A stretch of 52,651 bases of DNA from an uncultured Zetaproteobacteria bacterium (GTDB lineage Bacteria; Pseudomonadota; Zetaproteobacteria; Mariprofundales; Mariprofundaceae), in NCBI GenBank assembly GCA_964505835.1, contig CAZDJY010000001.1, positions 1-52,651 of the forward strand. Reading direction: 5' to 3'. Within the stretch, counting starts at the first letter, position 1. Every line of letters begins with the position of its first letter. The notes under the pieces were generated by a model. That model did not search any database. It saw nothing but the letters and a program-made list of their open reading frames with translations, and had not been told where the DNA came from. Both the position numbers and the translations under genes were made by a program. Positions 1-52,651 of the stretch are shown piece after piece.

Positions 1-42
1 GACGTAATCGCTCAATAGAGCCTGAATATCGATAGAGTCCAT
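1..42 (-). CDS. 5' end of an unidentified gene running off the left edge (first 14 codons, MDSIDIQALLSDYV)
   Basis: ATG at 42-40 is preceded by AAGGAG (53-48) with a 5-nt spacer. Only 14 codons are visible, so no product can be assigned. Confidence 0.3.
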   Translation of the reverse strand, partial: MDSIDIQALLSDYV

Positions 43-49
43 GTTTTCT

Positions 50-183
50 CCTTGTAGTTTTTCAGTACGCCAAGGCAAAAGCGCGGGTTTTCCTTGGCTT
101 ACAAAATCAGGCACTTACGCGCATGATTTTGGCAGGCCATCCATGGCCTGTACGGATGCTCTGACTTTTTCAGAGTATCCTCA
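50..183 (-). repeat. Structured intergenic element, copy A (inverted orientation, lacks the last ~25 nt)
   Basis: The reverse complement aligns with 22394-22528 and 18062-18195 (hairpins H1-H4 and the left arm of H5). It lies downstream of the SDR gene. Confidence 0.9.
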
Positions 184-274
184 GATGCGTGAATCAAATA
201 ATCTGCCGGCGCATTCCAGCAGCTGCAGCTTAAAGTACCAGTGATATATAGCACCGATCTATCGGAAATGGAAA

Positions 275-943
275 TCAGTAGGGTACGACCTGACCGTCAA
301 AGGCGATGAAGGCACCGGGATCGTAATCGCGCGCATGCTCGATCACATTGCACATACCGGCCACTGAAGTCGGCACATCAATCAGCCCTGTGCGGTGAGT
401 CATGTCCGTTTGCACCCAGCCAGGATGCAGGGTGATGACATGGATACCCTGCGGCGCAAGATCAACTGCCATCGATCTGGAGACAATGGTGAGTGCGGCC
501 TTGGCCGCCCGGTAGGCATAGGTTCCGCCGCTTGAATTATCGGTGCAGGAACCCATCTTGGAGCTGATATTGGCGATGCTACTGTTCTGATTCATGCGCC
601 CGTGCAATTGCTGTACGACACGTAGCGGCCCGACGCAATCGATATTGAACACCTCATGCATGGCGGCAGATGTCACTCGGGGCAAGCTTTGGCCGTCCTT
701 GCCCGGGCCGTAGATGCCGGCATTATTGATTAACAGATCGATGTTCTCAGGCAGTTCTCCCTCAGGCTCGTCATCGGAAGCAACATCCCAGCGAATCAGC
801 TGCAGTCTCTCCGATGCGATATCTGCAAGTTCCCCCATATCGCTGCGATAGCAGGCCCATACGTTCCAACCCTGCTTGAGATAATGTCTGGCAAAACCCA
901 GCCCCATGCCGCGGTTCGCTCCGGTAATCACTACATTCATCAT
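275..943 (-). CDS. Short-chain dehydrogenase/reductase (SDR) family oxidoreductase
   Basis: Rossmann motif TGANRGMG, NNAG, and catalytic YRAAK (YxxxK). Start trimmed from 994 to the ATG cluster 943/940 just after GGAGG; the exact ATG is uncertain. Confidence 0.85.
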   Translation of the reverse strand: MMNVVITGANRGMGLGFARHYLKQGWNVWACYRSDMGELADIASERLQLIRWDVASDDEPEGELPENIDLLINNAGIYGPGKDGQSLPRVTSAAMHEVFNIDCVGPLRVVQQLHGRMNQNSSIANISSKMGSCTDNSSGGTYAYRAAKAALTIVSRSMAVDLAPQGIHVITLHPGWVQTDMTHRTGLIDVPTSVAGMCNVIEHARDYDPGAFIAFDGQVVPY

Positions 944-1029
944 GCCTCCCATGGATCGGCAAGTCGCTCGTGATTGGCCGCGACCCGCCTGCACCTGTTA
1001 CTATGCCGCTCATGATAGCCGAGCAAGCC

Positions 1030-1440
1030 ATGCCGCAGCAAAGCCTGAGTCAGCTGTTGAAGGGGCGATGGGTGGATCGCGCCCTGCTATTGCTGGCGCT
1101 ACTTGCCATCGCTATGTCCTGGGTGTTTATCCAGCGCAGCATTGCTGCCGGCCCGCCAGTTGCCGAGATTTACCATGGAGACACCCTGCTGGCGAGTTAT
1201 CGCATACCTGAGCAGGGGCAGCCGTCCATTCATTTTGAGGCGGAAGGAGAGCTGGGTTTGTCCGAGATCGAGATTTCCAGTGAAGGAGCGCGCATGCTGG
1301 CCTCGCCGTGCAGTAGCCAGCGTTGCGTATTGTCTGGTACGCATCATCATGCCGGTGATCTGATTGCCTGCGTGCCGAACCGGATTCTGGTTGCCATCCG
1401 CGGAAGCCGCGATGATCGTTTTGATGCGGTGGTGGAATAG
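1030..1440 (+). CDS. NusG domain II-containing membrane-anchored protein (partner of a Gx transporter)
   Basis: One N-terminal TM (LLLLALLAIAMSWVFI) followed by a ~100-aa domain. The architecture and tight linkage to the next gene match the NusG-II/Gx pair as I remember it. Start uncertain (GTG 970, ATG 1003/1012/1030). Confidence 0.55.
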   Translation: MPQQSLSQLLKGRWVDRALLLLALLAIAMSWVFIQRSIAAGPPVAEIYHGDTLLASYRIPEQGQPSIHFEAEGELGLSEIEISSEGARMLASPCSSQRCVLSGTHHHAGDLIACVPNRILVAIRGSRDDRFDAVVE

Positions 1441-1442
1441 TC

Positions 1443-1976
1443 ATGTCTGAAGTCGTACAACGGCCGCTGTTGGCTGATCTGGAAAGCAAGGCGGTCTGGC
1501 TGGCGTTGTTGATGCTGGCTATCGGTCTGCATGTATTTGAGGCTGCTTTGCCAAGTCTCGGCCCGTGGTTCAAGCCGGGGCTGGCTAATCTGATCACATT
1601 GCTGGCGCTGGTGTGGATGGGGCCGCGTTCAGCGTTGTTGCTGACGGTATTCCGGGTCATCGTCGGAAGTTTTTTTATCGGCACGATGTTCACACCGACC
1701 TTCGTCATTAGTCTGGCCGGAGGGCTAGCCTCAGCATTGCTGATGATTGCCGCCTGGCGCTGCGTGCCCGGCATCAGTCTGGTCGGGGTAAGCCTGCTTG
1801 GAGCGTTGGCGCATATGACAGCACAGTTCATCACCGTTGAGACCTTGTTCATTCATCAGCCTGCTTTGTACTATGCATTGCCGCCGCTTTTGCTGCTCTC
1901 CTGTATCACCGGCTGGATAAACGGGGCCCTGGCAGGTTATATTGCCGGCAAGTTACATGATGATCCTTTCCGATAA
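1443..1976 (+). CDS. Gx transporter family membrane protein (Hpre_diP_synt_I-like)
   Basis: 177-aa polytopic membrane protein. ATG lies 2 nt after the upstream stop with GGTGGA 6 nt upstream. Family assignment is from memory of this family's pairing with NusG-II proteins. Confidence 0.55.
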   Translation: MSEVVQRPLLADLESKAVWLALLMLAIGLHVFEAALPSLGPWFKPGLANLITLLALVWMGPRSALLLTVFRVIVGSFFIGTMFTPTFVISLAGGLASALLMIAAWRCVPGISLVGVSLLGALAHMTAQFITVETLFIHQPALYYALPPLLLLSCITGWINGALAGYIAGKLHDDPFR

Positions 1977-2874
1977 AGCCAAAGACCGCCGTCGACTCGG
2001 CATTTCCCTGATCGCTTCGATTGCGGCGCATGCGCTGCTGACGGTGCTGATTGTGATGGTTCATACGGATCAGCCGCTGCCCAGGAAGAAGGCACCGCAG
2101 ATCATGGATGTGGTGTTGCTGGACAAGAAACAGCCGAACACAGTCAAGCCGCCCAAGGATGCCAGAACGATGTCAAATCGCAGTGCCGTCGGCGGCAGCA
2201 GCAAGGCGCATGACAAAATTACCCGTACCGCCCGAGCGCCGATTGTCGGACAGCAACAACAGAAGCCTCAGCGCCCGACTCCGCCGGCACAGCCGAAAAC
2301 TCCACCACCTTCGCCATCACCGCAGAAACGAACGCGTACACTTGCCAAGCGAGGCCCGTCGCCCGACGACAGCAGGCGTCCGAAACCGCCGAAGAAACAT
2401 AGTCCGAAGGCCGTCCAGACGCCGCCGCGTATCCCGCTGTCGAATCTGATGCCGTCAACCATGGCGTTGGCGCAGCTGTCGCGTGATTTTCAGCGCGAGA
2501 AGCGCATGAAGCAGATGTTGTCGCGCGAGGCGGACATTCCGATCAATACCCGCGAGGCGAAATATGCGCCATATGCGCAGTCGCTGGTGCGTGCGCTTGA
2601 GGAGCAATGGCGGCCCGGCAAGGCCAATTACGAGCAGTTTCCCGAAGAGGCCCGGCAATCGCTGATGAAGATCACCATCGAACATAACGGCGAGCTCGGC
2701 GGCGTCGAGATCCTGCGCCCCAGCCCGATTCCGCAGATCAATGAGAGCGCCGTACAGGCGATCCATGCAGCAGCTCCATTCCGCCCGCTGCCGTCATCAT
2801 GGGGGCTTGATCGGGTCAGTTTCTACCTGACCTTTGAGGTGGTCGAGGATCGTTTTGTCTTCCGCACGATGTAG
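1957..2874 (+). CDS. TonB-like energy transducer
   Basis: N-terminal TM anchor (LGISLIASIAAHALLTVLIVMV), a long Pro/Lys-rich spacer (PPAQPKTPPPSPSPQK...) and a C-terminal TonB-type domain (ITIEHNGELGGVEILRPS...AAAPFRPLP). Start could be TTG 1942, ATG 1957 or ATG 1960. Confidence 0.75.
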   Translation: MMILSDKAKDRRRLGISLIASIAAHALLTVLIVMVHTDQPLPRKKAPQIMDVVLLDKKQPNTVKPPKDARTMSNRSAVGGSSKAHDKITRTARAPIVGQQQQKPQRPTPPAQPKTPPPSPSPQKRTRTLAKRGPSPDDSRRPKPPKKHSPKAVQTPPRIPLSNLMPSTMALAQLSRDFQREKRMKQMLSREADIPINTREAKYAPYAQSLVRALEEQWRPGKANYEQFPEEARQSLMKITIEHNGELGGVEILRPSPIPQINESAVQAIHAAAPFRPLPSSWGLDRVSFYLTFEVVEDRFVFRTM

Positions 2875-3826
2875 CGCCCTGTTGGCCTGGTACAGCGATC
2901 ATGGCCGTGATCTTCCATGGCGACATACGGTTGATCCCTACCCTATCTGGATATCGGAAATCATGTTGCAGCAGACACAGGTCAAAACCGTTTTACCTCG
3001 CTATCAGGGCTGGTTTGACCGTTTCCCATCCATTAAATCTCTTGCCGATGCACCACTGGATGATGTGTTAAAGGCATGGGAGGGACTTGGCTATTATCGC
3101 CGTGCCCGATTTATCCATAGCGCAGCGCAACAGATCATCACCGAGCACGCGGGTATCTTCCCAAAGGATTTCGATGAAATCCTGCGACTTCCCGGCATCG
3201 GACGTTCGACGGCTGGAGCGATTGCATCGTTTTGTTTCGCAGCTTTAGCCCCCGTGCTGGATGGCAATGTGAAGCGGGTGCTTAAGCGTTGGCAGGGCAA
3301 TCTTCATGCCACAGACAAACAGCTCTGGTTGGCGGCGCAGGAAGCGATTAATGCATCCGGCGATGCAGCAAGCTGGAATCAGGCGATGATGGAGCTGGGA
3401 GCTACGATTTGCAGCCCAAAGCGGCCTGATTGCGCTACATGTCCGGTCGAATCTTTCTGCAAGTCGGCCCACGATGTCAAAGCGGGTTCAGAGCGTCGGA
3501 AGTCCGTGCCGGTGCATGATGTGCATTGGCGGGTTGATCTGCATGTTTGTCCCAGGCGGGGGATATGGCTGGTACAGCGCCCCGAGAAGGGCATATGGGC
3601 AGGTTTGTGGACCCCTCCGATGACCAAGCTGGATGCAGTGCCAGATGCGACACCTACCCATATCCATCTGTTAACACACCGCCGTCTGCATCTGTACGTC
3701 GAACGTAGCGATGCGACGCCTGGCGGAGCCGGCCAATGGGTTGCCGATATCGACGATATGGCACTGCCCACTGGCATCCATCGCTTACTGGAAAAGGACG
3801 CAATATCCTATCCATTCATACCCTGA
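2834..3826 (+). CDS. mutY: A/G-specific adenine DNA glycosylase
   Basis: WYSDHGRDLPWR, EIMLQQTQV, HhH-GPD LPGIGRSTAGAI, Fe-S loop CSPKRPDCATCPVESFC, and a C-terminal NUDIX-like domain. Start is a TTG (2834, 2855 or 2882) and is uncertain. Confidence 0.9.
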   Translation: MRWSRIVLSSARCSALLAWYSDHGRDLPWRHTVDPYPIWISEIMLQQTQVKTVLPRYQGWFDRFPSIKSLADAPLDDVLKAWEGLGYYRRARFIHSAAQQIITEHAGIFPKDFDEILRLPGIGRSTAGAIASFCFAALAPVLDGNVKRVLKRWQGNLHATDKQLWLAAQEAINASGDAASWNQAMMELGATICSPKRPDCATCPVESFCKSAHDVKAGSERRKSVPVHDVHWRVDLHVCPRRGIWLVQRPEKGIWAGLWTPPMTKLDAVPDATPTHIHLLTHRRLHLYVERSDATPGGAGQWVADIDDMALPTGIHRLLEKDAISYPFIP

Positions 3827-3885
3827 TCTGAGCCTGTATCAGGCGAATGTGGACCCCTGCAGGGGTGGAAAAACTGGAGGTTAAT

Positions 3886-4296
3886 ATGCTGAACATCGAG
3901 TCGATCAACCATGTCGGTATACGCATTGCGGACAAAGGGCGTTCTATCACTTTTTATCAGCAGCTTGGGTTTGAGCTGCTCAATGATATCGGCTTTGAGC
4001 AGGGGCACCCTGTCATCATGCGCCATCCTTGCGGAGTCGTCATCAACCTTCTTGGGCCTGCCGATGGTGCCGAGGCGCCTAATATCCTGATGGATATACC
4101 TGAAAAACATGCCGGTTATACCCATATGGCTCTGACTGTAGGTTCGCTTGAGCAGGCTAAAACAGTCATGAAAAAGAACAGCATTGCGATCACCGGGGCC
4201 TTTAGCTTTGGCAATATGTCAGCTATTTTCATTCGAGATCCGGATCGCAATGTGATTGAGTTGGATGCCTATGATGAGACTCAGGTTGAGAACTGA
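3886..4296 (+). CDS. VOC (glyoxalase/bleomycin resistance/dioxygenase) family protein
   Basis: INHVGIRI...FYQQLGF N-terminal VOC motif and HMALTV in the second half. GGAGG lies 6 nt before ATG 3886. Confidence 0.75.
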   Translation: MLNIESINHVGIRIADKGRSITFYQQLGFELLNDIGFEQGHPVIMRHPCGVVINLLGPADGAEAPNILMDIPEKHAGYTHMALTVGSLEQAKTVMKKNSIAITGAFSFGNMSAIFIRDPDRNVIELDAYDETQVEN

Positions 4297-4297
4297 G

Positions 4298-5950
4298 ATG
4301 ACGACACACAGCACCCGTAAAACCATGACGGCCAGTATGATATGCTTGTTACTCCTACTGCTGATCCCGTGGCCGGCATTTTCGGCCCCTCTGAAAGGTA
4401 TGGTGGTGGCAGCCCATCCATTGGCTGCCGAGGCCGGAGCGGCAATGCTCAACAAGGGCGGCAATGCCTTCGATGCAGCTGCAGCTACGGCGCTGGCATT
4501 GGGTGTGGTTGAGCCTGGCTCGTCCGGCATCGGCGGCGGTGGGTTTTTTCTATTGTATATCGCCAAACAGGATCGTTATGTGATGCTGGATGCGAGGGAA
4601 ACAGCCCCCCAACTGGCTGGTCACGGCGAGGTTTATCAGGCGCAATCGAGCATTGACGGCCCCCAGACCGCGGGAGTACCGGGGCTGGCTGCCGGCGTGG
4701 ATCGGCTGGTGAGCCGATATGGAAAGTTGAAACGTGCTGACATCACTGCTCCGTCCTTGCGGCTGGCCAAAGACGGATTTGCCGTCAGCGACAGGCTGGG
4801 GGGCATGATCCGCTGGCGTGGCAAGGTGTTCAGCGATGCGGCACGGCGCATCTTCGACCAGTCTCGAGGTGCGATCATCCGCCAGCCCGCGCTGGCTGAC
4901 ACATTGAACCGGTTTGCCAGCAAAGGAGCGGAAGATTTCTATCGTGGCGAAACCGCCGGGCGACTGGTGGCTGATATGCAGCGTGATGGCGGCCTGATCC
5001 GTCTGGCTGATCTGGCCAGCTATAAGGTGCGCGAACGCGAGCCGATAGAGTTCGACTATCAAGGCTATCATTTCGTATCGGCGGCGCTTCCCTCATCAGG
5101 TGGTATGACCCTGGCGCATATCTTCGGTCAGCTGAAGGGCGACGATCTGAAATCCCTCGCGCCCGTTGATCGGGTGCATTTGCTGATCGAGGCCATGCAG
5201 CGCGCCTACCGGGATCGCAACCAGTATCTGGGTGATGCGGATTTCACCCCCATCCCGAAGGATTATCTCGATCCGCTTCGGCTAAAGAAACTGCGCGACT
5301 CGATCGATATGCAGCATGCCACGCCGTCAAACAAGCTGACCGGCTTTGCCGAGCCGATCGGTGCGAGTGTGGATACCACACATTTTTCCATCATCGATAA
5401 GGATGGGAATATGGTCGCGGCTACATTGTCGATCAATTACGGCTTCGGTTCGGGCTATGTGTCCCCCAGCACCGGAATTTTATTGAATGATGAAATGGAT
5501 GATTTTGCCACCAAACCGGGTGAGCCGAACGCCTATGGCCTGGTGCAGGGCAAGGCCAATGCCGTGGCACCGGGCAAGCGTATGCTATCGAGCATGACGC
5601 CGACCTTCGTGCTCGGCCCAGACCGCACATTGATTGTGGGTACGCCGGGAGGCTCGCGCATCATTTCGATGGTGCTGCTGGCCAGTGTCGGCTTCATGCT
5701 CGATGAAACCCCGCCGGACAACTGGGTTAATGCGGCGCGTTTCCATCATCAGTTTCTGCCTGATGTCGTACAGCATGAACAAGGCGCTTTTTCTGCCGAA
5801 CTCGCCGCTGAGTTGAAAAAGCGCGGCCATGTTCTGAAACAAATGAATCGTCAATACGGCAACATGCAGGCGATTCTTGTTGAAAAGGAGCGTGGCAAGC
5901 TGACCGGTATGGTCGATGCGCGTGGCGAGGGTGCTGTAGCGCAACCATGA
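4298..5950 (+). CDS. ggt: Gamma-glutamyltransferase
   Basis: Signal peptide (MICLLLLLLIPWPAFSAP), autoprocessing Thr in VDTTHFSIIDKDGN, and GGSRIIS near the C-terminus. ATG 4298 lies 1 nt after the upstream stop. Confidence 0.9.
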   Translation: MTTHSTRKTMTASMICLLLLLLIPWPAFSAPLKGMVVAAHPLAAEAGAAMLNKGGNAFDAAAATALALGVVEPGSSGIGGGGFFLLYIAKQDRYVMLDARETAPQLAGHGEVYQAQSSIDGPQTAGVPGLAAGVDRLVSRYGKLKRADITAPSLRLAKDGFAVSDRLGGMIRWRGKVFSDAARRIFDQSRGAIIRQPALADTLNRFASKGAEDFYRGETAGRLVADMQRDGGLIRLADLASYKVREREPIEFDYQGYHFVSAALPSSGGMTLAHIFGQLKGDDLKSLAPVDRVHLLIEAMQRAYRDRNQYLGDADFTPIPKDYLDPLRLKKLRDSIDMQHATPSNKLTGFAEPIGASVDTTHFSIIDKDGNMVAATLSINYGFGSGYVSPSTGILLNDEMDDFATKPGEPNAYGLVQGKANAVAPGKRMLSSMTPTFVLGPDRTLIVGTPGGSRIISMVLLASVGFMLDETPPDNWVNAARFHHQFLPDVVQHEQGAFSAELAAELKKRGHVLKQMNRQYGNMQAILVEKERGKLTGMVDARGEGAVAQP

Positions 5951-6336
5951 CAACATGGATTGATCTCATGCGCAAACACTGGCTGCCGACCAGTGCCGTC
6001 CTGCTTGCTGCAATCACTGCATTGTCGCTTTGGCCGCTGGAGCATCTGCCTCCGGTGCCGGGTGGCGACAAGCTGCATCATGCCATTGCCTATGCCGTGC
6101 TTATGTTTCCTGCAGCTCTTCGCAGGCCGCGGCACCTGTGGGCGATCTTTCTCTTTTATCTAGCCTGGAGCGGCTGCATCGAGCTGATTCAACCTTATGT
6201 GCAACGCTATGGCGAATGGCTGGATCTTGCCGCCAATACTGCCGGCCTTAGCCTGAGTTGGTTGCTGGTTTCGCTGATTTCAACAAAGCTCAGATGCGGG
6301 CCTATCCCTGAAGGGCCAGCCAGGCCCAAATGCTGA
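5947..6336 (+). CDS. VanZ-like membrane protein
   Basis: Four hydrophobic segments, DKLHHAIAY and ELIQ motifs typical of the VanZ family. ATGA overlap with the ggt stop. Confidence 0.6.
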   Translation: MTTWIDLMRKHWLPTSAVLLAAITALSLWPLEHLPPVPGGDKLHHAIAYAVLMFPAALRRPRHLWAIFLFYLAWSGCIELIQPYVQRYGEWLDLAANTAGLSLSWLLVSLISTKLRCGPIPEGPARPKC

Positions 6337-6484
6337 TGGTGATGGCGGTGGCAAAGCAGCAAAAGGAAAGAAAAGACATGGCACGCACGACATTCATGCG
6401 TCCCACTTTCCACGCCCGCCAGGCAAACCAGGCGCAAAATGTGCCCATCGGTACGGACAGCAGAATGAACAGCATCAAAATCAT
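6302..6484 (-). CDS. Possible small two-TM membrane protein
   Basis: 60-aa hydrophobic ORF convergent with VanZ and overlapping it by 35 nt. No recognisable SD. Confidence 0.3.
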   Translation of the reverse strand: MILMLFILLSVPMGTFCAWFAWRAWKVGRMNVVRAMSFLSFCCFATAITISIWAWLALQG

Positions 6485-6568
6485 GGCGGCAGGATAGGGC
6501 CTGCATCTCTTTTGCCAAGTTGCGCAGGATGATTATCCTCTCCGGATATCAAGTTACCGGAGAGCCGC

Positions 6569-7015
6569 ATGCTCAAATCATTGAAACGATTATGGAACGA
6601 TGCCATCAGCCAGCCCGAGGCAGGGGCACGGGCGCATTCGCTGGAATTGTGTGTGGCTGCGTTGATGGTCGAGATTATGCGGGTGGACGGCAAGATCGAG
6701 GTGGCCGAGCGGCAACAAATTCTGGAGCAGCTGGAGCAGGCTTTTGAACTCAGCGATCAGGCTTCGGAGAACCTTTTGCAGCAGGCCAGCCTGGTCACCG
6801 ACAAGGCGCTGGATATGCATCAGTTTACCTCGCGTATCGTCAAAGGCTTCAGCACGGATGAGCGGTTGGATATTCTGCAACAGCTTTGGCGGGTGGCCAT
6901 GGCGGACGGGCGAGTCGATCCGTACGAGGAGCAGTTATTGCGTCGGGTGGCCGATCTTCTCGGCATTCACCATCGCCAGTTCATCGAGGCTAAGCTTGCT
7001 GCAACAGACAATTAG
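6569..7015 (+). CDS. TerB family tellurite-resistance-like protein
   Basis: Two TerB-type helical repeats (ALMVEIMRVDGKIEVAERQ; LWRVAMADGRVDPYEEQLLRRVADLLG). GGAGAG lies upstream of the ATG. Confidence 0.65.
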   Translation: MLKSLKRLWNDAISQPEAGARAHSLELCVAALMVEIMRVDGKIEVAERQQILEQLEQAFELSDQASENLLQQASLVTDKALDMHQFTSRIVKGFSTDERLDILQQLWRVAMADGRVDPYEEQLLRRVADLLGIHHRQFIEAKLAATDN

Positions 7016-7020
7016 CCATA

Positions 7021-7052
7021 AAAAAAAAGGGGCTGCGAACAGCCCCTTTCCA
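7021..7052. terminator. Bidirectional intrinsic terminator
   Basis: A8 run, stem AAAGGGGCTG / CAGCCCCTTT with CGAA loop. Read on the minus strand the stem is followed by T8, so it serves both convergent genes. Confidence 0.8.
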
Positions 7053-7070
7053 TTTAAACGAGCGCTTGAA

Positions 7071-7253
7071 TCAGACGCATTCGGCGCGGTATGCGCATTC
7101 CTGAATACCGCAGGTCGGAATCTGCTGGAAACAAGGAGTATTGCCCTCGCTGGTTTGCAGGATGTGAATGATTTCCGGCTTGGTCTTCTTTGAAACGCCC
7201 TTAACGCCCATGTCTTTTGCTCTGGCTAGTAGTGCGGTTTTGGTGATTTTCAT
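7071..7253 (-). CDS. Small Rho_N/SAP-like protein with a four-Cys C-terminal motif
   Basis: The N-terminus (ITKTALLARAKDMGVKGVSKKTKPEIIHILQ) resembles the Rho N-terminal/SAP helix-extended-helix. The C-terminus is CFQQIPTCGIQECAYRAEC. AGGAAG lies 6 nt before the ATG and a strong terminator lies downstream. Confidence 0.55.
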   Translation of the reverse strand: MKITKTALLARAKDMGVKGVSKKTKPEIIHILQTSEGNTPCFQQIPTCGIQECAYRAECV

Positions 7254-7413
7254 TTGTATCTTCCTATGAACCTAAATTTTGTGCGCATATTCACCAATGG
7301 CAATTGAATTGCAAGTGTCATGTTGATGACATGCGCGTGGGTGTGCGATGGGGCAATCAGCTTGCTCCCCGAATCGGCGTGGCAGGCCTCCTGTGGAAGC
7401 TATCGGGCGAAAG

Positions 7414-7827
7414 TCATTGGGCGTCTGGTGGCGCTAAAAGGGGCGGGTGATCGTTCTTGCTGCGCAGATAATTCACCGCCCGGAAAACCGCGGATTTGCC
7501 GATCAGCCAGCATTCCAGACGATATTTGCCGGGATAGTTCATGAGCATAAGTCCGAAAAGTATGGTTAACAGCCCCTGTCCCGGTGTGAACAGCATGATA
7601 AACCCTGCCACAAGTAACACGGCACCAAGAAGATTCTTCAGTATTCGAATCGCTAACTCGGAGGGCCCATCGGGCTTCAGATGCCGGCGATGATGACTGA
7701 AATAGTCTTCCGGGATATGTGCAACGATATAGGGCAGCGAGATAATACTGACGAGGAAACTGAGGATGCCGATAGCGAAGATCGGTGCGGAATAGGTGAC
7801 GGTAAAGTCGAGAATCTGGTCAAACAT
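7414..7827 (-). CDS. PGPGW-type small membrane protein
   Basis: Three to four TM segments with a FTPGQG motif resembling the PGPGW family. Start trimmed to MFDQ (7827). Confidence 0.45.
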   Translation of the reverse strand: MFDQILDFTVTYSAPIFAIGILSFLVSIISLPYIVAHIPEDYFSHHRRHLKPDGPSELAIRILKNLLGAVLLVAGFIMLFTPGQGLLTILFGLMLMNYPGKYRLECWLIGKSAVFRAVNYLRSKNDHPPLLAPPDAQ

Positions 7828-7978
7828 AGCCGTTACTTCAACCGCTTCAGCGCAACTTGGCAAGCGCTGATGGCCAAGGCTCAGGGTCCGATTTATGGTC
7901 AGATGTAGCGCAAGCCGCTATCGTGCTCTTGCGGCGAGGGAAAGCAGGCTTTCCATAGATCGCTCGGGAGAAACACTC

Positions 7979-8950
7979 ATGATATTGCCGAGTATGGCCG
8001 TCATTATCGGATTTGCATGCCTGATCTGGGGAGCGGATCGGTTTATTCACGGGGCGGCGGGCCTGGCGCGTAACCTCGGGGTGCCTCCGATTATTATCGG
8101 TCTGACGATCATCAGTTTCTGCACCTCGCTGCCGGAGATGCTGGTCTCGGCTTTTGCAGCTCTGGATGGCAATAGCGACATGGGCATCGGCAACGCCCTT
8201 GGCTCCAATATCGCTAATATCGGGCTGGTACTCGGATGCACGGCGATGGTGATGCCGCTGGCGGTTCAGTCCATGACGCTACGTCGGGAAATACCGATTT
8301 TGTTTTTGGTGATGTTTCTGGCGCTGGCGTTGATGGCCGATGGCGAACTTGGGCGATTGGATGGGGCAATCCTGGTTGCAGGTTTCGTGCTGTTACTTTG
8401 GTGGCTGGCGCGTATCGGCATCCGCGAGCGTGCCGACCCACTGGTCGATCCATTTGTCGACGAGGCGGCCGAAGCGATTTCAGAGCAGCTTGACCTTCGT
8501 GCATCGGTGATATGGCTTGTGCTGGGCATCACGGTGTTGCTTTTAAGTTCCCGGGCCGTGGTCTGGGGAGCCGTCGAGATCGCTCAGGCCCTTGGCGTAA
8601 GCGATCTGGTCATTGGACTGACCATCATAGCCATCGGCACCAGCCTGCCGGAGCTGGTCGCATCTATAGTCGGAGTACTGAAGGGCGAGGCAGATCTTGC
8701 AGTCGGCAATGTCATCGGCTCGAACATGTTTAATATCCTTGCTGTATTAAGCATGCCGGCACTGATTCACCCGGACTCATTCGCCAGTCAGGCGCTGTTG
8801 CGCGATATTCCCGTCATGTTCGCCTTCACTGTGGCGATGGTCATCTTCGCCTTCGGCTTCAGAGCGTCAGGCGGAATCAGCCGACTGGAAGGCCTTTTAT
8901 TGACCGGAGGCTATTCGCTCTATCTGTATCTATTGTATTTACAGCTGTAG
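7979..8950 (+). CDS. yrbG: Calcium/sodium (CaCA, YrbG-type) antiporter
   Basis: Two alpha repeats (GNALGSNIANIGLVLG and GNVIGSNMFNIL) and ~10 TM segments. GGGAG lies 8 nt before ATG 7979. Confidence 0.85.
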   Translation: MILPSMAVIIGFACLIWGADRFIHGAAGLARNLGVPPIIIGLTIISFCTSLPEMLVSAFAALDGNSDMGIGNALGSNIANIGLVLGCTAMVMPLAVQSMTLRREIPILFLVMFLALALMADGELGRLDGAILVAGFVLLLWWLARIGIRERADPLVDPFVDEAAEAISEQLDLRASVIWLVLGITVLLLSSRAVVWGAVEIAQALGVSDLVIGLTIIAIGTSLPELVASIVGVLKGEADLAVGNVIGSNMFNILAVLSMPALIHPDSFASQALLRDIPVMFAFTVAMVIFAFGFRASGGISRLEGLLLTGGYSLYLYLLYLQL

Positions 8951-8963
8951 ATAGCTCAAAAAA

Positions 8964-10334
8964 TCAGGCCCTAATGAGATTGACCGCCAGCAGCGCATGG
9001 CCGCCCGGGTCGCAGGGCAGCGAAACTTTGACCTGATGGCCGCTGCCGGGGGCAACCTGCATAGGTTGTCCGCGTCTGGCATCCTGCATGGCATTCAGCG
9101 TAAAGGTGCGATTTCCTTCCGGGCAGATCAGTTCAATCGAATCGCCGATGGCGAATTTATTCTTCACCACAACCTCGGCCATGCCTGAGCCGGCATCGAA
9201 ATCGACGATCTCGCCGACAAAGCGCTGGCTTAGAAATTGAGAGCTTCCGGTTTCGTAATTCTGTGATGCCGAGGCGCGTTTGCGGGTATAAAAACCGTCG
9301 GTATAGCCTCGGTTGGCCAGAGCATCGAGCTTGGCCAGCAGTGCAGAATCGAACGGCTTTCCGGCTACGGCATCGTCGATGGCCTGACGATAAGCCTGAG
9401 CCGTGCGGGCTACATAATAATGCGATTTGGTGCGGCCCTCGATTTTCAGCGAGTCCACACCGATCTCGACAAGTCGTCCGACATGCTCGATGGCGCGCAG
9501 GTCCTTCGAGTTCATGATGTAGGTGCCCTGTTTATCCTCGAAGATGGGCATCGCCTCGTCCGGCCGGTTCGGTTCGCTCAGGGTGTACACCTGATCGGCC
9601 AGCGGGTGCCGTTCGACGTGACCTGTTTCGGCGAAAGGCTGGGCATTCAAGCCATTGAGGACCTCGGAGGTGATGTTCTGAACCGGAATGACATCGCCGC
9701 TGACATCCTCGGCCGCCGCCTTCATGCCGTATTCCCAACGGCAGGCATTGGTGCATGTGCCCTGATTGGCATCGCGATGATTGAAATAGCCGGATAACAG
9801 GCAGCGGCCGGAATAGGCGATACACAGCGCCCCGTGTACGAATACCTCGATCTCCATGTCCGGGCACTGCTGTCGGATTTCGGCCACTTCATCCAGGCCC
9901 AGCTCGCGCGACAGAATAACCCGGGAAACGCCCACCGACTGCCAGAATTTCACGGCCTGCCAGTTCATCGTATTGGCCTGAACCGAAAGATGAATCGGAA
10001 CCTCGGGCCAGCGGTCGCGAACCATGGCGATCAGGCCCGGGTCGGCCATGATCAGTGCATCAGGCCCCATATCGATCACCGGTTGCATATGTTCCAGATA
10101 ACGCTTGAGCTTGTTGTTGTGTGGCAGAAGGTTGCTGGCGACAAAAAACTTTTTGCCCAGTGCATGCGCCTCGTCGATGCCGGTTTTCAGGTTCTCCATC
10201 TGAAAATCGTTATTGCGCACGCGCAAGGAATAACGCGGTTGACCGGCATAAACGGCATCGGCGCCGTAGGCAAAGGCATAGCGCATATTGTTCAGCGTGC
10301 CGGCAGGAGCCAGCAGTTCGGGTTGAAGGGTCAT
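8964..10334 (-). CDS. yegQ: U32 family peptidase, YegQ/TrhP-like
   Basis: The N-terminus PELLAPAGTLNNMRYAFAYGADAVYAGQPRYSLRVRNNDF and EVFVHGALCIAYSGRCLLSGY...GTCTNACRWEY closely follow E. coli YegQ as I remember it. ATGA overlap with the upstream gene's stop. Confidence 0.9.
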   Translation of the reverse strand: MTLQPELLAPAGTLNNMRYAFAYGADAVYAGQPRYSLRVRNNDFQMENLKTGIDEAHALGKKFFVASNLLPHNNKLKRYLEHMQPVIDMGPDALIMADPGLIAMVRDRWPEVPIHLSVQANTMNWQAVKFWQSVGVSRVILSRELGLDEVAEIRQQCPDMEIEVFVHGALCIAYSGRCLLSGYFNHRDANQGTCTNACRWEYGMKAAAEDVSGDVIPVQNITSEVLNGLNAQPFAETGHVERHPLADQVYTLSEPNRPDEAMPIFEDKQGTYIMNSKDLRAIEHVGRLVEIGVDSLKIEGRTKSHYYVARTAQAYRQAIDDAVAGKPFDSALLAKLDALANRGYTDGFYTRKRASASQNYETGSSQFLSQRFVGEIVDFDAGSGMAEVVVKNKFAIGDSIELICPEGNRTFTLNAMQDARRGQPMQVAPGSGHQVKVSLPCDPGGHALLAVNLIRA

Positions 10335-11618
10335 GATTCCGCCTGTGTTGCTTGTGCAGCTGTTTCGCTCTGGCGCACCAGATCCTTAATCAGCGTCAGA
10401 TGGAGGCGCAGGTTATAGAGTTCATCGGCATAGGAAAGTGGAACATTGATCTTGCGGATTTCCGACTCAATCCGATCCAGCTCCGCCATGGCATTGAGAG
10501 CCGTCGGGGCATCCACGTGCAGGCTCCGGGCGATCTCACCCAGCTCCTTGTACCAGCGATAGATGCGTGAGCGTACCCGCCAGCGATACAAGGGCGGCAT
10601 AACTTTGAACAGCGGCAGCAGCAGGGCCAGGAATGGCAAGAGCATCACCTTCAGGCGGTCGATCATGGTGGCCGCCCAGAAAGGCAGAAAGCGCTGCAGC
10701 AAAGGGGGTCCGGATACATAATAGCGCTTTGCCTCACGGCTCAACGGGCCATCGGCAAAGGCGGGTGTAGGAAACTGACTGGCCTTTTCGAACAGGCCAG
10801 TCTTGCTGAATACGGCTGTGGCAGCCTGCATCATCAGATCCTGCAGGGCCGGGTGAAAATCATCCTGGATCATCAGTGTGGCTGTGGTGGCCAGCAAACG
10901 GGTATCGGCATTCGGGATGTTACCCTGCAGATCAATCGCGCCTTCAGGCAGGGTGATCGGGGAAAGAAAATGCATGTTGCTGGCATAGCCCGGGGCACGC
11001 CGGAAATGCATCAAGCGGATAGCCGGCTCATGCAGCAGACGCTGAACATGGGCGCTTTTTACCGAGGCGACAAAGAATGCCGCATCGGCCTTTCCCTGCA
11101 GCAACATTTCCACGGCTCTGGCCGACGTGCTATCGAGCAACGTGGTATTATCGTTCGTGATACCATTGGCATTGAGCAGCTGCACGGCCAGTGCGCGGGT
11201 ACCGCTGCCGGCCTGACCGATCGCAATACGCTGACCGAGCAACTCGGTCAGTTGCGCCGGATTACTGCGGCTGAAGACCCAGAGTGGTTCGTAATACATG
11301 CTGCCCAGTGAATGCATACCCTTATACGGGGGGGTGGCTGATGCCGCCCTGTACAAAGGCGACATCTGCGGTCTTTTGTTGCAGACGACTGATGTTCTCA
11401 GCCGAACCGGCCGAGTTCTGTATCTCTACACTGACGCCGCGCCGGGCCAGATAATCGCGTAATTGTTCGGCGTAAGCACTATAGGCGCCGCCGGGCTGGC
11501 CGGCAGATAATGTCAGGCTGGATGGCGGGGCCGGATCGACGAACTGGAAAGCGATGATGAAGCCCAACAGGGCAATCAGCAGGGCCGGAAGATAGGTTCT
11601 CAGAGCGTGGGCATGCAT
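10331..11618 (-). pseudogene. TAXI-type (TRAP-associated) solute-binding protein gene, frameshifted in a homopolymer
   Basis: The N-terminal 98-aa ORF (11322-11618) and the 344-aa ORF (10331-11365) are consecutive parts of one protein (…DVAFVQGGISHPP / YKGMHSLGSMYYEPLWVF…). The frames switch inside the G7 run 11328-11334, and removing one G restores a single ORF. Confidence 0.6.
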
Positions 11619-11687
11619 GCCTATAGTGTAGAAGCCGGTGCAATGGTTGCAAGATGCGGGCGGATCGGGGGCTGGTTGAAGCGGGGG

Positions 11688-12182
11688 CTAATGCTGCTTT
11701 TTGGGAAAATCGAAGTCGACCAGTTCACCGTTGGCGGCGGTCTGTTGCCAGCTGTTGATGGGGAATTTCAACGTCACGATGCCAGCTGTCGGTACATTAT
11801 CGATGTCAGCGGCCGGGCACAGGCGGTTGGCGAGATCGGTGATGCCCGGGTTATGGGCTAGCAGGGCCAGCGTATCGACCTGCTCCGGGGTGTGTATAAT
11901 CGCATCGAGCAGGATCGCGGGGCTGGCCAGATACAATTCATCGCGCCAATCGATCTGTTCGGCGGGAAAAGACAGTTGCGCTGCCATCAAACGGGCTGTC
12001 TGCATGGCCCGACAGGCTGAACTTGCCATAAAGGCATCGGGTATCAGGCCGCGTGCAAAAGCGTGCTCGGCCATCATGGGGGCATCAGCAAGGCCTCGTC
12101 TGTTCAGTTGACGCTCAACATCGCTGGCCTGCAAATCGCTCCAGTCGGATTTGGCATGCCGGATCAGCATCAGTGTTTTCAT
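11688..12182 (-). CDS. Histidine phosphatase family protein (SixA-like)
   Basis: The RHA motif in MLIRHAKS and a second His in LLAHNPG. Start trimmed to ATG 12182 (AAGG 8 nt upstream). Confidence 0.7.
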   Translation of the reverse strand: MKTLMLIRHAKSDWSDLQASDVERQLNRRGLADAPMMAEHAFARGLIPDAFMASSACRAMQTARLMAAQLSFPAEQIDWRDELYLASPAILLDAIIHTPEQVDTLALLAHNPGITDLANRLCPAADIDNVPTAGIVTLKFPINSWQQTAANGELVDFDFPKKQH

Positions 12183-12196
12183 CGGGTGAGCCTTCA

Positions 12197-12817
12197 CTAT
12201 GCTTGCGGAAGATTCAAGTTAAGCCGCCATGCCAACAGGCGTATGGCGGTGGTGAGCAGCATGACAGACCAGATAATCGGGCCTCCTGCAACATTCAGTT
12301 CACTGAGCGCCAAATAGGTCAGTGCTCCAACGAGGCTTGCCGAGGCATAGATCTCTTTCTTCAGGATGAACGGCACCTCGGCAACCAGCATGGCCCGCAG
12401 TACACCGCCGCCGGTGGCAGTGAGCATGGCAATGAACAGGATGCCGATACTGCCGAGCCCGGCCTGATCGCCCACCCAGGCGCCGACCAGCGTGAATACG
12501 CCGAGGCCGAGCGCATCAAAGCCGATCAACCAGCTTTCCTGCTCACGGATGGTTCGGCCCCAGAAAAAAGCGGCCATGCCGACAACAACTGCGATGATAA
12601 GATAGGTCTGGTCGGCAAAGGCGGCTGGCGGGTGACGGCCGATCAGGGCATCGCGCATCATGCCACCACCCATGGCGGTGACGACAGCCAGCACGACCGC
12701 CCCCATCAGATCGAGCTTGTGGGTCAGAGCTCTGAGTGCACCGGTCAGGGCAAAGACAGCCGTGCCAAAGAGATCGAGAAAATGCACGGTGGGCGGCAAT
12801 GGCGTGGCTGCAATCAT
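12197..12817 (-). CDS. Trimeric intracellular cation channel (UPF0126/YadS) family protein
   Basis: Two UPF0126 repeats (FGTAVFALTGALRA...GGGMMRDAL and GLGVFTLVGAW...TATGGGVLRAML) and seven TM segments. Confidence 0.8.
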   Translation of the reverse strand: MIAATPLPPTVHFLDLFGTAVFALTGALRALTHKLDLMGAVVLAVVTAMGGGMMRDALIGRHPPAAFADQTYLIIAVVVGMAAFFWGRTIREQESWLIGFDALGLGVFTLVGAWVGDQAGLGSIGILFIAMLTATGGGVLRAMLVAEVPFILKKEIYASASLVGALTYLALSELNVAGGPIIWSVMLLTTAIRLLAWRLNLNLPQA

Positions 12818-12892
12818 GAAAACCTCTCTGGACGGCGCAATGGCGGGCGCGAACCATAGCCGGGAAGCTCCGGCATTGAAGTAGTGCGGGCC

Positions 12893-14071
12893 TCAGACTG
12901 CCTGGCCGGCGACATAACCGGAGGACCAGGCCCACTGGAAATTGAATCCTCCAAGATGACCGGTCACATCCACAACCTCGCCGATAAAATACAGGCCATC
13001 AATCTTGTTGGCCTGCATGGTTTTCGAGGACAGGTCGCGGGTATCGACACCGCCGACGGTGACCTCGGCCGTGCGATAACCCTCGCTGGCTGCAGGTTTC
13101 AGCTGCAAATGCGTAAGCGATACTGCAATGTGCTGAAGCTGTTTGTTCGATAGTTGTTTCAGCGGCCGGTTCGATAGTTTCAGCGATGTAATCAGATGCT
13201 GAACCAGTCGTTTGGGCAGGACTGTCGCCAGAACATTGTCCAGGCGCATATCCCGGTGAGTCTGCTCCTGTTCGGCAAGCCATGCCTCGGTATCAAGGCC
13301 CGGTAACAGATTGATGTCCAGAGCATCACCCGGTCGCCAGTAGGAGGATATCTGCAGCACGGCCGGGCCGGAGATGCCGCGATGGGTGAACAGCAGTGCC
13401 TCGCGGAACGACTGGCCGCGGCAATGAATGCGCACGTCCAGCGAGATGCCTGCCAAAGCCTGCAGAGCATCTTTTTCCGTACCGGTGAAACGCAGCGGCA
13501 CAAGTCCGGCAACGGGTTCAACAATGCGCAGACCGAACTGACGGGCGATGTCGATGCCGAAAGCGCTCGCTCCCAGCTTGGGGATGGACAGCCCACCGCT
13601 GGCAATGACAAGCGATGCAGCGCTGAATTCGCCGTGGTCGGTGAGCAGTTGGAAATGATCTTTTTTGTCAATTCTCTCGACTGTGGTCTTCAATTGCATA
13701 CGCACGCTGAACGTCCGGCAGGGCTTAAGCAGTAGTTCCAGAATGTCTTGCGCCGAATGATCACAAAATAACTGACCATGCTCGCGCTCGTGCCAGGCGA
13801 TACCGTTCGCTTCAACAAGCGCCAGAAAATCAGCTGCGCTGAATCTCGCCAGCGGGCCTTTGCAAAAATGCGGGTTGGCCGAGATAAAGTTTTCGGCGCT
13901 GGTGTAATGATTGGTGAAGTTGCAGCGACCACCTCCGGAAATAAGAATCTTTTTACCTGGCTGATCGGCATGGTCGATAAGCAGCACGGAGCGGCCGCCC
14001 GCCGCTGCGGTACCGGCGCACATCAGGCCGGCCGCACCCGCTCCGATGATGATCACGTCATAATGCTGCAT
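12893..14071 (-). CDS. HI0933/YhiN (BaiN-type) NAD(P)/FAD-dependent oxidoreductase
   Basis: The dinucleotide fold YDVIIIGAGAAGLMCA followed by PGKKILISGGGRCNFTN. Start trimmed to MQHYD (14071). Confidence 0.85.
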   Translation of the reverse strand: MQHYDVIIIGAGAAGLMCAGTAAAGGRSVLLIDHADQPGKKILISGGGRCNFTNHYTSAENFISANPHFCKGPLARFSAADFLALVEANGIAWHEREHGQLFCDHSAQDILELLLKPCRTFSVRMQLKTTVERIDKKDHFQLLTDHGEFSAASLVIASGGLSIPKLGASAFGIDIARQFGLRIVEPVAGLVPLRFTGTEKDALQALAGISLDVRIHCRGQSFREALLFTHRGISGPAVLQISSYWRPGDALDINLLPGLDTEAWLAEQEQTHRDMRLDNVLATVLPKRLVQHLITSLKLSNRPLKQLSNKQLQHIAVSLTHLQLKPAASEGYRTAEVTVGGVDTRDLSSKTMQANKIDGLYFIGEVVDVTGHLGGFNFQWAWSSGYVAGQAV

Positions 14072-14172
14072 GCCCCGGATTGTCGCAGCGGATGCAGGTG
14101 GCGCAAGGGGCGGGTGTTTCATCCTCTTTTCATGCAGGCAAGTCTAACATGGCGTGTGAATCTGGAGGTTTT

Positions 14173-14805
14173 ATGCAGCGAATTTCTGTCAATCACTGGC
14201 TTTTGAACTGCTTCGGCTCTGCCCTGATTATGATGATGGTGGCGCCCTCGGGAGCTGCCGCAACGACGGAAAAAACCGCTGTGGCCACCTTCGCCGGCGG
14301 ATGTTTTTGGTGCATGGAACATCCATTCGATGCATTGAAGGGCGTGCTTTCAACGACCTCGGGTTATACCGGCGGGGATAAGGCTGATCCGACCTATCAT
14401 GAGGTGTCGGCCGGCAGTACCGGACATGCCGAATCGGTGCAGGTACTCTACGACCCGGCGTTGGTCAGTTACGAAAAACTGCTTGAAGTGTATTGGCATA
14501 ATGTCGATCCGACGACGCCCAACCGCCAGTTCTGCGATGTGGGTACGCAATACCGTCCGGCCATCTTTTATCACGATGAACAGCAGAAGGCTTTGGCCGA
14601 GGCTTCCCGGGATCGATTGCAGAAAGAGAAAAAATTTGACGGTAATATTGTCGTTGAAATTACACCTGCATCGACCTTCTATGCGGCCGAGGATTATCAT
14701 CAGGATTATTATCTAAAGAATCCGATCCGCTACAAATTCTATCGATACAACTGCGGTCGCGATCAACGCTTGCGCCAGTTGTGGGGCGAGGTGGAACATG
14801 AATAG
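14173..14805 (+). CDS. msrA: Peptide-methionine (S)-S-oxide reductase, exported form
   Basis: Active site GGCFWCME preceded by a cleavable-looking Sec signal (LIMMMVAPSGAAA). GGAGG lies 4 nt before ATG 14173. Confidence 0.9.
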   Translation: MQRISVNHWLLNCFGSALIMMMVAPSGAAATTEKTAVATFAGGCFWCMEHPFDALKGVLSTTSGYTGGDKADPTYHEVSAGSTGHAESVQVLYDPALVSYEKLLEVYWHNVDPTTPNRQFCDVGTQYRPAIFYHDEQQKALAEASRDRLQKEKKFDGNIVVEITPASTFYAAEDYHQDYYLKNPIRYKFYRYNCGRDQRLRQLWGEVEHE

Positions 14806-15295
14806 ACGTCAGTTTATCCAGCTATCGGCGCTGGCAGGCATTTCGGCAGCTGTCGCACCGTTCATCAGGTCGGCATGGGCCGATCATACAGGAGGCCGCG
14901 GCATGATTGAAAAAATCGAGAAATCGGATGAAGAATGGCGCCAGTTGTTGAGTCCGGAGGCATTCGATGTGTTGCGTCGCGAGGGCACTGAGCGGCCACA
15001 TAGCAGTCCTTTAAACAAGGTCTATGACGAGGGCACTTATGTCTGTGCCGGATGCGACCTGCCCTTGTTTACCTCGGCGACGAAATTCGACAGCGGTACC
15101 GGATGGCCGAGCTTTTTTGCTCCGATTGAGGGGCATACTGAAACGAAGCGCGACTTCAAGATGATCTTGCCGCGCACCGAATATCACTGCGCTCGCTGCG
15201 GTGGTCACCAAGGGCATGTGTTTGAGGATGGCCCGAAGCCGACCGGCCAGCGCTGGTGTAATAATGGCGTGGCGTTGAAGTTCATTCCGGCCTGA
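14798..15295 (+). CDS. msrB: Peptide-methionine (R)-S-oxide reductase with a twin-arginine signal
   Basis: Tat-type N-terminus MNRRQFIQLSALAGISAAVAPFIRSAWA. Zinc CxxC pairs (CAGCD, CARCG) and the catalytic region RWCNNG. Overlaps the msrA 3' end by 8 nt. Confidence 0.9.
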   Translation: MNRRQFIQLSALAGISAAVAPFIRSAWADHTGGRGMIEKIEKSDEEWRQLLSPEAFDVLRREGTERPHSSPLNKVYDEGTYVCAGCDLPLFTSATKFDSGTGWPSFFAPIEGHTETKRDFKMILPRTEYHCARCGGHQGHVFEDGPKPTGQRWCNNGVALKFIPA

Positions 15296-15330
15296 TCGGT
15301 TCTGCAGTTGCCTTGGGGGCAGCTCCGGGT

Positions 15331-15963
15331 TTAGGGCTTGTTCCTGTTTTTCTTCCGGTTGCGCGGTTTTCTTTGTGCCCGTTTTGTCTTTGCTCTGGCA
15401 TTTTTTCCGGCCTTGCGTGTCCTTTTTTTGTTCACTTTCTTACGGCTCTGCTTTTTGTTCTGTTTACGGGTTTTCGGCTTGGGCGAGGGTTTGTTGGATG
15501 CAACAGGCGTAGTCCGGGGCACTGGCTTTGTCTGAGGTTCCGGGTTGATGGCAGGCATGACAGGTGTTGCCAGCGGTGGCTGGCCGAAGCTCGGCAGACT
15601 ATAGACCCGGTCAGGGTGGGTCTTGGCGTACAAGGTCAGGGTTGAGCCGTCATTGCTGTAAAACCAGTCGCCTGCTTCCTCGGCGTGAGTCATCACCGGA
15701 TGGGAAGCGGTCCACGGGTCGTTGGGGATACTGCGGATGAGGCCGGCTCCGACCAGTTCATCAAGCATACCCGATGCAGGGCTGTATTCCTTCTGGATGC
15801 TGTAATCACGCAGCGCCTGGAATAGTTCGATTTCGCCGGCCAGTAGTTTCGCCTGATTCAGGTAGGTGTGATAGGACGGTATCGAGGTGGCAGCCAGTGT
15901 GCCTATGATGCCGACGCTTATCATTAATTCGATCAGGGTGAAGCCACGATAGTTGCGCATCAT
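15331..15963 (-). CDS. Prepilin-type (GspG-like pseudopilin) protein with a Pro-rich linker and a 53-aa polybasic C-terminal tail
   Basis: Class III signal MMRNYRG|FTLIELM (Gly-1, Phe+1, Glu+5). The globular part has GspG-like IPNDPW. The tail KPSPKPKTRKQNKKQSRKKVNKKRTRKAGKNARAKTKRAQRKPRNRKKNRNKP has 28 of 53 residues K/R and no acidic residue. Confidence 0.8.
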   Translation of the reverse strand: MMRNYRGFTLIELMISVGIIGTLAATSIPSYHTYLNQAKLLAGEIELFQALRDYSIQKEYSPASGMLDELVGAGLIRSIPNDPWTASHPVMTHAEEAGDWFYSNDGSTLTLYAKTHPDRVYSLPSFGQPPLATPVMPAINPEPQTKPVPRTTPVASNKPSPKPKTRKQNKKQSRKKVNKKRTRKAGKNARAKTKRAQRKPRNRKKNRNKP

Positions 15964-16625
15964 AGATATTCCATATGGGCCGGTTTTCGCGGCTCGGCAA
16001 GCAGCGAGCGCAGGCCGTAGGCCTCGGGATGCGGGCAGATAATGCGTAAGCCCTTGTCGGCATCGTAAACGATTAGAAAATCACTGTGCGTAACCGGATC
16101 CTGGAGTTGCTCGCGCGAGTCCATCATGATCGCCAGATCATCCATATCGGCCGGCGGGTGGCCTAGCTGGCTGGTAAAGTAGGCGGCCTGAAAGGCTGCA
16201 AACTCAAGACGGTGCCGGCAGTTGATCAGTTGTGACAATTGAGTGGAGAGAGCGGGTTCGGATGCAGGCCCGCTATCGGGCGAATAGCGCAGAAGGATAT
16301 AGCCGTTGGTGCCCAGGATCGCGAGCAACACAAGGGCCAGTGCTGAACGCACGACCCGTTTGATACGGCGCTGGCGTTGCAAGGAAAGCTTGCGTTTTTC
16401 CCTGTGGGCGTTGGCGCAGTTGCTGCATACGGTGTGTTCTCCGTTCTCCTTGCCGACACAATCCTCGCCGAATGGTTTGCGGCATAGCTGGCAGTAAAAA
16501 GTGGCGATTTCTTCGGCGTGATTGGTGCAGTAGATATAGGTTGTGCTGTGGCCGGTCTTGACTGTGAACGGGCGCCGGCGTTGGGCCGCTTCTGTTTGCT
16601 TTGCATTACCGTTTGTCTGCTTCAT
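15960..16625 (-). CDS. Membrane protein with an N-terminal B-box/zinc-ribbon-like Cys/His cluster
   Basis: CTNHAEEIATFYCQLCRKPFGEDCVGKENGEHTVCSNC, then a basic stretch, one TM (ALALVLLAILGTNGYILL) and a ~110-aa extracytoplasmic domain. GAGGT lies 4 nt before ATG 16625. The stop overlaps the pilin ATG (ATGA). Confidence 0.5.
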   Translation of the reverse strand: MKQTNGNAKQTEAAQRRRPFTVKTGHSTTYIYCTNHAEEIATFYCQLCRKPFGEDCVGKENGEHTVCSNCANAHREKRKLSLQRQRRIKRVVRSALALVLLAILGTNGYILLRYSPDSGPASEPALSTQLSQLINCRHRLEFAAFQAAYFTSQLGHPPADMDDLAIMMDSREQLQDPVTHSDFLIVYDADKGLRIICPHPEAYGLRSLLAEPRKPAHMEYL

Positions 16626-16700
16626 GCCGACCTCGCGCCATTTCCCCACCGTATTTCCCTCTATCAATTATCGGTCGAATGGGCTGCAACTTTAGCCGGA

Positions 16701-16734
16701 ATAAAAACGGCGACCCGGAATGGGGCCGCCGTTT
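16701..16734 (-). terminator. Intrinsic terminator downstream of the DUF481 gene
   Basis: The minus strand reads AAACGGCGGCCCC-ATTCC-GGGTCGCCGTTT followed by TTAT, which continues the stem's terminal T-run. Confidence 0.7.
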
Positions 16735-16753
16735 AATGTGAAACAGTTGAACT

Positions 16754-16783
16754 TAAGAATGCTCTGAAACACTCAGAGCATCT
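16754..16783. repeat. Solo hairpin resembling hairpin H1 of the structured element
   Basis: TAAGAATGCTCTGA-AACAC-TCAGAGCAT has a perfect 9-bp stem. Compare TAAGGATGCGCTGA-AAAAG-TCAGAGCAT at 22394. Confidence 0.35.
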
Positions 16784-16810
16784 TTACGGAGAATGGATGT
16801 GACAAACTTC

Positions 16811-17533
16811 TTAGAAATTCACCACCAGTGTGATGGCAGTTTCGGTGTCCAGTTTCTTGGTACCAGTCGGCACCTTGCTGTTATGTGTAAGGCTTAAGGA
16901 AATTTTACTCGACAGATGAGAGTTCAGCGCCGTCTGCAATGCGGTGACGGATTTGCTGGTCCAGCCCTTGGCGCCGCCCTCGGTACTCAAATCTTCTGTA
17001 AGCTTGGATGATTCACTGAACTGCCAGGCGGCATTCGTGGAGGCGCGGGCAATCGCCTCTGAGGTTGATGTTTTGTCGGTCAGCTTGCTTTGACGCAGAC
17101 CGCCGCCGATCTCAGCCTTCCATTCAAAGGTATCGCTCTTGATCAGTTGCCGACCATAACCGACGGTTTCGCTGGTGCGACGCTTGAATCCGGCAAAGCG
17201 GTCGCTTTCGAAGCCGAAGCGGATGAACAGATAATCCCGCTCACTCATCTTCCAGTCTTCCTGCAGGCTGGCCTCATATTTTTCTGCCGTTGTCGCATTA
17301 TTGGCTGAAGAGTTAACGGCATTACCGGTGATGGTGGTGCGCCATGCCTCACTTTCATAAATACTCTTGGCCTTTGCGTTGACGGTCAGCGTATGCGTGT
17401 TGCCTGCAGTCTGTACGGCGCCGAGCTCGATATTGGTTTTCCATGCCTGTTCCTCGCCAGCAGGTGCTTCAGAAGCGAAAACCGGTGCGCTCAGGGCGCA
17501 AGTGCAGAGCAGGGTAATGATGAATCGGAACAT
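16811..17533 (-). CDS. DUF481 (YdiY-like) outer-membrane beta-barrel protein
   Basis: Signal peptide MFRFIITLLCTCALSAPVFA, alternating beta-strand pattern and a C-terminal ...TLVVNF. AAGGAG lies 6 nt before ATG 17533. Confidence 0.75.
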   Translation of the reverse strand: MFRFIITLLCTCALSAPVFASEAPAGEEQAWKTNIELGAVQTAGNTHTLTVNAKAKSIYESEAWRTTITGNAVNSSANNATTAEKYEASLQEDWKMSERDYLFIRFGFESDRFAGFKRRTSETVGYGRQLIKSDTFEWKAEIGGGLRQSKLTDKTSTSEAIARASTNAAWQFSESSKLTEDLSTEGGAKGWTSKSVTALQTALNSHLSSKISLSLTHNSKVPTGTKKLDTETAITLVVNF

Positions 17534-17722
17534 TGTGAACTCCTTGGTTTGAATTGGTGGGGCATGATAGGAAGGCTTGGACTGAAGGCCAGTGAAAAAT
17601 ATCACTATGACGAGTGCTCCATTGCGCTGGGCGTAATCAATGCCCCTGGACGTGCGCAATTCGATCTATACTTGCAAAGGCGGCGCGTGAGAATAGAGCC
17701 TGACCTAAGCAGGAGGTGTTTC

Positions 17723-18064
17723 ATGCATAATGTTTCAAGACGACGGATTTCTCTACTCATGCTTGCTCCTGCGGCAGCGCTGATGTTGTTAATGGCAGCG
17801 CCGGCACAGGCTGATGAGGCCGAGCTTTCAGGTTTCGATGCCAATCATGATGGCAAGATCACCATGTCCGAGGTGATGCGCCATATCCGCCCGGCTATCC
17901 AGAGTGGCTTTGATGCGATGGATCGCAATCACGACGGTGTATTGTCCAAGGATGATTTTAACGATGTCAGCGAGGGCATGCACAAGTTTCAGCAGTGGCT
18001 CGATGAACTGCTCAGGCCGTTTATGTCATCAACCGATCGCGAGGGAAAAACGCAGGAGTTCTAG
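17723..18064 (+). CDS. Exported EF-hand calcium-binding protein
   Basis: Signal peptide ending AQA|DE and two EF-hand loops (DANHDGKITMSE, DRNHDGVLSKDD). AGGAGG lies 6 nt before ATG 17723. Confidence 0.75.
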   Translation: MHNVSRRRISLLMLAPAAALMLLMAAPAQADEAELSGFDANHDGKITMSEVMRHIRPAIQSGFDAMDRNHDGVLSKDDFNDVSEGMHKFQQWLDELLRPFMSSTDREGKTQEF

Positions 18065-18218
18065 GGATGCTTTGAAAAAGTCAGGGCTTCCGCGCAGGCC
18101 ATGGATGGCCTGCCAAAATCAAGCGCGTAAGTGCTGATTTTGTGAGTAAAGGCAAAACCGCGCTTTTGCCTTTACGTACTGAAAAACGACAAGGACGTAG
18201 TTTTTCAGACCTTCCTTA
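18062..18218 (+). repeat. Structured intergenic element, copy B (full length)
   Basis: Aligns end to end with 22394-22551. Its first triplet, TAG, is the stop codon of the EF-hand gene. Confidence 0.9.
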
Positions 18219-18242
18219 GAGCTTCCCTATGACAGGTTGATG

Positions 18243-18467
18243 CTAATTCCGACTTTGTTTCCGGGCACCGCTGAATAGCGGCATGGCTCCCGCCACCTCA
18301 TGGCCGTGAGCTGTGGCTTCGCTCTGGGCGGCGATCAGCTGCTTGGCAGTCAGTTCGGCATACGGCTTGCACTTTCGGCGTTTGCGGCATTGGCATGAGA
18401 CGCAGGCGGTTAGTTCGTTCTGAAAGCCGTGTTCCTTGCCGCGGCGGATGCACCAGATCAGGCTCAT
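18243..18467 (-). CDS. Possible small Cys-rich basic protein
   Basis: 74-aa ORF with C-x15-C-x2-C-x-C-x5-C (WCIRRG...ACVSCQCRKRRKC). Weak SD and no family recognised. Confidence 0.25.
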   Translation of the reverse strand: MSLIWCIRRGKEHGFQNELTACVSCQCRKRRKCKPYAELTAKQLIAAQSEATAHGHEVAGAMPLFSGARKQSRN

Positions 18468-18515
18468 GGGTGGATCGCCCTACGGCCGATGGTTGGCAAG
18501 GCAGAGTGATGGATG

Positions 18516-18809
18516 CTACAGATCCGCCAGGGTGATGGATGCCAGCGCATCCTTGAATTCCGCCTTGCGGCTCAGCCACAGCCGGGCCAGCAGGAATGAC
18601 ACCTGTTTCAGATAAATCAGGATCAGCACCATGGCGATGGCCGATAGCCCCTGCGTCCACAGCATGCCTTCCAGTCCCTTGTCGACCAGCATGGCGTAGG
18701 TGAAGAAGTAGATCGACAACGTCAGCGCGATAAATACGCCGATAACCACGGCAATGTTTTCCTGTATCTTTTTTACCCGACTGATCAAATCCTGCGACTT
18801 TTCTGACAT
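18516..18809 (-). CDS. Small two-TM membrane protein, unknown function
   Basis: AGGAG lies 6 nt before ATG 18809. Two hydrophobic helices (IAVVIGVFIALTLSIYFF; LSAIAMVLILIYL). Confidence 0.5.
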   Translation of the reverse strand: MSEKSQDLISRVKKIQENIAVVIGVFIALTLSIYFFTYAMLVDKGLEGMLWTQGLSAIAMVLILIYLKQVSFLLARLWLSRKAEFKDALASITLADL

Positions 18810-18940
18810 GGAACACTCCTGATGGCTGGATATTCGCAATGATAAGGGCCGATCCTCCGGCTTGGCAATGAACGGCAGCGTAAGATGTATGAAGAGGCGA
18901 GCCTGAACCCGATTTGCTTGCAGCCTGCCCCGCTTGCCGG

Positions 18941-19402
18941 CTATGAAGCAGCAGACTTCATATGCCGGGTCAGGAAACGGTCGAGTTGATTGGCGAAGGC
19001 GGTGCGATCGGCATTGGAAAAGGCGGCCGGCCCTCCGGTGTTAATGCCGCTGCCGCGCAGCTCGTCCATAAAATTACGCATGGTCAGGTACTGCTTCACA
19101 TTGGCTTCGGAATAGAAGGTGCCGCGCGGATTCAGCGCATGTCCCTGACCCGCGATCACATCGGCGGCGAGCGGGATATCGGCGGTAACGACCAGGTCGC
19201 CCGGCTGCATGCGCGCCACGATCTCGGTATCGGCCACATCCGCGCCGGCGGCGACTTCGAGCATATCGATGTGCGGCGATTTCGGAATGTGCAGGCGTGT
19301 GTTGGCGACCATCGTCATTTTCAGACTCGTGCGCGCCACTGCGCGAAACAGGATTTCCTTGATCACCTTCGGGCAGGCATCGGCATCGACCCAGATATGC
19401 AT
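18941..19402 (-). CDS. yaiI: YaiI/YqxD (DUF188, UPF0178) family protein
   Basis: Family-typical N-terminus MHIWVDADACPKVIKEILFRA. The ORF track's longer N-terminus (to 19525) runs through the repeat and the G10 tract, so it was trimmed. Confidence 0.8.
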   Translation of the reverse strand: MHIWVDADACPKVIKEILFRAVARTSLKMTMVANTRLHIPKSPHIDMLEVAAGADVADTEIVARMQPGDLVVTADIPLAADVIAGQGHALNPRGTFYSEANVKQYLTMRNFMDELRGSGINTGGPAAFSNADRTAFANQLDRFLTRHMKSAAS

Positions 19403-19459
19403 GGCGGAAGGCTTGCCCGATGGAGGCATGTCGTCAAACTCGGTGATATAACGGTTGCC

Positions 19460-19469
19460 GGGGGGGGGG
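19460..19469. repeat. G10 (C10 on the yaiI strand) homopolymer
   Basis: Ten consecutive G, counted directly, at the breakpoint of the truncated repeat copy. It lies 57 nt upstream of the yaiI ATG. Confidence 0.9.
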
Positions 19470-19555
19470 CTCACAAAATCAGGCACTGACGCGCATGATT
19501 TTGGCAGGCCATCCATGGCCTGCATGGATGCTCTGACTTTTTCAGATCATCCTCA
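19470..19555 (-). repeat. Structured intergenic element, copy C (first ~86 nt: hairpins H1-H3 only)
   Basis: The reverse complement aligns with 22394-22478. Its first triplet, TGA (19555-19553), is the stop codon of the DUF992 gene. Confidence 0.9.
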
Positions 19556-20047
19556 GGGGCGCGCCGGTTCAAGATAGAGATAGGTCAGCCCGAGTGTCGC
19601 GCCTGCGCCGCTATTTCGTACCGCAGTCGGTTGCAGCAAGATGCTGCGGTCGCGCTTCTGCAAAGGTGCCGAGCCTCCGGCCTGCACGCCGAGACTGGCG
19701 CCTCCGCCGGCGCCCGAATATCTGCCTGCCAGCTGTTGTGTGCCGAAGTGGAAGTGCTCAGCCGCCACGACATAAGCTACACGGCTGCGCCGGTTAATGT
19801 TCACATCCAGACCGAAGCCGATGCCGGTCTCGCCCTTGTAATATTCAATCGCATTGCCGCTCTCCGGCTTGAACGTACATGTCACCTCACGGGTCGAATG
19901 GATGAGCAGATTGATGCCGGAATCGGGAACGATCTTGCATGTCAGCATGCCCACCTTGGGCGGCGGGGCACTGATCGGATCGGCATGCGGGATACAGCCC
20001 GTACTCAGCAGCAGGATGCACAGAGTCGCGATGACCGGATACCGCAT
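19553..20047 (-). CDS. DUF992-like lipoprotein
   Basis: Lipobox LLSTGC and a Gly-rich C-terminal half (GAGGGASLGVQAGGSAP...GAGATLGLTYLYL) as in DUF992. AAGGAGG lies 5 nt before ATG 20047. Confidence 0.65.
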   Translation of the reverse strand: MRYPVIATLCILLLSTGCIPHADPISAPPPKVGMLTCKIVPDSGINLLIHSTREVTCTFKPESGNAIEYYKGETGIGFGLDVNINRRSRVAYVVAAEHFHFGTQQLAGRYSGAGGGASLGVQAGGSAPLQKRDRSILLQPTAVRNSGAGATLGLTYLYLEPARP

Positions 20048-20209
20048 GTTTACCTCCTTGTGTTCATCATCAGCATAGACCATCTCGCAGCGCTACGTAT
20101 ACCGTTTGAGTAAGGTCGCTTCGGGCAGGCTGCTTCTGACAGAGTTTGATGTAAGTTCATTCGCCGTTTCCTGACTGACGGGCATGGAGCATCGAATGAG
20201 GGCGCGCCT

Positions 20210-20959
20210 ATGGGTATGACATTTTCATGGGTCGGCAGATCGCTGGCGACGGCACTGACCAGACAGAGGCATGTTCACCGGGCCAATCCGCTGTATTCGG
20301 AAGCAACGTTGCTGGCATGCCTGCAGCCGGGCGATGTACTGCTGGTCGAAGGGAATAACCGTGTCGGCTCGGTGATCAAGTATCTGACCCAGTCCACCTG
20401 GTCACACTCTGCCCTGTATGTCGGCGATTATCTCCAGGGCGGCGATGCCTTTATCGAGGCGGATATTGTCGAGGGGGTACGCAGCGTTGGTTTCGGCGAG
20501 TTTGTCGGCATGCATACACGCATCTGCCGACCTATCGGCCTGTCGCAGGCGGATGCGCGCAAGGTCTGTGAATTCGCCATCAACCGCCTCGGCAGCCAGT
20601 ATGATTTACGCAATGTGGTGGATCTGGCACGCTATTTTCTTCCCGGCATTCCCATTCCCGCCCGCTTCAGGCGTCAGTTTCTGGCTATCGGCAGCGGCGA
20701 TCCGACGCGTGCCATCTGCTCAACCCTGATCGCTCAGGCATTTCAGCTGATCCATTATCCGATTCTTCCTTCTGTCAGTGTTCAGGACAGGGGCAATCCG
20801 GACTGTCCGGGCTGCGTGGAAGAGGTGTACAAGGTTCGGCATCACAGCCTGTTCACGCCGCGCGACTTCGATGTGTCGCCATACTTTCGTATCGTTAAAG
20901 CGCTGGATTCAGGGGATTTCGATTATAAATCTCTACAGTGGAAAGATGACGCGGCCTGA
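20210..20959 (+). CDS. YiiX/DUF830-like permuted papain-fold (NlpC/P60 superfamily) protein
   Basis: GDVLLVEG...WSHSALYVG and a later Cys in AICSTLIAQAF fit the permuted His...Cys arrangement. Assignment is from memory. Confidence 0.5.
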   Translation: MGMTFSWVGRSLATALTRQRHVHRANPLYSEATLLACLQPGDVLLVEGNNRVGSVIKYLTQSTWSHSALYVGDYLQGGDAFIEADIVEGVRSVGFGEFVGMHTRICRPIGLSQADARKVCEFAINRLGSQYDLRNVVDLARYFLPGIPIPARFRRQFLAIGSGDPTRAICSTLIAQAFQLIHYPILPSVSVQDRGNPDCPGCVEEVYKVRHHSLFTPRDFDVSPYFRIVKALDSGDFDYKSLQWKDDAA

Positions 20960-21080
20960 ATGAGTGAAAGCCAAAAAAATACGAATCAAAGTTTGCTCTA
21001 TGTGTAATCAACCCAGCATGATTATGAAGATATACTGTTATGGTATGATTGTACCAATAGACCTCTCCACGCCCCATCAA

Positions 21081-21116
21081 TAAAAAAGGCTGCTATCACA
21101 ATGGATAACAGCCTTA
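21081..21116 (-). terminator. Intrinsic terminator downstream of nrdJb
   Basis: The minus strand reads AAGGCTGTTATC-CATTGT-GATAGCAGCCTT followed by TTTTATT. Confidence 0.75.
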
Positions 21117-21169
21117 TTGGTTAAATGAGGAGAATAAACCCTATCTCATAAGTTTACACATTAGATATC

Positions 21170-21808
21170 CTATCCACATTTACTGTCGCCACACTCCAAA
21201 CAAGTATTGCAGTTATCCAGCCGAATCACAGCCATCGCGCCGCATTTGTCGCACAGGTTTCCTTTGGCGACGGCATCGGCACCTAATTTCTCCGTGGCTT
21301 CCAGACGCTTGGCCTCCAGTTCCGGCGTGGACAGTTGGCCTTCCATCATGCCGATGGCTACCAGATGCTGCTGAATCACCTCGCCGATCTCGGCCACGAT
21401 GGATGGCATATATTTGCCGCCGCGCTTGTAGTAGCCGCCACGCGGATCAAATACAGCCTTCAACTCTTCAACCAGGAAAGTGACATCGCCGCCCTTACGG
21501 AAAATGGCCGAAGTGATGCGGGTCAGCGCCACAATCCACATAAAATGCTCCATATTCTTGGAGTTGATGAAGATTTCAAACGGACGGCGGTGCGCATCCA
21601 GGGAGCCGGCATTGACGACCACATCATTGATGGTGATGTACATGGCATGCTCGGAATTCGGCGTCTTGATCTTGTAGGTCGTGCCTTCAAGAACGTCATC
21701 GCGCTCCAGCAGCGGCGCAATGGCGGTGATATTGTTTGCCTGCTCCTGCTCGCTCTCGGGTTTGACGACCTCAAAGCCGGTGATTTTGTGCTCAATCTTC
21801 GTTGCCAT
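21170..21808 (-). CDS. nrdJb: Class II ribonucleotide reductase, C-terminal piece (NrdJb, TSCPD-type domain)
   Basis: The core PFEIFINSKNMEHFMWIVALTRITSAIFRKGGD matches the TSCPD-domain piece of split NrdJ. C-terminal Cys cluster CDKCG...CNTCLECGDSKCG. AGGAG lies 7 nt before ATG 21808. Confidence 0.75.
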   Translation of the reverse strand: MATKIEHKITGFEVVKPESEQEQANNITAIAPLLERDDVLEGTTYKIKTPNSEHAMYITINDVVVNAGSLDAHRRPFEIFINSKNMEHFMWIVALTRITSAIFRKGGDVTFLVEELKAVFDPRGGYYKRGGKYMPSIVAEIGEVIQQHLVAIGMMEGQLSTPELEAKRLEATEKLGADAVAKGNLCDKCGAMAVIRLDNCNTCLECGDSKCG

Positions 21809-21810
21809 AT

Positions 21811-22014
21811 TCATTCTCCTGCGGTTTCGCTGTGCATCCATGTGAGTCTGTTCGTTTCGGCCTTGGCAGTGATGCGGCTGTCGTCCGTATTCTTGGCCAG
21901 ATTATCGCTCAGGCCTGTCGAAGCCTGTTGCGGATTGCCTTCAATGTAGTCGCGAAACATCTGTTCCAGATGCGCCCACGACTGTTTTTCCTGTATATCC
22001 CCTTGCTTTTGCAT
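21811..22014 (-). CDS. Hypothetical 67-aa hydrophilic protein immediately upstream of nrdJb
   Basis: GGAGG lies ~4 nt before ATG 22014. The stop TGA 21813-21811 lies 2 nt before the nrdJb ATG. No family recognised. Confidence 0.4.
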   Translation of the reverse strand: MQKQGDIQEKQSWAHLEQMFRDYIEGNPQQASTGLSDNLAKNTDDSRITAKAETNRLTWMHSETAGE

Positions 22015-22022
22015 TTCCCCTC

Positions 22023-22295
22023 CTATCTCGCCGCCAGCAATCGCTGCATCTGCATGCGAATGTTGCGCCGGGAGATTGCTTGCCCGGGCATCAAATGGTG
22101 CAGCGCCAATTCGCCTCTGTGCGAGGCCACCGGGCGCTGCTTCCGGTGCGTGCGGGCGGCATGTTCTGCCGGGCGGGCTGCCGCATGTGGCAGGGCCGCC
22201 ATGACCCACAGATTGATCGGCGGGAAACGCAGTTCCGGCCAGTCAATGTTTGCCGCAGGGGACGCAGAAGAAAAACCTTGATCCGGGTTGTTCAT
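22023..22295 (-). CDS. Hypothetical 90-aa protein between nrdJa and nrdJb
   Basis: AGGAGG lies 6 nt before ATG 22295. Its stop TAG overlaps the SD of the next small ORF. No family recognised. Confidence 0.4.
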   Translation of the reverse strand: MNNPDQGFSSASPAANIDWPELRFPPINLWVMAALPHAAARPAEHAARTHRKQRPVASHRGELALHHLMPGQAISRRNIRMQMQRLLAAR

Positions 22296-22393
22296 GCATG
22301 CCCTCCTGTTGCTCAACTCCTGCGACACAGCCCCTGTCGCCACGAAGGAATAAAAAAAGCTTTAATCCTTCGCATCCTTCGCGGTAAAATCGT

Positions 22394-22551
22394 TAAGGAT
22401 GCGCTGAAAAAGTCAGAGCATCCGTGCAGGCCATGGATGGCCTGCCAAAATCAAGCGCGTAAGTGCCTGATTTTGTGAGCAAAGGCAAAACCGCGCTTTT
22501 GCCTTTGCGTACTAAAAAACTACAAGGGCGTAGTTTTTTAGACCTTCCTTA
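22394..22551 (+). repeat. Structured intergenic element, copy D (full length, reference copy)
   Basis: Five hairpins: 22397-22423, 22426-22445, 22446-22475, 22479-22508 and 22514-22539. The last triplet, TTA, is the nrdJa stop codon on the opposite strand. Confidence 0.9.
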
Positions 22552-24729
22552 AAACTTACCGTAATACCCTTCCTTCAGAGCATCGAACAGGTTGGCCGCG
22601 GTATGCATTTCGCCATCGTACTCGACCTCTTCGTTGCCTTTCAGTTCCATTGTGCTGCCATCCTCGAGCTTGAAGCGGTAGGTCGTATTGGCCAGATCCT
22701 CTTCCTTAACCAGTACGCCCTGGAATGCCTCGGGATTGAAGCGGAAAGTGGTACAACCCTTCAGGCCCTGCTCGTAGGCATAAAGATAGATGTCCTTGAA
22801 ATCCTCGTACGGGAAATCGGTTGGCACGTTGGCGGTCTTGGAGATGGACGAATCCACCCAGCGCTGGGCCGCAGCCTGGATATCGACATGCTGCTTCGGC
22901 GTCACCTCGTCGGCGCTGATAAAATACTCCGGCAGCTTGATCGCATCGTCCTCGGCGAACGGCATCGCATCCGGGTTAATCAGCTCACGGTAGGCCAGCA
23001 GTTCGAAGGAGAACACGTCCACCTTCTCCTTGCTCTTCTTGCCCTCGCGGATGACGTTGCGGGCATAATGATGCGCAAAGCTCGGCTCGATGCCGTTGGA
23101 AGCATTGTTCGCCAGACTTAATGAAATGGTGCCGGTCGGGGCGATGGAGGAATGATGTGTGAAGCGGCAGCCCTTCTCGATCAGCGCATTGAGCAGTGCA
23201 GCATCTTCCGGTTTGCCGGTCTCGGCGAACTTTTTCATGTAGCGCGAATATTTGCCCCACAGCACACGTCCGCTGACCTTGTCGCCGAGGCTGATGCCAT
23301 CAGCGGCCAGTTCCGGACGCTTGGCCAGCATCTCGGCGGTGACTTCATATTCCTTGTCCAACGCCGGCGCGACACCCTTCTCCTCGCCCAGTTCCAGGCC
23401 GACCTTGAAGCCGGTGCGCGCCATCTCGTAGGCGATCTGCTCGGTGAATTCGAGTGATTCCGGCGAGCCGTAGGGCGTGCGCAGCATGGTCAGGGCGCTG
23501 CCGAGGCCGAGGAAACCCATGCCATGGCGGCGTTTGCTCATGATCTCGTCGCGTTGTTTGCCCAGCGGCAGGCCATTGATCTCGACGACATTATCAAGCA
23601 TGCGGGTGAACACGGACACCACCTCGCGATAGGCATCCCAGTCGAACCATACGTCTTTGGTGAACGGATCGCGTACAAACTTGGTCAGGTTGACACTTCC
23701 CAGCAGGCAGGCGCCGTAGGGCGGCAGCGGTTGTTCGCCGCAAGGATTCGTGGCGCGTACATTCTCGCAGAACCAGTTATTGTTCATGTCGTTGACTTCA
23801 TCAATCAGGATGAAGCCCGGCTCGGCGTAATCGTAGGTCGAGGCCATGATGACATCCCATAGCCGGCGCGCCTTCATGGTCTTGTAGACGCGGCAGGCGG
23901 TCAGACCGCGATCATCGTGAATTGAGCCCTTGGGCGGGTTAGCGACATGTTTGAAGACGATGCGGGTATCCTCGTCGTCCATCTCCGTCTGACTGGCCGG
24001 AAAGACCAGATCCCAGTCGCTATCGTGCTTGACCGCTTCCATGAAATCGCGGGTGATCAGGCAGGATAGATTGAACTGGCGCAGACGCCCGTCCTCGCGC
24101 TTGGCACGGATGAAATCGATAATGTCCGGATGCGAGATGTCGAAGGTGCCCATCTGTGCGCCGCGGCGGCCGCCAGCGCTGGACACGGTGAAGCACATCT
24201 TGTCGTAGATATCCATGAACGACAGCGGCCCGGAGGTGTAGGCGCCGGCGCCGGATACATAAGCACCCTTCGGACGCAGGGTGGAGAACTCGTAGCCGAT
24301 GCCGCAGCCCGCCTTCAGAGTCAGGCCTGCCTCGTGCACCATGGACAGGATGCCGTCCATCGAATCGGGGATGGTGCCGGAGACGGTACAGTTGATCGTC
24401 GAGGTAGCCGGCTTGTGCGCTTCGGCTCCGGCATTGGACATGATGCGACCGGCCGGGATGGCGCCGTTGGCCAGCGCCCAGACGAAGCGATTATGCCAGA
24501 ACTCGCGCTTTTCCTCATCCTCGACCGCTGCCAATGCGGTAGCGACACGGTCGTAGGTGGCCTGAATGTCGGCATCGACGCTATGGCCGAACTTGTCCTT
24601 CAGACGATATTTCTTGTCCCAGATATCCAGAGATGCTTCCTGGAATGGAATATCGGCGACACTGGTGTGTGCGGTATCCGGCTGTTCGTTGATGGCAGCG
24701 ACGTTCGTGGCCTGTGTGGTTGCGCTCAT
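22549..24729 (-). CDS. nrdJa: Adenosylcobalamin-dependent (class II) ribonucleotide reductase, large piece
   Basis: Active-site loop RATNPCGEQPLPPYGACLLGS, SSIAPTGTISL and GCGIGYEFSTLRPKG. At 726 aa it lacks the C-terminal TSCPD/Cys-tail region, which is encoded separately. Confidence 0.9.
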   Translation of the reverse strand: MSATTQATNVAAINEQPDTAHTSVADIPFQEASLDIWDKKYRLKDKFGHSVDADIQATYDRVATALAAVEDEEKREFWHNRFVWALANGAIPAGRIMSNAGAEAHKPATSTINCTVSGTIPDSMDGILSMVHEAGLTLKAGCGIGYEFSTLRPKGAYVSGAGAYTSGPLSFMDIYDKMCFTVSSAGGRRGAQMGTFDISHPDIIDFIRAKREDGRLRQFNLSCLITRDFMEAVKHDSDWDLVFPASQTEMDDEDTRIVFKHVANPPKGSIHDDRGLTACRVYKTMKARRLWDVIMASTYDYAEPGFILIDEVNDMNNNWFCENVRATNPCGEQPLPPYGACLLGSVNLTKFVRDPFTKDVWFDWDAYREVVSVFTRMLDNVVEINGLPLGKQRDEIMSKRRHGMGFLGLGSALTMLRTPYGSPESLEFTEQIAYEMARTGFKVGLELGEEKGVAPALDKEYEVTAEMLAKRPELAADGISLGDKVSGRVLWGKYSRYMKKFAETGKPEDAALLNALIEKGCRFTHHSSIAPTGTISLSLANNASNGIEPSFAHHYARNVIREGKKSKEKVDVFSFELLAYRELINPDAMPFAEDDAIKLPEYFISADEVTPKQHVDIQAAAQRWVDSSISKTANVPTDFPYEDFKDIYLYAYEQGLKGCTTFRFNPEAFQGVLVKEEDLANTTYRFKLEDGSTMELKGNEEVEYDGEMHTAANLFDALKEGYYGKF

Positions 24730-24890
24730 GCGGCTTCCTCCCCCAATGCGATGCTTCGCTATCCGGCGTGGCTTTTAAATAAGATGGTGAATCGGTAACC
24801 CTATTTAATTTAACAGCCAGCTTGTATGGCAAGAGCATGTTGAATGGCGCATGCCCGCTGCCGGAAGCGATGTCTCAGGCGCCAGTGTAG

Positions 24891-24938
24891 ACACTATATC
24901 TTGGGTGTCAAGCAATCCGAGGCCACCAATAGTGGTGT
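24891..24938. promoter_or_regulatory. Candidate NrdR operator (one good box plus a degenerate second box ~32 bp away)
   Basis: ACACTATATCTTGGGT (24891-24906) matches about 14 of 16 positions of the remembered NrdR-box consensus acaCwAtATaTwGtgt. CCACCAATAGTGGTGT (24923-24938) keeps the palindromic arms but has a poor core. Confidence 0.4.
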
Positions 24939-24965
24939 TTTTCACATGCACAATCCATACACTGT

Positions 24966-24974
24966 TTATCCACA
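24966..24974. promoter_or_regulatory. Perfect DnaA box (TTATCCACA) in the nrdJa/ubiE divergent intergenic region
   Basis: Exact 9-mer TTATCCACA, read directly. It was the only exact match I noticed in the window. Confidence 0.5.
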
Positions 24975-25084
24975 AGCTGTCCACCGGTTATGCAATGTTG
25001 CGGTAGTCTGATACCCCCTGGAAAGACCCCAATGACAGCGTGCTTATTGGAGAGTGGCCTGCCTCCTGATACGATGCGCGACCC

Positions 25085-25876
25085 ATGAGTCATTCAAACA
25101 GCGAACCCACGACCCCGAAACAGGAGGATGGCGGCAACGTCACCCATTTCGGCTATCAGAATGTCAGCGGCAGCGAGAAGGTGCAGCGCGTGATGGGGGT
25201 GTTCTCATCCGTGGCCAGTCAGTATGATGTGATGAACGATCTGATGAGCGGCGGCATGCACAGGTTGTGGAAGCGCACGATGTTTGCCCGCGCCGCTATC
25301 GGAGCGGGAAGTCGGGTACTCGATGTGGCGGCTGGTTCCGGCGATGTGGCTATCGGTCTGGCCAGGAAGATGGGGCCGTCCGGACGCGTCGTGCTGACGG
25401 ATCTGAATGGCCCGATGCTGGCCGAGGGAGCGCGGCGTGTGATTGACGCGGGACTGTTGCCCGGTCGTGCTGACTGTATTCAGTCCGACGGTACGCGCCT
25501 GGCCTTCGCCGACAACAGCTTCGATTGCGTTACCATTGCCTTCGGTATTCGTAATTTTCTTGATATCGAGGCAGGACTGGCCGAGTTTTACCGCGTACTC
25601 AAGCCCGGCGGCCAGTTCATGTGCCTGGAGTTTTCTCGTCCGGTCTTGCCGGGACTGGATGTGATTTACGATGCCTATTCATTTAATATCATCCCGCTGC
25701 TCGGTGAGAAGGTGACCGGCGATCGCGACTCCTATCAGTATCTGGTCGAGTCGATCCGCCGTTTCCCCGATCAGCAGCGCTTCGCCAAACTGATTTGCGG
25801 TGCCGGCTTCGATCTGGTGAAGCACGAGAACATGACCGGAGGCATCGTCGCTCTGCATCGGGGATACAAGGTATGA
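25085..25876 (+). CDS. ubiE: Demethylmenaquinone / ubiquinone C-methyltransferase
   Basis: FGYQNV...VFSSVASQYDVMNDLMSGGMHRLWK and SAM motif VLDVAAGSGD. ubiE-ubiJ-ubiB gene order. Confidence 0.9.
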   Translation: MSHSNSEPTTPKQEDGGNVTHFGYQNVSGSEKVQRVMGVFSSVASQYDVMNDLMSGGMHRLWKRTMFARAAIGAGSRVLDVAAGSGDVAIGLARKMGPSGRVVLTDLNGPMLAEGARRVIDAGLLPGRADCIQSDGTRLAFADNSFDCVTIAFGIRNFLDIEAGLAEFYRVLKPGGQFMCLEFSRPVLPGLDVIYDAYSFNIIPLLGEKVTGDRDSYQYLVESIRRFPDQQRFAKLICGAGFDLVKHENMTGGIVALHRGYKV

Positions 25877-25931
25877 TGGCTCACAGTGTTTTGCGTCCGG
25901 GCGCGAGGGTCGTGGTTTGAGTATCTTCTTT

Positions 25932-26567
25932 ATGCCGCTCAGGTTGATTCCGGTGCCGGTACAATGCGTGGTCATGACCACTGTGCTGGAGCTGGTGTTC
26001 GCCCGCGATGAAAACCTGAAACCGTTCATTGCCGATCTGGAAGGCAGGGTGTTCCGTATCCATGTGCGTGATACCGGCGCAGTGATGTTTCTCGGCTTTA
26101 CGCGCGGCAAGCCCTGGGTGCATGCATCGCACGATGGCGAGGCCGACGTGCGCATGAATGCGACGACGGCTGGCTTTGCGCGCATGTGCTTCGGTCATGA
26201 GGATCCGGATGATCTGGTGTTTCAGCAGGTGCTACAGTTGTCCGGTGATTCGGATGCGATGCTGCGTTTTAAGAAGTTATTTGCCGCTGCCGATCTGGAT
26301 TGGGAGCGAGAGCTGCGTGCCTCATTTGGCGATTTCTTCGGCACGCGCGTGGCCAGGGCCGCGCATCTTCTGGTCGAGACCGAACAGAAGATGGCCGCAA
26401 GTTCGCGCAAGATGGTTCAGGAAGGGCTAAGTGGCATGGATCTGCCGGACGGCGAACGCCTGCAGAACTGGCAGGCCGGTGTGGAACAGTTGTCGCACAA
26501 GATCAGCCGCATCAAGGGCCGTGTCACACGGCTGGAACACAAGCTCGAAAAACGGACCGGGGATTAG
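25932..26567 (+). CDS. ubiJ: Ubiquinone biosynthesis accessory factor UbiJ (SCP2 domain)
   Basis: SCP2-like N-terminal half and a coiled C-terminus (ISRIKGRVTRLEHKLEK). Lies between ubiE and ubiB. Start is TTG 25917 or ATG 25932. Confidence 0.7.
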   Translation: MPLRLIPVPVQCVVMTTVLELVFARDENLKPFIADLEGRVFRIHVRDTGAVMFLGFTRGKPWVHASHDGEADVRMNATTAGFARMCFGHEDPDDLVFQQVLQLSGDSDAMLRFKKLFAAADLDWERELRASFGDFFGTRVARAAHLLVETEQKMAASSRKMVQEGLSGMDLPDGERLQNWQAGVEQLSHKISRIKGRVTRLEHKLEKRTGD

Positions 26568-26576
26568 AACTCCACA

Positions 26577-28187
26577 ATGACGATGCCGGCCAGCTGGAGT
26601 CGCAATCTGCGCTTGTTGCGCATTGCGCATATCCTTGCCACACACGGTATGGCGGCGCTTGCAGTGCGCATGAGGCTGTTCGGTTATCCCTATGTCTGGA
26701 TGGTGCAGTTGTTACGCGGCGACGATCTGCCCAAGGATCTCGGCGCCCAGATTCGTTTGGCCCTGGAGAAGCTCGGTCCGACCTTCATTAAATTCGGGCA
26801 GATGTTGTCCACGCGTGTCGATCTGTTGCCGCTGGACGTGGCCATGGAGCTGAAAAAGCTGCAGGATCATGTGCCGGCCGAACCTTTTGCGCGTGTGCAG
26901 CGGGTGGTGGAGGCGGCTTTCAAGCAGTCGCTCATCGGCCCGGACGGCCTGTTCCGAAGCTTTGACGAAACGCCGGTGGCAGCGGCCTCGATCGCCCAGG
27001 TGCATTTCGCTGTCCTCAATGACGGGCGTCAGGTGGCGGTCAAGGTTCGTCGTGATCATATCAAGCGCACCATCGAGGCCGATCTCGCTATTCTGAAGCT
27101 GCTGGCCGGGTTATTCGATCGCTACCTGCCCGAATACCGGCGGCTGAAAGCCCCGGCCGTGGTCGAGGAGTTTGCCGGCACCATACGCGGTGAGCTGAAT
27201 CTCAGAGCCGAGGCCGCGCATGCCAGCCGCTTTGCCGAGAACTTTACCGATGTCGAGGGCGTTCGGGTTCCCAATGTGTTGTGGGATTATACGCATACCG
27301 AGGTTTTGACCACCGAGCGTATCTCCGGCCTGCCGATCGACGAGAAGGCGGAGTTGCAGGCTGCCGGGCACGATTGCCTGAGTCTGTGCGAGCGGGCGGC
27401 CACGCTGTTTTTCCATATGGTCTTTGTGGACGGCTATTTCCACGCCGATATGCATCCGGGCAATATCTTTGTGGCAGCTAACGGCGATATTGTGCTGGTC
27501 GATTTTGGCATTGTCGGTCGTCTGGATATGAAATCGCGCCGTTATCTGGCTGACATGATGCTGGCTTTTCTGCAGGAGAATTATGAGCGCGCTGCCGAGG
27601 TGCATGTTGAGGCCGGTTACGTGCCGCCCGATACCGACATTTCGGCCTTTCAGGATGCGCTGCGCGAAATTGCTATGCCGATCTTCAATCGCCCGCTCGG
27701 GGAGATTTCCGTGGCCGAGCTGTTGTTCTGTATGTTCGCGGTAACCGAACGTTTTCAGATGGAGACCCAGCCGCAACTGCTGCTATTGCAGAAAACCATG
27801 GTCGTGATTGAAGGTGTGGCCCGGGAACTTTCCGATCAGGCCAACATCTGGATGCTGGCCCGCCCATTGGTGAGTGAGTGGACGGCCCGGCATATGGGGC
27901 CGATCGGTCGCGTCGAGGCGGTCGGGGAAGAAGTACACGGCCAGTTGCGGCGATGGATGGCCTTGCCTGAGCGCATCGAATCGGTACTCGGCGATATCGA
28001 GAATGGCCGTGTATCTATGTCGCCCGAATCTATCGGGATGGCTCCGGTATTTGGCGGATTGTTGCTTTCCGCTGCCGCAGCGGCGCTTGCCTGGGCCTTG
28101 ACTGCGGGGGGCTCCTCCATTTGGAGCATCAGCGGAGCCGCGGCGGGCATGGGTCTGGGGTTATCGATGCTGCTGGCGCGCCGCTAG
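26577..28187 (+). CDS. ubiB: Ubiquinone biosynthesis regulatory kinase-like protein UbiB (ABC1/AarF family)
   Basis: LGPTFIKFGQMLSTRVDLLP, AAASIAQVH, HADMHPGNIFV, DFGIVG and C-terminal TM helices. Confidence 0.9.
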   Translation: MTMPASWSRNLRLLRIAHILATHGMAALAVRMRLFGYPYVWMVQLLRGDDLPKDLGAQIRLALEKLGPTFIKFGQMLSTRVDLLPLDVAMELKKLQDHVPAEPFARVQRVVEAAFKQSLIGPDGLFRSFDETPVAAASIAQVHFAVLNDGRQVAVKVRRDHIKRTIEADLAILKLLAGLFDRYLPEYRRLKAPAVVEEFAGTIRGELNLRAEAAHASRFAENFTDVEGVRVPNVLWDYTHTEVLTTERISGLPIDEKAELQAAGHDCLSLCERAATLFFHMVFVDGYFHADMHPGNIFVAANGDIVLVDFGIVGRLDMKSRRYLADMMLAFLQENYERAAEVHVEAGYVPPDTDISAFQDALREIAMPIFNRPLGEISVAELLFCMFAVTERFQMETQPQLLLLQKTMVVIEGVARELSDQANIWMLARPLVSEWTARHMGPIGRVEAVGEEVHGQLRRWMALPERIESVLGDIENGRVSMSPESIGMAPVFGGLLLSAAAAALAWALTAGGSSIWSISGAAAGMGLGLSMLLARR

Positions 28188-28329
28188 ACACAGGCTCGTG
28201 CTGCGGCTTGGTTGCGACTGCACTTTAGGTTAGTGTGCGCCGCCTTTTTGAGTTTGTAGCACAGTAGAATATTCATCCCAATGTATGCATACCCTATTAT
28301 ATTCAAGCGGCGGGAGTAGCGAGGAATCG

Positions 28330-29496
28330 ATGAGCAGAGATTTTGTTTTCACATCCGAGTCTGTATCTGAAGGGCACCCTGACAAGGTCGCCGATCGCAT
28401 CTCCGATGGCGTGCTGGACGCGATTCTGGAGCAGGATAAGTACGGTCGTGTGGCTTGTGAGACGATGGTGACAACGGGCATGGCCCTGATCGCAGGTGAG
28501 ATTACGACCTCAGCCGTGCTCGATTATCAGGACATAGTGCGCAGCGCGATTAAGGAAATCGGATATAATTCATCGGCCATGGGCTTCGACTGGAAATCCT
28601 GTGCGGTTCTCGTTTCGCTGGATAAGCAGTCCGTGGATATTGCCCAGGGTGTGAACGAGGGTGAGGGTATTGATCTGGATCAGGGTGCCGGTGATCAGGG
28701 CTTGATGTTCGGCTATGCTTCGAATGAAACCGATGTGTTGATGCCGACCCCGATTCATTTGTCGCATCAGTTGGTTGAAAAACAGGCCGCCGTGCGTAAA
28801 TCCGGCGCGCTCAATTTCCTGCGACCCGATGCGAAATCGCAGGTGACCGTGCGTTACGAAAAAGGCAAGCCTGTGGCCATTGATGCGGTGGTGTTGTCGA
28901 CTCAGCACAATCCGGATGTTGAGCATCAGGCCCTGATCGATGCGGTTATGGATGAGGTGATCAAGCCGATTCTTGATCCGACGGGCCTGTTGCATGCCGA
29001 GACTGAATATCACATTAATCCGACCGGTCGTTTTGTGATCGGTGGGCCGGTGGGTGATTGCGGCGTTACCGGGCGCAAGATTATCGTCGACACCTACGGC
29101 GGCTTTGGTCATCACGGCGGCGGCGCGTTTTCGGGCAAAGATCCGACGAAGGTGGACCGTTCAGCCTGTTATATGATGCGTTACGTCGCCAAGAATATCG
29201 TGGCGGCCGGTCTGGCCGAACGTTGCGAAGTGCAGGTGGCCTACGCGATTGGTGTGGCGCGCCCATTGTCGGTGATGGTTAACACCTTTGGCACGGGCAA
29301 GGTGGATGAAGCGAAGTTGGCCGATGCGGTTCGCGAGGTCTTCGATTTGCGTCCCAAGGGCATTGTGCAGCAGTTGGATCTGTTGCGTCCGATTTACACT
29401 AAAACTTCAGCCTACGGCCACTTTGGCCGCGAACTTCCTGAATTCACCTGGGAGCGCACTGACAAGGCTGAGGCGCTGAAGGCCGCTCTGAGCTGA
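28330..29496 (+). CDS. metK: S-adenosylmethionine synthase
   Basis: [44 protein letters not shown]. Start trimmed to MSRDF (28330). Confidence 0.95.
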
Positions 29497-29521
29497 ATCT
29501 GACTTAAGCTGATTTTTTTCT

Positions 29522-29583
29522 GCCGAGGGGCGCTGCAACCGAAAGGTCAGGCTCGGCACCTATACCTGTTTCAACGGCGCCCG
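29522..29583 (+). promoter_or_regulatory. SAH (S-adenosylhomocysteine) riboswitch aptamer upstream of ahcY
   Basis: GCCGAGGGGCGCUGCAACC-GAAA-GGUCAGGCUCGGC...CAACGGCGCCC matches the remembered SAH_riboswitch core (CCGAGGrGCGcUGCrAC ... CAGGCUCGG ... AACGGCGCyC). P1 is CCGAG/CUCGG, P2 is ACC-GAAA-GGU, and the pseudoknot is GGCGC/GCGCC. A CGTTTATT...AATAAACG hairpin abuts the GGAGG SD. Confidence 0.8.
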
Positions 29584-29625
29584 TTTATTGTGTATGCATT
29601 GCACATGGAATAAACGGAGGTTGAA

Positions 29626-31038
29626 ATGAGTGCTGTAGAACAATCCAATAATGAATCCATCGTTGCCGATATGTCGCTGGCCGACTGGGGGCGCAAGGAA
29701 CTGCGTATCGCGGAGACGGAGATGCCTGGCCTGATGGCAATTCGCAAGAAGTATGCTGATGAGCAGCCGCTCAAGGGCGCGCGTATCGCAGGTTCCCTAC
29801 ATATGACCATCCAGACTGGCGTTTTGATTGAAACGCTGACTGCGCTGGGGGCGGAGGTGCGTTGGGCCTCCTGCAATATCTTTTCCACACAGGATCACGC
29901 CGCTGCGGCTATTGCTGCCGAGGACGTGCCGGTGTTCGCATTCAAGGGCGAGAGCCTGGATGAGTACTGGGAGTTTTCTCACCGCATCATGGAGTGGCAC
30001 GATGGCGGCACGCCGAACATGATTCTTGATGATGGCGGCGATGCGACATTGCTGGTGATTCTGGGATCTAAGGCGGAGCAGGATTTGTCCGTGCTCGACA
30101 ATCCGACCAGTGAGGAAGAAGTGGCACTGTTTAATGCTATTCGCAACAAGCTGGCCGAAAACCCGACCTGGTATTCCGAACGTAAGGCTGCAATCAAGGG
30201 TGTGACCGAAGAAACGACCACGGGTGTGCATCGTTTGTATCAGATGCAGGAGAAGGGTGAGTTGCCGTTCCCTGCAATTAATGTGAATGATTCGGTGACC
30301 AAGTCCAAGTTTGACAATCTCTACGGTTGCCGTGAATCCCTGCTCGACGGCATCAAGCGTGCGACCGATGTGATGGTGGCCGGTAAAATCTGCGTGGTGC
30401 TCGGCTATGGTGATGTCGGCAAGGGTTGCGCACAGGCATTCAAGGGCATGGGGGCGACCGTATGGGTGACTGAAATCGATCCGATCTGCGCACTGCAGGC
30501 TGCGATGGAAGGTTATCGCGTGGTGAATATGGATGAGGCCTGCAAGCTGGGTAATATCTTCGTGACCACGACGGGTAACTATCATGTCATTACGCATGAC
30601 CATATGGTCGCCATGCCGGATGAGGCGATTGTCTGCAATATCGGTCATTTCGATAACGAGATTGATTGCGCAAGTCTCAAGCAGTACGAATGGGAAAATG
30701 TTAAACCGCAGGTCGATCAGATTATCTTCCCGGATGGCAAGCGCATGACGCTGCTGGCTGAAGGCCGTTTGGTAAATCTCGGTTGTGCTACAGGTCATCC
30801 GAGCTTTGTGATGTCCAACTCATTTTCCAACCAGACTCTGGCCCAGATCGAGCTGTTCAATCAGACCGGTCAGTACAAGAATGAGGTCTATACCCTGCCC
30901 AAGAAGCTGGATGAGGAAGTGGCCCGTCTGCACTTGGCCAAGATTGGCGTGCAGTTGACCGAGCTTTCAAAAGAGCAGGCCGACTATATCGGTGTGCCAG
31001 TCGCGGGCCCGTACAAGCCGAACCATTACCGTTATTGA
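29626..31038 (+). CDS. ahcY: Adenosylhomocysteinase
   Basis: [26 protein letters not shown] site GYGDVGKG, and a C-terminal ...YKPNHYRY. Confidence 0.95.
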
Positions 31039-31301
31039 TGCGGACGGTATTTCTGTTGATGGCATGTGCTCTGGCAGCCCCGTGCTGGGCTGCCGGAGGC
31101 TTGTCCATCGATGCTGGCTTTGATTTAACCGGCGATGGCATCGTCGATGCCGCAGACTGGGCGGTGATGAGCGAGGCGCAGAAGGCGGCCTATGCCTATG
31201 CCTCGGTGCGCGGTCTGGGGGAGGACCCGTATGGCTTTGTCGAGGGGCGGGTCAGCCGCGGCGACAGGTATCTTCAGGGCTTGCGTTCGGTGTATGAATA
31301 G
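31035..31301 (+). CDS. Small exported protein with a dockerin/EF-hand-like Asp-rich loop
   Basis: Signal peptide [19 protein letters not shown] and loop [16 protein letters not shown] overlap with the ahcY stop. Confidence 0.45.
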
Positions 31302-31337
31302 ACCCGACAGCATGTCCTGCATGAATGAAATTTCATG

Positions 31338-31366
31338 TTGAAAAGAGGGGTCGCTGCTGCTAAAGT
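31338..31366 (+). promoter_or_regulatory. Candidate sigma70 promoter of the atp operon
   Basis: TTGAAA, a 17-nt spacer, then TAAAGT. Lies ~55 nt upstream of atpI. Confidence 0.3.
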
Positions 31367-31419
31367 GCGGCTCGTTCGATCTGAGGGGGAGGAGCTCTTC
31401 GCATTTGAGCAGTGCTCAT

Positions 31420-31830
31420 ATGACTGAGTCACCGCATCTTTCCGATGGTTTGCGCAATCAGGTCGGCAGCTCGTATATGGCTTCTGGCTTCATGCTTAAG
31501 CAGTTGATTGTCGGGCTTGTGGCTACCTCTGGCTGTGCCCTGTTTGCAGGTCCCATGGCTGGTGTGGCGGTTCTGTTTGGTGTCTTGCTGATGGTTGGCA
31601 ATGCAGTCTGGCTGGATCGCCGTTTGATTGCCACTCAGGGATTGAATGAAGAGGTGGGCCAGCAGTCCATATATAAGGGCGCGGCACTACGCTTCGCAGG
31701 CCTGCTGATGGGCCTGTTGATTGCCGGCGTGGCAGGCTTGCATTTGCTGTTCGTGGCGCTGGGCATGTTTGTAGCACAAGCTGTGTTGTTCTTCGCTGCC
31801 TTGCAGCGCTTTGGCACAGACAAAACCTAA
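31420..31830 (+). CDS. atpI: ATP synthase protein I
   Basis: Small four-helix hydrophobic protein directly upstream of atpB. Start is TTG 31405 or ATG 31420. Confidence 0.6.
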   Translation: MTESPHLSDGLRNQVGSSYMASGFMLKQLIVGLVATSGCALFAGPMAGVAVLFGVLLMVGNAVWLDRRLIATQGLNEEVGQQSIYKGAALRFAGLLMGLLIAGVAGLHLLFVALGMFVAQAVLFFAALQRFGTDKT

Positions 31831-31841
31831 GGGAGTCGGAA

Positions 31842-32711
31842 TTGGCGGAGCAGGGACAAAGCGGCGGCATTGCAGAACACTTGCAGTATTGGTCGTACTC
31901 GTTCGATGATTCAAATCCTTTTATGCAGATCCATCTCGACACGATGTTGTTGACGTTGGGTATTGCAACCGGCCTTATTCTTTTCGCTCTGTCCGTTCGT
32001 TCCAAGCTGGTGGCAGGTGCCCCAACTGGCATCCAGAATTTCATGGAATCGGTGATCGATTTCATTAACCAGACCGTCAAGGATAATTTCCCGGTCCACA
32101 ATCCGCTGATTGCTCCTCTGGCCATGACAATCTTTGTCTTTATTTTACTGTGTAATACACTTGATATCCTGCCTGCCTATCTGATGCACCATGTGGCTGA
32201 TATGTTCGGTCTGGAGCACTTCCGGCAGGTGCCAACCAACGATTTAAATCTGCCAGTGGCTATGGCGGTGTCTGTCTTTATCCTTGTGCTTTACTATGAG
32301 TTTAAGCTCAAACCTGCGCATTTCCTCAAAGAGCTTCTTTTACAGCCGTTTGCCGCCCTGTTGCTCGATTCGAAGAATCCGGTCGTCAAGCTATTGGGCG
32401 TGATTCTTATTCCGCTTAACCTGACCTTGAAGCTGGTTGAAGAGCTGGCCAAGCCGCTCTCGCTTTCCTTCCGTCTTTTCGGCAACATGTTTGCCGGCGA
32501 GGTCATCTTCCTGCTCATCGCATCACTGCTGCTGGCCAGCAATCTGGAGAGTATGATGAGTGCCGGCGGAGTGATTTCACAGCTGATGGGTCTGGCTGTG
32601 GGCGTGGGCTGGTCACTGTTCCACATGTTCATTGGCTTACTGCAAGCCTTTATTTTCATGATTCTTTCGGTGGTGTACTTGTCCATTGCGCACCAACCGG
32701 CTGAGCATTAA
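31842..32711 (+). CDS. atpB: F0F1 ATP synthase subunit a
   Basis: Essential Arg in LSLSFRLFGNMFAGE. TTG start 6 nt after GGGAG. Confidence 0.9.
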   Translation: MAEQGQSGGIAEHLQYWSYSFDDSNPFMQIHLDTMLLTLGIATGLILFALSVRSKLVAGAPTGIQNFMESVIDFINQTVKDNFPVHNPLIAPLAMTIFVFILLCNTLDILPAYLMHHVADMFGLEHFRQVPTNDLNLPVAMAVSVFILVLYYEFKLKPAHFLKELLLQPFAALLLDSKNPVVKLLGVILIPLNLTLKLVEELAKPLSLSFRLFGNMFAGEVIFLLIASLLLASNLESMMSAGGVISQLMGLAVGVGWSLFHMFIGLLQAFIFMILSVVYLSIAHQPAEH

Positions 32712-32740
32712 TAACTAACTACACTGGATAGGAGTACAAC

Positions 32741-32995
32741 ATGGATGCAACAACGATCATTACAGCAGCATCGGCCATTTCGGTCGGCGTAATTCTGGCC
32801 GCTGCAGGCCTGGGTTCGGCGATTGGTTGGGGTCTGATCTGTTCCAAGACGCTGGAAGGCATTGCACGTCAGCCTGAGATGCGCCCACAATTGATGTTCA
32901 ATATGTTCATCTTCGCTGGTCTGATGGAGTCTTTCCCGTTCATCATCATGGCTTTCGCACTGTGGTTCCTGTTCGCTAACCCATTCCTTGGCTAA
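32741..32995 (+). CDS. atpE: F0F1 ATP synthase subunit c
   Basis: Two-helix hairpin, GIARQPE loop and a carboxylate in AGLMESFPF. Confidence 0.9.
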   Translation: MDATTIITAASAISVGVILAAAGLGSAIGWGLICSKTLEGIARQPEMRPQLMFNMFIFAGLMESFPFIIMAFALWFLFANPFLG

Positions 32996-33037
32996 GGAAC
33001 AACCGGTAAGCGAATCTAACGAAAGCGAGGGGGTCTC

Positions 33038-33520
33038 ATGAGTATTGACCTGACATTTATTGCCCAGATTATCGTCTTCATCCTGATGGTGACGGTGTTG
33101 TGGAAGCTTCTTTATGGCCCGTTGAACGATGCCATGGAGGCGCGCACAGCTAAAATCGCCGAAGGACTTGCGGCAGCGGAAGCTGGCGTCGAGGCCAAGG
33201 AAAAGGCAGCGGCTGAAATTGATGCCCAGCTGGAAGAGGCTCGTGCCAAAGCGCATGAAATCGTCTCCTCTGCTGAGCGCAGGGCAGCCGAAATCAACGA
33301 GGAAGCGATCACCAAGGCGCGCGTCGAGGCTGAACAGATTCTTGACAGTGCCCGTGAAGAAATTGGTGCAGAGGCACAGCGGGCACGTCAGTCGCTGCGT
33401 CAGGAAGTGGCCGATATCGCCATGCAGGCGGCCGAGCGTGTGGTTGATGCTGAACTGGATGCCAAGCGTCACAGCAAGTTAATTGAAGGTATTGTCGAGC
33501 AGGGATTCGGCGCAGCATGA
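33038..33520 (+). CDS. atpF: F0F1 ATP synthase subunit b
   Basis: N-terminal TM followed by a long Ala/Glu-rich helix. Operon position supports the call. Confidence 0.85.
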   Translation: MSIDLTFIAQIIVFILMVTVLWKLLYGPLNDAMEARTAKIAEGLAAAEAGVEAKEKAAAEIDAQLEEARAKAHEIVSSAERRAAEINEEAITKARVEAEQILDSAREEIGAEAQRARQSLRQEVADIAMQAAERVVDAELDAKRHSKLIEGIVEQGFGAA

Positions 33521-34038
33521 GCACGCGTTTTATTTCTCGCCGCTACGCCAAAGCTTTATTTGAGCTGATTGAAGAGGGCGCCAAGCTGCAGGATGGTCTG
33601 CATACGCTGGCTGCTGTTGCGGCTCAGGCTGATGTAGCCAGTGTGCTTCTGATCCCAACTGTGCCAGCAGCCAATAAAGCTGCGATTCTGACCAAGGCGG
33701 CAGGCAAACTGCCTAAGGAGTTGGTTAGCCTGGCGACTATGTTATGTCAGCGCGGCAAGGCATCACTGCTACCTGAGATTGCCGAGCTCGTGGACGAGCT
33801 GATTCTGCAAAGTCAGAGCGAAATCGTTGCTGATGTTACCTCAGCAACCAAGCTGGATGCTGCAACACAGAAAAAGATTGCCGACGCATTGTCAAAATCC
33901 GTGGGTCGCGATGTGCGACTGCAGATTACGCAAGACAAGGGCCTGATCGGAGGTCTGGTTGTTCAGATGGGTGATCGCCAGATTGATTGCTCGGTGCGCA
34001 ATCGACTGCATGGCCTGCGCAAGGCGATTGCGGGTTAA
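33517..34038 (+). CDS. atpH: F0F1 ATP synthase subunit delta
   Basis: RRYAKALFEL N-terminus. Operon position and ATGA overlap with atpF. Confidence 0.85.
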   Translation: MSTRFISRRYAKALFELIEEGAKLQDGLHTLAAVAAQADVASVLLIPTVPAANKAAILTKAAGKLPKELVSLATMLCQRGKASLLPEIAELVDELILQSQSEIVADVTSATKLDAATQKKIADALSKSVGRDVRLQITQDKGLIGGLVVQMGDRQIDCSVRNRLHGLRKAIAG

Positions 34039-34099
34039 CGATACAGAAAAGTAATAACGTTTCACGCGGCCTGGTCGCGTCAAATAACAGAGGTTGGAT

Positions 34100-35641
34100 A
34101 TGAAACTGGATACAGCTGAAATCAGTTCAATTATTAAAGAACAGATCAAGGGGTTTGAGTCTGCTGCGGCAGATGCCAACGTGGGCAGCATTGTTTCAGT
34201 CGCTGACGGCGTGGCCTTGCTGCACGGCCTGTCCGGGGCGATGGCTGGCGAGCTGCTGGACTTTCCAGGCGACACCCGTGGCATCGTTCTGAATCTGGAA
34301 GAGGACTGCGTTGGTGCGGTGATCTTCGGTGAATATAAACACCTTAAAGAAGGCGATGAAGTCAAATGTACAGGCAAGATCTTTGAGGTACCAGTTGGCC
34401 CTGAGCTGAAGGGTCGTGTGGTGAATCCACTGGGTGAACCGATCGACGGCAAGGGTCCGGTCAATGCCAAGGAATCCGATATGGTTGAGAAGGTTGCCCC
34501 GGGCGTGATCTGGCGCCAGAGCGTGGATCAGCCTCTGCCGACCGGTATCAAGTCTATTGATTCCATGATTCCGATTGGCCGCGGCCAGCGCGAGCTGATC
34601 ATTGGCGATCGCCAGACCGGCAAGACTGCCATTGCTCTGGATACCATTATTAACCAGAAAGATAGTGGCGTAACCTGTATCTACGTAGCTGTCGGCCAGA
34701 AAGCCTCCAGTGTAGCAACCGTAGTTCGCACCCTGAAAGAGCACGGCGCTCTGGATCATACCATTATCGTATCTGCAAGCGCTTCTGAATCGGCTGCACT
34801 TCAGTATCTGGCACCGTATTCCGGTTGCACGATGGGCGAATATTTCCGCGATCGCGGCGAAGATGCGCTGATCGTGTATGATGATCTGACCAAGCAGGCT
34901 TGGGCTTATCGTCAGGTTTCCCTGATTCTGCGACGCCCTCCGGGACGTGAAGCGTATCCGGGTGATGTTTTCTATCTGCATTCACGTCTTCTTGAACGTG
35001 CTTCGCGCGTCAACGAGGAATGGGTGAAGGAATTTACCAAGGGCAAGGTTGAAGGTCAGACCGGTTCGCTGACGGCTCTGCCGATCATCGAAACTCAGGA
35101 AGGCGATGTATCCGCATTCGTGCCGACCAATGTCATCTCCATTACTGATGGTCAGATTTTCCTTGAAACCGGCCTGTTTAACTCTGGCCAGCGTCCGGCA
35201 GTCAATGTCGGCCTGTCCGTATCCCGTGTGGGCGGTGCTGCTCAAACCAAGGCCGTGAAGAAGGTCGGCGGCGGTTTGCGTCTTGATCTGGCCCAGTATC
35301 GTGAATTGGCGGCATTTGCACAGTTTGCCTCTGATCTTGATCCGGCAACTCGCCAGCAGATTGAACGCGGTAAACGCGGCATGGAAGCATTGAAGCAATC
35401 TGAAAATGCACCGCAGAATGTTGCCGAAATGACTGCCATCCTGTTTGCTCTGAACGACGGCGGCCTGGATGATATTGATGCCGAGCGTATTGTTGATTTT
35501 GAAAAGGGTTATCTGGCGCACCTGAATTCTTCTGAGTCTGCAATGATGGATTCATTAAACGAATCAGCTGCCCTGAATGATCAGATTACCGAGGGCTTGA
35601 AGAAGGCGATTGCCGACTTTAAAGCAACCGGAACCTACTGA
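34100..35641 (+). CDS. atpA: F0F1 ATP synthase subunit alpha
   Basis: Walker [10 protein letters not shown]-terminus [16 protein letters not shown] parallels E. coli AtpA. ATG 34100 lies 6 nt after AGAGG. Confidence 0.95.
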
Positions 35642-35651
35642 GGAGCCTGAC

Positions 35652-36509
35652 GTGGCTACAGCCAAGGAAATACGGGGTCAGATTAAAGCCGTTCAGAACA
35701 CCGCCAAGATCACCAAGGCGATGGAACTTGTTGCTGCCAGCAAGATGCGCAAGGCGCAGGATAATGTTGCAGCCGGACGTTCCTATGCCGAGGGTATTGA
35801 ACGTGTCATTGCCAATCTGATGCAGGCACATCCTGAATACAGCCATCCTTTCATCACTCCGCATGAACAGGTCAAGAAGGTCGGCGTTATCGTGATTGCC
35901 ACTGACAAGGGTCTGTGTGGCGGATTGAATGCCAATGCTTTCAAGAAGGCACTGGGCCTGGTGAAGGACTCACCTGTTGAAGTCGAGGCTTACACCATCG
36001 GCCGTCGTGCAGGCGCATTCATGCGCAAGATCGTTCAAGGATTGGAAGCTGCAACCGAGGAAGTCCCGGATGCGGCACAGATTTCCGATGTGCTTGGCGT
36101 GGTTGCGGTTGCCATCGAGCACTTTATTGAGTCAAAGGTTGATGAGGTTCATCTGGTATACAGTGAATTCGTCAATACGATGACTCAGACACCAACGCTG
36201 GTTCAGCTGTTGCCTTGTCCTCAGAACACCGAAGCAGAGCACCCGGGCTATTGGGATTATTTATATGAGCCGGATAGCAAGCCAGTGCTTGATGGGCTGC
36301 TTCGTCGGTATGTTGAATCTATTGTTTTCCAAGGGCTGCTGGAGAATAAAGCGTGTGAGCATTCTGCACGTATGGTTGCCATGAAAAGCGCAACCGATAA
36401 CGCCAAGGGCATGGTTCAGGATCTTAAGATTACCTATAACAAGGCTCGCCAGGCGGCGATTACACAAGAAATTGCGGAAATTTGCTCCGGTGCAGCAGCG
36501 TCTGCATAA
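35652..36509 (+). CDS. atpG: F0F1 ATP synthase subunit gamma
   Basis: GTG start 6 nt after GAGGAG. The N-terminus (V)ATAKEIRGQIKAVQNT parallels E. coli MAGAKEIRSKIASVQNT. Confidence 0.9.
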   Translation: MATAKEIRGQIKAVQNTAKITKAMELVAASKMRKAQDNVAAGRSYAEGIERVIANLMQAHPEYSHPFITPHEQVKKVGVIVIATDKGLCGGLNANAFKKALGLVKDSPVEVEAYTIGRRAGAFMRKIVQGLEAATEEVPDAAQISDVLGVVAVAIEHFIESKVDEVHLVYSEFVNTMTQTPTLVQLLPCPQNTEAEHPGYWDYLYEPDSKPVLDGLLRRYVESIVFQGLLENKACEHSARMVAMKSATDNAKGMVQDLKITYNKARQAAITQEIAEICSGAAASA

Positions 36510-36517
36510 AGCATTGA

Positions 36518-37929
<1,412 letters not shown>

Positions 37930-37930
<1 letters not shown>

Positions 37931-38343
37931 TGGCTGCCACCGTTAAGGTCCTTGTAGCCACTGCCGAGCGTGAGGTTTATCGGGGCGAGGCAGAAATGCT
38001 TGTTGCACCGGGTATTGCGGGCGAGCTTGGCATTCTTCCCAAGCATGCCCCTTTGCTGTCGGCCTTAACTTCGGGGGAGCTGCGCATTACGCGAGGCGAC
38101 GAGGTTGATGAGGTGTTCGTATCGGGTGGTTTTATGGAAGTACAACCGGATATGATCACCGTATTGGCTGACTCAGCCGAGCGCGCCAGTGATTTCGATG
38201 AGACACAGGCTGTGGAGGCCGAACGTCAGGCTCGTGAATTGCTTGAGAAACGTGAAGGCGATATCGATCTGGCCATGGCTGAAGCCGAACTGGCGATCAT
38301 GGCTAGCCGCCTCGAGTGGATTAAAAAGAAAAAGAAACATTGA
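37930..38343 (+). CDS. atpC: F0F1 ATP synthase subunit epsilon
   Basis: Operon position and a 1-nt overlap with the atpD stop. Beta-sandwich plus a helical C-terminus. Confidence 0.9.
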
Positions 38344-38368
38344 TTGCTTAAGCTAAGCATTAGAGCAT

Positions 38369-38400
38369 GGGGCTGCACATTGTGCGGCCCCTTGTCGTTT
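38369..38400 (+). terminator. Intrinsic terminator after the atp operon
   Basis: GGGGCTGCAC-ATT-GTGCGGCCCC (10 bp including one G-U pair) followed by TTGTCGTTT. Confidence 0.65.
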
Positions 38401-38473
38401 GATGTGCCCCATGCTGCTTGCGATGGAGTTGCCCCAGGCAATGCACCCAGGCCATGCAATTTAGGAGATGTCG

Positions 38474-39874
38474 ATGCCCGATCTTTTACATTACCCCGAT
38501 TTATTAGTCTGCGTGCTGGCTGCCGGGCAAGGTAAACGTATGCGTTCTGCGCTGCCCAAGGTGCTGCACCCGGTATTGGGAAAATCCATGTTATTGCATG
38601 TGCTGCATACAGTTGAGGATCTGCAACCCAAGGGCATGGCAGTTGTAACCGGTGATTCATCTGATCTTGTGCGCGAACATATCGGGCAGCCGGCAAATCT
38701 TCAGTGGGTGCTACAGGACAAGCAACTTGGAACCGGCCATGCAGTGCGCCAGTGCGAAACCGTTTGTGAAGGTGCAAAGGATATCATGATCGTCTGCGGC
38801 GACACCCCACTGTTGACCTGTAAGACATTGGATGCATTGGCTCAGGCTCACAAGAATGGGGGTGCCGAGGTAACCTTTTTGTCGGCAGTTTTGCCGAATC
38901 CGTTCGGTTATGGTCGGGTCATGCGCGATGAATCCGGAGAGATCGCTGCGATTGTTGAAGAGCGGGATGCGGATGACAAACAAAAGGCGGTGAATGAGGT
39001 CACCAGCGGCATTTACTGCGTCAAACAGAATGTGTTGTTTAAGCTATTGCAACAGGTCGGGAATAATAACGCTCAGGATGAATACTATCTGCCTGATATT
39101 GTTCCCCTCGCGCTATCGGCGGGCATGCGCGTGCAGGCCATTCAGATGCATGACGTGAATGAGATCCTCGGCGTAAATGACCGCGTGCAGCTGGCAGCAG
39201 CCGAGGCATATATGCAAAAGCGTATTGTAGAGGGCTGGCAGCGTGAGGGCGTTACCATCGAAAAACCGGAGACGGTACGCATTGAGGCTTCCGTGCGCCT
39301 GGGAACCGATACGACCATTGGCGCCGGGGCGCAATTGCTTGGCAATACCTGCGTCGGCGATGATTGTATGATCGGGCCATACACTATCCTTGAAGACGCA
39401 TGGCTGGATGATCATGTCACGATTCGGCCGTTTACGCATATTGAGTCCGGGACGGTGGCATCGCATGCGAAGGTCGGCCCGTACTCCCATTTGCGCCCCG
39501 GTGCTCAGCTTGATGAATCCGTGCATGTCGGCAATTTTGTCGAGATCAAAAAATCCGTGGTTGGTAGAGGCAGCAAGGTGAATCATTTGACTTATATCGG
39601 TGACGCAGTGATGGGTGAGGACTGTAATATTGGCGCCGGTAGCATTACCTGCAATTATGATGGAGCCAATAAATTCGAAACCGTGATTGGAGATCGGGTG
39701 TTTATCGGCTCCGATACCAAGCTTGTGGCACCGGTTAAGGTCGGTAGCGGTTCTACCGTCGGTGCTGGCAGTATTATCACCCGCGATGTGGCCGAAAATG
39801 GCCTGACCCTGTCAGCCAGGCCGGATCAAAGGCATGTTCCTAACTGGAAACGGCCTGAAAAAAAGGATAGCTGA
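38474..39874 (+). CDS. glmU: Bifunctional UDP-N-acetylglucosamine pyrophosphorylase / glucosamine-1-phosphate N-acetyltransferase
   Basis: LAAGQGKRMRS and C-terminal left-handed beta-helix hexapeptide repeats. ATG 38474 lies 6 nt after AGGAG. Confidence 0.9.
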   Translation: MPDLLHYPDLLVCVLAAGQGKRMRSALPKVLHPVLGKSMLLHVLHTVEDLQPKGMAVVTGDSSDLVREHIGQPANLQWVLQDKQLGTGHAVRQCETVCEGAKDIMIVCGDTPLLTCKTLDALAQAHKNGGAEVTFLSAVLPNPFGYGRVMRDESGEIAAIVEERDADDKQKAVNEVTSGIYCVKQNVLFKLLQQVGNNNAQDEYYLPDIVPLALSAGMRVQAIQMHDVNEILGVNDRVQLAAAEAYMQKRIVEGWQREGVTIEKPETVRIEASVRLGTDTTIGAGAQLLGNTCVGDDCMIGPYTILEDAWLDDHVTIRPFTHIESGTVASHAKVGPYSHLRPGAQLDESVHVGNFVEIKKSVVGRGSKVNHLTYIGDAVMGEDCNIGAGSITCNYDGANKFETVIGDRVFIGSDTKLVAPVKVGSGSTVGAGSIITRDVAENGLTLSARPDQRHVPNWKRPEKKDS

Positions 39875-41700
39875 TGTGCGGTATCGTTGGCGCCATTGCC
39901 CGGCGCAATGTGATGCCGCTCCTGCTCGATGGCCTGCAACGACTGGAATACCGGGGTTATGATTCCGCCGGCGTAGCGATCAGGGATGCGGGCGGCGAAC
40001 TCAAGCGTTTTCGGGCGCTGGGCAAGGTATCGGCCCTCAGGGATCTGGTCGGGAAGTCGCCGGTTAACGGTGAGCTCGGCATCGCTCATACGCGCTGGGC
40101 AACGCATGGCGTACCGGCCGAGCGCAATGCACATCCGCAGATGAGCGGTGTACGTGTAGCAGTTGTGCACAACGGTATCATAGAAAATCATAAGGAATTA
40201 CGCGACCGACTGGCCGGGCTCGGCTACCGGTTTACCTCGGAAACGGATACCGAAGTGATTGCGCATCTGATGGCGCATAAGCTGGAAGCCGGAGCAGACC
40301 TGTTTTCGGCTGTTGGTGAGGTCGCCGATGAGTTGGAAGGCGCTTATGCCCTGGCTGCGGCAAGCCCCGAGGATGGTGAGCGTATTGTCGTAACCCGCTC
40401 CGGTAGTCCTCTTGTGATCGGCGTAGGCCAGGGTGAGAACTTTATTGCTTCGGATGTTATGGCTCTGCTGCCGGTTACAAAGCATTTTATCTTTCTCGAA
40501 GAGGGTGATACGGCCGAGGTGCGACGTGACGGTGTGAACATTTTCGATGCATCGGGCAAAGCGGTTGAGCGCCCTGTAATTGAGTCCGAACTCAAGGATA
40601 AGAGTGCAGATAAAGGACCATATGCACACTTTATGCTCAAGGAAATCTACGAGCAGCCCGGGGTCATCTCTGAAACACTTGAGGGGCGCATCCATCATGG
40701 GCGCCTGCTGGAGGACAGCTTCGGCCATACGATCAAGGCTTTGCTCGATAAAACCAGGCATGTCCAAATCATTGCCTGCGGTACGAGTTACCACGCCGGC
40801 ATGGTTGCCCGGTACTGGCTGGAAGAGGCTGGCATGCCTTGCAGTGTTGAGGTGGCCAGCGAGTACCGCTATCGCAAGCCTGTGGTGCCCGAAGGTTCAT
40901 TACTGCTCACCATTTCCCAGTCCGGCGAAACGGCCGATACTCTGGCAGCACTACGTGGTGCCCGTGTACAGGGCTATGTCGGTAGCCTGACGGTTTGCAA
41001 TGCACCGGAAAGCTCGCTCGTTCGGGAGTCGGACGCCGCCCTGATGACCCGAGCCGGGGCTGAGATCGGTGTTGCTTCAACAAAGGCTTTTACCACCCAA
41101 CTGACCGTGTTGCGTCTGTTGATGATTGCTCTGGCCCGGCGCCGGGGTTTGACGGCTGAGCAGGAAAGGGCATGGGTGAACGAGCTGCATGCCCTGCCTC
41201 GCCAAGTCGAGGTGGTGCTTGAGCTGGCCGGGGCTATTGCCGATATGGCTGACGGTTTTGCCGACAAGCAGCATGCTCTGTTTCTCGGGCGCGGGGCTTT
41301 TTATCCAGTGGCCATGGAAGGAGCTTTGAAGCTGAAAGAAATCTCTTACATTCATGCCGAAGCGTATCCGGCCGGCGAGCTCAAACACGGGCCGCTAGCA
41401 TTGGTGGATGAAAGTATCCCTGTGGTTTGTGCCTTGCCCGACGATCCGTTGCTGGAGAAGGTTTTATCCAATCTGCAGGAGGTTCGGGCACGTGGCGGCG
41501 AATTGTATCTGTTTTCCGATCAAACGGTTGGGATTAACCTGGATCATTATCACAACCTGACCCTGTCAGATATCTTCCCCGGGACGGCGCCTATCGTATA
41601 CAGCATCCCTTTGCAGCTGTTGGCCTACCATGTAGCGCTGCTGAAAGGGACAGACGTGGATCAGCCGCGCAATCTGGCTAAATCCGTCACTGTAGAGTGA
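39874..41700 (+). CDS. glmS: Glutamine--fructose-6-phosphate aminotransferase
   Basis: N-terminal nucleophile MCGIVG, two SIS domains and a C-terminal NLAKSVTVE. Confidence 0.95.
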   Translation: MCGIVGAIARRNVMPLLLDGLQRLEYRGYDSAGVAIRDAGGELKRFRALGKVSALRDLVGKSPVNGELGIAHTRWATHGVPAERNAHPQMSGVRVAVVHNGIIENHKELRDRLAGLGYRFTSETDTEVIAHLMAHKLEAGADLFSAVGEVADELEGAYALAAASPEDGERIVVTRSGSPLVIGVGQGENFIASDVMALLPVTKHFIFLEEGDTAEVRRDGVNIFDASGKAVERPVIESELKDKSADKGPYAHFMLKEIYEQPGVISETLEGRIHHGRLLEDSFGHTIKALLDKTRHVQIIACGTSYHAGMVARYWLEEAGMPCSVEVASEYRYRKPVVPEGSLLLTISQSGETADTLAALRGARVQGYVGSLTVCNAPESSLVRESDAALMTRAGAEIGVASTKAFTTQLTVLRLLMIALARRRGLTAEQERAWVNELHALPRQVEVVLELAGAIADMADGFADKQHALFLGRGAFYPVAMEGALKLKEISYIHAEAYPAGELKHGPLALVDESIPVVCALPDDPLLEKVLSNLQEVRARGGELYLFSDQTVGINLDHYHNLTLSDIFPGTAPIVYSIPLQLLAYHVALLKGTDVDQPRNLAKSVTVE

Positions 41701-41712
41701 GGTGGACGCGCA

Positions 41713-42639
41713 TTGGCAGGCTTTGACAGTTCTTCTTCTAACCTCTACGCTAAGCAAAGCGTGAGGATACAGGGAACGACAAAGTTGTATGGCATTGTGG
41801 GCTGGCCGGTCACACATTCGCTGTCTCCGATGTTCCAATCCCTGTTTCTTCAGCAACGCGGACTGGATGCTGCGTATCTGCCCTTCGGGGTAACACCCGA
41901 GTTTCTTCAGCAGGCCATGGATGGGCTGTGGGCGTTGGGTGTGGAGGGATTTAATGTGACTGTACCCCACAAGGAAGCGGTCTTTAATCGTGTCACTTGC
42001 GATGATGATGCCCGCCTGATTGGTGCGGTGAATACCGTTAGGCGCGCTACAGATGGCTGGCAGGCTACGAATACGGACTGGCTTGGATTTCAGGCAGTCA
42101 TTGACGGCTTGGGCGTGCAATTACAGAAACGCAAGGCGTTGTTGTTCGGCGCCGGCGGCACGGCCCGGGCTATATTGCATGCGTTATCCTTCAAGAACCT
42201 TGAGACGCTGTATATCTGTAACCGCAACCCCGAGCGTTTGCAGGCGTTTATCGGTTTTGCTGAGCAGAACTACCCATCAATGAATTGTCAGACAGTGGCC
42301 TGGCAGCAGGAAAAAGTCACGCAGGCTTGTGTCGATGCGGCCTTGCTGGTTAATGCGACCAGTATCGGTTTGAACAAGGCAGATAGCTTTCCCTTCAGTC
42401 TTGCTGGATCAGGGGTATGCGTGGATGCTGTATATAGCCCGAGCGGGAAAACGGCGTTTACCCGGGCTTCAACGGGACTATGCGTGGACGGATTGCCCAT
42501 GTTGATTGCTCAGGGTGCCGAGTCCTTCGCCTGGTGGCACGATGGGAAGAAGCCGGATCGCGTAGCTGCACTCTGCTGGATGGAATCCCATTTGGGACGC
42601 CGGAACACGGCATTGCCGGGCTGGGAGGGCATGGTATGA
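41713..42639 (+). CDS. aroE: Shikimate dehydrogenase
   Basis: LYGIVGWPVTHSLSPMFQ, NVTVPHK and GAGGTARA. Start uncertain (TTG 41713 or GTG 41761). Confidence 0.85.
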   Translation: MAGFDSSSSNLYAKQSVRIQGTTKLYGIVGWPVTHSLSPMFQSLFLQQRGLDAAYLPFGVTPEFLQQAMDGLWALGVEGFNVTVPHKEAVFNRVTCDDDARLIGAVNTVRRATDGWQATNTDWLGFQAVIDGLGVQLQKRKALLFGAGGTARAILHALSFKNLETLYICNRNPERLQAFIGFAEQNYPSMNCQTVAWQQEKVTQACVDAALLVNATSIGLNKADSFPFSLAGSGVCVDAVYSPSGKTAFTRASTGLCVDGLPMLIAQGAESFAWWHDGKKPDRVAALCWMESHLGRRNTALPGWEGMV

Positions 42640-44333
42640 AGCAGACCCGTCTGGGAGATATCCTGCTGCGGCAGCAGAAGATTACGCGCGAACAGCTGGA
42701 TAATGTTATTCGCGAGGCCAAATTGCATGGCGACAGCCTGACTGCACAACTGGTGAAGCAGAGTATTTTCACCGAAGAAAAACTGGTGAAATTTGTTGCC
42801 AAGTCATTTGGCCGACCGGCGATTGATTTGGATAAACTCGAAATAGAACCCAATCTGGCCAAGATATCGCATGATGTGATGCGCAAGAATCTGGTGCTGC
42901 CGGTGCGGCGAAAGGGCAATGTGCTGACCCTGGCGGTGGCTGACCCATATGATATCAACAGTCTGGATGAGGTGGCTTTCATCAGTGGTTGTCAGGTGGA
43001 TGTGGTTATTGTTGCCGAATCGCAGTTGATCGCCCGTCTCGATGAGGATGTCGCTAATGAAGGGCATCTTGAAGATGTGATGGCCGATCTTGGCGCGGAT
43101 AATATGGAGGTGGTTGATACCTCTGAGGAAGATCTGGACGAGCATAGCCTGTCGGCTGAAACTGAGGCGGCGCCGGTCGTTAAGCTGGTGAATCTGATTC
43201 TACTCGATGCGATCAAGCGCGGCGCATCGGATATTCATCTTGAGCCCTACGAAAAGGTTTTGCGTGTACGTTACCGTATTGATGGCGTTCTGCACGAAAT
43301 TATGCGGCCGCCGATGAAGATGAAGGACGCCCTTGTGTCGCGCCTTAAAATCTTGGCCCGGCTTGATATTTCGGAGCGTCGAGTGCCTCAGGACGGGCGT
43401 ATCAAGTTGCGCTTGTCGAAGGCTAAAACGGTGGATTTTCGAGTCTCGGTATTGCCGACCTTGTTTGGCGAAAAGGTGGTGATGCGTTTGCTGGATCCTT
43501 CCAGTCTGCAGCTTGATATGACCAAGCTCGGTTATGAGGAGCAATCGTTAAAATGGCTACAGGAGGCGATTCACAAGCCGTACGGAATGGTGCTGGTCAC
43601 CGGGCCGACCGGTTCAGGTAAGACGGTGAGTTTATATTCCGCCGTGTCTGAGCTGAACCAGCCGGGCGTGAATATCTCCACCGCCGAGGATCCTGTCGAG
43701 TTTAACTTTATGGGCATTAACCAGGTGAATGTGCACCCTGAAATAGGGCTGGATTTTCCGGCAACTTTGCGCTCATTCCTGCGTCAGGATCCCGACATTA
43801 TCCTGATTGGTGAAATCCGCGATTATGATACGGCAGCCATCGGTATCAAGGCTGCTTTGACCGGCCATATGGTGCTGGCTACATTGCATACCAATGATGC
43901 TCCCTCGACGATGAGCCGCCTGATCAACATGGGCGTCGAATCCTTTCTGGTCGGCTCGGCCGTTAATATGGTGTCGGCGCAACGACTGGCACGGCGTATC
44001 TGCTCAGAATGCAAGACTGAGCTTGAGGTGCCGGCCGAATCGTTGGTGGACGCCGGTGTGCCTGAGGCGGAAGTGGGGTCGTTCAAGCCGATGACCGGCA
44101 AAGGTTGCCCGACCTGTAACGGTACGGGCTATAAGGGGCGGACAGGCATCTATCAGGTGATGCCGATTTTCGATGAGATCCGCGAAGCGGTGTATGCAGG
44201 CAAGAATGCGGATGAAATCAATGCCATTGCAGTCTCGAAGGGTGTGAAGACTTTACGGATGTCGGCATTGGATAAAGTGAAGGCCGGAGAGATTTCCCTT
44301 GAGGAATGTCTCCGCGTAACGGTGACTGACTGA
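42636..44333 (+). CDS. pilB: Type IV pilus assembly ATPase PilB (GspE family)
   Basis: Walker A GPTGSGKT and a tetracysteine motif CSECK...CPTCNGTGY. ATG 42636 lies 6 nt after GGGAGGG and overlaps the aroE stop (ATGA). Confidence 0.9.
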   Translation: MKQTRLGDILLRQQKITREQLDNVIREAKLHGDSLTAQLVKQSIFTEEKLVKFVAKSFGRPAIDLDKLEIEPNLAKISHDVMRKNLVLPVRRKGNVLTLAVADPYDINSLDEVAFISGCQVDVVIVAESQLIARLDEDVANEGHLEDVMADLGADNMEVVDTSEEDLDEHSLSAETEAAPVVKLVNLILLDAIKRGASDIHLEPYEKVLRVRYRIDGVLHEIMRPPMKMKDALVSRLKILARLDISERRVPQDGRIKLRLSKAKTVDFRVSVLPTLFGEKVVMRLLDPSSLQLDMTKLGYEEQSLKWLQEAIHKPYGMVLVTGPTGSGKTVSLYSAVSELNQPGVNISTAEDPVEFNFMGINQVNVHPEIGLDFPATLRSFLRQDPDIILIGEIRDYDTAAIGIKAALTGHMVLATLHTNDAPSTMSRLINMGVESFLVGSAVNMVSAQRLARRICSECKTELEVPAESLVDAGVPEAEVGSFKPMTGKGCPTCNGTGYKGRTGIYQVMPIFDEIREAVYAGKNADEINAIAVSKGVKTLRMSALDKVKAGEISLEECLRVTVTD

Positions 44334-45526
44334 TGGCGATTTTTTTATGGACGGCGAAAACAAGGCAGGGGCAGGAGAAGAGCGGCGATATTGAGCTTGC
44401 CAACCGCGACGTGGCGATTGCAACCCTGCGCCGCCAGGGTCTGGTGGATATCAAGGTCAAGAAGAAGCCGATAGAAATCGAGATCTTTCCGGAAAAGGTT
44501 AACGATAAGGATATCTCGGTCTTTTTCCGGCAGCTATCGACAATGATCAATGCCGGCTTACCTTTGGTGCAATGCTTCGAGCTGGCTGAAAAGGGCGCCG
44601 ATAAAAAAGCCATGGTGACGCTGCTCAAGGATGTCCGGAATGGGCTTGAGGGCGGTAGCCCGTTGGGTGAAACCATGCGTAAATTTCCTAAGGAATTTGA
44701 TCGCTTGACTTGTTCCTTGGTCGAGGCGGGCGAGCAGGGCGGTATTCTGGATACCATTCTTTTGCGTCTGTGTATCTATAAGGAAAAGGCCCTCAGCCTG
44801 AAGGCAAAGATCAAATCGGCCATGGTCTACCCTGTAGCGATCATGGTGGTTGCATTTATCGTCACTGCCATACTGATGATCTTTGTAATTCCTGTTTTTG
44901 CAGAGATGTTTGCTGATTTTGGTGCCGATCTGCCAGGGCCGACCAAGGTGACAATGGCGATATCCGAAGGATTTGTGGAGTACTGGTATTTGGTCGTGTT
45001 TGTGCCGATTGCGGTGGTGTTTGGGATTCGTGCTATTTATCAGACCCCAAAGGGGCGCTATCAACTGGACAAGCTGCTGCTTAACCTACCGGTGCTGGGT
45101 GATGTGTTGCGCAAGGCCTCGGTGGCTCGTTTCTGCCGCACCTTTTCCACCCTTACCGCAGCCGGTGTGCCCATCCTGGAATCGATGGATACGGTAGCCG
45201 AGACATCCGGCAATGTGGTGATTGAAGAGGTCATCATGCAGTCCAAGGAGTCGATATCACAAGGCCAGAATTTGGCTGGCCCGTTGGAGGCCAGTAAGAT
45301 TTTCCCTGTCATGGTCACGCAGATGATTTCTATCGGTGAAGAGACCGGTAGCCTGGAGGATATGCTGGCCAAGATTGCCGATTTTTATGAAGAAGAGGTG
45401 GATACGGCCGTGGATAATATGACGGCTCTGATGGAGCCGTTTATCATGGCTTTCTTGGGTGTCGTCATTGGTGGCCTGGTCATCTCCATGTATCTGCCAA
45501 TCTTCCAGATGGCCTCCGTCGTTTAA
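44333..45526 (+). CDS. pilC: Type IV pilus platform protein PilC (GspF family)
   Basis: Two GspF repeats (FFRQLSTMINAGLPL; FCRTFSTLTAAGVPI) and three TM segments. 1-nt overlap with the pilB stop. Confidence 0.9.
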   Translation: MAIFLWTAKTRQGQEKSGDIELANRDVAIATLRRQGLVDIKVKKKPIEIEIFPEKVNDKDISVFFRQLSTMINAGLPLVQCFELAEKGADKKAMVTLLKDVRNGLEGGSPLGETMRKFPKEFDRLTCSLVEAGEQGGILDTILLRLCIYKEKALSLKAKIKSAMVYPVAIMVVAFIVTAILMIFVIPVFAEMFADFGADLPGPTKVTMAISEGFVEYWYLVVFVPIAVVFGIRAIYQTPKGRYQLDKLLLNLPVLGDVLRKASVARFCRTFSTLTAAGVPILESMDTVAETSGNVVIEEVIMQSKESISQGQNLAGPLEASKIFPVMVTQMISIGEETGSLEDMLAKIADFYEEEVDTAVDNMTALMEPFIMAFLGVVIGGLVISMYLPIFQMASVV

Positions 45527-45586
45527 ATGTTTTTTGCCTGCACCTGAATCTTGCATACGTCAGTTGTGCGTAACCCATAGCATGAC

Positions 45587-47164
45587 GTGCATGGTGGTTC
45601 GGAGAGGGATATTCCTGTGAATTTAATCCTGTATCGCGGGCTGGTCGCTCTGGCCCTGGCGGGACTGATCCTGCTTTGGATGGAGCCTTCGCTCTACCCG
45701 GATGCCGGCCGTGTGATCCGTGTGACTGCGGGTTTGTATTTCGGACTGTTGTTGTTGCAAGGGTTGTTGTACTGGCGCATGTATCTGCCCGAAGCGCCTT
45801 TAATATTGTTCTATTTTGCTTCCGATGTGCTGGCTGCCAGCCTGCTTGTCTACGCCACGGATGGTCTGGCCAGTCCGTTTTCACTCCTGCTCGGCTTGAT
45901 TGTTCTGGCATCAGGTACACTGGGTCGGGTGATGATGCCTGTCATGGTCAGTTTGCTGGCCTGTATGGGTTATCTGGCCGCAGTTTACACCCATGCGGCA
46001 CAGCACGAATTGTTACTGGATGCAGCCGATGCCCTGCATGTACTTCTGCAAGTCTCGGCAATTCTACTCGTTGGCGGTGTGATGGCCTTTATCTCCAGGC
46101 GGCATGCGGGGCTGCGCTCGGCTGGCGATCTGGCTGTTCGGCAGCATCGTAAGCTGAAGGGGTTACACAGTCGTGTGATGTCGGCGATGAGTGAGGGTGT
46201 AATTGTGCTGGATGGGAGGTTGCAACCTTATGAGATGAATGCGGCTGCCAGAGATCTTTTGGCATCAGGCCATCTCAGTGATGCGGCATTGGTCGGACAA
46301 CTTCTTGCTGAGGCTCCCAAGCTTCATCAATGGCTGGCCGAAGAAGGAAATCAGGACTTTCATGCCGAATTCACGCATGGCGAGCTAAGTCTGCTGCTTA
46401 CCGCCAAAGCAATGGGAAGCTCGGCTGCCTCGTTGGATGATCCATCCTGGTTGCTTACGCTGGTCGATATCAGCGATATGCGAAGACTGGAGGGAAAACT
46501 GATCGAGCAGGAAAAGATGGCAGCTCTTGGCCAGATGTCGGCGATGCTGGCGCATGAAATTCGTAATCCGATCCAGACTATGGCGCAGGGCCTGGAACTG
46601 ATGAAGGTGGATATTGAACATCGCCAAACTGTTCAGGATATTCTGCGAGATGAAATGCTGCGCCTTAATCGGCTGGTGAATATGATGCTGGACTATTCAA
46701 AGCCGCTTGAAGTCAGCCCCGCAAGCGTGCAAATGACGGCTGTGATGGAAGCGGGGGTGCAGCAGGCGGATCTGGAGAATCGTTCTATTCATTGGCACTG
46801 CGGGGTGGATGAGTTATACATAGACTCGGATCATTTCCGGCTGGTGCTCGATAATCTGCTATCCAATGCCATGAAGAATCGCTCGCCCGACAGTTCTGTG
46901 GATGTGAGCTTATCCGCTGTTGAAAACGGCTGGCAGCTGCGGGTATGCAACCAGGGTGCCCTGCCGCATGAGATGCGGGGGCACTTGTTTGAACCTTATG
47001 TCAGCGGCAGTGCAAGCGGTGTCGGCTTAGGGCTTTCGACGGTGAAACAGGTGTGTGATGTGAACGACTGGGTTGTCGATGTCGAAGAGCATGGCGATCA
47101 GGTTTGTTTTGTTGTCATGGGTAGGGTTCGGGATGCGGATGAAAAGGAGAGGATGCATGGCTGA
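45587..47164 (+). CDS. pilS: Sensor histidine kinase, PilS-like
   Basis: Six N-terminal TM helices, a PAS-like segment, H box MLAHEIRNPIQ, N box LLSNAMKN and G box GVGLGLS. GTG start at 45587 or 45617. Confidence 0.75.
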   Translation: MHGGSERDIPVNLILYRGLVALALAGLILLWMEPSLYPDAGRVIRVTAGLYFGLLLLQGLLYWRMYLPEAPLILFYFASDVLAASLLVYATDGLASPFSLLLGLIVLASGTLGRVMMPVMVSLLACMGYLAAVYTHAAQHELLLDAADALHVLLQVSAILLVGGVMAFISRRHAGLRSAGDLAVRQHRKLKGLHSRVMSAMSEGVIVLDGRLQPYEMNAAARDLLASGHLSDAALVGQLLAEAPKLHQWLAEEGNQDFHAEFTHGELSLLLTAKAMGSSAASLDDPSWLLTLVDISDMRRLEGKLIEQEKMAALGQMSAMLAHEIRNPIQTMAQGLELMKVDIEHRQTVQDILRDEMLRLNRLVNMMLDYSKPLEVSPASVQMTAVMEAGVQQADLENRSIHWHCGVDELYIDSDHFRLVLDNLLSNAMKNRSPDSSVDVSLSAVENGWQLRVCNQGALPHEMRGHLFEPYVSGSASGVGLGLSTVKQVCDVNDWVVDVEEHGDQVCFVVMGRVRDADEKERMHG

Positions 47165-48521
47165 TGTGTTGTTGGTCGAGGATGAGGCCAATGCTCGCAA
47201 GATTCTGAGTATGGGACTTGAGTTGCAGGGCCATCAGGTCGTGGCTTGCTCGGGGCCGGGCGATGCCGGGGTCGCATTGAAGAAACAGCACTTTGATGTG
47301 GTGCTCACGGATCTGCGCATGGACGGCCGCGATGCCGGTCTGGAGGTTATCAAGACAAGCCGGAGCTTGCAGCCCGATACGCCGGTTATGCTGCTGACTG
47401 CCTTCGCCAGTGCGGAAACTGCCGTGGCTGCGATGAAGGAAGGAGCATACGACTATCTGACCAAGCCGGTTTCCACCGAGGAGCTTGCCGATGCCGTCGA
47501 ACGGGCTTTGCTTGGCTCCAATCCCAAACCAGTCGCGCATAGCAGCAATAAACCGCCGGAGGGCGGAGCGACGCTCCTGATTGGTGAAACCGAATCGATG
47601 CAGCGTGTGCGGGAACGGCTGCAGCGAGCCGCGAAATCCGAATTCACGGTGTTGATTTCCGGCGAGTCGGGTACTGGCAAGGAATTAGCGGCGCGCTATG
47701 TCCATGAACATTCTGGCCGCAAGGAAGCCCCATTCGTCCCGGTACATTGCGGCGCAATTCCGGAGGGCTTGTTTGAATCGGAATTGTTCGGTCATCGCAA
47801 AGGGGCTTTCACAGGTGCTGAGAATGATCGCACCGGTCTGATCGAATCGGCGGACCATGGCACCCTGTTTCTTGATGAAGTCGGGGAGATGCCGTTAACG
47901 GCCCAGGTTAAATTGCTCCGGGCTTTGCAGGAGCGACGTATCCGACGGGTCGGTGATGACAAGGAACATGATGTTGATGTGCGAATTGTTGCAGCTACCA
48001 ACCGTGATCTTGAAGCGGAGGTCAAAAAGGGGCACTTTCGCGAGGATCTGTTTTTCCGCCTCAATGTCGTGCCGGTGCATCTGCCTCCTTTGCGTCAGCG
48101 TCGGGAGGATATTCCTCTGCTTGCCAGAGCCATGATCCGGGAATGGGGGGAAGGTCGGGTCAGGTTGACCGATGCTTGTCTGCAACGCCTGGCTAAGCTG
48201 CCGTTTATGGGCAATGTGCGGGAGCTGGAGAATTTGCTGCAGCGCATGCTGGCTTTGAGCGAGGGAGATGATCTGGATATGGATCTGTTTGACGAGCTGT
48301 ATCCCTCCATTCCAAATGACTCACAGGCTTCACTTGCAACACTGGAAGAGCAGCAAATGGATCTGGATAGCTGGATGGAGGCTCAGGAGCGCCAGCTCAT
48401 CGGTGAGGCGCTGGCTGCCAGCGCGGGTCATATCACCAAGGCTGCCGAAAAACTTGGCATCAGCTTTCGCTCCTTGCGTTATCGCCTGAAAAAGCTCGGT
48501 CTGAACGGGGGCGATGAATGA
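47157..48521 (+). CDS. pilR: Sigma-54-dependent response regulator, PilR-like (NtrC family)
   Basis: Receiver [14 protein letters not shown]+ [14 protein letters not shown] and a C-terminal Fis-type HTH. ATG 47157 follows AAGGAGAGG and overlaps the pilS 3' end by 8 nt. Confidence 0.85.
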
Positions 48522-49300
48522 TTTTGTTCGCCATGGTCTGCGGGCTCTTCGGACTGCTGTTCGGCAGTTTCGCCAATGTATGCGTATACCGCATCCCGAG
48601 AAGGGAGTCCGTCGCATTCCCGGGCAGCCATTGCCCTCGCTGCAATCACGCGATCGACTGGTTTGATAATATCCCGTTATTTTCATGGCTATGGTTGAAG
48701 GGTCGGTGTCGCCATTGCGGGGGAGCTATTGCCTTGCGCTATCCTTTGCTCGAGCTGTTGATGGGTATGAGCTGGGCCTTTCTGGCCTGGCATTTCGGCC
48801 CAAGCCCCCAGTTACTGATGGCATTGGTTCTTTTTTTCCTGCTCTGGGTCCTGAGTGTGATCGATCTGGAGACAGGTCTGTTGCCCAATGCACTGACCTT
48901 TCCCGGCATCGCTATCGGCCTGGCTTTTTCCTGGTGGTTGGGAGATGGCTGGCAGGGATTGCTCGATGCCGGCATCGGGGCATTGGCGGGCTATGGGGTT
49001 TTCTGGCTGGTGGCTCGTGTATTCCTGCTGCTGACCGGACGCGAGGGTATGGGCTACGGTGATTTCAAGCTACTGGCCATGCTGGGGGCTTTCATGGGCT
49101 GGCAGGCGCTGCCGTTTATCGTGTTCGCTTCATCGCTGGTTGGGGCGGTGCTGGGCAGTGTGTTTCTGTTGCTGGCGCGGCGCGGCTTGCGGGCCGAGAT
49201 TCCTTTCGGCCCTTATCTGGCTGTGGCAGGGATGGTCTGGCTGTTGTGGGGCGGGTTGTTGCTTGACTGGTATGCCGGATTGATCGGCTTGGCGCGTTAG
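48518..49300 (+). CDS. pilD: Prepilin peptidase / N-methyltransferase (A24 family)
   Basis: CPRC...CRHC pairs and a catalytic Asp in GMGYGDFKLL. Polytopic. ATGA overlap with pilR. Confidence 0.9.
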   Translation: MILFAMVCGLFGLLFGSFANVCVYRIPRRESVAFPGSHCPRCNHAIDWFDNIPLFSWLWLKGRCRHCGGAIALRYPLLELLMGMSWAFLAWHFGPSPQLLMALVLFFLLWVLSVIDLETGLLPNALTFPGIAIGLAFSWWLGDGWQGLLDAGIGALAGYGVFWLVARVFLLLTGREGMGYGDFKLLAMLGAFMGWQALPFIVFASSLVGAVLGSVFLLLARRGLRAEIPFGPYLAVAGMVWLLWGGLLLDWYAGLIGLAR

Positions 49301-49308
49301 GTGTTTGT

Positions 49309-49923
49309 TTGAGTCAACCGGCCAGAGTCGGCCTGACCGGCGGTATTGGCAGCGGCAAGAGCACCGCCGCTGCGATGTTTTCGGCCTTGGGCGTTCCGGT
49401 GCTCGATCTGGATCAAGTGGGGCGCTCACTGGCCATGCCGGGTTCTCTATGTTTACGTCGTCTGGTCACAGCTTTCGGCGAGGAGATTTTGCGTGCTGAT
49501 GGTTCGCTGAATCGGATGAAACTTGCTTCGCTATGTTTTTCGGATGCCGATAAAACGGCGCGGCTCAATGCCATCATGCATCCGTTGATCAGGCAGGAGG
49601 AGCAGGCATGGCTTAGTTGTCAGCAGGCTGATTTCGCCATTATCGAGGCATCTGTATTGATTGAATCCGGCGGTGCTGAGCGCATGGATGCCGTGATTGC
49701 CATCCTGGCGGAGGAGGGTTTGCGCCGCCGACGTGTGCTGGAACGGGGCCTGCAGGATGCCGAGGGTTTTGAAAGAATCCTCAGTCGCCAGTGCAGTGAT
49801 ACTGAGAGGCGCAGGGTGTCGGATTATATTATCACGAATGACGGTGAGCTGGCTGAGCTTGAGCGTCAGGTAAAGTCAATTTACCGGCAATTGCTTGCGC
49901 GCTTTGCCGCGCCCGAGTCTTGA
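49309..49923 (+). CDS. coaE: Dephospho-CoA kinase
   Basis: P-loop GLTGGIGSGKST. Position after pilD as in the Pseudomonas pilBCD-coaE cluster. TTG start. Confidence 0.9.
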   Translation: MSQPARVGLTGGIGSGKSTAAAMFSALGVPVLDLDQVGRSLAMPGSLCLRRLVTAFGEEILRADGSLNRMKLASLCFSDADKTARLNAIMHPLIRQEEQAWLSCQQADFAIIEASVLIESGGAERMDAVIAILAEEGLRRRRVLERGLQDAEGFERILSRQCSDTERRRVSDYIITNDGELAELERQVKSIYRQLLARFAAPES

Positions 49924-50079
49924 CAGAGGTGTGAAGGCGCTTTAGCAATCCAACCTGTGTCGGGCATTCCCCGACTTCCTGTGAAGCAGGCGCTTGCTGG
50001 CCTCATTTATTCAACGAATTATTGATGTGTACGCTACAACAGTTTTTTATCTGTCTGGGCCGAAATTTCTGGAGAACAC

Positions 50080-51756
50080 ATGTCCGAAACAAACGAATCA
50101 ACCCCAGTCGTGGAAAGTGCCACGCCATCTGCTGATGTAGCAGTTGAAGAAAAACCTCGCCGCAGAGGGCGTCCGCGCAAGGTCCTGGTCGAACAGGCTG
50201 CTGAGGCTCCAACAGCAGACGCTCCTAAGGCAGATTCGCCGGCGGAAGCTTCGGCGAGCGAAGATAAGCCCCGTCGCAGAGGCCGTCCCCGCAAGAGCGA
50301 AAAGGTTGAAGCTGTGCAAGCCGCTGAACCTGCCGCGGATGAGAAGCCTGCCAAGGCCCGCGCCAATCAATCAGCCGAATCCGAGAGCGGAGAAAAGTTC
50401 CAGGGAAATCGCAAGGGTCGCTGGCAGAAGGGCAAGAACAATCGCAAGCGTCGTGATGAACCCGAGGAAAGGATCTCGGACGAGATGGAAGGCGTGACGT
50501 TGAATCTGAAAGAGGTCTCGGCCAAGAGTCCGACCGAGTTGCTCGAGCTTGCCGAAAAATACGAAATTGATAATGCAGCCGGCATGCGCAAGCAGGAACA
50601 GGTATCCGCGATTTTGCGAGCCCACGGACTGCGCGCCGGTACGATTTACAGTGAAGGCGTACTTGAGATTTTGCCGGATGGTTTTGGCTTCCTGCGCTCT
50701 CCTGATGCCAATTATCTTTCCGGGCCGGATGATGTGTATGTTTCTACGCATCAGATTCGCCGTTTTTTCCTGCGCAAGGGCGATACTGTAGCCGGAGAAA
50801 TCCGGGCACCGCGCCGGGGCGAAAAATATTTCGCGTTGAAAACCGTTGATACGACCAATGGTGAGCCACCCGAGGTGGCGCGCACCAAGGTGCTGTTCGA
50901 CAATCTGACGCCGCTTTATCCGAATGAACGCCTGACGATGGAGATTGATAACCCAACGCGCAAGGATATCACGGGCCGCATCATCGATATTGTTTCGCCG
51001 ATCGGCAAAGGCCAGCGCGCCTTGCTGGTCGCACCGCCACGTACCGGCAAGACGGTGATGATGCAGTCGATTGCCCATTCGATCGAAGCCAATCATCCCG
51101 AAGTTGAGCTGATTGTATTATTGATCGATGAGCGCCCTGAGGAAGTGACCGACATGAAACGTTCGGTGAAGGGTGAGGTTGTTTCTTCGACCTTCGATGA
51201 GCCGGCTCAGCGGCATGTACAGGTCTCCGAAATGGTCATCGAAAAGGCCAAACGTCTGGTTGAACATGGCCGTGATGTGGTGATTCTTCTTGATTCGATT
51301 ACCCGTCTGGCGCGTGCCTACAATACGGTGGTTCCTTCATCCGGCAAGATTCTGACCGGTGGTGTGGATGCCAATGCCCTGCATCGTCCAAAGCGTTTCT
51401 TCGGTGCTGCGCGTAATATCGAGGGGGGTGGTTCGTTGACGATTATCGCGACAGCGCTTGTCGAGACCGGCTCCAAGATGGATGAGGTGATCTTTGAGGA
51501 ATTCAAGGGTACCGGCAATATGGAGATCAAGCTGGATCGCAAACTCACCGACAAGCGTGTGTTCCCGTCGATAGATATTGCACCGTCCGGTACGCGTAAG
51601 GAAGAATTGCTGACGCCGCGTGATGATCTGCAGAAGGTGTGGATTCTGCGCAAGATCCTCTCCCCGATGGGTACCATCGATGCGATGGAATTTTTGCTCG
51701 ATAAACTCGGATCGACGAAGAACAATGCTGAATTTTTCGATAAGATGAATCAGTAG
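50080..51756 (+). CDS. rho: Transcription termination factor Rho with a ~135-aa N-terminal extension
   Basis: Canonical Rho starts at about residue 141 ([23 protein letters not shown]...). Walker A APPRTGKT and [10 protein letters not shown]. The extension carries two PRRRGRPRK motifs. GGAG lies 5 nt before ATG 50080. An internal ATG at 50485 would give a canonical-length protein. Confidence 0.9.
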
Positions 51757-51764
51757 CAGCCCGG

Positions 51765-52391
51765 CTATACGAACTGGTCCGGCAGCGAATGAAATGAAGG
51801 CATGTGGTAATCCCATGTGCCTTTTTCTTTTGCATGGGTGATCCAGACTGTTTTGCAGCCCAGTTCTCGGGCAACGGCCAGATTGTCGGCCATATCGTCC
51901 ACCACCAGTGTGCGTTGAGGTGTTGTGGCTTCGCTCTGGATCAGCATGGACAGGGTTTTCCTGCACGGCTTGGGGATGTAGTCATTGAATCGAATATCAT
52001 AGATCCGTTCAAAGTGATGCGCGATGCCGAGAGCTTTAAGGATACGCTCGGCATGTTCGCGGATGCCGTTGGTGTGGATCACCTTGCGGCCGGGCAAGCG
52101 GCTTAACGCATCATCCAGTTCCGGATCGGGCACAAGCAACTCATGGGCATTGATATCATGCACATCTTTCAGGAAAGCCTCCGGCTCCATGCCGTGATGC
52201 AGCATCATGCCGCGCAGGGTGGTGCCGTATTGCTTCCAGTATTTCACCCGCAGTTTATCGGCTGTTTCACCATCCACGCCCAGTTCATTGGCGACAAAAG
52301 CCGTCATGCGCTTATCCATGCGGGCGAACACGCCCGAATCGGCAGCATAAAGCGTGTTGTCCAGATCAATAATAGCTAAATCGAAGGGCAT
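51765..52391 (-). CDS. HAD-superfamily hydrolase, pyrimidine 5'-nucleotidase-like
   Basis: DxDxT motif IIDLDNTLY, TNG, and DD in LVVDDMADNL. Confidence 0.7.
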   Translation of the reverse strand: MPFDLAIIDLDNTLYAADSGVFARMDKRMTAFVANELGVDGETADKLRVKYWKQYGTTLRGMMLHHGMEPEAFLKDVHDINAHELLVPDPELDDALSRLPGRKVIHTNGIREHAERILKALGIAHHFERIYDIRFNDYIPKPCRKTLSMLIQSEATTPQRTLVVDDMADNLAVARELGCKTVWITHAKEKGTWDYHMPSFHSLPDQFV

Positions 52392-52651
52392 GGAGAAAGA
52401 CTAACAGAATTGCACGATATTGTTTTAGTGTGGTGTTTTTTGAGCCTAACTATAGAACGACAATGATGATAGCCGGCAGCGTTATTGAACTTGGTCGGTG
52501 GACTAACAATATGGGTGTCTGCTTCCGGCTGCGGATTCAACTCACTGGAATTGCACTTAGGAGTTGAACCCGCGAGGTGGCTGAACAGCCGCTATTAGCT
52601 GTTTCATCATCACCATAGCATGCCCAAAGCCTTAATCGTTTTCAGTGCTGA

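What the first reader, a model, noticed from the sequence alone, without database searches (positions are those of the whole stretch)
15331..15963. GspG-like prepilin carrying a proline-rich linker and a 53-residue polybasic tail
The protein has a textbook class III signal (MMRNYRG|FTLIE), which the PilD encoded in this window could process. It has a compact pseudopilin-like head with the GspG-type IPNDPW motif.

It then continues into a Pro-rich linker (SLPSFGQPPLATPVMPAINPEPQTKPVPRTTPVASN). After that comes KPSPKPKTRKQNKKQSRKKVNKKRTRKAGKNARAKTKRAQRKPRNRKKNRNKP, with 28 of 53 residues K/R and no acidic residue. The frame stays open through a Lys/Asn-codon-rich stretch in which stop codons would be expected in a non-coding frame, so the tail is probably translated.

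I am not aware of characterised pilins or pseudopilins with a histone-H1-like tail. Displayed along a filament, it would create a polycationic fibre. Plausible roles are binding extracellular DNA, acidic polysaccharide or negatively charged mineral surfaces. The function is speculation.
Basis: partly seen in the sequence, partly recalled or inferred. Interest (0 to 1): 0.7.

Follow-up and report, generated by a model that had tools for sequence, protein, structure and literature searches.

The report
Pilin with swappable charged disordered tail
The gene is real and encodes a pilus-type subunit from an iron-oxidising marine bacterium (Zetaproteobacteria) that carries a long, floppy, very positively charged tail. 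This tail is only the most extreme form of a fast-changing appendage found on a small, undescribed family of such subunits, so a dedicated "polycationic DNA-binding fibre" is not supported.

Summary
ORF 15331-15963 (-) encodes a 210-aa prepilin with the cleavage site MMRNYRG|FTLIE, a roughly 120-aa head, a Pro-rich linker and a 53-aa tail with 18 K, 10 R and no D/E.

PilD is in the window. The head is related to GspG only at profile level. The tail is translated: syntenic orthologues keep in-frame extensions.

The protein belongs to a small family seen only in Zetaproteobacteria, about 19 clusters among 1.84 billion representatives. All 27 members share an acidic head. In 26 of them a linker follows, which is often a Pro-rich repeat that varies in length, and then a hypervariable low-complexity tail or an ALTTAQ-repeat domain.

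Twenty of 27 extensions are basic and several are acidic. A strain with 98.5% identical head DNA has a shorter tail of mixed charge. Being purely polybasic is therefore strain-specific.

The gene overlaps by 4 nt with a conserved upstream gene for a Zn-finger membrane protein. In about 10 of 16 distinct loci a c-di-GMP-type MshE-like ATPase lies next to the pair.

Best reading (inferred): a pilin module displays an exchangeable polyelectrolyte tail that acts through bulk charge.

This is a new variant of modular pilins. Its function is untested.

The parts
15331..15963 (-). Tailed prepilin gene, 210 aa plus stop. It is the only prepilin-type motif in the whole window.
15943..15963 (-). Class III leader peptide MMRNYRG (aa 1-7). 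The predicted PilD cleavage site lies after Gly7.
   Evidence: PF07963 hit covering aa 2-26. G7, F8 and E12 are invariant in the family.
15583..15942 (-). Mature pilin module (aa 8-127). It consists of the hydrophobic alpha1 helix and a small acidic head with the invariant motifs YSP, IPNDPWT, AEE, DW.Y.NDG and HP. It ends at LPSFG.
   Evidence: Family alignment. dN/dS 0.08. hhalign to GspG-like pseudopilins, probability 99.9%. The AF2 model is low confidence: helix 10-58 and three strands 100-124. Net charge -7.
15493..15582 (-). Pro-rich spacer (aa 128-157, QPPLATPVMPAINPEPQTKPVPRTTPVASN).
   Evidence: Sequence. pLDDT below 50. In relatives the equivalent region is a tandem repeat of (TPPVA)/(ATPPA)/(TPPTG) units that varies in length.
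15334..15492 (-). 53-aa polybasic low-complexity tail (aa 158-210; 18 K, 10 R, 6 N, no D/E). The stop codon is at 15331-15333.
   Evidence: Homologous but fast-diverging in L021 and L023. No tandem DNA repeat. No second copy in the window.
15960..16625 (-). Upstream partner gene (221 aa). It has a cytoplasmic Cys-rich B-box-like Zn finger, one transmembrane helix and a periplasmic alpha/beta domain with two conserved Cys, ending in PGKPA..Y. Its stop overlaps the pilin start (ATGA).
   Evidence: AF2 gives pLDDT 92-95 for aa 125-220. The same gene lies immediately upstream in L001, L005, L007-L012, L018, L020, L025 and L026-L034.
16700..16735 (-). GC-rich hairpin followed by a T run after the DUF481 gene. 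It is a probable terminator that isolates partner plus pilin as a two-gene operon.
   Evidence: Read directly from the sequence. This is inference; the consensus scan did not list it.
48518..49300 (+). Prepilin peptidase PilD (260 aa), the enzyme expected to process the prepilin.
   Evidence: PF06750 5.7e-36 and PF01478 1.1e-24
42480..45526 (+). pilB (42480-44333, passes the TIGR02538 equivalog cut-off) and pilC (44333-45526). This is the type IVa pilus motor and platform that could assemble the subunit.

Best explanation
Shown:
- The gene encodes a genuine type IV pilin-like protein of a small family found only in Zetaproteobacteria (Mariprofundaceae).
- Every member has a conserved, acidic pilin module distantly related to GspG. 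In all but one, a spacer follows, often a Pro-rich tandem repeat that varies in length between alleles. After it comes a hypervariable, hydrophilic, highly charged low-complexity tail, or in one sub-branch an ALTTAQ-repeat domain.
- The window's allele is the most basic member known (+29 on the extension). Near-identical strains carry mixed-charge tails.
- The gene overlaps by 4 nt with a conserved gene for a Zn-finger/transmembrane/periplasmic-domain protein. In most lineages an MshE-type ATPase with a c-di-GMP-binding motif sits next to the pair.

Inferred:
- PilD removes the 7-residue leader.
- The pilin module is inserted into a type IV filament, or a short pseudopilus, built on the cell's PilC/PilQ machinery. 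The energy comes from the dedicated c-di-GMP-responsive ATPase where present, otherwise from PilB. The Zn-finger partner acts as a pilin-specific adaptor.
- Because of its bulk and charge, the subunit is more likely a sparse or tip subunit than the sole building block.
- The rigid Pro-rich spacer holds the disordered tail away from the filament.
- The tail works through bulk electrostatics rather than a specific motif. It would act as a non-specific tether to polyanions (acidic stalk or sheath polysaccharide, organic-coated Fe oxyhydroxide, eDNA) and as a tuner of surface charge.
- In this strain the tail is a polycation. In relatives the same scaffold presents polyampholyte or polyanionic tails.
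For: Family and distribution:
- An exhaustive profile search of 1.84e9 representatives gave about 19 clusters at E<1e-19, then a sharp drop to generic pseudopilins.
- All 9 genome loci are Zetaproteobacteria or Mariprofundaceae MAGs.

Architecture:
- Searches show the same layout in each member.
- ALTTAQ repeat PF20080 is present in L014, P0054 and P0056.

Pilin identity:
- PF07963 hits, and G-1/F+1/E+5 are invariant.
- PilD, PilB and PilC are in the window.

Relation to GspG:
- hhalign probability 99.9% to an outgroup in which 11 of 43 members are Pfam T2SSG.

The tail is real but labile:
- The syntenic orthologues L021, L022, L023 and L024 all keep extensions.
- dN/dS is 0.08 for the head, 0.36 for the linker and 0.56 for the tail.
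- Window versus L023: head DNA 325/330 identical, linker plus tail 201/249, with a change in length and charge.
- Window versus L022: DNA homology stops at nt 399, the end of the head.

Charge:
- The head is acidic in 26 of 27 members (mean net charge -6.5).
- The extension is basic in 20 of 27.

Spacer:
- (ATPPA)n occurs in about 2, 8 and 21 copies in P0008, L030 and L037.
- (VVTPP)n occurs in 9 versus 6 copies in L027 and L028.

Partner:
- The 4-nt overlap and upstream position are conserved.
- The periplasmic domain is modelled with confidence.

ATPase:
- A MshEN+T2SSE protein of 637-761 aa lies within about 1 kb in L005/L006/L026, L018/L019, L020, L009, L011, L008, L028, L030/L038, L031 and L032.
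- In the three ATPases scanned (L005, L018, L020), the c-di-GMP motif NF053729 scores E 1e-24 to 4.5e-32. These ATPases score below the PilB and GspE equivalog cut-offs.

Precedents:
- The C-terminal extension of the GspG homologue OutG is disordered and invisible on the outside of the cryo-EM pilus (bioRxiv 10.64898/2026.04.10.717868).
- Modules grafted on pilins through linkers are widespread and are argued to sit at the tip (PMC8179133).
- Zetaproteobacterial stalks contain acidic polysaccharide, and cells avoid encrustation partly through their surface charge (PMC6443915).
Against: - No experiment or proteomic datum shows cleavage, assembly or surface exposure.
- The AF2 model of the pilin is poor (mean pLDDT 58), and Foldseek found no significant match.
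- In the window, and in the L001 lineage, no dedicated ATPase lies nearby. The three-gene association is therefore not universal, and nothing outside this 52.6-kb contig could be inspected.
- One member (P0007) has no tail, and the ALTTAQ sub-branch has no partner. Neither tail nor partner is therefore essential to the scaffold.
- Seven of 27 extensions are acidic or close to neutral, so 'polyanion binding' cannot be the common function.
- Tail dN/dS of 0.56 is also what a weakly constrained, nearly neutral appendage would show.
- A 4-nt overlap with a membrane-protein gene fits a low-copy membrane complex at least as well as a filament subunit.
Confidence: 0.45

Rival explanations
1. The protein is the major subunit of a homopolymeric polycationic fibre whose dedicated job is to bind DNA, working like a competence pilus or a histone H1 tail.
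For: - 28 of 53 tail residues are K/R, with no acidic residue.
- Positively charged C-terminal residues of the minor pilin FimT mediate DNA capture (PMC8897410, PMC12123422).
- T4aP motor genes and PilD are in the window.
Against: - The polybasic state is not conserved even in a strain with 98.5% identical head DNA. Orthologues carry K/Q/A, mixed-charge or acidic tails.
- No FimT-type GRxR motif is present, and there is no GspH/FimT family hit beyond the N-terminal helix.
- No competence genes are adjacent.
- Inference: 29 extra positive charges per subunit at roughly 1-nm axial spacing would oppose polymerisation and passage through the secretin.
- The gene overlaps a membrane-protein gene, which is unusual for a major pilin.
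Confidence: 0.1
2. The protein is not a filament subunit. After cleavage it stays anchored in the inner membrane by its alpha1 helix, forms a complex with the Zn-finger partner, and uses the TonB-like Pro-rich spacer to reach across the periplasm. The charged tail would contact peptidoglycan, the inner leaflet of the outer membrane or an export apparatus, acting as a tether or a signalling device.
For: - The 4-nt overlap with a bitopic membrane protein is conserved in most loci.
- The Pro/Lys-rich segment weakly matches TonB spacer models (NF008081, E 4.4e-4, aa 128-187).
- The gene sits outside any pilus cluster in the window.
- Two-component systems are adjacent in L001 and L025.
Against: - Glu+5 and the whole alpha1 region are invariant. 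By established knowledge of type IV pilins, Glu+5 is needed for assembly and not for cleavage.
- An extension-type T2SSE ATPase is the most frequent neighbour.
- No TonB_C or other envelope-binding domain is present.
Confidence: 0.2
3. It is the major pseudopilin of a T2SS-like endopilus. The tail contacts secreted cargo, for example stalk matrix components.
For: - The head is related to GspG-type pseudopilins.
- The OutG C-terminal extension has been speculated to capture substrates.
Against: - The protein fails the T2SSG and TIGR01710 thresholds.
- No gspC-M, gspD or minor pseudopilin genes lie next to it in any of the loci examined.
- It is the only prepilin in the window.
Confidence: 0.08
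4. The tail is evolutionary noise: a weakly constrained, low-complexity read-through with no function of its own. Any apparent charge pattern is drift.
For: - Constraint is relaxed (dN/dS 0.56), and sequence, length and charge vary extremely.
- A natural tail-less member exists.
- The other reading frames of the tail DNA are also nearly open.
Against: - 26 of 27 members retain an extension of 38-316 aa, always in frame and always hydrophilic.
- Tails that share no alignable sequence are likewise charged and low-complexity, and 20 of 27 extensions are basic on an acidic head.
- dN/dS is still below 1.
Confidence: 0.12

Closest known systems
Modular type IV pilins (e.g. Streptococcus sanguinis PilB/PilC; Raynaud et al. 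2021, PMC8179133)
   Same: An N-terminal pilin module with a class III signal carries an extra C-terminal part joined by a linker. The extra part differs between relatives. The ALTTAQ-repeat members of this family (L013, L014, P0054, P0056) fit the definition directly.
   Different: In the window protein the appendage is not a folded, database-defined domain. It is an 83-aa Pro-rich spacer plus low-complexity polybasic tail. The family shows hypervariability at strain level. It also has a dedicated Zn-finger partner and ATPase, which are not described for modular pilins.
GspG major pseudopilins of type II secretion, in particular Dickeya OutG with its 12-16-aa disordered C-terminal extension (bioRxiv 10.64898/2026.04.10.717868)
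   Same: Both have a small alpha/beta head of about 120 residues with a GY..IP.DP.T-type motif. Homology is detectable at profile level. In both, a disordered C-terminal extension projects from the subunit.
   Different: The window protein fails the Pfam T2SSG and TIGR01710 cut-offs and is not in a gsp operon. Its extension is 5-25 times longer, strongly charged and hypervariable. The calcium site was not verified.
DNA-binding minor pilins FimT/ComP (PMC8897410, PMC12123422)
   Same: Positive charge near the C-terminus of a pilin is used for electrostatic binding of a polyanion at the pilus tip.
   Different: FimT is a GspH-like fold with a few conserved Arg residues (the GRxR region) on a short tail. 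Here there is no such motif or fold family. The charge is carried by a long disordered tail and is not conserved among orthologues.
MSHA-type c-di-GMP-controlled pilus extension (MshE ATPase)
   Same: The neighbouring ATPases in related loci carry the MshEN c-di-GMP-binding motif fused to a T2SSE ATPase core.
   Different: No other msh genes are present. Several of these ATPases have an additional N-terminal segment of about 190 aa with weak, sub-cut-off matches to DUF4388/PatA_N. No such ATPase is adjacent in the window itself.
Lys-rich low-complexity tails of bacterial nucleoid-associated proteins (for example, the PAKKA repeats of mycobacterial Ku, PMC3553676) and TonB Pro-rich spacers
   Same: The composition is similar: Lys/Arg/Pro-rich, with no predicted stable fold.
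   Different: Those are cytoplasmic DNA-binding proteins or periplasm-spanning energy transducers with their own folded domains. No repeat unit is present here, and no TonB_C domain. The resemblance is compositional only.

Membership tests
Type IV pilin / prepilin (class III signal, PF07963 / IPR012902) | Short hydrophilic leader ending in Gly(-1), then Phe(+1) and Glu(+5) | tested here: met
   The leader is MMRNYRG|FTLIE. PF07963 scores 32.8 bits against a cut-off of 21.2. G7, F8 and E12 are invariant in the family.
Type IV pilin / prepilin (class III signal, PF07963 / IPR012902) | A hydrophobic alpha1N of about 20 residues, followed by an amphipathic helix and a small beta-sheet head | tested here: inconclusive
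   The hydrophobic stretch FTLIELMISVGIIGTLAATSIPSY is present. AF2 gives helix 10-58 and three strands 100-124, but mean pLDDT is only 58. Foldseek gave no significant match.
Type IV pilin / prepilin (class III signal, PF07963 / IPR012902) | A cognate prepilin peptidase in the genome | tested here: met
   PilD at 48518-49300, with PF06750 and PF01478.
Type IV pilin / prepilin (class III signal, PF07963 / IPR012902) | Cleavage, N-methylation and polymerisation into a filament | not testable with these tools
   This needs proteomics or microscopy.
GspG major pseudopilin (PF08334 T2SSG / TIGR01710) | Match to the family model above its curated cut-off, covering the globular domain | tested here: not met
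   No PF08334 hit at E<=0.01. TIGR01710 scores 30.9 bits against 88.85, over aa 6-62 only.
GspG major pseudopilin (PF08334 T2SSG / TIGR01710) | Detectable homology of the head to bona fide GspG-like proteins | tested here: met
   hhalign of the family heads against 43 outgroup pseudopilins, 11 of which hit PF08334 (best 9.6e-28). Probability 99.9%, E 6e-34, 110 columns.
GspG major pseudopilin (PF08334 T2SSG / TIGR01710) | Encoded within a gsp (T2SS) operon together with the minor pseudopilins GspH-K | tested here: not met
   The neighbours are msrA, msrB, DUF481 and an EF-hand protein. It is the only prepilin motif in 52.6 kb. None of the related loci has gsp genes.
GspG major pseudopilin (PF08334 T2SSG / TIGR01710) | C-terminal calcium-binding loop | not tested
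   An invariant acidic motif AEE..DW.Y.NDG exists. Its equivalence to the GspG calcium site could not be established with a low-confidence model.
Modular pilin (sensu Raynaud et al. 2021) | [quoted passage not shown] | tested here: not met
   No Pfam domain is found in aa 128-210 of the window protein. The feature is met by the family members L014, P0054 and P0056, which carry ALTTAQ_rpt PF20080.
Modular pilin (sensu Raynaud et al. 2021) | [quoted passage not shown] | tested here: met
   There is a Pro-rich spacer after the conserved LPSFGxPPL.
FimT-type DNA-binding minor pilin | GspH/FimT-family fold with a conserved C-terminal GRxR-type arginine motif | tested here: not met
   TIGR01708 GspH matches only aa 6-32 (16.7 bits against 80). 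No GRxR is present in the C-terminal sequence. Motif definition taken from PMC8897410 and PMC12123422.
TonB | C-terminal TonB_C domain and an N-terminal uncleaved signal anchor with the SHLS motif | tested here: not met
   Only the Pro/Lys spacer gives weak matches far below the cut-offs (20.3 bits against 377). There is no TonB_C hit.

The most novel reading that the evidence does not exclude
A previously unrecognised type IV filament module specific to iron-oxidising Zetaproteobacteria. It would consist of a c-di-GMP-gated MshE-like ATPase, a Zn-finger adaptor and a pilin scaffold. The Pro-rich spacer, which varies in length between alleles, and the exchangeable polyelectrolyte tail would let cells rapidly retune how their surface interacts with Fe-oxyhydroxide and acidic polysaccharide biominerals. 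That could mean anchoring to or templating stalk and sheath material, or repelling mineral encrustation. In effect it would be a protein 'polymer brush' displayed on a pilus.
Probability: 0.15. Interest if true: 0.8.

Novelty: new variant of a known kind. Interest (0 to 1): 0.58.

Why it matters
Type IV filaments are known to diversify by grafting folded modules onto pilins. A family that grafts long intrinsically disordered, charge-variable tails on spacers of adjustable length would add a different design principle, one based on bulk polyelectrolyte properties instead of a binding domain.

The family is so far seen only in Zetaproteobacteria, and it is tied to a c-di-GMP-type ATPase. It therefore offers a concrete, testable candidate for two open questions about these iron oxidisers: how they attach to their own mineral-polysaccharide structures, and how they keep their surfaces free of encrustation.

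The conserved Zn-finger membrane partner has no family annotation and may be a new kind of accessory protein for pilin handling.

For the specific first-stage claim the result is sobering. The eye-catching polycation is a strain-level extreme and not a conserved device.

Tried and rejected
1. Partner as a pseudopilin-like head lacking a prepilin signal. hhalign of partner against pilin heads gave probability 0.1%. The best Foldseek PDB hit was TcpA at E 0.26, which is not significant. Rejected as unsupported.

2. Fold assignment of the pilin head. The AF2 model from an 11-sequence alignment had mean pLDDT 58. Foldseek gave nothing at E<=0.001. A PDB sequence search matched only the N-terminal helix, apart from GspG 5wda up to profile position 93.

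3. Diversity-generating retroelement as the cause of tail hypervariability. The window holds no second copy or template of the tail DNA. Rejected for this contig.

4. Tandem-repeat origin of the window's tail. TRF found no array at a minimum score of 30. In relatives, repeats are obvious in linkers and tails.

5. Longer two-stretch hits in the exhaustive search (P0062 to P0183) as possible further tailed pilins. Inspection showed Arg-rich, out-of-frame-looking fusions of two prepilin genes, which are gene-calling artefacts.

6. A pilus or T2SS operon around the gene. Pfam scans of 45 window proteins show housekeeping neighbours. The pilBCSRD block is 27-33 kb away.

7. Link to the published stalk-formation (sfz) cluster. 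That paper mentions no pilin or prepilin.

It was repeated with admissible homologues.
Full report
**1.

- The N-terminus MMRNYRG|FTLIELMISVGIIGTLAATSIPSY is a class III (prepilin) signal. Pfam N_methyl scores 32.8 bits against a cut-off of 21.2.
- Residues 158-210 form a 53-residue stretch with 18 Lys, 10 Arg, 6 Asn and no Asp or Glu.
- In 38 other proteins of the window, K+R is 10.3% and the richest 53-residue window has 16. The binomial probability of 28 or more is 1.6e-14.
- A prepilin peptidase is indeed encoded in the window at 48518-49300. It lies in an unusual pilB-pilC-pilS-pilR-pilD-coaE arrangement about 33 kb from the gene.
The comparative data below make the case instead.

**2. 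What the head is**

- The protein matches only the N-terminal methylation motif in Pfam. T2SSG (PF08334) does not hit. NCBIfam GspG, PpdD, PilA and ComG models match the alpha1 helix alone, far below their cut-offs.
- A PDB sequence search likewise finds only N-terminal helices. GspG 5wda is the one chain aligned into the head, to profile position 93.
- A profile of the family heads aligns with the nearest outgroup of roughly 130-residue pseudopilins at hhalign probability 99.9% over 110 columns, including the GYxxxIPxDPxT motif. Eleven of those 43 outgroup proteins are bona fide Pfam T2SSG members.
- 'GspG-like' is therefore right as a distant relationship, not as membership. The gene is not in a gsp operon and is the only prepilin motif in the 52.6-kb window.
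- AF2 on an 11-sequence alignment gave a low-confidence model (mean pLDDT 58). It shows helix 10-58, three strands at 100-124, and linker and tail below or near pLDDT 50. Foldseek found nothing significant.

**3. The family**

- The word-indexed search found ten close homologues, all from Zetaproteobacteria or Mariprofundaceae where named.
- The exhaustive HMM search of 1.84 billion representatives found only about 19 clusters at E<1e-19, before a drop to generic pseudopilins.
- A scan of 185,579 species genomes returned nine loci, all Zetaproteobacteria MAGs. A metagenome scan added thirteen more.
- The heads are well conserved. Invariant motifs are G-1, F+1, E+5, YSP, IPNDPWT, AEE, DW.Y.NDG and HP.
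- Immediately after the conserved LPSFGxPPL, every full-length member except P0007 continues into an extension of 38-316 residues.

The extensions fall into these kinds:
- polybasic: the window, P0008, P0010, P0046
- Lys/Ala/Gln(Glu) helical-looking repeats: P0003, P0004, P0009, P0044, P0045, P0049, P0051, P0052, L020, L031
- short charged repeats: KKSPESHKT, ESDKAKKEL, SEDKK, (DK)n, DEQPQQDKLSQH
- acidic Ser/Asn/Asp or Glu-rich: P0011, L008, L011
- in one sub-branch, a domain of about 300 residues built from ALTTAQ repeats (PF20080)

Across 27 members the mature head is acidic in all but one (mean net charge -6.5). The extension is basic in 20 and acidic or near neutral in 7. The window protein is the extreme, at +29 on the extension.

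**4. The tail is real but exceptionally labile**

- Loci L021, L022, L023 and L024 are syntenic with the window: the pilin is followed by convergent msrB and msrA.
- L024 is 99.7% identical to the window.
- Against L021, DNA homology runs through most of the tail in the same frame, with an internal duplication in L021. dN/dS is 0.08 for the head, 0.36 for the linker and 0.56 for the tail.
- Against L022, DNA homology stops at nucleotide 399, exactly the end of the head. The tail there is K/Q/A-rich.
- Against L023, the head DNA is 325/330 identical but linker plus tail is 201/249. The tail is 12 residues shorter and of mixed charge (KPEPREQNKKQSSKEVDKKQKDKADKEVKEKERSKKS). Many K/N in the window correspond to E/D in L023.
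- Caveat: L023 is a contig of 1.4x coverage. It also carries a 20-nt deletion that fuses the partner and pilin genes.
- In other lineages the Pro-rich linker is a tandem repeat whose length differs between alleles with near-identical heads. (ATPPA)n has about 2, 8 and 21 copies in P0008, L030 and L037. (VVTPP)n has 9 versus 6 copies in L027 and L028. L033 and L034 differ by one TPPTG unit.
- The window holds no template copy of the tail, so there is no sign of a diversity-generating retroelement. The window's tail has no tandem DNA repeat.
- P0007 ends with a genuine TGA right after the head, followed by AT-rich DNA. A tail-less form therefore exists.

**5. Context**

*The partner.* The pilin start overlaps (ATGA) the stop of an upstream 221-residue gene, 15960-16625.
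- That protein has a Cys-rich B-box-like Zn finger. Pfam zf-B_box gives E 7.8e-4, below the cut-off, and six Cys are invariant.
- It also has one transmembrane helix and a periplasmic domain with two conserved Cys and a PGKPA..Y end.
- AF2 models the periplasmic domain with pLDDT 92-95, as a long helix plus four strands.
- Neither Foldseek nor hhalign against the pilin heads relates it to anything known.
- The same gene sits immediately upstream of the pilin in almost all loci, with the same 4-nt overlap in most of those checked. The ALTTAQ-type loci are the exception.
- A GC-rich hairpin followed by a T run after the preceding DUF481 gene suggests that partner plus pilin form their own operon (inference).

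*The ATPase.* In about 10 of 16 distinct partner-containing loci with enough flank, a 637-761-residue MshEN+T2SSE ATPase lies within about 1 kb.
- It is usually divergent from the partner: L005/L006/L026, L009, L018/L019, L020, L028, L030/L038, L031 and L032. In L011 it is downstream on the same strand, and in L008 it is convergent.
- The three ATPases scanned carry the MshE-type c-di-GMP-binding motif (E 1e-24 to 4.5e-32).
- They score below the PilB and GspE equivalog cut-offs, and the L005 copy is only 36% identical to the window's PilB. The window's PilB passes TIGR02538.
- No platform, secretin or minor pilin genes accompany them.
- In the window itself, and in the L001 lineage, no such ATPase is nearby. 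Whether one is encoded elsewhere in this genome could not be checked.

**6. Mechanism**

*Shown:*
- This is a prepilin of a Zetaproteobacteria-restricted, GspG-related family.
- It has a conserved acidic pilin module and, after it, a spacer (in many members a Pro-rich tandem repeat whose length differs between alleles) and a hypervariable charged tail.
- It has a conserved, overlapping Zn-finger membrane partner.
- It is frequently linked to a c-di-GMP-type ATPase.

*Inferred:*
- PilD cleaves after Gly7.
- The invariant Glu+5 and alpha1 region, together with the ATPase linkage, argue that the module is polymerised on the cell's type IV machinery, with the partner as a specific adaptor.
- The C-terminus of GspG-type subunits lies on the filament exterior, and short extensions there are disordered (OutG). 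Grafted modules are thought to favour tip or sparse positions (PMC8179133).
- The extension adds +29 charges to each subunit. A homopolymeric fibre therefore seems unlikely.
- No motif is conserved in the tails. What recurs is only the bulk character: hydrophilic, highly charged, mostly Lys-rich, held on a rigid spacer. The tail therefore most plausibly acts through non-specific electrostatics, as a tether to polyanions or a tuner of surface charge and hydration.
- In Zetaproteobacteria the obvious polyanions are the acidic polysaccharides of stalks and sheaths. Surface charge is already implicated in how cells avoid encrustation (PMC6443915). This link is a hypothesis, not a finding.
- I give the whole model a confidence of about 0.45. 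The descriptive core is much firmer than the functional part.

**7. Rivals**

It is undercut by the lack of conservation of charge, the absence of FimT-type features and the absence of competence context.
- A non-polymerised, TonB-like membrane tether in complex with the partner (0.20). It fits the overlapping partner gene and the spacer, but not the invariant Glu+5 or the ATPase linkage.
- A T2SS-type endopilus subunit (0.08). It lacks any gsp context.
- A functionless low-complexity appendage (0.12). It fits the relaxed dN/dS and the tail-less P0007, but not the retention of charged extensions in 26 of 27 members.

**8. Novelty**

- Full-text searches for modular pilins, pilins with Lys-rich, disordered or low-complexity C-terminal tails, and pilins in Zetaproteobacteria returned no description of such a family.
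- The pan-genome paper on stalk formation does not mention pilins.
- The nearest concepts are modular pilins, the short OutG extension and the C-terminal arginines of FimT.
- I classify this as a new variant of a known kind: a pilin scaffold carrying exchangeable disordered polyelectrolyte tails, with a new accessory protein.
- Interest is moderate to high for pilus specialists and for iron-biomineralisation research. It is tempered by the complete absence of functional data and by the finding that the striking polybasic state is strain-specific.

Noticed in passing
window 42480-49923: The type IVa pilus genes are ordered pilB-pilC-pilS-pilR-pilD-coaE. The two-component pair pilSR is inserted between pilC and pilD. 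No pilA lies next to pilB; aroE is upstream. The window contains no major pilin gene.
   Followed up: partly
L013 5962-7266; L014 5983-7317; L016 17-1138 (P0054); P0056: A sub-branch of the same pilin family carries a C-terminal domain of about 250-380 residues made of ALTTAQ repeats (PF20080; L014 E 9.1e-11, P0054 and P0056 weaker and below the cut-off) instead of a low-complexity tail. It lacks the Zn-finger partner gene. In L016/L017 the gene sits next to LPS-core genes (Glycos_transf_N, LpxK, Glyco_transf_9).
   Followed up: partly
L023 760-830 (ENA contig, 1.4x coverage): A 20-nt deletion relative to the window removes the partner's stop and the pilin leader. This creates a 412-aa partner-pilin fusion (P0206). 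It is either a real allele that would abolish PilD processing or a low-coverage assembly error.
   Followed up: partly
L005 4499-6739, L018 6605-8827, L020 6538-8823, L011 5306-7555: The ATPases next to the module have an N-terminal extension of about 190 aa before the MshEN domain. It gives faint, sub-cut-off matches to PatA_N/DUF4388 (PF14332). These ATPases fall below both the PilB and GspE equivalog cut-offs, so they may be a distinct T2SSE subfamily.
   Followed up: partly
L001 8905-11420; L025 1486-4114; L008 6700-7551: Signalling genes flank the module in lineages that lack the long divergent ATPase: a 7TMR-DISM sensor plus a GerE-type response regulator (L001), and a PAS-HisKA_3 kinase plus a GerE-type regulator (L025). 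In L008 an HDOD protein is fused in an operon with the neighbouring ATPase.
   Followed up: no
window 14080-15295: msrA and msrB overlap by 8 nt and both appear to be exported. MsrA has an N-terminal hydrophobic segment, and MsrB has a weak Tat-type signal (PF10518, E 0.009). This suggests a periplasmic methionine-sulfoxide repair pair. It is convergent with the pilin gene, with only a 35-nt gap, and this arrangement is conserved in L021, L022 and L024.
   Followed up: no
window 16811-18064: Upstream of the operon lie a DUF481 protein (PF04338, E 1e-54) and a small secreted-looking EF-hand protein (PF13202). The listed ORFs overlap, so at least one start is over-extended.
   Followed up: no
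window 50080-51756: Rho carries an N-terminal insertion that is the second most K/R-rich 53-aa stretch in the window: 16 K/R, beginning at residue 25.
   Followed up: no

What the first reader, a model, noticed from the sequence alone, without database searches (positions are those of the whole stretch)
22394..22551. Four-copy ~157-bp intergenic element that folds into five consecutive hairpins, with compensatory base-pair changes between copies
The copies are at 18062-18218 (+, full), 22394-22551 (+, full), 50-183 (-, lacks the last ~25 nt) and 19470-19555 (-, first ~86 nt only). The two full copies align end to end with scattered substitutions and a single 1-nt indel.

In the 22394 copy nearly every base sits in a stem-loop:
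- H1: 22397-22407 / 22413-22423
- H2: 22426-22432 / 22439-22445
- H3: 22446-22453 / 22468-22475
- H4: 22479-22490 / 22497-22508 (12 perfect bp)
- H5: 22514-22523 / 22530-22539

Several differences between copies preserve pairing. H4 pair 2 is C-G at 22480/22507 but T-A in the 18062 copy. H4 pair 3 is A-T in both full copies but C-G in the 50-183 copy. The outer H5 pair is A-T at 22514/22539 but G-C at 18181/18206. This argues the fold itself (RNA or single-stranded DNA) is under selection, rather than the copies being only recent duplicates.

H5 is flanked by an A-run and a T-run, so it resembles a bidirectional intrinsic terminator. Three of the four copies lie downstream of a co-oriented gene. 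No transposase, REP-associated tyrosine transposase or integrase gene is in the window. I do not recognise the element as a known RNA family.
Basis: partly seen in the sequence, partly recalled or inferred. Interest (0 to 1): 0.72.

Follow-up and report, generated by a model that had tools for sequence, protein, structure and literature searches.

The report
Hairpin-rich miniature transposon at stop codons
The four repeats are copies of a ~152-bp non-coding mobile element (a MITE with IS5-type ends) that has landed at or next to the stop codons of genes in a Mariprofundus-like iron-oxidising bacterium; its five hairpins really are conserved, and two of them carry loops that look like CsrA binding sites, a role that is untested.

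Summary
There are four copies (88-94% identical).

The element is a MITE.
- It has ~20-nt imperfect terminal inverted repeats (GGAWNSTCTGAAAAA; 10/12 identical to the start of the E. coli IS5 end).
- It is flanked by 4-nt direct repeats that differ between copies (TTAA, TTAG, CTAA, CTAG). This matches the YTAR target duplication of IS5.
- Three of three window copies tested are absent from the orthologous site in close relatives.
- The insertions sit on stop codons, which the duplication regenerates.
- No transposase is in the window, and the cognate one was not found.

Relatives from other Mariprofundaceae and from a Xanthomonadales-like gammaproteobacterium keep all five hairpins with largely different stem sequences (45 of 57 pairs have two-sided changes). 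H2 and H5 keep GGA loops of the CsrA-site type.

What the structure does is not shown. The candidates are an RNA 3'-end structure, CsrA binding, or a role in transposition.

Verdict: a new member of a known kind, with an unusual conserved interior.

The parts
22393..22396 (+). Copy b, left target-site duplication TTAA
   Evidence: Read from the sequence. It is identical to the right-hand TTAA. The relative L007 has a single TTAA at the empty site.
22397..22548 (+). Copy b, full element core (152 nt). It is anti-oriented to both flanking genes (class II RNR and the TSCPD gene, both on the - strand).
   Evidence: CM score 187.6 bits. Five-hairpin MFE fold with z = -8.2. Gene context.
22397..22416 (+). 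Copy b, 5' terminal inverted repeat GGATGCGCTGAAAAAGTCAG. It is also the 5' arm and loop of H1.
   Evidence: 13/20 match to the reverse complement of the 3' end in this copy; 14-16/20 in most other full copies.
22529..22548 (+). Copy b, 3' terminal inverted repeat (reverse complement GGAAGGTCTAAAAAACTACG). It is also the 3' arm of H5.
   Evidence: In copy a the first 12 nt of this end (GGAAGGTCTGAA) match the E. coli IS5A end GGAAGGTGCGAA at 10/12; in copy b (GGAAGGTCTAAA) at 9/12. The IS5A end was read from NC_000913.
22426..22445 (+). H2 hairpin GCAGGCCA-UGGA-UGGCCUGC, with a GGA in the tetraloop (22434-22437).
   Evidence: Fold. Invariant in every member retrieved, but it was the search anchor. 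Two unanchored variants keep the loop and change the stem: L133 GCGGCCCA-CGGA-UGGGCCGC and L135 CCACACA-UGGA-UGUGUGG.
22512..22541 (+). H5 hairpin (12 bp, A-run/T-run stem). The loop at 22524-22529 is AAGGGC in this copy and AAGGAC in copy a.
   Evidence: Fold. A GGA is present in the H5 loop in 17 of 20 members that have an H5. The terminator scan does not call it.
22549..22552 (+). Copy b, right target-site duplication TTAA. Positions 22549-22551 are the TAA stop codon of the RNR gene on the - strand.
   Evidence: The ORF 22549..24729 (-) carries RNR domains. Sequence read.
18061..18064 (+). Copy a, left flank CTAG. Positions 18062-18064 are the TAG stop of the EF-hand gene.
   Evidence: The relative L133 has a single CTAG at the empty site.
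18065..18215 (+). Copy a, full element core (151 nt), co-oriented with the EF-hand gene upstream.
   Evidence: CM score 176.5 bits. Absent from the orthologous site in L133.
18216..18219 (+). Copy a, right flank TTAG (3/4 match to the left flank CTAG).
50..180 (-). Copy c, truncated at the 3' end inside the H5 loop. The loop sequence AAGGAG is followed by AAAACATG, which looks like the ribosome-binding site and start of the next gene on the - strand.
   Evidence: The 5' flank is CTGA (reverse complement of 181-184). Upstream gene adh_short 275..994 (-).
19468..19552 (-). Copy d, containing H1-H3 only (85 nt). It lies between the DUF992 and DUF188 genes and is followed by a run of C.
   Evidence: L133 has CCCCTGA|TCCGCCGG at this site with no element.
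19553..19556 (-). Copy d, 5' flank CTGA. Positions 19553-19555 (reverse complement) are the TGA stop of the DUF992 gene.
   Evidence: ORF 19553..20083 (-) matches PF06186.
16753..16810 (+). Decayed older copy: an H1-like palindrome TTAA|GAATGCTCTGAAACACTCAGAGCATC|TTTA plus an H2 remnant AATGGATG. It abuts the stop of the DUF481 gene (16811-16813, - strand).
   Evidence: nhmmer and CM hits. It aligns with a ~95-nt short element at the same place in L133, 5663-5760.

Best explanation
The element is a non-autonomous DNA transposon (a MITE) of about 152 bp.

**Shown**
- It has ~20-nt imperfect terminal inverted repeats (consensus GGAWNSTCTGAAAAA).
- It is flanked by 4-nt direct repeats whose sequence differs from copy to copy (TTAA, TTAG, CTAA, CTAG).
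- It lies in either orientation.
- It is missing from the same sites in close relatives.
- The TA-containing target is often the stop codon of a gene. The duplication puts a stop codon at both ends of the insert, so the gene stays intact.
- The interior is not neutral filler. Five serial hairpins persist, with compensatory changes, across Mariprofundaceae and in at least one Xanthomonadales-like gammaproteobacterium. The loops of H2 and H5 keep a GGA.

**Inferred**
- A DDE transposase of the IS5 family, encoded elsewhere in the genome, cuts and pastes the element at YTAR sites.
- When a neighbouring gene is transcribed, the element becomes a structured 3' UTR or intergenic RNA. The hairpins may be retained because they make insertions tolerable or useful, for example by protecting or insulating the 3' end.
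- A less likely possibility is that H2 and H5 present a pair of CsrA-type binding sites.
- The two truncated copies lie inside co-directional gene pairs and lack H5 or H4-H5. This fits selection against the distal hairpins within operons.
For: **Inverted repeats.** 13-16 of 20 positions match in most full copies. The 3' end of copy a, GGAAGGTCTGAA, matches the IS5A end GGAAGGTGCGAA read from E. coli K-12 at 10/12.

**Flanking 4-mers.** They match as direct repeats at 38/48 positions against 24/48 as inverted repeats. Five pairs are exact: TTAA, TTAG twice, CTAA and CTTG. The TSD motif of IS5 is YTAR (PMC5009759).

**Empty orthologous sites.**
- Site b: L007 (RNR 90% identical) reads GTTTTAAGTGC; the window reads GTT|TTAA|[element]|TTAA|CG.
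- Sites a and d: the syntenic contig L133 (DUF188 90% identical) reads GCCGG|CTAG|AACG and CCCCTGA|TCCGCC with no element.

**Shared ends, different cargo.** A second element in L013 (3362-3492) has the same ends but a different interior, and is flanked by CTTG/CTTG.

**Stop codons.** Junctions coincide with the stops of RNR, the EF-hand gene and DUF992 in the window, and of 100-190-codon ORFs in L005, L014 and L042.

**Density.** The window holds four copies in 52.6 kb. About 122 kb of unanchored Mariprofundaceae loci hold no full copy, only partial or decayed modules.

**Structure conservation.**, plus independent single-sequence folds of distant members.

**GGA loops.** Present in the H5 loop in 17/20 members, and in every distinct lineage seen.
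Against: - No cognate transposase was found in the window or in any held locus (tblastn with IS5 InsH1). The IS5-family assignment therefore rests on ends and target only.
- The inverted repeats are short and imperfect.
- Because both flanks follow YTAR, some exact matches are expected by chance (my estimate is about 1 in 4).
- Copies c and d have no 3' end, so no duplication can be checked for them.
- Next to site b the window carries about 95 nt of further hairpin sequence that L007 lacks, so that comparison is not a clean one-event difference.
- The ends of the most distant members (L011, L017, L108) could not be resolved into inverted repeats.
- Five conserved local hairpins are not what a DDE transposase is known to need, so the MITE label does not explain the interior.
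Confidence: 0.85

Rival explanations
1. The element is mainly a structured regulatory RNA: a CsrA/RsmA-binding module. H2 and H5 present two GGA loops to one CsrA dimer. In 3' UTRs or as a processed fragment it would titrate or recruit CsrA. This is compatible with spread as a MITE; it is a rival only as the reason the structure is kept.
For: - The H2 loop context CAUGGAUG, and the H5 contexts ACAAGGACGU, ACAUGGACGU, ACAGGGAUGU, CAGGAUG and CAGGACG, fit the CsrA/RsmE site consensus as I recall it: (A/U)CANGGANG(U/A) and CAGGA(U/A/C)G, with the GGA in a hairpin loop.
- The GGA is kept in H5 in 17/20 members and in all lineages, while the stems change completely.
- H2 variants found without the search anchor change the stem but keep the GGA loop.
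- CsrA sites are GGA hairpins that come in pairs (PMC4333381; PMC4383904).
- A csrA gene is reported in M. ferrooxydans PV-1 (PMC8250860).
- Many other metagenome hits to the H2 18-mer are RNAs carrying several GGA hairpins, and one locus holds a TwoAYGGAY (RF01731) match.
Against: - There are only two or three GGA motifs per element, against 5-22 in known sponge RNAs.
- No conserved promoter exists; sequence upstream of the copies is unrelated.
- At least four copies are antisense to the surrounding transcription (w22394, L004, L005, L058).
- Copy b itself has GGG rather than GGA in H5, as does L042; L002 also lacks the GGA.
- No Rfam Csr/Rsm family scores on the element; the best is TwoAYGGAY at 15.6 bits, E = 9.4.
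- Binding was not tested.
- H2 invariance is built in by the search pattern.
Confidence: 0.2
2. The hairpins are REP/BIME-like palindromic units spread by a REP-associated tyrosine transposase (RAYT), or by recombination, and assembled into mosaics. On this view it is not a DDE-type MITE.
For: Single modules occur on their own or in other combinations in relatives: solo H1 at L008 793-822, H4-like at L010 8883-8932, H3+H4 at L008 2253-2304, and H4'+H5 at L008 15148-15218. This resembles mosaic elements.
Against: - Full copies have inverted-repeat ends and variable 4-nt direct repeats, which REP/REPIN elements do not produce.
- Whole-element presence/absence is seen at three sites.
- No Y1 transposase domain appears in the window ORFs scanned.
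- The solo modules can be explained as decayed copies; the 16753-16810 remnant is orthologous to a fuller copy in L133.
Confidence: 0.05
3. The structure is not selected. The copies are young duplicates, and the compensatory changes arise from mutational correction of quasi-palindromes (template switching within a hairpin) or from sampling.
For: - Template-switch correction of imperfect palindromes is an established mutational process (my knowledge).
- Both strands fold equally well.
- Wobble-pair asymmetry is not significant when counted by position: 23 pairs with G-U against 18 with A-C.
Against: - All five hairpins, in the same order and with similar spacing, persist where stem sequences are almost wholly replaced, in hosts of different classes.
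- Specific loop triplets (GGA) are kept while stems change, which palindrome correction does not predict.
- Window copies differ by 6-12%, so they are not very young.
Confidence: 0.05
4. The element is an intrinsic (bidirectional) transcription terminator cassette, and that is its function.
For: - H5 in Mariprofundaceae copies has an A run before and a T run after a short stem.
- Full copies sit at gene ends.
- Both truncated copies, inside co-directional gene pairs, lack a complete H5.
Against: - The inner stem of H5 has only 2 G-C pairs, and the scan does not call it.
- Copy b lies between RNR and the TSCPD gene, which are adjacent and co-directional in all relatives.
- Distant members have no T run after H5.
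- Four other conserved hairpins are left unexplained.
Confidence: 0.1

Closest known systems
MITEs derived from IS5-family insertion sequences (IS5: ends GGAAGGTGCGAA..., 4-bp YTAR target duplication)
   Same: - Small and non-coding.
- Terminal inverted repeats that start GGAAGGT at one end.
- 4-nt TA-containing direct repeats of the form YTAR.
- Multiple dispersed copies in both orientations.
- Present or absent between close relatives.
   Different: - No parent IS or transposase has been identified.
- The two ends match each other only at 13-16 of 20 positions.
- The interior is not a simple deletion remnant. It is a conserved set of five local hairpins, and each terminal repeat pairs with an internal complement (H1, H5) rather than with the other end.
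Correia elements (CREE/NEMIS) of Neisseria
   Same: - About 100-155-bp MITEs with TA-containing target duplications.
- Inserted next to genes and co-transcribed with them.
- They form RNA hairpins that affect mRNA processing and termination (my knowledge).
   Different: - Correia elements have 26-bp inverted repeats that pair with each other into one long hairpin.
- They duplicate TA only.
- They carry an IHF site.
- There is no sequence similarity, and Correia elements have no GGA-loop hairpins.
BOX elements of Streptococcus pneumoniae and BIME/REP mosaics of enterobacteria
   Same: - Modular intergenic repeats built from several short palindromic units.
- Units also occur in other combinations.
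- They form stable RNA structures at the 3' ends of genes.
   Different: - Those families have no terminal inverted repeats and no target-site duplications.
- REPs are mobilised by RAYT tyrosine transposases.
- Here whole-element insertion with a 4-nt duplication is seen.
Csr/Rsm sponge RNAs and the TwoAYGGAY motif (RF01731)
   Same: Hairpins with GGA (AYGGAY-like: AUGGAU, AUGGAC) in the loop, occurring as a pair. TwoAYGGAY was predicted to bind CsrA on the same grounds (PMC4333381).
   Different: - Those are single-copy sRNA genes with their own promoter and terminator, and usually many more GGA sites.
- This element is a multi-copy mobile repeat without a promoter.
- It scores far below threshold on every Rfam model.

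Membership tests
[quoted passage not shown] | Short (under about 500 bp) and without coding capacity | tested here: met
   The core is 151-153 nt in 9 full copies. The only ORF is a 9-codon frame in H2-H3 that is not conserved in relatives (read from the alignments).
[quoted passage not shown] | Terminal inverted repeats | tested here: met
   13-16 of 20 terminal positions match between the two ends in most copies. L116 has a different but again inverted pair (16/19 by eye).
[quoted passage not shown] | Target-site duplication whose sequence varies with the insertion site | tested here: met
   Flanking 4-mers match as direct repeats at 38/48 positions against 24/48 as inverted repeats. Exact pairs are TTAA, TTAG (twice), CTAA and CTTG. 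The sample is small and both flanks share the YTAR consensus.
[quoted passage not shown] | Insertion polymorphism: filled and empty orthologous sites | tested here: met
   Sites a and d are empty in L133, and site b is empty in L007, L008 and L009. An older decayed copy is shared by the window and L133.
[quoted passage not shown] | A related autonomous element with the same ends that encodes the transposase | tested here: not met
   None was found in the window or in about 0.9 Mb of held loci. Whole genomes could not be scanned, so absence is not shown.
IS5 family (as source of the ends) | Ends resembling GGAAGGTGCGAA | tested here: inconclusive
   The 3' end GGAAGGTCTGAA matches at 10/12; the 5' end GGATGCTCTGAA matches at 7/12. 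The comparison is with IS5A read from NC_000913.
IS5 family (as source of the ends) | 4-bp duplication of a YTAR target | tested here: met
   The flanks are TTAA, TTAG, CTAA and CTAG in Mariprofundaceae copies. The YTAR motif is documented in PMC5009759. Exceptions are CTGA (copies c, d) and CTTG (L013).
IS5 family (as source of the ends) | DDE transposase of the DDE_Tnp_1 type | not testable with these tools
REP/REPIN elements with RAYT | Single 20-40-nt imperfect palindromes (or inverted pairs) without target duplication, with a RAYT gene flanked by them | tested here: not met
   The element has inverted-repeat ends and 4-nt duplications. No Y1 transposase domain is in the window ORFs scanned.
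Csr/Rsm-type CsrA-sequestering sRNA (including TwoAYGGAY) | Several GGA motifs in hairpin loops or single-stranded stretches | tested here: inconclusive
   Two loops (H2, H5) plus one GGA inside the H1 stem. The H5 GGA is kept in 17/20 members. This is fewer than in CsrB or RsmY/Z and equal to TwoAYGGAY.
Csr/Rsm-type CsrA-sequestering sRNA (including TwoAYGGAY) | Independent gene with a conserved promoter and terminator, in one orientation | tested here: not met
   Upstream sequences are unrelated between copies. The element starts at the upstream gene's stop codon in two of the four window copies (a and d). At least four copies are antisense to their neighbours.
Csr/Rsm-type CsrA-sequestering sRNA (including TwoAYGGAY) | Match to an Rfam model of the clan | tested here: not met
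   There is no hit at gathering score. TwoAYGGAY scores 15.6 bits against a threshold of 43, E = 9.4, and the match does not cover H2.
Csr/Rsm-type CsrA-sequestering sRNA (including TwoAYGGAY) | Binding of CsrA | not testable with these tools
   This needs gel shift, ITC or CLIP. csrA is reported in M. ferrooxydans PV-1 (PMC8250860), but none is present in the held loci.
Intrinsic terminator | G+C-rich stem followed by a T run | tested here: not met
   H5 is not called by the scan. The inner stem has 2 G-C pairs, and the T run pairs with the A run. Distant members lack the T run.

The most novel reading that the evidence does not exclude
A family of mobile elements spreads a ready-made pair of CsrA-binding hairpins (H2 and H5, GGA loops held in a conserved five-hairpin scaffold) into the 3' ends of genes in Zetaproteobacteria and Xanthomonadales-like bacteria. 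Transposition would then add transcripts to the CsrA network, or the copies would together act as a dispersed CsrA sponge. No Csr/Rsm antagonist RNA is known to me in these groups.
Probability: 0.15. Interest if true: 0.75.

Novelty: new member of a known kind. Interest (0 to 1): 0.4.

Why it matters
**Ordinary part.** Bacterial MITEs are well known, and this one explains the repeats, their position on stop codons and an annotation error. NCBI calls the DUF188 gene as 194 aa because the ORF runs into copy d; its homologues are about 153 aa.

**Less ordinary part.** The cargo is what stands out. Five local hairpins are kept by compensatory change across bacterial classes. Each terminal repeat is folded against an internal complement. 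Two loops keep a GGA of the CsrA-site type.

**If the structure acts at the RNA level.** The family would be a case of a transposon spreading a defined post-transcriptional module. It would also offer candidate CsrA partners in lineages where none is described.

**Practical use.** The covariance model can mask these repeats in Zetaproteobacteria MAGs and flag mis-called gene ends.

Tried and rejected
- **Rfam.** At gathering score over the whole window the only hit is the SAH riboswitch. In E-value mode on the element there are only chance-level hits.
- **BLASTN of the element against plasmids.** No match.
- **Viral-contig scan with the H2 18-mer.** One hit, inside a coding-like region and unrelated.
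- **Look-ups of the window's own proteins** (EF-hand, RNR, DUF188) in the assembly index: not on record, so the source assembly could not be named or extended.
- **tblastn with CsrA proteins** against all held loci: nothing.
- **tblastn with IS5 InsH1:** no relative next to any copy.
- **Regex search for paired ends 0.8-1.6 kb apart** in held loci: only MITE-sized pairs.
- **Strand assignment from wobble pairs.** By cells, 59 G-U against 26 A-C. By pair positions, only 23 against 18. Most of the excess is inherited, so I treat it as inconclusive.
- **Simple fold-energy ranking of the 120 metagenome hits** did not separate family members from chance hits. The covariance model did.
- **Integron attC sites, retron ncRNA, IS200/IS605 or IS110 guide RNAs.** Considered and dropped. 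There is no associated integrase, RT, TnpB or recombinase gene nearby, and there are inverted-repeat ends with a duplication.
- **Small ORF in H2-H3 (MDGLPKSSA).** Considered and dropped, because the frame is not conserved.
Full report
**1.

The repeat finder returns the four copies at the stated places, 87-94% identical to one another; a MAFFT alignment shows them in register. The 22394-22551 copy folds into five serial hairpins at -75 kcal/mol, against -42.3 +/- 4.0 for shuffles (z = -8.2). The complementary strand folds just as well (z = -9.3). Rfam has no family for the element.

**2. Source and context.**

The window is a whole 52,651-nt NCBI contig. Its class II ribonucleotide reductase is 90% identical to that of a JGI Mariprofundaceae contig and about 85% identical to named Mariprofundus species.

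| Copy | Position | Context |
|---|---|---|
| a | 18065-18215 (+) | Starts right after the TAG stop of an EF-hand gene |
| d | 19552-19468 (-) | Starts right after the TGA stop of a DUF992 gene; followed by a DUF188 gene |
| b | 22397-22548 (+) | Between the RNR gene and a TSCPD gene, both on the - strand, so it is antisense to both; the RNR stop TAA is the reverse complement of 22549-22551, directly at its 3' end |
| c | 180-50 (-) | Follows a short-chain dehydrogenase gene; ends inside H5, where AAGGAGAAAACATG looks like the ribosome-binding site and start of the next gene |

Pfam scans of about 40 of 51 window ORFs show housekeeping genes and no transposase, integrase or Y1 transposase.

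**3. It is a mobile element with inverted ends and a target duplication.**

*Ends.* The two ends of a full copy are inverted repeats. For example, 5' GGATGCTCTGAAAAAGTCAG compares with the reverse complement of the 3' end, GGAAGGTCTGAAAAACTACG. Across copies 13-16 of 20 positions match.

*Flanks.* Directly outside the ends are 4-nt direct repeats that differ from copy to copy:
- TTAA/TTAA (copy b)
- TTAG/TTAG (L005, L042)
- CTAA/CTAA (L029)
- CTTG/CTTG (L013)
- CTAG/TTAG (copy a)

Over 12 elements they match at 38/48 positions as direct repeats, against 24/48 as inverted repeats (copy a was mis-anchored by the script and was read by hand).

*Empty sites.* Orthologous sites in close relatives lack the element.
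- L007 reads GTTTTAAGTGC where the window reads GTT-TTAA-[element]-TTAA-CG.
- The syntenic contig L133 reads GCCGG-CTAG-AACG and CCCCTGA-TCCGCC where the window carries copies a and d.
- So three of three copies tested are insertions specific to this lineage.

*Age.* A fifth, decayed copy at 16753-16810 is shared with L133, which has a ~95-nt short form at the same place. The family has therefore been active for some time.

*Shared ends.* In L013 a second element (3362-3492) has the same ends and a CTTG/CTTG flank but a different interior. This is what one expects if the ends are the part recognised for mobilisation.

**4. Which transposase.**

The IS5A ends read from E. coli K-12 are GGAAGGTGCGAATAAG and GGAAGGTGCGAACAAG. 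The 3' end of copy a, GGAAGGTCTGAA, matches at 10/12. IS5 duplicates a 4-bp YTAR target (PMC5009759), and the flanks here are TTAA, TTAG, CTAA and CTAG. This points to an IS5-family DDE transposase acting in trans. That step is an inference, because no such gene was found in the window or in about 0.9 Mb of related loci, and whole genomes could not be scanned.

**5. Why stop codons.**

YTAR contains TAA or TAG. In a coding-dense genome, insertions that survive are those that do not break genes. A 4-nt duplication of a target that overlaps a stop codon leaves the stop intact.

The junction coincides with the stop of a long ORF in copies a, b and d. The same is true in L005, L014 and L042, where the ORFs are 104-190 codons long. 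That insertion is at YTAR is shown; that selection then filters the survivors is inferred.

**6. The interior is conserved as structure.**

*How relatives were found.* A genome scan with the H2-H3 core found one copy in each of six species genomes: five Mariprofundaceae or Zetaproteobacteria, and one MAG labelled uncultured Pseudomonadales. Most of those hits are unrelated, but it brought in five more close copies and several very distant ones.

*Distant members.* A covariance model built from 10 copies scores the distant members at 60-124 bits, against about 22 bits for H2 alone. L013, L014, L116, L011, L017 and L108 each fold on their own into the same five hairpins in the same order, with almost entirely different stem sequences.

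*Counts.*

| Alignment | Cells paired | Shuffles | Slid partners | Pairs with two-sided changes |
|---|---|---|---|---|
| 21 members, fitted to the model | 92.5% | 75.7% | 31-41% | 45 of 57; no shuffle of 500 reaches any observed measure |
| 10 members, sequence-only MAFFT | 92.6% | 86.0% | 31-45% | 17 of 57, against 7.5 +/- 1.9 in shuffles (0/500) |

*Host range.* The host of L014 has an M1 peptidase about 68% identical to those of Luteimonas, Lysobacter and Pseudoxanthomonas. The family therefore reaches a Xanthomonadales-like gammaproteobacterium.

*Caveats.*
- All relatives were fished with the exact H2 sequence, so H2 invariance is by construction.
- Two clear H2 variants were found without the anchor. 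Both change the stem and keep the loop: L133 GCGGCCCA-CGGA-UGGGCCGC and L135 CCACACA-UGGA-UGUGUGG. A third, degenerate H2 in the L133 short element also keeps GGA.
- The sequences are related, so shuffle counts are not probabilities.
- Template-switch correction of quasi-palindromes (established knowledge) can create compensatory changes without selection.

**7. Loops and a possible CsrA link.**

H2 has the loop context CAUGGAUG. H5 has ACAAGGACGU, ACAUGGACGU, ACAGGGAUGU, CCAGGAUGG, CACAGGACGUG, GCAGGACAGC or CGCAGGAGCG. A GGA is present in the H5 loop in 17 of 20 members and in every distinct lineage, whereas the loops of H1, H3 and H4 share no such triplet.

GGA in a hairpin loop, occurring in pairs, is the described CsrA-binding motif (PMC4333381; PMC4383904). 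From memory, these contexts also fit the RsmE/CsrA consensus (A/U)CANGGANG(U/A) and the CsrB repeat CAGGA(U/A/C)G. A csrA gene is reported in M. ferrooxydans (PMC8250860).

Several points count against a dedicated sponge RNA:
- There are only two loop sites.
- There is no conserved promoter.
- Orientation is mixed: antisense in copy b, L004, L005 and L058.
- The GGA is lost in copy b, L042 and L002.
- There is no Rfam support.

I rate this reading at about 0.15-0.2.

**8. Terminator idea.**

H5 in Mariprofundaceae copies has A and T runs, but these pair with each other. The inner stem has two G-C pairs and the scan does not call it. Distant members lack the T run.

The two truncated copies lie within co-directional gene pairs and lack H5 or H4-H5. 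That is compatible with the distal hairpins being polar, but two cases are too few to show it.

**9. RNA or DNA.**

Both strands fold equally well. G-U pairs outnumber A-C mismatches by cells (59 against 26), but by pair positions the count is 23 against 18. The strand and the molecule under selection are therefore undecided.

One feature I cannot explain: each terminal repeat is folded against an internal complement (H1 and H5) instead of pairing with the other end.

**10. Verdict.**

The repeats are a new MITE family with IS5-type ends and target. That is a known kind of element, and it accounts for the copies, their orientations, their truncations and their position on stop codons. What the five-hairpin cargo does remains open.

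Noticed in passing
window 18941-19525 (-): The database copy of the window's DUF188 (YaiI) protein is 194 aa (P0121), whereas homologues are about 150-155 aa. The extra N-terminus comes from reading into truncated copy d, so the gene start is probably mis-called.
   Followed up: partly
window 29519-29589 (+): An SAH riboswitch (RF01057, 52.2 bits) lies directly upstream of the S-adenosylhomocysteine hydrolase gene (29626-31038). This is the usual arrangement.
   Followed up: no
window 22297-22392: Between copy b and the conserved small ORF downstream of RNR are about 95 nt of further hairpins that L007 lacks. They include CGAAGGA...TCCTTCG and GGCGACAGGGGCTGTGTCGC. The latter has a covarying counterpart, GGCGACACCTCCTGTGTCGC, at the same place in M. 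ferrinatatus (L010, about 12260-12290). The spacer seems to be a hot spot for palindromic inserts.
   Followed up: partly
L097, L119, L015, L080, L056, L120, L032, L055, L089, L122, L099 (metagenome loci): Many G+C-rich contigs that share the H2 18-mer carry RNAs or repeats with several GGA-loop hairpins (GGCAGGGAUGCC, CGGCCAUGGAGGGCCG, CGCCAUGGAUGGCG) and shared blocks such as CCGAGAAGCGCAGGG. L122 also has a TwoAYGGAY match at 5908-6026 (-). These look like uncharacterised Csr/Rsm-type RNAs or GGA-hairpin repeats in unknown hosts.
   Followed up: partly
L013 3362-3492: A second MITE has the same terminal repeats as the five-hairpin element but a single long internal hairpin. It is flanked by CTTG/CTTG.
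   Followed up: partly
L007 14425-18816: The closest relative carries a Tn7-like module (TnsA-like, an rve/Mu-type transposase, TniB, TniQ) downstream of the TSCPD gene, where the window has other genes. Synteny breaks there.
   Followed up: no
proteins P0003, P0012, P0038, P0054, P0059, P0074, P0090, P0099: Some Zetaproteobacteria RNR genes encode proteins of about 1,090-1,120 aa with intein and LAGLIDADG homing-endonuclease domains. The window's RNR (726 aa) has none.
   Followed up: no
window 19458-19467: A run of about ten C (on the element strand) sits exactly at the truncation point of copy d. The relative L133 has TCCGCCGG there.
   Followed up: no
L001 (CAZNFE010000096.1): A copy very close to copy a, sharing its 1-nt deletion in H3, lies on a contig of a MAG labelled 'uncultured Pseudomonadales'. 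This may be a binning or labelling error, or a transfer.
   Followed up: no
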